NCBI GenBank assembly: GCA_051747585.1
Contig: JBNJGH010000038.1
Span: 1 to 29,792 of the forward strand
Source of the DNA: Candidatus Rifleibacteriota bacterium
GTDB taxonomy: Bacteria > Muiribacteriota > Ozemobacteria > Ozemobacterales > Ozemobacteraceae
DNA: 29,792 bases
Direction: 5' to 3'
Within the stretch, counting starts at the first letter, position 1, and each line of letters starts with the position of its first letter. Shown one piece after another: positions 1 through 29,792 of the stretch. The position numbers and the translations under genes are program-made. The notes below the pieces were generated by a model, which saw only the letters and a list, made by a program, of their open reading frames with translations, was not told where the DNA came from and ran no database searches.

Positions 1-1407
1 AAGAAGTTTTTTGCTTTCAGAAGCAAGTTTAATTATATCCAGATCGGTATTCGCCTTTATAGCTTCGGTATAGGCTTCTTTGGCTTTCTTGTATTCTTTC
101 TGCTTTTCCAGAATTTTTCCCAGGTGCAAATGTACTTCACTTGATATAGGCTCGTGGGCGAGCTTAAAAATACCCAGAGATTTTGAAATTATTTGGTGAG
201 CTTTGTCGTAATTGCCTTTTTTATAATGAACCCAGGCAAGTGAATCAAGGTAAGTAGCCCGGTTTATTTTATCAAGCTCGAGGGCTTTTTCAATTAAAAT
301 TTGAGCATAGTTCAGCTCTCGATTTTGATCGGCAAGTAGATAACCGAGGGTGTTGGCGAGGCTACCGTTTTCTGGATAAAGCTTTACCATTTTGCGAAAA
401 ATCTCGATGGCAAGATCGTATTTTTTGCGCTCGAGAAAAGCTGAACCCATAACCGAAAGCACTCTTATGTTGTCGGGGTTATCTTTTAAAAGCGCTTGCC
501 ATTCTTGTTTTGCCCGGTTGAAATCACCCCGTTCATAATATACTACCCCGAGATTGAGTCGCGGGCTTATATCGGTTGCGTTGAGGGAAATCGCACTGCG
601 ATATATTTTTTCGGCCTCTACAAGGTCTTTTGTACTTAAAAAGACATTTCCCAGGTTAATCCTGGCTTTTATGTTTTCAGAGTCTATTTCCAGAACTCTA
701 TTGAATAGGTCTATGGCTCTCTGTTTCTCTCCGAGGATTGAATAAACAAGACCAAGATTATTGAGGGCGTTGATATGTTCAGGATTTTGCCTAAGTACCA
801 GTTCATATTGCTTTACCGAATCGAGAAATTTCCCGACTTCATGGTAAGCAACTCCAAGATTGTAGTGGGCTTCAACCGGAAGATTGGGTTCCATGGCAAA
901 AGCGGTTTCGTAAGATTTTATTGCCTGATTTACTCTCCCGCTGAAATATTGGGACATTCCAAGTAAATACCAGGTATAGGGTTGGTTCCCATTAATATTC
1001 AAGGTTCTTTTTAAGTATCTGGCGGCGGCGTCAAACCTGTCTTGTCTCAGGTAGAGTTTGCCAAGATTCCTTAAGGCTTCCGGATACATTGGTTCGATGG
1101 CAACCGCTTTTCTCAGCATGTCTTCTGCTTTTTCAAGAAGGCCTTCCTGAAGATAAAGCAGGCCAAGAAAGTTGTGTGCCTGCTCTGAGTAAGGGTCGAG
1201 CGATTTGGCCTGAACAAAAAGCTCTTCAGCTTTTTTGTTCTGCTCAAGAATTAAATAATTCAGGCCTTCATGAATCATGGCGGCGGCTCGTTCTTTGCTG
1301 GTTAAATTTTGTTGCTCAGTCCTGGCAGAGCATGTGTCGGCAGCAAACATTGAAACTGTCATAAAAATCAGTAAGCTGCAAATTAAGTTAGTTATTTTTC
1401 TATTCAT
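1..1407 (-). CDS. Secreted multi-TPR protein, 3' end runs off the window (at least 469 codons)
   Basis: Not in the ORF track. Manual translation from ATG 1407 (GAGG RBS upstream) gives MNRKITNLICSLLIFMTVSMFAADTCSA (signal peptide), then TPR units (AHNFLGLLYLQEG..KAEDMLRKAVAIEP; ALRNLGKLYL; AHYNLGVAYHE; YLDSLAWVHYKKG). The same frame reads open at base 1. Confidence 0.88.
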   Translation of the reverse strand, partial: MNRKITNLICSLLIFMTVSMFAADTCSARTEQQNLTSKERAAAMIHEGLNYLILEQNKKAEELFVQAKSLDPYSEQAHNFLGLLYLQEGLLEKAEDMLRKAVAIEPMYPEALRNLGKLYLRQDRFDAAARYLKRTLNINGNQPYTWYLLGMSQYFSGRVNQAIKSYETAFAMEPNLPVEAHYNLGVAYHEVGKFLDSVKQYELVLRQNPEHINALNNLGLVYSILGEKQRAIDLFNRVLEIDSENIKARINLGNVFLSTKDLVEAEKIYRSAISLNATDISPRLNLGVVYYERGDFNRAKQEWQALLKDNPDNIRVLSVMGSAFLERKKYDLAIEIFRKMVKLYPENGSLANTLGYLLADQNRELNYAQILIEKALELDKINRATYLDSLAWVHYKKGNYDKAHQIISKSLGIFKLAHEPISSEVHLHLGKILEKQKEYKKAKEAYTEAIKANTDLDIIKLASESKKLL

Positions 1408-1449
1408 GATGACCTCTATTAACCCGAAAGCGGGTTTGATTAAAATAAT

Positions 1450-1992
1450 TTAAAGGGTGTCATGCATTGCATTTTCTTCAGAAATTGAAGAGTTTATAGC
1501 GCTTTCAAGACTTGCCAGAAGTTCGTTAAAAGCAAATACTTCTTTTTCTATACCCTGTGCTGATGCCAGATAAAGAGCATAGTTGTTGTCATAAATTGCT
1601 CTGATGGCTCTTTTACTGAAAGTTATCATACTATCGGCTGTATCCATGAGCTGTCTAAAAACAAGAGTTTTGTTAGGAACCTCTGAGTGGTATAGAGTAC
1701 CACGAATAAGCTTTAGTCTCGATATAATTTTACGGCCCAGTACCATTATACTTCGGGCATGAGTGTCTGAAGGCTCAAAACGATATCTGGCTCGGTGTCT
1801 CCGGTTGGTGAAGGGGTCGGCCTGCTCCTGCATTTCGTATGAATGTTTCAGGATTTTTTTGTTAAAGCTATAAGCGTCACCAAGGTAGCCGGAAAGTATC
1901 ATGGTTTCTTTGACTCCCTGGTAGGCAGAGGCAGGCATTGCCGCAATTGACAGCATCAATATTAACAAAACCTTAAGTGCTGTATTTTTCAT
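1450..1992 (-). CDS. Hypothetical secreted protein, 180 aa, probably helical
   Basis: ORF with GAAGGAG RBS and a Sec signal peptide ending MPASA. No family recognised. Confidence 0.75.
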   Translation of the reverse strand: MKNTALKVLLILMLSIAAMPASAYQGVKETMILSGYLGDAYSFNKKILKHSYEMQEQADPFTNRRHRARYRFEPSDTHARSIMVLGRKIISRLKLIRGTLYHSEVPNKTLVFRQLMDTADSMITFSKRAIRAIYDNNYALYLASAQGIEKEVFAFNELLASLESAINSSISEENAMHDTL

Positions 1993-2156
1993 CTAAATTC
2001 TCCTTCACTATTAAGTAAATTCTACAGGTTTTCTTACCTAAATATCAATGCTTAACTGAAAAACTCAGCGAGCAGTTCAAAAGGCATATCGTCAGTGACC
2101 CGAAATTTCGTTAGTTTAATGCCGTATTTCTTCTTTTGCTTGTAAAACGCTAAGCT

Positions 2157-2281
2157 AAAGCAGGGGCTCTCGCAAAGATCAAAAAGGGCGCAAAGTAGTC
2201 AGAATGAAAAATTCGAATAGAAGAAAAGAAAGAAAAAAATAGAAAGCAGGGTTTCACGCAAAAAATGATAAGGGCGCTGAG
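2157..2281 (+). repeat. Two degenerate 39-bp direct repeats
   Basis: AAAGCAGGGGCTCTCGCAAAGATCAAAAAGGGCGCAAAG (2157-2195) vs AAAGCAGGGTTTCACGCAAAAAATGATAAGGGCGCTGAG (2243-2281); 29/39 identical by hand count. Confidence 0.55.
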
Positions 2282-2401
2282 GGAAAAAGATTCTCTGTGC
2301 TAATTTTCTTTTTTGGATTTGAGGCTTAGTGTGATAAATATTTTTTTTCTGCAACGAGTTGATAGTAGCTTACCAGGAATTGCTAAGCTGAGTTTAAAAA
2401 A

Positions 2402-2430
2402 TTGACCTTGAGTGGGCTTTGGTGTTTAAT
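2402..2430 (+). promoter_or_regulatory. Sigma70-like promoter for ridA
   Basis: TTGACC-17 nt-TTTAAT, 30 nt upstream of ATG 2461. Confidence 0.5.
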
Positions 2431-2460
2431 CAAGAAAACTTTAAGAAAGGAAAAGGAATT

Positions 2461-2844
2461 ATGAGCAGAAAGATCGTTTCTACCCGGAATGCTCCTGCGG
2501 CAATAGGGCCTTATTCGCAGGCTGTGTGTGCTAACGGGCTGGTTTTTACTTCCGGTCAGGTGCCAATAGTACCTGAGACAAAAAAAATTGAAGCCACCGA
2601 CATAGAGGGGCAAACCAAACAAGTCATGAAAAATCTTAAAGCTGTATTAGAAGCAGCCGGATCTGATTTTTCAAAAGTCATCAAGGCGACAATTTTTTTA
2701 AAAGACCTTGAACATTTTGGCAAAGTTAATGAAATTTACAGCCAGAGCTTTGGTGAAGAACCACCTGCAAGAGCTTGTGTTCAGGTAGCCAGACTGCCTC
2801 TCGACAGCCTGGTTGAAATTGAAATGATTGCCCTTACCGACTAA
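2461..2844 (+). CDS. ridA: RidA/YjgF/UK114 enamine-imine deaminase, 127 aa
   Basis: APAAIGPYSQAV, FTSGQVP, VNEIY..F...PPARACVQVARLP..LVEIE motifs. Start moved to ATG 2461 after AAAGGAAAAGGA. Confidence 0.95.
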   Translation: MSRKIVSTRNAPAAIGPYSQAVCANGLVFTSGQVPIVPETKKIEATDIEGQTKQVMKNLKAVLEAAGSDFSKVIKATIFLKDLEHFGKVNEIYSQSFGEEPPARACVQVARLPLDSLVEIEMIALTD

Positions 2845-2866
2845 AACTTGTCGACAAAACAGTTTA

Positions 2867-2909
2867 AATAAAAAATCCCGACGCTGTTTAAGCATCGGGA
2901 TTTTTTATT
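2867..2909. terminator. Bidirectional intrinsic terminator between ridA and tadG
   Basis: AATAAAAAATCCCGA...TCGGGATTTTTTATT inverted repeat with A/T tails between convergent genes. Confidence 0.85.
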
Positions 2910-2914
2910 GTTTT

Positions 2915-5611
2915 TTAATCTACCGGTACTTCTCCGGGTTTTACAATGTATCTTATAAATTTACCTCTAACCTGGCCGGGTTGATAAGAACCAAGATCTC
3001 CGCTGTCGCCCAGATCATAGTTTTCACCAATTCTGTTGTATTCATCCGGACCAAGTATTTCAAAAACGGCAAAGCCGGTAATTCTTACAGCCGAACCAAA
3101 ATCATAAAGGTCTGGGTCGTAAATTCCATCGGGATGATCGTTGCCCTGTAGATCATAGATGGTCATAGCATCTGCATTATGGGGGTTGTTTGCTGCAACT
3201 TCAGGTGGAACATCGGTAATAGGAACAACCACAATCTTGCTTGGAGCCAAGTCTGAGGTTCCTTCAAGGCGTGCGTCTACTCCCTGATCGGTAGGGCCAC
3301 GCATGTTACCTGATTCGGTAATTACTCTATCGCCTAATTCCATTGGTTGATTAAAGCCGTAAATTATTCTGTCGCGGTAATCATTGGCACCGCCGGCAAC
3401 ATTGTTATCAGGATCAATAGGCCCATAATTACTTTTTTGTTTGCCAGAAATTGTTGTAGTGCCAAGACTGACCTCTACTTTGTCTGTTAGAGCTCCCATA
3501 AGTATACTGTTTAACGGAAGTCTTGCCGTACTCTGGTTTTCGTAAGCTGAGCCTCCCATCATCAGGTATTTGCCGGTTTTATGGTTGCCCATGAGGTATT
3601 TGGCCCAGTCGGGAACTTTGTTCATTTGATAGCCAAGAATAATGACATTACTTTTTGTCTTATCGACTACGAAAGAGTTGGTTAAGCCATTGTCGCTAAA
3701 GCAGGCGTAGTCGAGATTGTGATTCTGACACGCGGGTTCTAAGGGTTCGAGTAGATTGAAGGGGTGTTGTCCGTCAATGGTGTTGATATTGGAATAAAAT
3801 AACTCGTTGTTGGTAAACCGTGGAAAGGTCACATAAGAAAAATCTTCAAATGCCAGGCAGTTTTCATAGGCATTTGTTGCTGACCAGCCATCATAAATTG
3901 CAGCCTGGTAAAGAGCCAGGTCAAGAGTTTCTGCTGTGAAACTCTGGGCAAATAATATGCCACCATTGCCCACATGATCTTTAAGATTGGCCGCAATCTG
4001 CCATTTCATTTTCTGAACTTTGCCTGCTTTGTCGAACCAGCCCGCCAGATCGTTGGGTAGTGCTCGGGAGCCATCTGAATAAACCGCATACTGAGGTTTG
4101 GGCTCCGAACCGGCATCGGAAGTAAAGCCATGGTTGTCGGCAATGGTTCTTAGAAGTTCATCATGCTTACATTGCTTACTTTCGTCTCCGCAGATGGTAA
4201 TATTTGAATTTTCGGCCCAGCGATTACCAAGATAGTCCATTTTATCAACACATCTACGCCTGACGTTCTGACAATTGTGAGTGTCATCGTCGGGGTTCGG
4301 GGCGTAAGTTGGGCTCCATTTATCATTTTTAGTGTTGTAATAATCGCGGCAGTACGGGCAAAAATGCTCGGCTGCAGCAATCCTTGAGCCTTCATTGTTA
4401 AGCTTACCCAGATAGCCATTTTCAAGGAAGTCTCTACAGGTGTAAAGCCAGAATTCACATCCATAGCTCATTCCAGTAAGGTCTTCATCGGTAGATAAAA
4501 CAACCTGGTATTGATCTAAGTTGCCATTCAATATTTCAGAGTCAGAAAAAGTTGAACTGTTTTTATCGCTGAATTTGCTGCTCCTGGTCCAGTTGCCAGG
4601 CAGACTGTAGGGACCGAAGGGTATTTTGGCTTCTGTAAGCACCATCTCGAGAGGTGTTTCTTGTTGGCTGGTTGAATATACAGCTATAGATGGTCTGTCG
4701 TAAAGCTCTTTAATTGTGTGACCTGTGACTCCATAAATTTCGTCCAGTACAGCTTCATCGATTATTTCTTCGTAGTTAACCGAATAAGATTTCAGTATGG
4801 ATTTTACATCGGCATGGTTTGGTACGAGAAAAGATCCGCCACGGTAACCCAATAGCCATTCTACGGGAACAAATCCCTGGTCGTTACTATCCATTTTCAA
4901 ACACCAGTATATTGCTCCATAAGCTGCTGTCAATCCTTCATTTGTCTGTGATTCATCCATGGGAATAAAAATTTTACCCGGATCATAAACTACAGGTTCA
5001 ACTGCATCTGGGTCTTTTTTCCCGCCAGAGCCCAGCTTCAATACGTATTCTGTGTCAGGTCTGAAACCCGTTACTCCGGGTACATCATTGGCAAGATCAT
5101 CGGCAAATAGTTCACATATATAGGTGTTTTTAGAAAGATCTTTTGTTACGCCATGGGGAATAGCGAAGGGTACAACTCCTTGACCGATGTCTTCTTCATG
5201 ATTTTTTCTTCCTGCAGAAACATTAGCGGTATTGAAATTCATAATTCTAGCAAAAAATAGCCCTACATCAACTCGTGCTCTTATTTCAAGACGATTGTTT
5301 GCACCAAAGATAACTTCGAGGTTTTCAAGCTGTTCTGCAGTGAAACCATTTTTTCGCATTACTTCCTCGATGTGAGAAATAATTTGACTCTTTTCATCCT
5401 CATCAAGCGCACCGTCATCTGATTTCATCATCATCATACGGTCGTAACCGGCCTTCCAACCAGCGTTGGTTGCAGTCTGAAGTTTTGACTGGCTGTAATA
5501 CATATAACCTACGTCTGTTACAAGACCAGTCATACTAATAAGAAAAACAGAGGCAAGCGCGGTCATTAATAAAACACTGCCTCTTCTTAAATTTAAAAAC
5601 TTTATAAACAT
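2915..5611 (-). CDS. tadG: Giant TadG-like minor pilin/adhesin (898 aa) with a large inserted domain
   Basis: Prepilin-like N-terminus RRG|SVLLMTAL...TGLVTDVGYMYYSQSKLQTATNAG (Tad domain). C-terminal motifs GVVPFAIP, YVLKLG, NYGPID..GGANDYRDRIIYG, TESGNMRGPT, IVVVPI, VRITGFAVF resemble Firmicutes-type TadG. Lies downstream of two tadE genes. Confidence 0.85.
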   Translation of the reverse strand: MFIKFLNLRRGSVLLMTALASVFLISMTGLVTDVGYMYYSQSKLQTATNAGWKAGYDRMMMMKSDDGALDEDEKSQIISHIEEVMRKNGFTAEQLENLEVIFGANNRLEIRARVDVGLFFARIMNFNTANVSAGRKNHEEDIGQGVVPFAIPHGVTKDLSKNTYICELFADDLANDVPGVTGFRPDTEYVLKLGSGGKKDPDAVEPVVYDPGKIFIPMDESQTNEGLTAAYGAIYWCLKMDSNDQGFVPVEWLLGYRGGSFLVPNHADVKSILKSYSVNYEEIIDEAVLDEIYGVTGHTIKELYDRPSIAVYSTSQQETPLEMVLTEAKIPFGPYSLPGNWTRSSKFSDKNSSTFSDSEILNGNLDQYQVVLSTDEDLTGMSYGCEFWLYTCRDFLENGYLGKLNNEGSRIAAAEHFCPYCRDYYNTKNDKWSPTYAPNPDDDTHNCQNVRRRCVDKMDYLGNRWAENSNITICGDESKQCKHDELLRTIADNHGFTSDAGSEPKPQYAVYSDGSRALPNDLAGWFDKAGKVQKMKWQIAANLKDHVGNGGILFAQSFTAETLDLALYQAAIYDGWSATNAYENCLAFEDFSYVTFPRFTNNELFYSNINTIDGQHPFNLLEPLEPACQNHNLDYACFSDNGLTNSFVVDKTKSNVIILGYQMNKVPDWAKYLMGNHKTGKYLMMGGSAYENQSTARLPLNSILMGALTDKVEVSLGTTTISGKQKSNYGPIDPDNNVAGGANDYRDRIIYGFNQPMELGDRVITESGNMRGPTDQGVDARLEGTSDLAPSKIVVVPITDVPPEVAANNPHNADAMTIYDLQGNDHPDGIYDPDLYDFGSAVRITGFAVFEILGPDEYNRIGENYDLGDSGDLGSYQPGQVRGKFIRYIVKPGEVPVD

Positions 5612-5635
5612 CTGAATTCTCCTCGATCGAGGTTA

Positions 5636-6076
5636 CTACTCTTTTGTTTCACTGGCAGAAGCGCTTATAGTAAGACCTCCATCTTTATTTTGTCCACCTA
5701 CCAATGATCCGATAAATGGAGTAATAAGACTCAGAGTAAAGGAAGCTTTGATTTCAACTGTTTTATCGTTGGTTCCGACTCCGGTAAAAGTTACATTAGA
5801 GTAATTTTCTTTTGGCATCAATGGTGATTGAAATTTCCAGAATGCGTTTTGCACTTCACTGAGCGGTGGGTGGGTCGAAGGTGAAAAAACGTTTCTGGCA
5901 ATCAAGGGGTTAATTCGTTTGGTTGCGGCTCTGGTGGCTTGGACACATTGGTAATTTAAGTTAGACCAAGCATGTAATGCCCGACCAAAATCAAAAATGC
6001 CGATTAGAACAAAAATAAAAATTGGCAGAACCAGTGCCATTTCGACTAAAGCTTGTCCATTTTTTCTTAATTTCAT
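5636..6076 (-). CDS. tadE: TadE-like minor pilin, 146 aa
   Basis: Start moved to ATG 6076 with AGGAGG RBS. MKLRKNG|QALVEMALVLPIFIFVLIGIFDFG is a class III signal with E+5. Confidence 0.92.
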   Translation of the reverse strand: MKLRKNGQALVEMALVLPIFIFVLIGIFDFGRALHAWSNLNYQCVQATRAATKRINPLIARNVFSPSTHPPLSEVQNAFWKFQSPLMPKENYSNVTFTGVGTNDKTVEIKASFTLSLITPFIGSLVGGQNKDGGLTISASASETKE

Positions 6077-6092
6077 TGATTTAACCTCCTGA

Positions 6093-6539
6093 TTAGTGCG
6101 AGGTAACAAGTTCAGGGATTTTGTAAGCGGCCTGGGCTGCCAGTCTGATACTTGATGCTCCGGTAACAGCTTCAAACATTACCTGGTAAAAAGGGGTGTA
6201 GGTTGGGGAATCATAGGTCATTAGGACAGAAACATATTCCCCGCCGGTCTGCGTTAGATCGCTGGTCTGAGGGGGCGAAACCGTGAAGTTTCCTGTCCAC
6301 CACTGTGGTCTACGTGAATTAGCATATTCTATTATTTCAGAATCTGAGGGTACAGTTCCGCTTCCCTGGCTTTCGGCTGCCCATTGTGCGGTATCGTTTG
6401 CTACCTGTTGCAATGACAGGAAATTGTAGAAAGCAAAACCGAAATCTATCAAGCCTCCGACGATTATCAGTATGAAAAAAGGAAAAACAAGAGCCATTTC
6501 GACAATTGCCTGGCCTTTGCGCTTTCTTTTTCTAAACAT
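6093..6539 (-). CDS. tadE: TadE-like minor pilin, 148 aa
   Basis: MFRKRKRKG|QAIVEMALVFPFFILIIVGGLIDFG TadE signature. Confidence 0.92.
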   Translation of the reverse strand: MFRKRKRKGQAIVEMALVFPFFILIIVGGLIDFGFAFYNFLSLQQVANDTAQWAAESQGSGTVPSDSEIIEYANSRRPQWWTGNFTVSPPQTSDLTQTGGEYVSVLMTYDSPTYTPFYQVMFEAVTGASSIRLAAQAAYKIPELVTSH

Positions 6540-6564
6540 AATCCACCCCCACTAATACTTAAAG

Positions 6565-6580
6565 AGCAAAACTTATGCCA
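6565..6580 (-). promoter_or_regulatory. Sigma54 (-24/-12) promoter for tadE-tadE-tadG
   Basis: Minus strand TGGCATAAGTTTTGCT = GG-N10-GC, matching TGGCAC-N5-TTGCW; 25 nt upstream of the tadE ATG. Confidence 0.75.
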
Positions 6581-6679
6581 TTTAAATATATTCAATATTT
6601 AAGGCGGAACAAAGCAATAAAGTCTATACCTTTTCCGCCCCTTACTAATAGAATAAACCAAAAACAACTAAAAATAAAG

Positions 6680-7432
6680 CTCTATCGCTCTCTCTAAAAT
6701 CGTGCTCGTAATCGTTGTCGTTGTCGTTTTCGATTCTCGATACCGAAAAAGAGTTCTCACACAAAGTCGCTGACAAAATTTCGGGATCGCTACTCGGAAT
6801 CGGGTCTCGGGGTCGAGATATTAAAATCATTTTAGAAAAATTTCGAAAATCGAATTCCGATACCGACCCCGACAACCGATTATTGTTGCCTCACACAAAG
6901 CCACTGAGCCACCAAGTTCACAAAGAAAATTATATTTAATTTGAGCAAATTATGATTAGTGTTTTTATAAAGCTTGATAGCTGACAATGCTGTGTATCAT
7001 AACCCTGGATGCCTGCCTTCGCAGGCATGACGGCTAGATTGGTGCTCGTGCTCGTGCTCGTAATCGTTGTCATTGCGAGGAGGGCTTTGTCCGACGAAGC
7101 AATCTAATGTTTCTTCGTCATCGTATATTGGTGGTTGAGCGTTAGTTATACCGGTCATTGAGCGTTAGTCGAAATGACCGTTGAACGTCTAACCGGTCAT
7201 TTCGACGCTTCGACCCAGCGCGGGCTCCGCTCAATGTCCATACTAATCCGTCATTCCTGACCGGTTTTAACCGGATCAGGAATCCAGAATAATCGTCGTT
7301 TTTTATTAAAGAAACAAAACCGTAGGGGGGAAATTTTTTGAACCCCTACCCTCATTATAATTCGTATTCATGACGGCAACAAAAAATTAAACAATTTTGC
7401 TACAGGTGAGGTAAAAACACCTCAGGGCTGTA
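6680..7432. repeat. Cluster of several different REP-like palindromes and 6-bp periodic repeats
   Basis: (NNNTCG)n/(CGANNN)n tracts at 6699-6880 and 7042-7070; CTCACACAAAGYCRCTGA x2 (6756, 6890); inverted CGTCAT-type pair 7005-7033 / 7248-7287; GTCATTGCGAG..GAAGCAATCT 7068-7105; GTCATTGAGCG..TCGAAATGAC pair 7150-7239; GTAGGGG..CCCCTAC 7322-7349; hairpin 7401-7432. Confidence 0.8.
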
Positions 7433-7435
7433 CAA

Positions 7436-7470
7436 AAAAAAAGCCGCTCCAATTTGGAGCGGCTTTTTTT
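7436..7470. terminator. Intrinsic terminator ending the cpaB...lipoprotein unit
   Basis: AAAAAAAGCCGCTCCA-ATT-TGGAGCGGCTTTTTTT, 8 nt past the lipoprotein stop codon. Confidence 0.9.
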
Positions 7471-7478
7471 ATATCGTG

Positions 7479-9929
7479 TTAATTTACGAATTCAATTTGC
7501 GCCATTTCTGTTTCCATGGTCAAGCCATCTTTGTAGAAATACTTAACTCTCCAATAGTAAGTTCCAGCTGCAGGAGTGTTGGGGGGATAGGTAAGGTAAT
7601 ATTCAATTACGTTACCTGAGGTTGATTCTGGACTGTGGTTTCCAATATGGACAAATTGGGTGCCATCGTGCTCATACATTTCCAGGACTGTGTGAGTGGC
7701 ATCTGAATCCTGGGGAACAGAAAAGACTTTGGTTGCAGTAGCGGTAGGAATTTTTATTGCGCCAACCGGAGTCATTTCTTTGGTTGAAGGTCTTACTCTT
7801 ACTATGTAGCTGTTGGACATGGCAAATTTATCTGGGGTATTGGGATCAACCGCCTTTGTGTACCATTCATAAACTCCAAAATCCAGTCCAAGAGTGGTGG
7901 GTTTAAATTGGTAACTATGGGCAGCAGTTGAAGATGTATCTGAAAGACTGAATGATTCGGATATAACCGGAACTTCGGCATCATTATAAACTCTTGAAAA
8001 ATCAAGAACTACCTGAGTTGATGTTCCAGGGCCTGTCCAGGAAAAGGCTAAGTCATCATCAAGAAAAGTTTCGAAATCGGTTTGTTTTGCTCCGCCCTCA
8101 ACTGAAAAACCTGCATCGCTAATGGCGTTAACTGTTGAAACAACATTGCTGTAAACAAACGAAGGTACAGTGAAGTCCATTACAGTGGTTTCACCGGCAG
8201 CGACTTTATAACCGTAAGCCAGAACAGGGTCTCGTTGAGCCCAAATTGCAGAAGTATTTGAGTAGACAACAACATTGCCGGTGTCGCCTTGTTCTACTTC
8301 AACAGTAGTATTTACAGGCACAGCAAACCACAAAAAGCCATTATCTTCAAAAGGAGGCAGTTGATCAATTCTCCATGTGCCATCTGCTGCGGAAATTATT
8401 GAACCGAAGCGGCGCACAGTACCATCTGCAGGATTATATTGCCATACATCAAACTCATATCCAGAATAGGGCTCCTGGTCAGAGGTAGGGTAATCATCCC
8501 CGTCCAGAACAAACTTTTTAACAGTTCCCATCAAAACGCCGCTTTGATGAAGATTTGGGTTAACGGTAATTTCATTGCCACTCAGGGTTAGGTCATCTAC
8601 TACCCCGGTAGCGTCGGCGTTGAATGTCTGGTTATTGTAATAAATGCTGTCTGCATCAGGAGCAGAAGTTGCCCGAACCTCAAAATTAATATTATAGGTA
8701 TTAACACCGGGTTGCTTTATTGTTAGTTTTCTTGAGCCTGACGCCACATTATTCAAGGTAAAGTAGCCCATGGCATCGGTAACTGTAGTTTGTCCTGAAT
8801 CCAGAGAGACCTCCGATACGCTTAAGGGGTTGCCGCTCAAAGGATCTATTACTTTACCTTTAATGTCCAGGGTTGCTATTTCAGAGCTTGCATTTTTTGC
8901 AACAATAGTAAAATTGCCAGTATCAAGCGTTCCATCCTCTTTAACAACGGCAAGCTTTGAGGCTTCAAAATAGCTCATGGTTTCTTCGATTTGTAGGACG
9001 AAAGTTCTGTGATCAAGTCCGTTAAAGTTAAATTCACCGGAAGTCAAGGTAACCATACTTCTATTAGTGTCATCTAATTGGCCAGTTTCATCATCTTGAA
9101 CCAAGAGGTTTACTTCCATATTTCCAATGGGCAATTCGTTTTCATTAACGACAACACCAGTCAAATTGGCATTGCCGGCTTGAAGATTGTTCTTAGCACT
9201 GATTTGAAAATTGCCCGTATCCAGGGTTCCAGATTGAGAAATTATCGCAAGTTTCGAAGCTTCAAAGTATTCAGCAGTTTCTTCGACTTTAAGTATATAA
9301 GTACCATTGCCCAAGCCACTGAAGTTAAATTCGCCAGTGGTTAGACTTGTCATACTTTTCCCAGTGTCTGTATAAGTGTTGGTAGAAAAATCATAAACCA
9401 GAAGTTTTACAGCTATATTTGCTGCCGGCTTTAGGTCATCTGTTACAACTTTACCAATAATTACGGAAGTTCCAGCATTAAGGTTGTCCTTTTCATAAAC
9501 AGTAAAATCGCCTGTATTAACTGAGGGTTCTCCGCCCACGACTGCTAATTTTGAAGCTTCTGAATATTTGGTTGTTTCTTCGATTCTCAAAATGTAGGTG
9601 CCTGTACTTAAGCCATTAAAGCTAAATTCGCCAGAGGTTAAAGTTGCCATACTCTTATTAGTATCAGTAATAGCACCAGTTTGTTTGTTTTGAATATACA
9701 GTTTTATTTGTGTATTTGCCAAAGGGGTACCATTATCATTAACAACTTTACCAAAAATACTTGATGTACCGGTTTCAAGTTCAGCATTAGAAGAACTTGC
9801 AGTCGTGCTGGCGGATGGGCCTGACGGATTATTGCCTCCGCCACAGCCGACTATGAAGGCGGTTGTCAGCAGGCCGGTAAAAATTACCAGATAGAAAAAA
9901 TTTGTAAAATATCGGTTTAACGACTTCAT
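7479..9929 (-). CDS. Large lipoprotein (816 aa) with tandem carboxypeptidase-regulatory-like (prealbumin-fold) beta-sandwich domains
   Basis: Likely start ATG 9929 (MKSLNRYF). Lipobox IVG|C, Ser/Gly linker, then GKVV...G.PL.N..V.L.....T...GEF.F.GL..GTY.L repeats. Confidence 0.85.
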   Translation of the reverse strand: MKSLNRYFTNFFYLVIFTGLLTTAFIVGCGGGNNPSGPSASTTASSSNAELETGTSSIFGKVVNDNGTPLANTQIKLYIQNKQTGAITDTNKSMATLTSGEFSFNGLSTGTYILRIEETTKYSEASKLAVVGGEPSVNTGDFTVYEKDNLNAGTSVIIGKVVTDDLKPAANIAVKLLVYDFSTNTYTDTGKSMTSLTTGEFNFSGLGNGTYILKVEETAEYFEASKLAIISQSGTLDTGNFQISAKNNLQAGNANLTGVVVNENELPIGNMEVNLLVQDDETGQLDDTNRSMVTLTSGEFNFNGLDHRTFVLQIEETMSYFEASKLAVVKEDGTLDTGNFTIVAKNASSEIATLDIKGKVIDPLSGNPLSVSEVSLDSGQTTVTDAMGYFTLNNVASGSRKLTIKQPGVNTYNINFEVRATSAPDADSIYYNNQTFNADATGVVDDLTLSGNEITVNPNLHQSGVLMGTVKKFVLDGDDYPTSDQEPYSGYEFDVWQYNPADGTVRRFGSIISAADGTWRIDQLPPFEDNGFLWFAVPVNTTVEVEQGDTGNVVVYSNTSAIWAQRDPVLAYGYKVAAGETTVMDFTVPSFVYSNVVSTVNAISDAGFSVEGGAKQTDFETFLDDDLAFSWTGPGTSTQVVLDFSRVYNDAEVPVISESFSLSDTSSTAAHSYQFKPTTLGLDFGVYEWYTKAVDPNTPDKFAMSNSYIVRVRPSTKEMTPVGAIKIPTATATKVFSVPQDSDATHTVLEMYEHDGTQFVHIGNHSPESTSGNVIEYYLTYPPNTPAAGTYYWRVKYFYKDGLTMETEMAQIEFVN
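8880..9770 (-). repeat. Three tandem 297-bp (99-aa) intragenic repeats
   Basis: EASKLA codons recur at 9553, 9256 and 8959 (exact 297-bp period); shared SM.TLT.GEF.F.GL and TG.F motifs. Confidence 0.92.
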
Positions 9930-9969
9930 CCCTCGTTCTCCTTTCGGGGCGAGCAATTCTCTGATTCTC

Positions 9970-10335
9970 TCAACATGTTATTTGCTCCATTACAAGAATA
10001 TCATCTATCTCAAGGCCGGCTTTTTCGATAGAGCCGGCTTTAAGTTCGAGAACCTTTACGGCGTTGCGGTGTATCGAAGACAAGCCGGTCCAGGGTTTTA
10101 ATTTAGAATACAGGGCCTTAATGCGGTTTGTGGCATCAAGAAAAATAGCATCGATAGGAAACTTCATGAACATCATATGAATAGAATTACATGGCGAAAT
10201 AAGTAATCCTTCGCCTTCTTCGAGCTCTGACTGCATCATTAAACCGCGAAACCTTTGCCAGAAGGTTTCAGCAGTTCTGATCTTTTCGCCCAGAACCTCA
10301 TTTGTTCGTTTAACTGTAATTTTTAGTAGATTCAT
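9970..10335 (-). CDS. DUF192 family protein
   Basis: AETFWQRFRGLM..EGEGLLISPCNSIHMMFMKFPIDAIFLD..VLELKAG; a family often found in tad loci. Confidence 0.9.
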   Translation of the reverse strand: MNLLKITVKRTNEVLGEKIRTAETFWQRFRGLMMQSELEEGEGLLISPCNSIHMMFMKFPIDAIFLDATNRIKALYSKLKPWTGLSSIHRNAVKVLELKAGSIEKAGLEIDDILVMEQITC

Positions 10336-10337
10336 AT

Positions 10338-11276
10338 TTAATTTAAAAGATTGGTTTTGTTAAGCTCGTCAATTATCTGAAACAGAGCCGGACAACCGAT
10401 AACTATACCTACATTTGGGAAAATAAAGAATACAAGCGGAATCATCATTTTAACCGGAGCTTTGGCGGCTTCTTCTTCCGCTCTTTGCCGCCTTTTGTCG
10501 CGCAATTGCTCAGACTGGATTCTAAGAACCTGACCGATTGAAACACCCAGTTGGTCAGCTTGGATTATGGCTGAAACAAAAGCATTGAGATCCGGATGGT
10601 CTATACGATCTCCCATGGCTTTGAAAGCGTCTCTACGAGCCTGCCCCATACGCATGTGTCGCAATGTCAGGCTGAATTCATCGGGAATAGGACCGCGCAT
10701 TTTTTCGACAACCTTGTCACAGGCTGCGTCAAAACCAAGCCCGGCTTCAACTGCTACAGTCAAAAGATCTAGAACATCAGGTAGCTGTCGCTGTATGCCA
10801 TGCAGGCGGTTGGCAATTTTGCGCTGAAGAAAAAATCTCGGTGCAAGAACTCCAAGCATTAAACCTATTACCGTTGACAGAAAGAGGAGGCCGGGATTGA
10901 TAATCAGAGAAAATGCCGCAAAAGCAACCGGAGTAATTACCCTGAAAAGATTTTGGATTACGACAAATTCACCGACAGTAAGGCCACCGGGATAACCTGC
11001 CTGAGCAAGTTGCTTTTTTAGTGTGCTTTTTTGTGCTTTTTTTAAATCCTTCGGATCCTTTTTGCCGGCAAGCCGTGCTAGAAATGGCCTGATGACACGC
11101 TCAGAAAAAGGCTTTCTAAGCTCTGAGGTAGCTTCGATAGACGAATCCTCATCTATCGTTCCGTCATCAAGTGCGCTTAATCGATCTTGAATATCGCTTT
11201 TAGAACCGGATGGGAACAAAAGAAGGATTATCAGAAAGATTATAAACCCACCCAGTATAAAAAATAATAAATTCAT
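10338..11276 (-). CDS. tadC: TadC inner-membrane platform protein (T2SSF family)
   Basis: LPDVLDLLTVAVEAGLGFDAA, QADQLGVSIGQVLRIQSEQLR, AEEEAAKAPVKMMIPLVFFIFP. Confidence 0.95.
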   Translation of the reverse strand: MNLLFFILGGFIIFLIILLLFPSGSKSDIQDRLSALDDGTIDEDSSIEATSELRKPFSERVIRPFLARLAGKKDPKDLKKAQKSTLKKQLAQAGYPGGLTVGEFVVIQNLFRVITPVAFAAFSLIINPGLLFLSTVIGLMLGVLAPRFFLQRKIANRLHGIQRQLPDVLDLLTVAVEAGLGFDAACDKVVEKMRGPIPDEFSLTLRHMRMGQARRDAFKAMGDRIDHPDLNAFVSAIIQADQLGVSIGQVLRIQSEQLRDKRRQRAEEEAAKAPVKMMIPLVFFIFPNVGIVIGCPALFQIIDELNKTNLLN

Positions 11277-11286
11277 AGCTAGTTCC

Positions 11287-12342
11287 TCACACTTCTATAT
11301 CAACAATTTTCATGATGATATACATGCCAATTACTTCCCATATCAGGCCAAAGATCAGAACAAACCAACCTCTGAAAGCACCATACTGGAAAGTGAAAAG
11401 TTGCATGATGAAATCGGGGTTAATCAAGTAAATCATGAAACCAATGCCCAGAGGGAGAGCTCCTACAAGAGCTCCGGAAACCTTTGCCTGAGCAGTTTTG
11501 GTTTGTATGTCGCCCTTGATTTTCATTCTCTGGCGTATAGTGTGACTTATTTTTTCGAGAATCTCGGCAAGGTTTCCACCTACTTGTCTTTGAATTAGAA
11601 CAACTGTGGTAACCAGATCCCAGTCTTCACTATCGATACGGTCGTTAAGGGCCAGAAGGGAATCTTCGAGGTTAATACCCAGTCCGTTTTCTTTTAATAC
11701 TCTTTTTAGCTCGGTAGACATGGGAGGAAGCGATTCTCTGGAAACCATTTCCATTGCCTGAAGGAATGAGTAGCCGGCTTTGAGGCCATTTGCCAGCATG
11801 ACAAGAGTATCGAGAATCTGCTCGTTAAATTCCTGAATTCTTTTCTTTTTTAAATATCCTACCCAGATTAACGGAATAAAATAACCTGTTATTGCCAGAA
11901 GGATACCCAGAGGGATACTCTTGAAAAGCATCATTCCCAAAGAAAGTGATATCATTACAGCCAGAAACTGGATAGCGACAAATTCATTGGCTTTGAGTGG
12001 AATATCCGCTTTGGCCAGCTGGCTGGCAATTCGCATGGCCATGCCTTTGGGAGTAATTATACTGCCCACGTTGGCAAGTATTTTTTTTACGCCGGAGGAG
12101 CCTTTTTCGCCCCTGTTTTCGACAAGCCAGTCATCATCGGACACTTCTTTTGGTTCATCTTCATCGATGAATTCACTTTCCGGATCAGTATATTCTGTTG
12201 CGGCCATCTCTGTTTCAACCAGGTATTGTTCCATGCGGTTTCTAACGTCCTCTCCCGGTGGTTTCCCGAAAATAGAAAACAGCAAAAGAACACCAAAAAC
12301 CGTTGCGATAGCTGCAAAACCTATGAATATAAACTGAAGCAA
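11287..12342 (-). CDS. tadB: TadB inner-membrane platform protein (T2SSF family)
   Basis: LANGLKAGYSFLQAM, IQRQVGGNLAEILEKISHTIRQR, C-terminal KIVDIEV. TTG start. Confidence 0.95.
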   Translation of the reverse strand: MLQFIFIGFAAIATVFGVLLLFSIFGKPPGEDVRNRMEQYLVETEMAATEYTDPESEFIDEDEPKEVSDDDWLVENRGEKGSSGVKKILANVGSIITPKGMAMRIASQLAKADIPLKANEFVAIQFLAVMISLSLGMMLFKSIPLGILLAITGYFIPLIWVGYLKKKRIQEFNEQILDTLVMLANGLKAGYSFLQAMEMVSRESLPPMSTELKRVLKENGLGINLEDSLLALNDRIDSEDWDLVTTVVLIQRQVGGNLAEILEKISHTIRQRMKIKGDIQTKTAQAKVSGALVGALPLGIGFMIYLINPDFIMQLFTFQYGAFRGWFVLIFGLIWEVIGMYIIMKIVDIEV

Positions 12343-12346
12343 AGCT

Positions 12347-13717
12347 TTACCATCCTCTCGAAGAATCAGTAAAAATGTTGGGGGGAAGTTTTATTCCAGA
12401 TTCTTTGAATTTTGAAGCAAATTTTGGCCTGATTCCTGTTGGTTTAAGTCTGCCAACAATTTTACCCTGTTCGTTCATACCCGTTTGCTCAAATCTAAAA
12501 ATATCCTGAGTTACGACCTTGTCGCCTTCCATACCCTGGATTTCAGTCAAATGGGTAACTTTTCTAGAGCCATCCTTTAGACGCGATTGTTGCAATATTA
12601 AATGCACAGCTGAACTAATTTGCTCCCGAATAGCGCGTACCGGCAAATCCATTCCTGCCATCAGAACCATTGTTTCAAGACGGGCAAGCATGTCACGTGG
12701 GGTGTTGGCATGGCCTGTGGTTAGTGAACCATCATGACCGGTGTTCATAGCCTGAAGCATATCCAGGGCTTCGCCACCACGACACTCACCTACAATTACC
12801 CGCTCGGGTCGCATACGAAGAGTATTTTTTATCAGCTCACGCATGGAGACAGCACCTTTGCCCTCGATATTCGGTGGTCGAGTTTCAAGTCTAACTACGT
12901 GGGGCTGTCTGAGCTGCAATTCTGCGGCATCTTCGCAGGTAATAATTCTTTCGTCTTCAGGAATGAAAGAGCTTAAAATATTCAATGTGGTTGTTTTACC
13001 TGAGCCGGTACCACCTGAAACAACGATGTTAAGTCGAACCTTAATGCAGGCATCAAGGAAGTCAGCCATCTGTTGAGTTAGGGTACCGAATTTTACCAGG
13101 TCAGCTATACCGAGAGCTTCTTTTTTAAACTTCCTGATCGTGATTGTCGGGCCATTGAGAGCAAGTGGCGGAATAATCGCATTAACACGAGAGCCATCGG
13201 GCAGACGTGCGTCGACATAGGGAACAGACTCATCGATTCTACGGCCGATGGGCGCAACGATGCGTTCGATAATGCGCATCACATGATCGTTATCTTTAAA
13301 CTTGACGTCAGAAAGGATTAACTTCCCTGACTTTTCATAATAGATTTGAAAAGGCCCGTTGACCATGACTTCCGAAATCTCTTCCTGTTCTAGAAGAGGC
13401 TGAATTGGTCCGAAGCCTATCATGTCATCTAGCAGCGTCTGGCAGAGAGCGTCAACCTCTCGCTGAGAAAGAGTGATATTGAGCTTGGGACTTTCTTCGC
13501 CGATAACCTTAAGAATTCTTTCGCTCAATAGAGCGCGTTTCTTTTCCATATTAGTCTCAGCCATAATTGACTGAGGCATGTCATCGATAATTTTAGTTTG
13601 AACTTTATCTTTTAATCTCTCAAAACCGGTAATTTCCCGCGTTGAAGTTACTTCGGTAATGCTGGATTTATCACTTGATTTTTTTTCTTCACTGAGGCGT
13701 GATAATAGACCACCCAT
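12347..13717 (-). CDS. tadA: TadA/CpaF pilus assembly ATPase
   Basis: Walker A GGTGSGKTT, EDAAEL, LRMRPERVIVGECRG, AMNTGHDGSLTTGHAN; GGAGG RBS. Confidence 0.97.
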   Translation of the reverse strand: MGGLLSRLSEEKKSSDKSSITEVTSTREITGFERLKDKVQTKIIDDMPQSIMAETNMEKKRALLSERILKVIGEESPKLNITLSQREVDALCQTLLDDMIGFGPIQPLLEQEEISEVMVNGPFQIYYEKSGKLILSDVKFKDNDHVMRIIERIVAPIGRRIDESVPYVDARLPDGSRVNAIIPPLALNGPTITIRKFKKEALGIADLVKFGTLTQQMADFLDACIKVRLNIVVSGGTGSGKTTTLNILSSFIPEDERIITCEDAAELQLRQPHVVRLETRPPNIEGKGAVSMRELIKNTLRMRPERVIVGECRGGEALDMLQAMNTGHDGSLTTGHANTPRDMLARLETMVLMAGMDLPVRAIREQISSAVHLILQQSRLKDGSRKVTHLTEIQGMEGDKVVTQDIFRFEQTGMNEQGKIVGRLKPTGIRPKFASKFKESGIKLPPNIFTDSSRGW

Positions 13718-13731
13718 AATTTACCTCCAAA

Positions 13732-14940
13732 TTATTGACCAAAAAGAAGATCTTTGATTTTTAAGATAGCACTTTTGCCGGTATCTTGCCCATCTGAATC
13801 TTTGGGCCCGATAATCTTGTCAGCCATACCTATAATGGACCTTGCAATGGCACTGGTTGGTGACTTTAAAACAAAAGCTTCGCCATGGTTAAGGGATCTT
13901 TGCGCAATCTCCGACTCCATGGGTACGGTTGCATAGACAGGGATGGCAAGACCTGTTTCGAGATCCTGCTTTCCTATTCCTACGTTAGGTATTTCCTTAT
14001 TGAGAATAAGTTTGATTTTAGAGACATCAAAGTTGATGTCTGAAAATGTTTTGAGACATATTTTTGTGTTTTTCAATGAGCTTATTTCAAGTGTTGCAAC
14101 CAATAGAACCAGGTCGCTCTTATCAAGAATTGCCAGCTCTTTTTCAGTTATGCTGGGTGGAAGATCAAAAATAATGTATTGATATGAACCTCTGGCTTCT
14201 TCGATAATCTTCATTATATGCTCACTTTTGATAGCTTCGGCCAGTGCCGGTTCTTTGGGCGCTAGAAGAAGATCGAGTCCTGATTCATGTTTTACAATAT
14301 TTTTTTCTATTTCTTCCAGAGTAATTTCATCTGCTTCAACAAGGTTAGAGATGCTTTTTTTTACTGGTTGATTCAAGGTTATGGCAACATCGCCAAACTG
14401 TAAAGAAGCATCAATGAGTAATACCTGGCGATTTCTACTGGCTAGATTGGCTGCAAGATTTACTGCCAGCGTTGTTCGTCCGACACCGCCCTTGGTTGAG
14501 AAAAAAGTTATCAGTTCTGCGCTCTCTTCTTCGGCAAAGGCATCGGGCCTGTCTTTGATCCAGCTGTTAAAAACATTTTGGATGGTATCTATAAGGTCAT
14601 TAGTTGAGAAGGGCTTAACCAGAAAGTCTTTAGCGCCGGCTTTCATTGCTTTGCGAAAATATTCCTGCTCACTCTGAATAGACATAATTACCGTTTGAAC
14701 ATTGGGAAAATCTTTGGCAATCATTTCAGTGGCTTTAAGACCGTCTATTTCGGGCATATTAATATCCATCAAAACAATATGGGGCTGCAGCTCTTCGACA
14801 AGCTCGACGGTTTCCCGCCCATCACGGGCTTCGCCAACAATTTTAATTTTATCCTGATTGTTTAGCATTCTTCTGACATTAGACCTTAATTCATCCATAT
14901 CGTCAGCGATGAGTAATTTTATTCTACGATTAAAAGCCAA
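13732..14940 (-). CDS. cpaE: CpaE/TadZ: receiver domain plus MinD/ParA-like ATPase
   Basis: REC domain IADD...LMDINMP...FLVKP, then STKGGVGRTT, IDASLQFGD, IFDLPP; directly upstream of tadA. Confidence 0.92.
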   Translation of the reverse strand: MAFNRRIKLLIADDMDELRSNVRRMLNNQDKIKIVGEARDGRETVELVEELQPHIVLMDINMPEIDGLKATEMIAKDFPNVQTVIMSIQSEQEYFRKAMKAGAKDFLVKPFSTNDLIDTIQNVFNSWIKDRPDAFAEEESAELITFFSTKGGVGRTTLAVNLAANLASRNRQVLLIDASLQFGDVAITLNQPVKKSISNLVEADEITLEEIEKNIVKHESGLDLLLAPKEPALAEAIKSEHIMKIIEEARGSYQYIIFDLPPSITEKELAILDKSDLVLLVATLEISSLKNTKICLKTFSDINFDVSKIKLILNKEIPNVGIGKQDLETGLAIPVYATVPMESEIAQRSLNHGEAFVLKSPTSAIARSIIGMADKIIGPKDSDGQDTGKSAILKIKDLLFGQ

Positions 14941-14999
14941 GACTTTTCCTCTTACTGACCCGGCTTGCGCCGGAAAATTTTAACAGCCGATGAAATGTT

Positions 15000-16700
15000 T
15001 TAATTTTCAGCGGGCAAATGACTTGATTTAATCTGCTGGAAAATTTTGTGAAGCTTTTCCAGCTTATCTGTTCTTCTGGGGATTTGAACTTCTTTGTATT
15101 TTTTATTGCCGGATAAATCCCGTTCAGAACTGAGGATTTTTGGTGTCAGAAGAATAACGAGCTCATTTTCACTCATGCTTTTGTTCCTGCTTTTGAACAA
15201 GCGACCGACAAGTGGAAGATCACCCAGAAGAGGAACTTTATTCCAGGTAACATTATCAGTACGATTGATCAGCCCACCCAGAACTATTGTTTGTTGATCT
15301 TTAAGTTTTAAAGTGGTCATAATACTGCGCTTCAAAATATCTGGAGGGGCGTTGGTTCCGCGGGTGAAACTTGGTTCAGCTTGTTTGGCGAAAACAGAGA
15401 ATTTTAATTCGTTTTTGTGAACGAATAGATCTCTTATTGAAAGTTTGAGGGCAGCTTCTGCTTTTGTATAGGTCGGATTTCCACTTGCATCAATGGTTGA
15501 TGGGTAGTAAATATCCTGACCAACATTTACGTAAGCAATCCCGACATCTTTTTCTATATCCTGCTCTTCCTGGGTATCTTCTTCCTCGTTGGTCCATCCG
15601 GCCTTTGCAAGTTTTAAAGCCGAGGCGTTCGCATAAACCATTAGTTTGGGATTAGCCAGAATTTTTGCTTTTCCACTGGTTTCCCAGGCTTGTACTTGAG
15701 CTGCAATCAAGTCAAATCTGTTGATATTATTCATTTCAAAAGGATTTAAATCTTTCGGCACAGGAGCTCCTATAGACTGCACATCGCCTCTGAAATCATT
15801 GCTTTTATTTTCAATGAAACCAAGAACACCTGTTATTACATTACCTTCGTCTCCTGATTTGCCCCATTCGATTCCGAGGTCTTCAGTGTTGTTTTTACTT
15901 ACCTGGAGAATATAGGCTTGAAAAACAACCTGAGTCGGGCTTTCAATAATTACCAGGTTACTGATTTGTTCAAAACTGTTAACGAAGCCTCGCACAGTTT
16001 CCTGGAGGTGAATATAATCATTCTGATTTTTTACCTTACCTTCAAGAACTACTCTTAGATTTGTTGTGTCGGTTCCGACCAGTGAATTAGATGTTGTTGG
16101 ATTCTTAGGATCAAAATTAGAAGAAATGACGCTGACTTTTACGTCGGGAAGCTGTATTGCGGCTTCTATCCTTTGTTGTAAAGAAGGGGAGTTTACTTCA
16201 AATTGGATTAAATTAAGAATTTTGCGGTCTTTTATCAGACTCGATGCAATTTTTTCAGCTTGAAGCTTATCTTCTTCAGAGGTTACTTGCCCTTTAAGAT
16301 AGGCAGCGTCGGGAAAAATTATCAGCTTAACCGAAGGAATGTCTAAAATCGATGAAAACTTTTGCTGAATTAGTTTGGGTTCTGAGTAGGTTTCAACATT
16401 ATAAATTCTTCTACCGGATGTATCCCAGAGGATTATCTGGGTAATGCCTGGTTCCTTACCGATACCGGAAAGAATAATTTCTTTGTCGGAAACATTTAAA
16501 ACTTCGACAATTCCCTCTTTAACCGCCAGAATCTTTTTAACTCCGTTGGCGGGTATGCTGGTAGACTTGCCTATAGGAATCATGAGCTTTTCTGCTGCAA
16601 TTACCTGGTGTGAATAATTTGTAAATATGACAGCGAGAATCAACGTTAAGAGTACAAATTTGAATTTTATTGAATTAAGTATCATTGTGATTCTCCTCAT
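15000..16700 (-). CDS. cpaC: RcpA/CpaC Tad secretin (N-domain, BON-like domains, secretin core)
   Basis: GITQIILWD N-domain, QVVFQAYILQV..DLGIEW, GKAKILANPKL, TIVLGGLI..KVPLLGDLPLVGRLFKS..ELVILLTP. Start is 16700 (ATGA overlap with cpaB) or 16685. Confidence 0.92.
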   Translation of the reverse strand: MRRITMILNSIKFKFVLLTLILAVIFTNYSHQVIAAEKLMIPIGKSTSIPANGVKKILAVKEGIVEVLNVSDKEIILSGIGKEPGITQIILWDTSGRRIYNVETYSEPKLIQQKFSSILDIPSVKLIIFPDAAYLKGQVTSEEDKLQAEKIASSLIKDRKILNLIQFEVNSPSLQQRIEAAIQLPDVKVSVISSNFDPKNPTTSNSLVGTDTTNLRVVLEGKVKNQNDYIHLQETVRGFVNSFEQISNLVIIESPTQVVFQAYILQVSKNNTEDLGIEWGKSGDEGNVITGVLGFIENKSNDFRGDVQSIGAPVPKDLNPFEMNNINRFDLIAAQVQAWETSGKAKILANPKLMVYANASALKLAKAGWTNEEEDTQEEQDIEKDVGIAYVNVGQDIYYPSTIDASGNPTYTKAEAALKLSIRDLFVHKNELKFSVFAKQAEPSFTRGTNAPPDILKRSIMTTLKLKDQQTIVLGGLINRTDNVTWNKVPLLGDLPLVGRLFKSRNKSMSENELVILLTPKILSSERDLSGNKKYKEVQIPRRTDKLEKLHKIFQQIKSSHLPAEN

Positions 16701-17704
16701 TCTCTCGATTGTCTTGCTGGTGTCTGACTTGCTGACGGATTATAAGAAGGGGCCGCGAGTTTATAATCTTTTAATTGACGGAATTTTGTTCCTGCAGGTC
16801 CTCCATATTTATAAATCTCCCGTTTAGAACTGGCTCCGTACATAATTTCAACCTTGCCGTCATCCATCGGTTGTGAAACAATTTGGGTTGTGTCAGTTTC
16901 TTCGCTGTCCTGAGCTGTCTTTTCAGTCATTTCGTTGGCTGGAATATGACCAATGTCCTGCATTACAATTCTTTCGGTGGCACCTTTGGTTACAATTCGT
17001 CTGCCTTTATCCTTAGGGTTTTTCAAGACAAATCGGAATGTTGCGCTGTTATCTAAATACATAAGTCTTTCAAGTTGCGAGGGTGTAACCGCCAGAGTAA
17101 CGAGTTCAACTTTAGAGGCTGAAATTGATGGAGAAGAAGACGCGGTCGAGCTGTCAAACTCGTATCGGCCTCCAACAGCAAGAATTAGTATGTCCTGCAT
17201 TACTATTTTTGTAATTGGATCAGCGTTTCTAGGTCGGAATGATGCAATTACGTCAACAAAGTCACCCTGTTGAATAAATCCTCCAACCGAAGTTACTTTC
17301 GAAACCGCTATTGAAACAGCTCTTCTTCCCGGAGGGATTGCCCGGGCAAGGTTGGGGACAGAAGATTCATCGAACAATCTCATTGGTGTCATTATGTCGC
17401 CTGGTAAAAGAGTTACTGCAGTATAACGCCCCGTTAAAGATGCTACATTGGTAAGAGCCATCTCTGGTGCGGCAGAAGCTATAACCTCTTTTATTGCGAA
17501 GGCGCTTTCTACCAGTTCCGGCTCCAACCTGGTTCTGGCCGCAATTCTTTTCGTACTTACAACAACCGGCTTCTTTAAAATCGTGGGTTGTTGTACAACC
17601 GGTGCTTCAATCTCTGGTGGTTTGTCTGTTTGAAGCTTGTTCCATAAAAGCATGGAGATAGCCAAACTGGCTACCAATGCAACAAGTATCGCTTTTCGAT
17701 TCAC
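16697..17704 (-). CDS. cpaB: CpaB/RcpC Flp pilus assembly protein, 335 aa
   Basis: GTG start at 17704 with GAGGAGG RBS. SAF-like region, IPPGRRAVSIAV..VGGFIQQGDFVDVI, ILILAVG, VTLAVTP. Confidence 0.93.
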   Translation of the reverse strand: MNRKAILVALVASLAISMLLWNKLQTDKPPEIEAPVVQQPTILKKPVVVSTKRIAARTRLEPELVESAFAIKEVIASAAPEMALTNVASLTGRYTAVTLLPGDIMTPMRLFDESSVPNLARAIPPGRRAVSIAVSKVTSVGGFIQQGDFVDVIASFRPRNADPITKIVMQDILILAVGGRYEFDSSTASSSPSISASKVELVTLAVTPSQLERLMYLDNSATFRFVLKNPKDKGRRIVTKGATERIVMQDIGHIPANEMTEKTAQDSEETDTTQIVSQPMDDGKVEIMYGASSKREIYKYGGPAGTKFRQLKDYKLAAPSYNPSASQTPARQSRE

Positions 17705-17740
17705 GGTTGAGGATCCTCCTCGACACAAATTTAATTCAAA

Positions 17741-17770
17741 AATATAGCACAGGTTAACTTTAACCTGCAA
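17741..17770 (-). promoter_or_regulatory. Sigma70-like promoter of the cpaB unit with an overlapping inverted repeat
   Basis: TTGCAG-18 nt-TATATT with extended -10 TGn; perfect inverted repeat CAGGTTAA-CT-TTAACCTG at 17750-17767. Confidence 0.55.
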
Positions 17771-17855
17771 GGACGATCTCTTTAGTCGACAATAGATTGG
17801 GATTGCTTTATGAATTTTGTGAAAATGTACAGTTACTTATTGTTGGTTTAATAGG

Positions 17856-18419
17856 CTATAAGCTGAGGCTAAAACTGTAGAAAACCGCTATGATAGTTGC
17901 TAAAAATATATCGACCCCCAAAAGAAATCTGACCTTTTTATTTTTTTGATTAAGACAAAGATTCTCTTTTTGTATTGTTTTGTCAAGGAAAGATTTTGTC
18001 GAAAAACTTGTTAGCAACATGGAAAGCGCATTTCTGCGATAATTGATAAATTGGACAATCAAGGCGTGGGGAATTCCCAAAATTGAAGTGTACAAAAACA
18101 CTGAGATTACAAAGTTTGTACCGCAAAGAGAGCCAATAGCTGCCATGAGTTTAACATCACCCATTCCTACGATCCCCAAAGCAGCGGGGATGAAATAAAG
18201 AGCAATGCCAATTAGAGTAGCGGCAAAACTGTAAGCAAAACCAGATAGACCAAAAAAAATCAAGCTGATTGCCCAGCCAGCTAAAATCATGGGAAAAGTC
18301 AGCCAGTTATAAATTTTGCCTTTGATCATATCGGTCAGCATTGCAATAAAAGCAATTGTTACTGCAAGAAGCTGTGCGATATATTCGGGTTTGGCTGTCA
18401 GGTTTTCAAGATTTAACAT
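17856..18419 (-). CDS. cpaA: TadV/CpaA prepilin peptidase (A24 family)
   Basis: TDMIKGKIYNWLT and GMGDVKLMAAIG aspartate motifs, multiple TM segments. Start is ATG 18419 or TTG 18425. Confidence 0.92.
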   Translation of the reverse strand: MLNLENLTAKPEYIAQLLAVTIAFIAMLTDMIKGKIYNWLTFPMILAGWAISLIFFGLSGFAYSFAATLIGIALYFIPAALGIVGMGDVKLMAAIGSLCGTNFVISVFLYTSILGIPHALIVQFINYRRNALSMLLTSFSTKSFLDKTIQKENLCLNQKNKKVRFLLGVDIFLATIIAVFYSFSLSL

Positions 18420-20373
18420 ATCCAAAAATCTTAGCGTTAATTGATTTTAACAGCTTTCGGGAAGCTTTAAGGTCTTTTTTGGAATCTTTTTCGTTGTGCA
18501 TAAATACCATTGCTCCACTCTGTCCAGCCATTATTCCAGTATCAGGATATTCCAGCAGTGGTGCTGTGTCAATTAAAATAACTTCGACTCTTCTCTTCAG
18601 TTCCGACAGTATTTCTATCATTTCGGGCGAGCCGAGAAATTCAACCGGATTCTGGGGGGCTATGCCGCTACTCATAAGATGAAGATTTTCAACGAAGGTT
18701 TTTTGTATCTGACTTGGGTGAAAACCATTTTGTAGAGCTTCTGATAGGCCTGAAATGTTTTCGAGATCAAATACTCGGTGCAAAACAGGATTTCTGAAAT
18801 TTGCATCGAGCATTAAAACTGAATAGCCGGCTTGGGCCAGAAGAATGGCACAGTTTGCCAGTAGAGTAGTTCTCCCGATTCCGGCTCTAGCAGAACCAAT
18901 AAGCACTATTCTGGTTTGTGATTCTGAAATGTTAATCTGGAGATTTGATACGAGTGATTTGTATGGAACCAGAGCAGGAGAATCGGGATTGTTTAATGCT
19001 ATTAGTCTTTCATCGAAGTTTGTTGGTTCAGCGTCTATTTCCGGTGCCGGTAAAGCTAATGGCTCGCTGGAAAGTGCCGGAACTTCAAGAATGGTTTCGA
19101 TAGATTCAATTCTCAGCTGCGGGGAAACTTGATACTGTTGGCCTACCGCGCCTGCGAGAGCTTCGCCTGAAACCGAAACTATTTCTGTTCTTACCGGTGC
19201 GGGAGAGTAGAGAAGAAAAACAGCAATCAGAACTCCGGAAAGCAAGGCGATGCAATCTCTTTGCACTGCCGAGAAACCTACTGTTGAAGGTTTGTTGGCG
19301 CTGTTCTTGAGAACGGAAATTTTGCCACTGGTTGTTGTTCGGTTAATGCGAATTTCTTCCAGGGCAAGAAGTTGTTTCTGGTGGAGGGATTCAAGGGCCC
19401 TGATTCGTTGATTTATATTATTGATTTGATTTTCTTTCAGGTTTTCCTGCGAGTTTTCATGTAATCTGGTTCTTTTGAGTTCGCCTCTTATTAGTCCCAG
19501 CTTTTCTCGGTCGCTTTCTATCTCGGCAGAAAGGGCCAGGTAGTTTTTATTTGCTTTTTCTTTGCGAACTTTTGTAATGGATTTTTTTAGTTTCTTGTTG
19601 AGTGAGCCTATTTGCGATTTGCATTTTTTAACCTTGGGGTGTTTGCTTTTATAGGTTTTAAACAAGTTGGCGAGTTCTTTTTGTGCTTTATTTAGATCTT
19701 TGGATAATTTGCGGTAGTTGTCATTTTCTTCTTCTTCATAATAAAATTTCGTTTTTGAAGTTGTTTGCAGCTTTCTACTGTTTAATTCAATTCTTTCTTC
19801 GAGTTGATGTAGCTGATCTTCAAGTTGCAGCGTCAGTTCATCAACTTTAATCGTGGTTTCGGTGGAAGCTTTAACCAGAGCGTCTCGTGCCTCTTTCAGG
19901 GCTTGTTCTAGCTGGGTGACTTTACGGCGGGCGGCTTTGATTTCAAACTCTTTTTTTTCGTCACTGTAGAGAAGGAAGTGATCTGACAGAATTTTGATTG
20001 CGGATTTTGTAATGTCGGTAAGTTCAGATGGTTCGTGATAATGGGCAGTTAATTTTACCATGCTGCTACCTGCATCAGAAAAGCTTATAACATTTTTATT
20101 TATAACTTCATCGGCTGAGAGGTTACTTTGCCTGGCAAGCTCTATCAGAACATCGTTCTGAGAAAAAATTCCATTCATTGCGGCAGCAAAATCAGAAGTT
20201 TCGGAATTTTCTGTTGTCATTACCCTTAAGAGGGCCTGACTCTGGTATTCCGCCGGAAAATAGCGGTTCAGTATTACCGAACCCAACACTGCAAGGCCAA
20301 CAATAATTGTTGCCAGCCCGGCATTTTTTCTTAAACTTCGTGAAATTCCTTCTATAAGGCTTTCCTGGATCAT
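18406..20373 (-). CDS. Wzc/GumC-like polysaccharide co-polymerase with a degenerate BY-kinase domain, 655 aa
   Basis: Start moved to ATG 20373 (AGGAGG RBS). Two TMs flank a coiled coil with YKSKHPKV; cytoplasmic CpsD/CapB-like domain with GSARAGIGRTT, LDANFRNP, ILIDTAP. Confidence 0.85.
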   Translation of the reverse strand: MIQESLIEGISRSLRKNAGLATIIVGLAVLGSVILNRYFPAEYQSQALLRVMTTENSETSDFAAAMNGIFSQNDVLIELARQSNLSADEVINKNVISFSDAGSSMVKLTAHYHEPSELTDITKSAIKILSDHFLLYSDEKKEFEIKAARRKVTQLEQALKEARDALVKASTETTIKVDELTLQLEDQLHQLEERIELNSRKLQTTSKTKFYYEEEENDNYRKLSKDLNKAQKELANLFKTYKSKHPKVKKCKSQIGSLNKKLKKSITKVRKEKANKNYLALSAEIESDREKLGLIRGELKRTRLHENSQENLKENQINNINQRIRALESLHQKQLLALEEIRINRTTTSGKISVLKNSANKPSTVGFSAVQRDCIALLSGVLIAVFLLYSPAPVRTEIVSVSGEALAGAVGQQYQVSPQLRIESIETILEVPALSSEPLALPAPEIDAEPTNFDERLIALNNPDSPALVPYKSLVSNLQINISESQTRIVLIGSARAGIGRTTLLANCAILLAQAGYSVLMLDANFRNPVLHRVFDLENISGLSEALQNGFHPSQIQKTFVENLHLMSSGIAPQNPVEFLGSPEMIEILSELKRRVEVILIDTAPLLEYPDTGIMAGQSGAMVFMHNEKDSKKDLKASRKLLKSINAKIFGYVKS

Positions 20374-20419
20374 TCTAACTGCCTCCTGCAACCGTCTGTC
20401 TATATCTTTGCTTCTCAAT

Positions 20420-20447
20420 TCATCGGCAGTTTTCTATTCATACATTA
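20420..20447 (-). promoter_or_regulatory. Sigma28 (FliA/SigD)-like promoter upstream of the wzc-like gene
   Basis: TAAT-N16-GCCGATGA on the minus strand, between the degT terminator and the RBS. Confidence 0.5.
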
Positions 20448-20462
20448 GATAAATGCTAAAAT

Positions 20463-20494
20463 AAAAAACCGGGGCTTATAAGAAAACCCCGGTT
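20463..20494 (-). terminator. Intrinsic terminator after the DegT gene
   Basis: Minus strand AACCGGGG-loop-CCCCGGTT followed by a T tract. Confidence 0.8.
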
Positions 20495-20536
20495 CGAAAT
20501 GATTTTCAGTTGAATCTTATCTGATTTTTATGCTTT

Positions 20537-21643
20537 TTACTTTTTGCTGAAATCGTTTACCGTTTTGGCAACAAATCTTATCTGTTCTTCGGTTAACTCC
20601 GGGAAAATCGGCAATGCAATGGTTGAATCGGCTGCTTTTTCTGATTCGGGAAAGTCACCTTTTTTAAAATTTAGTTCTGTAAAACACTTCTGTTGATGAA
20701 GTGGAAGAGGATAATAAATTGAACAGCCAATATCGTTATCAGCAAGGTGCTGCTTTAATTGATCGCGATTTTTAACTCGTAAGACGTATTGATTATAAAT
20801 GTGGTATCTGTCAGGTAATTCTACCGGAGTAACTATTGCCTCATTGTCTTTAAAAAGCTGATTGTAAAGCTCTGCATTTTTGCGGCGTCCTTCTGTCCAA
20901 CCGGCCAGGTGAGATAGCTTAACCGAAATCACTACAGCCTGTAAAGCATCGAGTCTCGCATTTAAACCCACTTCCTGGTGCTGATATTGGACAACTCCAC
21001 CATGCACTCTAAGACCCTTGATTCTTTCGTAAACTTCTTTATTGCTGGTTGAAACCAGACCGCCATCACCAAATCCACCTAAATTTTTGCTCGGGAAGAA
21101 GCTGAAACAGCCGCAATCACCTATAGAACCGGCATTTTTGCCTTTATATTTAGAGCCAATTGCCTGGGCTGCATCTTCGATAACTTTAAGGTTATGTTTT
21201 TTGGCTATTTCCATTACCGGGTCCATATCAACCATCTGGCCAAAAAGATGAACCGGCATAATTGCTTTGGTTTTATCGGTAATTGCTTTTTCTATCTGAT
21301 CGATGTTCATAAGGTAAGTTTCGGAATCTATGTCTACAAAAACGGGTTTGGCTCCTACCCGGTGAATCGAGCTTGCAGTTGCAAAAAAGGTATAAGGAGT
21401 AGTTATAACTTCATCTCCACAGCCAATATCAAGAGCCATTAGAGCCAGTATGAGAGCGTCAGTGCCTGATGAACAACCTATGGCGTAATTAGATCCGATA
21501 TATTCAGCCATTTCTTCTTCAAGTTTTGCGACTTTGGGGCCAAGAATAAATGCCTGATTTTCAATTACATCCATTATTTCTGGAAGCACTTTGTCTTTGA
21601 TTTGAGCATACTGGGGTTTAAGGTCTAAAAGGGGAACTTTCAT
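20537..21643 (-). CDS. DegT/DnrJ/EryC1/StrS PLP-dependent sugar aminotransferase
   Basis: SSGTDAL, IMPVHLFGQ, VIEDAAQAIG, FSFFPSKNLGGFGDGG (PLP lysine), GLNARLDALQA; GGAGG RBS. Confidence 0.95.
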   Translation of the reverse strand: MKVPLLDLKPQYAQIKDKVLPEIMDVIENQAFILGPKVAKLEEEMAEYIGSNYAIGCSSGTDALILALMALDIGCGDEVITTPYTFFATASSIHRVGAKPVFVDIDSETYLMNIDQIEKAITDKTKAIMPVHLFGQMVDMDPVMEIAKKHNLKVIEDAAQAIGSKYKGKNAGSIGDCGCFSFFPSKNLGGFGDGGLVSTSNKEVYERIKGLRVHGGVVQYQHQEVGLNARLDALQAVVISVKLSHLAGWTEGRRKNAELYNQLFKDNEAIVTPVELPDRYHIYNQYVLRVKNRDQLKQHLADNDIGCSIYYPLPLHQQKCFTELNFKKGDFPESEKAADSTIALPIFPELTEEQIRFVAKTVNDFSKK

Positions 21644-21748
21644 TACTGCCTCCGGCTAATTTAATAGTTAGTGAAAAAAATAACACTGTGAGATTATCAT
21701 CGACTAATTTGTTAGTCAAATTCAAAACTTTTAAATTCTTTATTTTAG

Positions 21749-21757
21749 TGCTATACT
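21749..21757 (+). promoter_or_regulatory. Extended -10 promoter immediately before obgE
   Basis: TGcTATACT ends 8 nt before ATG 21766; no SD sequence in between. Confidence 0.55.
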
Positions 21758-21765
21758 CGCAGCTC

Positions 21766-23049
21766 ATGAAATTTGTAGATGAAGTAACAATTGAAGTTAA
21801 TTCCGGCAAAGGCGGAGACGGTATAGTCGCTTTTCGCCGGGAAAAGTATGTCCCAATGGGCGGCCCCGCAGGTGGTGACGGTGGCCATGGTGGCGATGTT
21901 GTTTTTATTGCCAGCGATGATTTGACGACTCTTTATGATCTAAGCTTCAAACGGATACTCAAAGCAGAGAACGGCAAAAATGGCCAGAGCAAGGATATGG
22001 TTGGGGCGAATGGCAACAACCTCGAGGTTAAAGTTCCGGTGGGAACTCTGGTTTATGACAACGAAAGCGGAAAATTGTTATTTGATTTTCACGAAAAAGG
22101 TCAGAGAGAAATTGTAGTCTCAGGCGGTCGAGGTGGCCGTGGAAACGCTCGCTTTGCTTCTTCGGTCAGACGTGCCCCCAGAATCGCTGAAAAAGGTGAG
22201 CCGGGGCGGCAGTTGAAGTTGAGACTTGAATTAAAGCTGCTTGCTGATGTCGGCCTGGTTGGTCTGCCCAATGCGGGGAAATCTACCTTTTTGCGTTGCG
22301 TAAGCAATGCTCGGCCAAAAGTTGCTGATTATCCTTTTACTACTCTGGTGCCAAGCCTTGGAATTGTCAAACCCGAAAGTGCTGCTTCATTTTGTATGGC
22401 CGACATACCGGGTTTGATAGAGGGTGCGCATGAAGGCACAGGTTTAGGTATACATTTCCTTAAACACATTGAAAGAACCAGGCTTTTACTGCACCTGGTA
22501 GATATAAGCCAGCTCGATAAAGATAACCTCTTAAAAGATTATGACGTAATAATGGACGAGCTTAAATCGTTTTCATCGGATCTGGCAGAAAAACCCGTAG
22601 TTGTTGCTGCGAACAAGATGGATTTGCCCGACGCACGCGAAATTTTTCCTCAATTTGCCAGTGCGCTTGAAGAACGAGGAATTAAGGTTTTTGCCGTTTC
22701 CGGAGCGACCAGGCAGGGTGTTGATGAGCTTTTGAAGTATCTGAGTCACAGCCTGGCCGAACTAAAGCCCGAAGAAGATGTTAAAGCCAACGAAGAGGAA
22801 AAGCTTTATCAATTTCTTGCTCCGTTCGTTATTGAAGAAGCAGGACCGGGACGCTTTAAAGTTTCGGGCGGTAAAATCGAAAAACTTGTTGCTATGACTG
22901 ATTTTACCAGTGATGAAGCCATAGCCTTGTTTAAAAGAAAAATACAGAAAATGGGATTTATTGATGAACTCGCTGCTTTAGATGCAGACGATGAAGATAT
23001 AATCGATATTGGCGATATGGAATTTGAATACCGGGAGTTTTTTGATTGA
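21766..23049 (+). CDS. obgE: GTPase ObgE/CgtA with C-terminal OCT domain
   Basis: MKFVDEVTI, FRREKYVPMGGPAGGDGG, GLPNAGKST, DYPFTT, DIPG, NKMD. Start moved to 21766. Confidence 0.98.
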   Translation: MKFVDEVTIEVNSGKGGDGIVAFRREKYVPMGGPAGGDGGHGGDVVFIASDDLTTLYDLSFKRILKAENGKNGQSKDMVGANGNNLEVKVPVGTLVYDNESGKLLFDFHEKGQREIVVSGGRGGRGNARFASSVRRAPRIAEKGEPGRQLKLRLELKLLADVGLVGLPNAGKSTFLRCVSNARPKVADYPFTTLVPSLGIVKPESAASFCMADIPGLIEGAHEGTGLGIHFLKHIERTRLLLHLVDISQLDKDNLLKDYDVIMDELKSFSSDLAEKPVVVAANKMDLPDAREIFPQFASALEERGIKVFAVSGATRQGVDELLKYLSHSLAELKPEEDVKANEEEKLYQFLAPFVIEEAGPGRFKVSGGKIEKLVAMTDFTSDEAIALFKRKIQKMGFIDELAALDADDEDIIDIGDMEFEYREFFD

Positions 23050-24155
23050 AGACAGGTCTTTTTGGTGGCTCGTTTAATCCGATTCATCAGCAACACCTTC
23101 AAATTGCCAGAGCCGCAAAAGAAAATTTCAAGCTTGATTCAGTCTGGTTTGTTCCGGTTTATAATCCGGTGCACAAAAGTTCAGTTGAACTGGTTTCCTA
23201 TGATATTAGAAGAGAGTTGCTGAAAACTGCCCTTAAAAAAGAGCCCGATCTGACAATTTGCGATGTTGAAAAAGAGATGGGCGGCTTATCTTATACGGTA
23301 AGAACCATAAAATATTTAAAAAGCAGGTTTCCTGAAGAGGAGTTTTTTTTGATTATAGGTGGTGATTCCCTTTCGGAGTTGGATTCATGGCGTAATGTTG
23401 AGGAACTGGTCAATCTAACGGAGTTTATAGTAGTTGAACGCCCCGGTTTTCATCGGGAGGCTCCGGTAGAAAACGCAAAAATTCACTGGCTCGAGACATC
23501 GAAATCAGAAATTTCTTCTACTGATTTACGCAAAAGATTAAAAGCCGGCAGAGTAGCAGAATTTGATGAGCTGATCCCGGAAGTTTATTTCAAGATACTT
23601 AGAAACAACTATTATAGCGCAGCCGGCGTTTATTATTCGAACTTAATCAATGAAATTGATGAACGGCTCATTAATTTGCCGATTGGTTTAAAAGAGCATA
23701 TAGAGGCAGTGGCTTATGACTGTTTCATATATGCGCGAAATTTAAACCAGCCTTTACTGCCGGCCATAATTGCCGGCCTTTCCCATGATTTATTCAGGGC
23801 TTCATCAGATCAAGAAATCTTAGATGAAGCTTTTGACTCAGGTTTTGAATTGCTTGAAATAGAAAAAGAACTGCCAATGCTTGCCCATGGAGTGGCAGCT
23901 GCCGGATTTCTCAAACGGATCGACAAGGGAATTGACCCAGGAATTTTACAGGCTGTCAGATATCATACCAAACCCAAACCTGGTCTTGACAACCTCGGAA
24001 AAATTCTTGTGCTTGCCGATACCCTCGAGTCATCAAGAAATTTAAAGGAACGGGAAGAATTAAGACAGGCAAATATTTCATTCGAGGAAAAATTTCTTCA
24101 GGTGCTTGAAATTAAAAAAAAGCAACGCCACCAGAAAGTTTGCAAAGCAAAATAA
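23046..24155 (+). CDS. nadD: NadD nicotinate-nucleotide adenylyltransferase fused to a YqeK-like HD hydrolase
   Basis: GLFGGSFNPIHQQH, SYTVRT, IIGGDS, ISSTDLR; then EHIEAVA..LSHDL..AHGVAAA..AVRYHT..LADTLE. Confidence 0.92.
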   Translation: MKTGLFGGSFNPIHQQHLQIARAAKENFKLDSVWFVPVYNPVHKSSVELVSYDIRRELLKTALKKEPDLTICDVEKEMGGLSYTVRTIKYLKSRFPEEEFFLIIGGDSLSELDSWRNVEELVNLTEFIVVERPGFHREAPVENAKIHWLETSKSEISSTDLRKRLKAGRVAEFDELIPEVYFKILRNNYYSAAGVYYSNLINEIDERLINLPIGLKEHIEAVAYDCFIYARNLNQPLLPAIIAGLSHDLFRASSDQEILDEAFDSGFELLEIEKELPMLAHGVAAAGFLKRIDKGIDPGILQAVRYHTKPKPGLDNLGKILVLADTLESSRNLKEREELRQANISFEEKFLQVLEIKKKQRHQKVCKAK

Positions 24156-24181
24156 TTGTTTTTATTTCAGCCATTGATACA

Positions 24182-24376
24182 CAGTAATTACCCATTTATT
24201 AATATTAGCGAGTTTCAAGACATTTTTGTATTTTTTTTATGTACTAAATTTGAACATATCAAAGATTGCTTCGTCGCTACGCTCCTCGCAATGACAATTT
24301 GTGGCTGTCATTGCGAGCGAAGCGAAGCAATCTAAATGTCTTGAAACGGTTTCTACAAACAAATGGATAATTACTG
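24182..24376. mobile_element. MITE (~195 bp) with 16-bp TIRs, 9-bp TSD and an internal REP dimer
   Basis: TIRs CAGTAATTACCCATTT / AAATGGATAATTACTG (15/16). Flanks ATTGATACA (24173-24181) and ATTGAGACA (24377-24385), 8/9. Inner 14-bp perfect IR and an inverted GTCATTGCGAG..GAAGCAATCT pair. Confidence 0.8.
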
Positions 24377-24460
24377 ATTGAGACACTTAATGCTGGAGTT
24401 TAGTTAGATACTCTGGTAATATTAGTTCAAACTGGGCTGAGACATTGAATTTTAAAAGCA

Positions 24461-25435
24461 ATGAATATTCTATTTAATAAAACCAACATGAGCAAAGGGC
24501 AGCTTGTAATCGAGCTGATTTTTATTGTGGCAACCATTTTTTTGTTTCTTGGTATTGCCAACAACTGGCTTTTACGCAAAGCTGTTCCGCCTGGAGTAAG
24601 TATTACCCGTTATACAGGTGAAGATGGTAAACAACGTAGAATCGGCAATGTTAACATTCTTGTTTTGGGCGTCGATTCTGTAGAGGGCACTCATCGTTCA
24701 GACACTATCTTTGTGCTCGGAGTAAATTCTGCAAAAAGCCGGATTTCAATGCTTTCGATTCCACGTGACACCAGAGTTTTAATTAACGGAAAAGCTCGAA
24801 AAATTAATGAGATTTTGCCGAGATATGGGCAAGAAGTTTTAATTTCGTTGATCGAAGATCTTATGCAGATCAAGATTAACAGGCATGTAATGGTTGACTA
24901 TCAAGGTTTTATAAATATTATTGACCTTATTGGCGGCGTTGAATTAAATATTGAAAAGCCCATGCACTATGATGATAACTGGGGAAATCTTCATATACAC
25001 TTTGAACCGGGAATAAATAAATTAGATGGTAGAGACGCTCTAAATTATGTTCGTTACAGGGAAGAAATCCAGGCCGATCTTGGTAGAATTAAAAGGCAGC
25101 AGAAGTTTATCAAAACGGTTGTTAAAAAGTTTTCCCAGCCATCGGTATTCATCAAGTTGCCAACTATAGTCAATGAAATTTTTGCTCATATAGAAACGGA
25201 TTTCTCGTTGAGAGAGCTGGTATCAATTGCCAGTAGTTTTTCCAGTTTCAATATCAAGTTTGAAAATACTTCTTTGCCGGGTGAACCGAGATATATAGAT
25301 AAAATCAGCTATTTTTTACCTTATCGCGATAAATCAATTGAAATTGGTAACAGTCATTTCGCCGACCTGGCCGCATTTGAGCTGGTTGCCAGTTTTTCGT
25401 CCGAATTAGCCTCAGGAACAAGCAATGAAAACTGA
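24461..25435 (+). CDS. LCP (LytR-CpsA-Psr) family glycopolymer transferase
   Basis: N-terminal TM, NILVLGVD, RSDTI, LSIPRDT, IDLIGGV, ALNYVRYR, DLGRIKRQQKF. Confidence 0.95.
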   Translation: MNILFNKTNMSKGQLVIELIFIVATIFLFLGIANNWLLRKAVPPGVSITRYTGEDGKQRRIGNVNILVLGVDSVEGTHRSDTIFVLGVNSAKSRISMLSIPRDTRVLINGKARKINEILPRYGQEVLISLIEDLMQIKINRHVMVDYQGFINIIDLIGGVELNIEKPMHYDDNWGNLHIHFEPGINKLDGRDALNYVRYREEIQADLGRIKRQQKFIKTVVKKFSQPSVFIKLPTIVNEIFAHIETDFSLRELVSIASSFSSFNIKFENTSLPGEPRYIDKISYFLPYRDKSIEIGNSHFADLAAFELVASFSSELASGTSNEN

Positions 25436-26450
25436 TCTTTTTGATTTTGAACTGCCGCAGGAATTGATAGCCCAGGTTCCTGCTCAACAAAGATCCGGTT
25501 CCAGGTTGCTGGTTTACAAGCGCAAAGCCGACAAAGTAGAGCATAAAAAGTTTTCAGATATATGTGAACTTTTTAAAGAAGGAGACCTTCTGGTTTTAAA
25601 TTCCTCAAGAGTTATTCCGGCCAGAATGTTTACAGTTGAATCGGATTATGGTCGTGTCGGATACGAAGTTTTATTTGTTAAACAACTGGATAATGGTAAT
25701 TTTACTGCTATGGTTCAGCCCGGTAGAAGATTTAAAGCCGGCAGAAAACACTTATTACCGGGAAATAACGTTGTCGAAGTTATAAAAGTTTTGCCAACAG
25801 GTCTTCGGGAATTGCGCTTTTTAAATAATAGCGATCCGGTTGCGGTTTTCAGAGAATATGGGCAGATGCCTCTTCCCCCTTATATTACATCGCGGGAAAG
25901 CGAACCGGAGAGATATCAGACGGTATACAGCGAAGAAGAAGGTTCTATTGCCGCCCCAACAGCCGGACTGCATTTTGATGACCAGATTTTTTCCGAACTG
26001 AAAAAAAGAGGGGTAAAAATTGCGCACATTATATTGCATGTTGGTTTGGGAACTTTCAAACCTGTTGAAAGCGAAGATATTTATGACCATAAAATGCATG
26101 AAGAAACGTTTTATATATCACCAGAAACCGCAGAAATTTTTGCAAAAACCAGATTGGATGGAAACAGGGTTTGGGCTTGCGGCACCACCTCTGTAAGAAC
26201 TCTGGAATCTGCAATAAATGAAAAGGGACAGCTTAAAACGGGGTGGCAGGCTACCGACTGTTTTATAACCCCCGGCTACAGGTTTCGTTCGATTGATTGC
26301 ATGATTACTAATTTTCATCTTCCCAGGTCGACCCTGCTAATGCTTGTTTCAGCTTTTGCAGGGTTCGATAAGACTCTTGACCTTTATAAAGAAGCAGTTA
26401 AAGAAAGATATAGATTTTTCAGTTTTGGAGACTCGATGGTCATATTATGA
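25425..26450 (+). CDS. queA: S-adenosylmethionine:tRNA ribosyltransferase-isomerase
   Basis: FDFELPQELIAQ, GQMPLPPYI, YQTVY, AAPTAGLHF, LHVGLGTFKP, TNFHLPRSTL, YRFFSFGD. Confidence 0.98.
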   Translation: MKTDLFDFELPQELIAQVPAQQRSGSRLLVYKRKADKVEHKKFSDICELFKEGDLLVLNSSRVIPARMFTVESDYGRVGYEVLFVKQLDNGNFTAMVQPGRRFKAGRKHLLPGNNVVEVIKVLPTGLRELRFLNNSDPVAVFREYGQMPLPPYITSRESEPERYQTVYSEEEGSIAAPTAGLHFDDQIFSELKKRGVKIAHIILHVGLGTFKPVESEDIYDHKMHEETFYISPETAEIFAKTRLDGNRVWACGTTSVRTLESAINEKGQLKTGWQATDCFITPGYRFRSIDCMITNFHLPRSTLLMLVSAFAGFDKTLDLYKEAVKERYRFFSFGDSMVIL

Positions 26451-27580
26451 GCAAAGATCAATTTAAATTCGAAATTAAAAGTAAATCAAGCGAATGCATG
26501 GCACGCATCGGAAAAATTACAACCCGAAGAGGCGTAATTCAAACGCCTGTATTTATGCCTGTAGGTACGGCAGGAACCGTTAAGACGCTTTCACCTGTTG
26601 AAATTGAAGAAGCTGGTGCTTCGATTATTCTTGGAAATACATATCATTTATATTTGCGACCCGGCACAGAGGTTCTCGATCATTTTGGCGGTCTGCATAA
26701 AATGATGGCCTGGGATAAACCAATGTTAACAGACTCAGGTGGTTTTCAGGTCTTTTCCCTCAAAAAACTCAACAAAATAACTGACGAAGGAGTTGAGTTC
26801 AGCTCACATATTGACGGTTCCAAACATTGGCTGACGCCTGAAGAATCAATGCGGATTCAAAGATCGATTGGCTCTGAAATAATGATGGTTTTTGACGAGT
26901 GTTGCCCTTACCCTTCCGATTATAAAACTGCTGAAACGGCTATGCATCGATCAGTTGCCTGGGCAAAAAAATGTCGCAAAGATCATCCGTCTATGCGTAA
27001 TGGTCAGGCTTTGTTTGGCATCGTTCAGGGGTCGATGTATCTACCTCTTAGACAAGAATCAATTAAAAGAACCGCCGAAATAGGCTTTGAAGGCCTGGCT
27101 ATCGGCGGGCTGTCGGTTGGTGAGCCGAAACCTTTGATGGTAGAAGTTCTCGATGGAATTATGCCTGATATGCCTGAAGATTTGCCCCGTTATTTAATGG
27201 GAGTCGGAACCCCTGAAGATCTTTTTATCGGAGTAGAGCGGGGAATTGATATGTTTGATTGCGTTCATCCCACCAGAATTGCAAGACATGCAAGTGTATT
27301 CAGCAAGAACGGCAGAGTTAATCTTTTAAATGCCAGATGGAAGAAGTCATGGGACCCCATTGATGTCGATTGTGACTGTTATGCCTGTCGTAATTTTTCC
27401 CGGGGCTATCTTCGTCATCTTTTCAAGGCAAAAGAAATTCTGGCTTTACGCATGGCAAGTTTGCATAATGTTACTTTTATGATTAATCTAATGAAGGATA
27501 TTCGCAAATCAATTGAAGAAAAACGTTTTAACGAGTTTAAACAAGAATTTTTAACCAGATACCTGGCAAAGGAGGATTAA
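26447..27580 (+). CDS. tgt: tRNA-guanine transglycosylase
   Basis: TPVFMPVGT, NTYHL, TDSGGFQVFSL, GIVQG, GGLSVGE, DMFDCV, zinc site CDCYAC...H. Confidence 0.98.
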   Translation: MSKDQFKFEIKSKSSECMARIGKITTRRGVIQTPVFMPVGTAGTVKTLSPVEIEEAGASIILGNTYHLYLRPGTEVLDHFGGLHKMMAWDKPMLTDSGGFQVFSLKKLNKITDEGVEFSSHIDGSKHWLTPEESMRIQRSIGSEIMMVFDECCPYPSDYKTAETAMHRSVAWAKKCRKDHPSMRNGQALFGIVQGSMYLPLRQESIKRTAEIGFEGLAIGGLSVGEPKPLMVEVLDGIMPDMPEDLPRYLMGVGTPEDLFIGVERGIDMFDCVHPTRIARHASVFSKNGRVNLLNARWKKSWDPIDVDCDCYACRNFSRGYLRHLFKAKEILALRMASLHNVTFMINLMKDIRKSIEEKRFNEFKQEFLTRYLAKED

Positions 27581-27582
27581 TT

Positions 27583-28134
27583 ATGGCCAGTCAGGAAAAA
27601 CAACTACTCGATTCAGGCATTAGTGCGTTCAGAAAAGGTGAGGCTGAAAAAGCCGAAGAAATTTTCAGGGATTTCCTAAAAGAATACCCAACCAGTGATC
27701 TGGCAGACAATGCCGTTTACAATCTGGCGAAAATTTCATTGAGAAAAGGTAACGAGAAAAAGGCACTTGAATGGTATGAATATCTTCTGGAACACTACCC
27801 GGATAGCGATGCCGCTTACTTTGGCAAAGATGAACATGTTGAATTAAGTCGCTCAATGGGCAGTGGGCCAGATGAAATTGCCGATGAATGCTATTTCAAG
27901 GGTAAAAAACTATATCATGAGAATAAACTTGACGAAGCAGAAGCTGAATTCAAGCGACTTATAGAGCAGTATCCCAACTGTGAATATGTTGACAATGCCC
28001 ATTATCAGATAGCTTTGATTTGTAAAAAGCGCGGAGACAAAGAGGGAATGGAGAAGCATGTTAATATAGTTATGGAGCAATATGCTGATACAGATGCGGC
28101 ATTATACGCTAAAGGTCTGCTGGCTAACGCTTAA
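27583..28134 (+). CDS. TPR protein (CpoB/BamD-type TPRs), internally duplicated, no signal peptide
   Basis: FLKEYPTSDLADNAVYNLA..EHYPDSDAAYFGK and LIEQYPNCEYVDNAHYQIA..EQYADTDAALYAK; GGAGG RBS. Confidence 0.85.
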   Translation: MASQEKQLLDSGISAFRKGEAEKAEEIFRDFLKEYPTSDLADNAVYNLAKISLRKGNEKKALEWYEYLLEHYPDSDAAYFGKDEHVELSRSMGSGPDEIADECYFKGKKLYHENKLDEAEAEFKRLIEQYPNCEYVDNAHYQIALICKKRGDKEGMEKHVNIVMEQYADTDAALYAKGLLANA

Positions 28135-28158
28135 ATAATTCAACTAATTCTAAAATAA

Positions 28159-28190
28159 AAAAAAGCCTCGAAGCGATTCGAGGCTTTTTT
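28159..28190. terminator. Bidirectional intrinsic terminator
   Basis: AAAAAAGCCTCGAA-GCGA-TTCGAGGCTTTTTT between convergent genes. Confidence 0.9.
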
Positions 28191-28201
28191 GGGGGCTGGT
28201 T

Positions 28202-29518
28202 TTATTCCAAACTTACTTCTATTGTATATGCACTGTTTCCATCTTCCTGAACGGTAATCGCTTCAGACAGAACCTTGTGATAACCCCTGTTCATGTTGAT
28301 TGCAAGAATATTGATCGGGTAGCCTGTTATAACTCCTGAAATGTAGGCTTCGCCGCGATAATTTGAAGATACAACATCGACGTAAGGAACTATATCTTTG
28401 CCGCCCTGTTGAATATAAACTCTGGCGGTTTCACCGTTTTCAAAAGAGGATGGCGAATCTTCGTCAGGCTCGGTTCCGCAAACAACAACGCGCAGATCTC
28501 GCTTGATAGGTTCTATATTGGAAAAATCTGCATCTACGCCGCCAATAACTCCGCCTGGCATAGTATTGGCAATACTTACAGCGGGATCAATGGTAAATAA
28601 ATCGTAACCTCTTGCTTTGCATTTTACGGCTACGCTCCCTGCAGATGCAGGTATACCATCAAGCTTGTAAACAATGGAGCCTTTATATGAATTTGCACCT
28701 TCAGCTATATCGGTAAAGGAGGCTACCACTTTGCCGGCTGTTTCTGCCCAGATAACGATATCTTGACTTTCTGCATCAAGAACGTAACCGGGTAGGTTTC
28801 TTAGTGTTCCTGAAATACTAAGTTTAAGTGGGTCAACTTTGATTACACCAAGGTCGGTAGAATCAATACCTATGGTTACACCATGACCGATGGCCTCAGC
28901 CGTCTTATATTCTTCGTAATTGTTACAATTAATAGTGAAATTGAAGTTGTTTCCACCAGGAATCCCTGTGAAACCGACGTCTCTAAAGTCTGATGCCAAT
29001 TCGAATTTTTTACTTTTACGATAAATGTATGGCGATACAAGACTAACGGTAAAGTTTCTCAAGGGGCGACCCGTTACTGCATCTATTGGGTAACCCTTGA
29101 GGGTTCCTTTAAAGCCTTCATTTAGTTTGCTCATTTTAATAGTAGGAACATTTTGGGTTTCGCCATTATTTACATTGATTGTTGTAGCTTCGATATTCGA
29201 TGTGTCTGTGGCAGTTTCGCCTAAAAGTTTGTAGTCTTTTTTCTCCACATACATTGTCCAGGCTCCGGATTCCAGATCGTTGAATTGAAAAGTTCCGTCG
29301 CCATTAGTTAAAGTAGTCAATGTCTGATGTGGCCCCGAAGCCCTTACCAAAACATCTGCCAATGGTTTGTTTTCATGGTGGTCCATAATCAGACCAATTG
29401 CTGTTCCGCCCTTAACACCTAAGGAGCCTTTTTCACAGCCGGTAAAAACTATGCTCGCCATTGCAAGAACAATAAGCAGCAGCAAGCGTCTGTCAGCGGA
29501 TTTTTTTTGTATAACCAT
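28202..29518 (-). CDS. Lipoprotein with carboxypeptidase-regulatory-like beta-sandwich domains, 438 aa
   Basis: GGAGG RBS; lipobox FTG|C; KPLADVLV..TLTNGDGTFQFNDLESGAWTMYVEKKDY; DAVTGRPL. Confidence 0.85.
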   Translation of the reverse strand: MVIQKKSADRRLLLLIVLAMASIVFTGCEKGSLGVKGGTAIGLIMDHHENKPLADVLVRASGPHQTLTTLTNGDGTFQFNDLESGAWTMYVEKKDYKLLGETATDTSNIEATTINVNNGETQNVPTIKMSKLNEGFKGTLKGYPIDAVTGRPLRNFTVSLVSPYIYRKSKKFELASDFRDVGFTGIPGGNNFNFTINCNNYEEYKTAEAIGHGVTIGIDSTDLGVIKVDPLKLSISGTLRNLPGYVLDAESQDIVIWAETAGKVVASFTDIAEGANSYKGSIVYKLDGIPASAGSVAVKCKARGYDLFTIDPAVSIANTMPGGVIGGVDADFSNIEPIKRDLRVVVCGTEPDEDSPSSFENGETARVYIQQGGKDIVPYVDVVSSNYRGEAYISGVITGYPINILAINMNRGYHKVLSEAITVQEDGNSAYTIEVSLE

Positions 29519-29556
29519 GGTGCCTCCATGTGAATCTTGAAAATATCTCTGTGACT

Positions 29557-29584
29557 ATATCGGCTTAATTTCGGGGATTATTTA
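29557..29584 (-). promoter_or_regulatory. Sigma28-like promoter
   Basis: TAAA-N16-GCCGATAT, a full SigD-type consensus match, 38 nt upstream of ATG 29518. Confidence 0.65.
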
Positions 29585-29622
29585 ATTTTTTTTTGTTTTC
29601 ATTTAAAAACAAAATTAATAGT

Positions 29623-29649
29623 TAATTTTTTTCTAGAGCAAGCCGATGA
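29623..29649 (+). promoter_or_regulatory. Sigma28-like promoter
   Basis: TAAT-N15-GCCGATGA upstream of the RBS and ATG at 29695. Confidence 0.55.
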
Positions 29650-29694
29650 GGTATTGAAGCCAACTCTTCAAGAAATAATGTTGGAGGCGTTTAT

Positions 29695-29792
29695 ATGAAT
29701 AGAGAAAGGCGGAATCCGAAAACGTTCGGACTTCTGATGGCACTATTTGTAGTGCTGATATTTACCTTAGTGGGCTGTGAAAATGGTTCGCT
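29695..29792 (+). CDS. Lipoprotein, 5' fragment only
   Basis: GGAGG RBS; MNRERRNPKTFGLLMALFVVLIFTLVG|CENGS with lipobox LVGC; open to the window end. Confidence 0.8.
   Translation, partial: MNRERRNPKTFGLLMALFVVLIFTLVGCENGS

Follow-up and report, generated by a model that had tools for sequence, protein, structure and literature searches.

A TadG-like minor pilin split by a predicted amidotransferase-like domain that has lost its putative active site

The tad locus and its TadG-like gene

The window, by which we mean the whole 29,792-nucleotide stretch of DNA analysed here, carries a complete tad locus on its minus strand, as annotated from open reading frames (ORFs) and Pfam, and the named homologues come from Candidatus Riflebacteria. 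Within this locus lies P0001, a large minor pilin of the TadG/CpaL type with 898 residues (2915-5611, minus strand), which has the PF13400 helix at its N terminus and two adjoining TadE/F-like genes. Its Gly11 is encoded at 5579-5581 on the minus strand. The features of the gene and its neighbours are as follows.

2915-5611, minus: TadG/CpaL-like large minor pilin gene, 898 residues, P0001 (ORF; Pfam Tad PF13400 at 28.5 bits, cut-off 22.3)
5186-5611, minus: N-terminal pilin module, residues 1-142, with basic leader, Gly11, hydrophobic helix and head (PF13400 at the N terminus; end of head probable)
5024-5179, minus: first half of the TadG C-terminal domain, residues 145-196, GVVPFAIP to YVLKLGSG (joined to the second half in seven insert-free paralogues)
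4703-4978, minus: N-terminal subdomain of the insert, residues 212-303, common to the stand-alone family (hhalign alignment; the fold search covered stand-alone residues 112-416)
4460-4702, minus: amidotransferase-like core, first part, residues 304-384, with the His-His of HHED replaced by Thr374-Asp375 at 4487-4492 (alignments)
4034-4459, minus: Cys-rich sub-insert nested in the core, residues 385-526, eight cysteines (alignment A1; not in the stand-alone protein)
3488-4030, minus: core, second part, residues 528-708, with the elbow Cys replaced by Ser557 at 3941-3943 and the His by Ser688 at 3548-3550 (alignments; elbow position from the stand-alone model)
2918-3448, minus: second half of the TadG C-terminal domain, residues 722-898, ending in RGKFIRYIV, a candidate strand returning to the pilin head (insert-free paralogues; probable role by analogy with PMC13533445)
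5636-6175, minus: TadE-like minor pilin 1, likely tip partner (PF07811)
6093-6539, minus: TadE-like minor pilin 2, likely tip partner (PF07811)
7479-18425, minus: remaining tad locus, comprising prepilin peptidase, RcpC/CpaB, secretin, CpaE-like protein, CpaF ATPase, TadB, TadC, DUF192 and an 825-residue protein with carboxypeptidase-regulatory-like repeats (Pfam)

The gene order of the locus is identical in same-genus relatives, and two Flp pilins of the same genome lie on contig C47, outside the window's contig. No second TadG of the P0001 family was found in this genome, which is 93.6% complete. Pfam scans of P0001 found no vWA domain with a MIDAS of the kind present in vWA-type TadG (CpaL); the insert belongs to another family.

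The repeat protein at 7479-9956 has a fixed position in the tad locus, with orthologues ranging from about 370 to 960 residues, and a Wzc-like tyrosine autokinase gene (18406-20418) sits directly upstream of the prepilin peptidase gene, a position kept in relatives. An intergenic gap of 940 nucleotides (6540-7470) holds short repeated elements, namely a 29-nucleotide direct repeat at 6700 and 7046, a 41-bp imperfect hairpin at 6798-6881 and a perfect 17-bp hairpin at 7436-7470; several relatives have a disarmed TadG gene at this place. Two ORFs, at 1450-1992 (180 residues) and 28202-29518 (438 residues), had no family in the scanned libraries, and the first of them adjoins RidA in an arrangement conserved in relatives.

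A TadG domain split by an insert

A previous sequence-only reading of this DNA had placed an amidotransferase-like domain inside the TadG C-terminal domain on the basis of short motifs. All 16 motif strings that we looked up are present in the 898-residue ORF in the order claimed (GVVPFAIP starts at residue 145, YVLKLGSG at 189, IFIPMDESQ at 214, LSTDED at 372, FAQSF at 554, GGSAYE at 686, NYGPID at 728 and ITGFAVF at 844), and the serine codon lies at 3941-3943 as described. The split itself is borne out by paralogues: in seven that have no insert (355-412 residues), EYILK runs straight into the C-terminal half, which shows the two flanks to be one domain. At the same junction, the C-terminal domain is present a second time, nested, in three other paralogues (523-548 residues), and a further paralogue has a Thr/Ser-rich linker. 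As paralogues are either empty or hold other content at this one junction, we consider it to be an insertion point. The comparison supports the view that residues 145-196 and 722-898 of P0001 co-fold as one domain. The strand-like C-terminal pattern, judged as a sequence pattern, was kept in 74 of 81 fusions. An insert-free TadG paralogue in genome G019 (L033 9532-10602), away from the main tad locus, is broken into two frames by stops.

Homology and parts of the insert

We compared a profile of 37 fusion proteins with P0161, a stand-alone protein of 420 residues encoded on contig C70 of the same genome, and found the P0001 insert (residues 210-712) to be colinear with it over 351 columns (hhalign probability 100%, E = 2.6e-48). 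Relatives of P0161 are named 'asparagine synthetase B' by NCBI, so that the proposed homology to a family with this label holds over the full length. That family had been ascribed to Bacteroidota; it does have Bacteroidota members, although it is not confined to them, as the copy in this very genome illustrates. It comprises at least 8,000 candidates at E ≤ 0.001 (8,000 of 8,000 scored). For P0161, Pfam gave no family and NCBIfam no relevant match, nor is the P0001 insert covered by a model in either library.

The sub-insert within the core is rich in cysteines, seven of which are kept in 37 of 37 rows of alignment A1 and the eighth in 36 of 37; these eight cysteines likely form disulfides. 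The insert in turn contains insertion points; the length that follows HHEDFTG varies from about 30 residues in P0064 and about 140 Cys-rich residues in P0001 to about 1,050, including TIG domains, in P0112. Family f4 has a TadG C-terminal domain copy placed between the N-terminal subdomain and the core of the insert. Five consecutive TadG genes are found in one f4 genome (L323, G005:C13 1-20000), four of which (924-934 residues) have such a copy inside the enzyme-like insert; HHED is present in two of the four and the Cys elbow in all of them. Other TadG fusions reach 1,790-1,900 residues (L325, L328, P0112 and P0300), with more than 1,000 residues inside the enzyme-like core, including TIG domains in P0112 and P0300.

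We considered whether the P0001 sequence could stem from an assembly error. Contigs from RNA libraries (four runs of one salt-lake study) cover 3116-6501 with one differing letter and 3147-5761 with none, which confirms the letters at the three altered sites rather than transcription, and P0002, a separate protein 63% identical to P0001, has lost the same three motifs. These data rule out an assembly error as the source of the architecture.

Fold and putative active site

The confident model of P0161 has a class-I glutamine-amidotransferase (GAT)-like, flavodoxin-like fold at residues 112-416, with a cysteine exactly at the strand-turn-helix elbow and a histidine after a late strand, as in GATs. 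A Foldseek search with this model ranked the cysteine hydrolases PuuD and SpuA high, and the best fold matches (top VIA hits) included GH42 middle domains and ThuA-like proteins, which are not known to have the catalytic triad. The Cys and His of the stand-alone family line up with those of a BPL_N protein, and profile comparison of the family with the GATase (0.1%) and DJ-1 (0.3%) alignments gave no match. Because the P0001 insert is homologous to P0161, we carried the fold over to it, and its core (residues 304-708) is predicted to be class-I GAT-like. The fold proposed by the sequence-only reading is thus borne out by model and fold searches for the stand-alone family, and by homology for P0001. 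Asparagine synthetase B proper combines a class-II (Ntn) glutaminase with an Asn_synthase domain; P0161 has no Pfam family or NCBIfam match of this sort and its fold is class-I GAT-like, so we regard the database label as a misnomer.

His166, Asp168 and Cys230 occur without exception in the 25 stand-alone rows compared, and the HHED motif is in what we take to be the place of the Gly-rich loop of class-I GATs. Catalytic class-I GATs have the Glu of a His-x-Glu pair as well. H-D-P-E occurs in 26 of 32 stand-alone members, and H-D-P in the f4 and f11 fusions; both are absent in fusions of the window's own family, where intact copies have the Asp-Pro-Glu after the His deleted (GGHYH versus GHDPE). 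This deletion suggests that even the 'intact' fusions of this family may be without the third triad residue. The stand-alone gene in the window's genome (G000:C70, L001 94-8000) lies downstream of a DUF4159 gene, a DUF4175 gene and a TPR gene. DUF4159 is also found on one contig with the stand-alone gene, about 7 kb away, in seven further genomes of the family, and it weakly resembles the stand-alone family.

Repeated all-or-none loss of three motifs

The sequence-only reading had suggested a survey of TadG orthologues and paralogues for intact Cys/His versions, which we carried out by motif scoring of 205 fusion sequences, reduced to 100 at 95% identity. His-His, Cys and His were all kept in 79 of these 100 fusions and all lost in 18, with partial loss in none; the remaining three were incomplete. 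Among 38 stand-alone rows, 32 were intact, two differed in His-His only, one was scored as having lost all three and three were incomplete. The loss that had been described for P0001 was confirmed: Thr374-Asp375, Ser557 (codon AGT) and Ser688 stand where the HHED, MC and GH motifs would be, so that both the elbow Cys and the His after the late strand are absent. In the dead copies as a group, Gly, Asp or Ser stands at the elbow, and the His has been replaced in various ways.

In a tree built from the flanks only (76 rows, 15 of them dead, after four rows were dropped for short flanks and two for missing motifs), five changes were needed to explain the dead state, and one dead clade of ten rows persists. 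Dead copies were scattered as well in a tree of the insert with the motif columns masked. Same-genus orthologues in G014, G016 and G017 are intact, with the same gene order in G014 and G017. Judged from these trees, the dead state is a set of scattered secondary losses with about five origins, and the intact same-genus copies together with the scatter indicate that the window's lineage, along with P0002, lost the site secondarily. The earlier idea that the fold was recruited as a non-catalytic module does not stand: all three motifs are retained by 79 of the 97 complete fusions, and the dead copies represent scattered secondary losses.

Distribution and probable exchange of inserts

The fusion is present in 41 of the 51 genomes of the Riflebacteria-like family to which the window belongs, with contig-end fragments in two more; it was not found with the queries used in eight of the 51. 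It also occurs in three other families (G003 in f3; G004 and G005 in f4; G078, G080 and G082 in f11), and f4 genomes have up to five consecutive TadG genes. When 185,579 species were scanned with patterns built from the window's family, the best 80 matches gave 72 loci, of which 30 were fusions or fragments, titled mostly as Riflebacteria, Ozemobacteraceae or uncultured, and 42 were stand-alone genes with no Tad domain nearby. The architecture, which the sequence-only reading had put forward as a candidate for an undescribed system, is common within the phylum, though its insert lies under no Pfam or NCBIfam model.

P0064 has flanks that are 66-71% like those of P0001 and P0002, together with an insert from another clade. 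Forcing its insert and flank trees into congruence cost 96 and 218 log-likelihood units (fast search, 2,000 replicates), which points to exchange of inserts, unless the P0064 contig is chimeric.

Selection on the dead inserts

To the extent that dN/dS could be estimated from pairs that are related to each other and have dS near saturation, core values were 0.12-0.32 in dead pairs (five of eight measurable) and 0.08-0.19 in intact pairs (eight of ten); for P0001, dS was saturated in pairwise comparison. The core-to-flank dN ratio was 1.75-2.39 in eight of eight dead pairs, compared with 0.23-1.80 in ten intact pairs. P0001 and P0002 are 49% identical in the second core part versus 71-74% in the flanks, whereas the P0002 cluster differs at 1 of 180 positions in the second core part versus 11 of 191 in the N-terminal flank. 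The low dN/dS combined with the raised core-to-flank ratio suggests that dead inserts are under relaxed purifying selection, without free decay.

Interpretation

Building on the split domain, the homology of the insert, the loss of three motifs and the repeated origin of that loss, we propose that P0001 is the disarmed descendant of a likely enzyme-tipped Tad pilin and that its insert is a structurally kept remnant, a reading to which we give a probability of about one half. In an ancestor in the phylum, an exported Cys-hydrolase-like domain would have entered a TadG loop, and the resulting pilus tip would cut an amide bond in whatever the pilus touches. The intact form would be a putative Cys-nucleophile amide hydrolase acting on bonds of the peptide or gamma-glutamyl type. 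P0001 itself would be cleaved at Gly11 and join the two TadE pilins at the tip, where assembly may start with its last strand returning to the pilin head, as in CpaL; the need for this strand at the head would explain why the cargo was placed in a loop and not appended. In several lineages, catalysis may have become dispensable and the site been lost while the domain still folded, presumably because the cell's only TadG needs its two halves to meet. The disarmed copy, the sole TadG found in the window's genome, would remain able to initiate assembly of the pilus, whose tip in this lineage would be bulky and non-catalytic.

Alternatively, the disarmed insert may be a binding module kept by selection, a pseudoenzyme that would hold on to the substrate or surface cut by the active form and provide a sticky tip beside or instead of the cutting one; this is the adhesin idea of the sequence-only reading, taken as a derived state. 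Dead copies arose about five times and a dead clade of ten rows persists; among 40 genomes examined, 12 had a dead copy, and in seven of these an intact copy is kept beside it, in three cases within the same locus; such coexistence is also in line with a second role under selection. The retention of the insert despite the existence of insert-free paralogues and its low variation in the P0002 cluster, below that of the flanks, also agree with binding. We nevertheless hold this reading to be unlikely, as the 18 dead copies have no new residues in common, their insert evolves faster than the flanks by the dN ratio, and P0001 and P0002 diverge more in the second core part than in the flanks. Purifying selection is expected for any insert in a needed protein, and the need to fold accounts for it without binding. 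A broader scheme, which we find quite unlikely, is that the phylum maintains an exchangeable arsenal of Tad tips on one TadG scaffold that may have no insert, hold a nested copy of itself, be armed with a cysteine hydrolase or be fitted with a pseudoenzyme that grips substrate as an adhesin. Inserts would be swapped between scaffolds, a covalent thioester could even tether the target to armed tips that have no third triad residue, and the window would represent a pseudoenzyme-only state.

The remaining alternatives concern the site itself. His-His-Glu-Asp, Cys and His could form a metal or ligand site in a family of wholly non-enzymatic GAT-like binders, with P0001 having lost it. The HHED motif in the presumed place of the Gly-rich loop, the invariance of His166, Asp168 and Cys230, the GH42 middle and ThuA-like domains among the top VIA matches and the missing Glu after the His in the window family's fusions are all compatible with such a site. 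The P0161 model, however, puts the Cys at the elbow and the His after the strand where GATs have theirs, both residues align with the BPL_N protein, and Cys hydrolases rank high in Foldseek, which makes this option improbable. The sequence-only reading had also raised changed chemistry, which could mean that Ser557 is the nucleophile of a serine hydrolase; an elbow Ser is indeed found in P0001, P0002 and two other dead copies. This we consider very improbable: the His is lost in 18 of 18 dead copies, the elbow is Gly or Asp in 14 of 18, the region changes at a higher rate than its counterpart in intact copies, and the variety of elbow and His replacements argues against new chemistry.

The all-or-none loss of three distant motifs, repeated in about five lineages, indicates where the active site of a large, unstudied and mislabelled family probably lies, and makes the function of that family directly testable. 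Taken by itself, P0001 is a degenerate member that tells less than the whole series; the natural range of empty, nested, armed and disarmed forms bears on how a tip pilin can accommodate cargo and still have its C terminus start assembly. If the reading of P0001 as a disarmed descendant is true, these bacteria would display active or disarmed enzymes on their pili.

Comparison with known systems

A literature search, mostly outside subscription papers, found no description of the TadG fusion or of the stand-alone family, and the accessible part of PMC7509429 contains nothing on Tad pili of these bacteria. Trimers of TadE/F/G whose distal domains are modular, and tips that occur as paralogues, have been described (PMC12075869), as has a split vWA domain in CpaL (PMC12607857). 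In CpaL, the Caulobacter TadG orthologue, the pilin head receives the last strand of the same protein, and piliation partly remains when the middle of CpaL is deleted (PMC13533445). To judge from the available portions of these three papers, the large minor pilins TadG, CpaL and KilN resemble P0001 in the N-terminal Tad motif, the two adjoining TadE genes, a large extra region, paralogous tips in one genome and a candidate C-terminal strand, and the CpaL domain is likewise split by inserted subdomains. They differ in that the cargo of P0001 is an enzyme-like GAT-fold domain inside the C-terminal domain, in place of a vWA domain or one without a known fold, and in that P0001-type fusions have their cargo in intact and disarmed forms. 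A survey of modular type IV pilins, based on the IPR012902 motif with C-terminal fusions, lists 264 architectures that include S74 and M26 peptidase modules (PMC8179133). These pilins share with P0001 an effector module grafted on a pilin for display, whereas no Tad pilin or amidotransferase-like module is named in the accessible part of that survey.

The stand-alone 'asparagine synthetase B' family (Bacteroidota, Zixibacteria, Ignavibacteria, KSB1 and Riflebacteria) is colinear with the insert over its whole length and shares the three motifs with most fusions. Unlike the fusions, its members have a signal-peptide-like start and keep GHDPE, and a T9SS tail model matched 8 of 53 A3 rows; P0001 differs from them in the loss of the three motifs and the added Cys-rich sub-insert. 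The class-I GAT-like superfamily (PuuD, SpuA, lin1909, STM3548, ThuA-like proteins, MetA, HisH and the GH42 middle domain) agrees with the stand-alone model (residues 112-416) in fold, elbow Cys and late-strand His, whereas the stand-alone family has only 7-15% identity to it, an extra N-terminal subdomain, the HHED loop, an exported location and no synthase partner that we could see. Modular Tad tips and pilins with predicted enzyme modules were known, and the present analysis newly adds the fold test, the all-or-none losses, the paralogue series and the insert exchange. Tad tips are known for modular adhesive domains; the literature searched gave no report of a likely enzyme at this position, in matching armed and disarmed forms.
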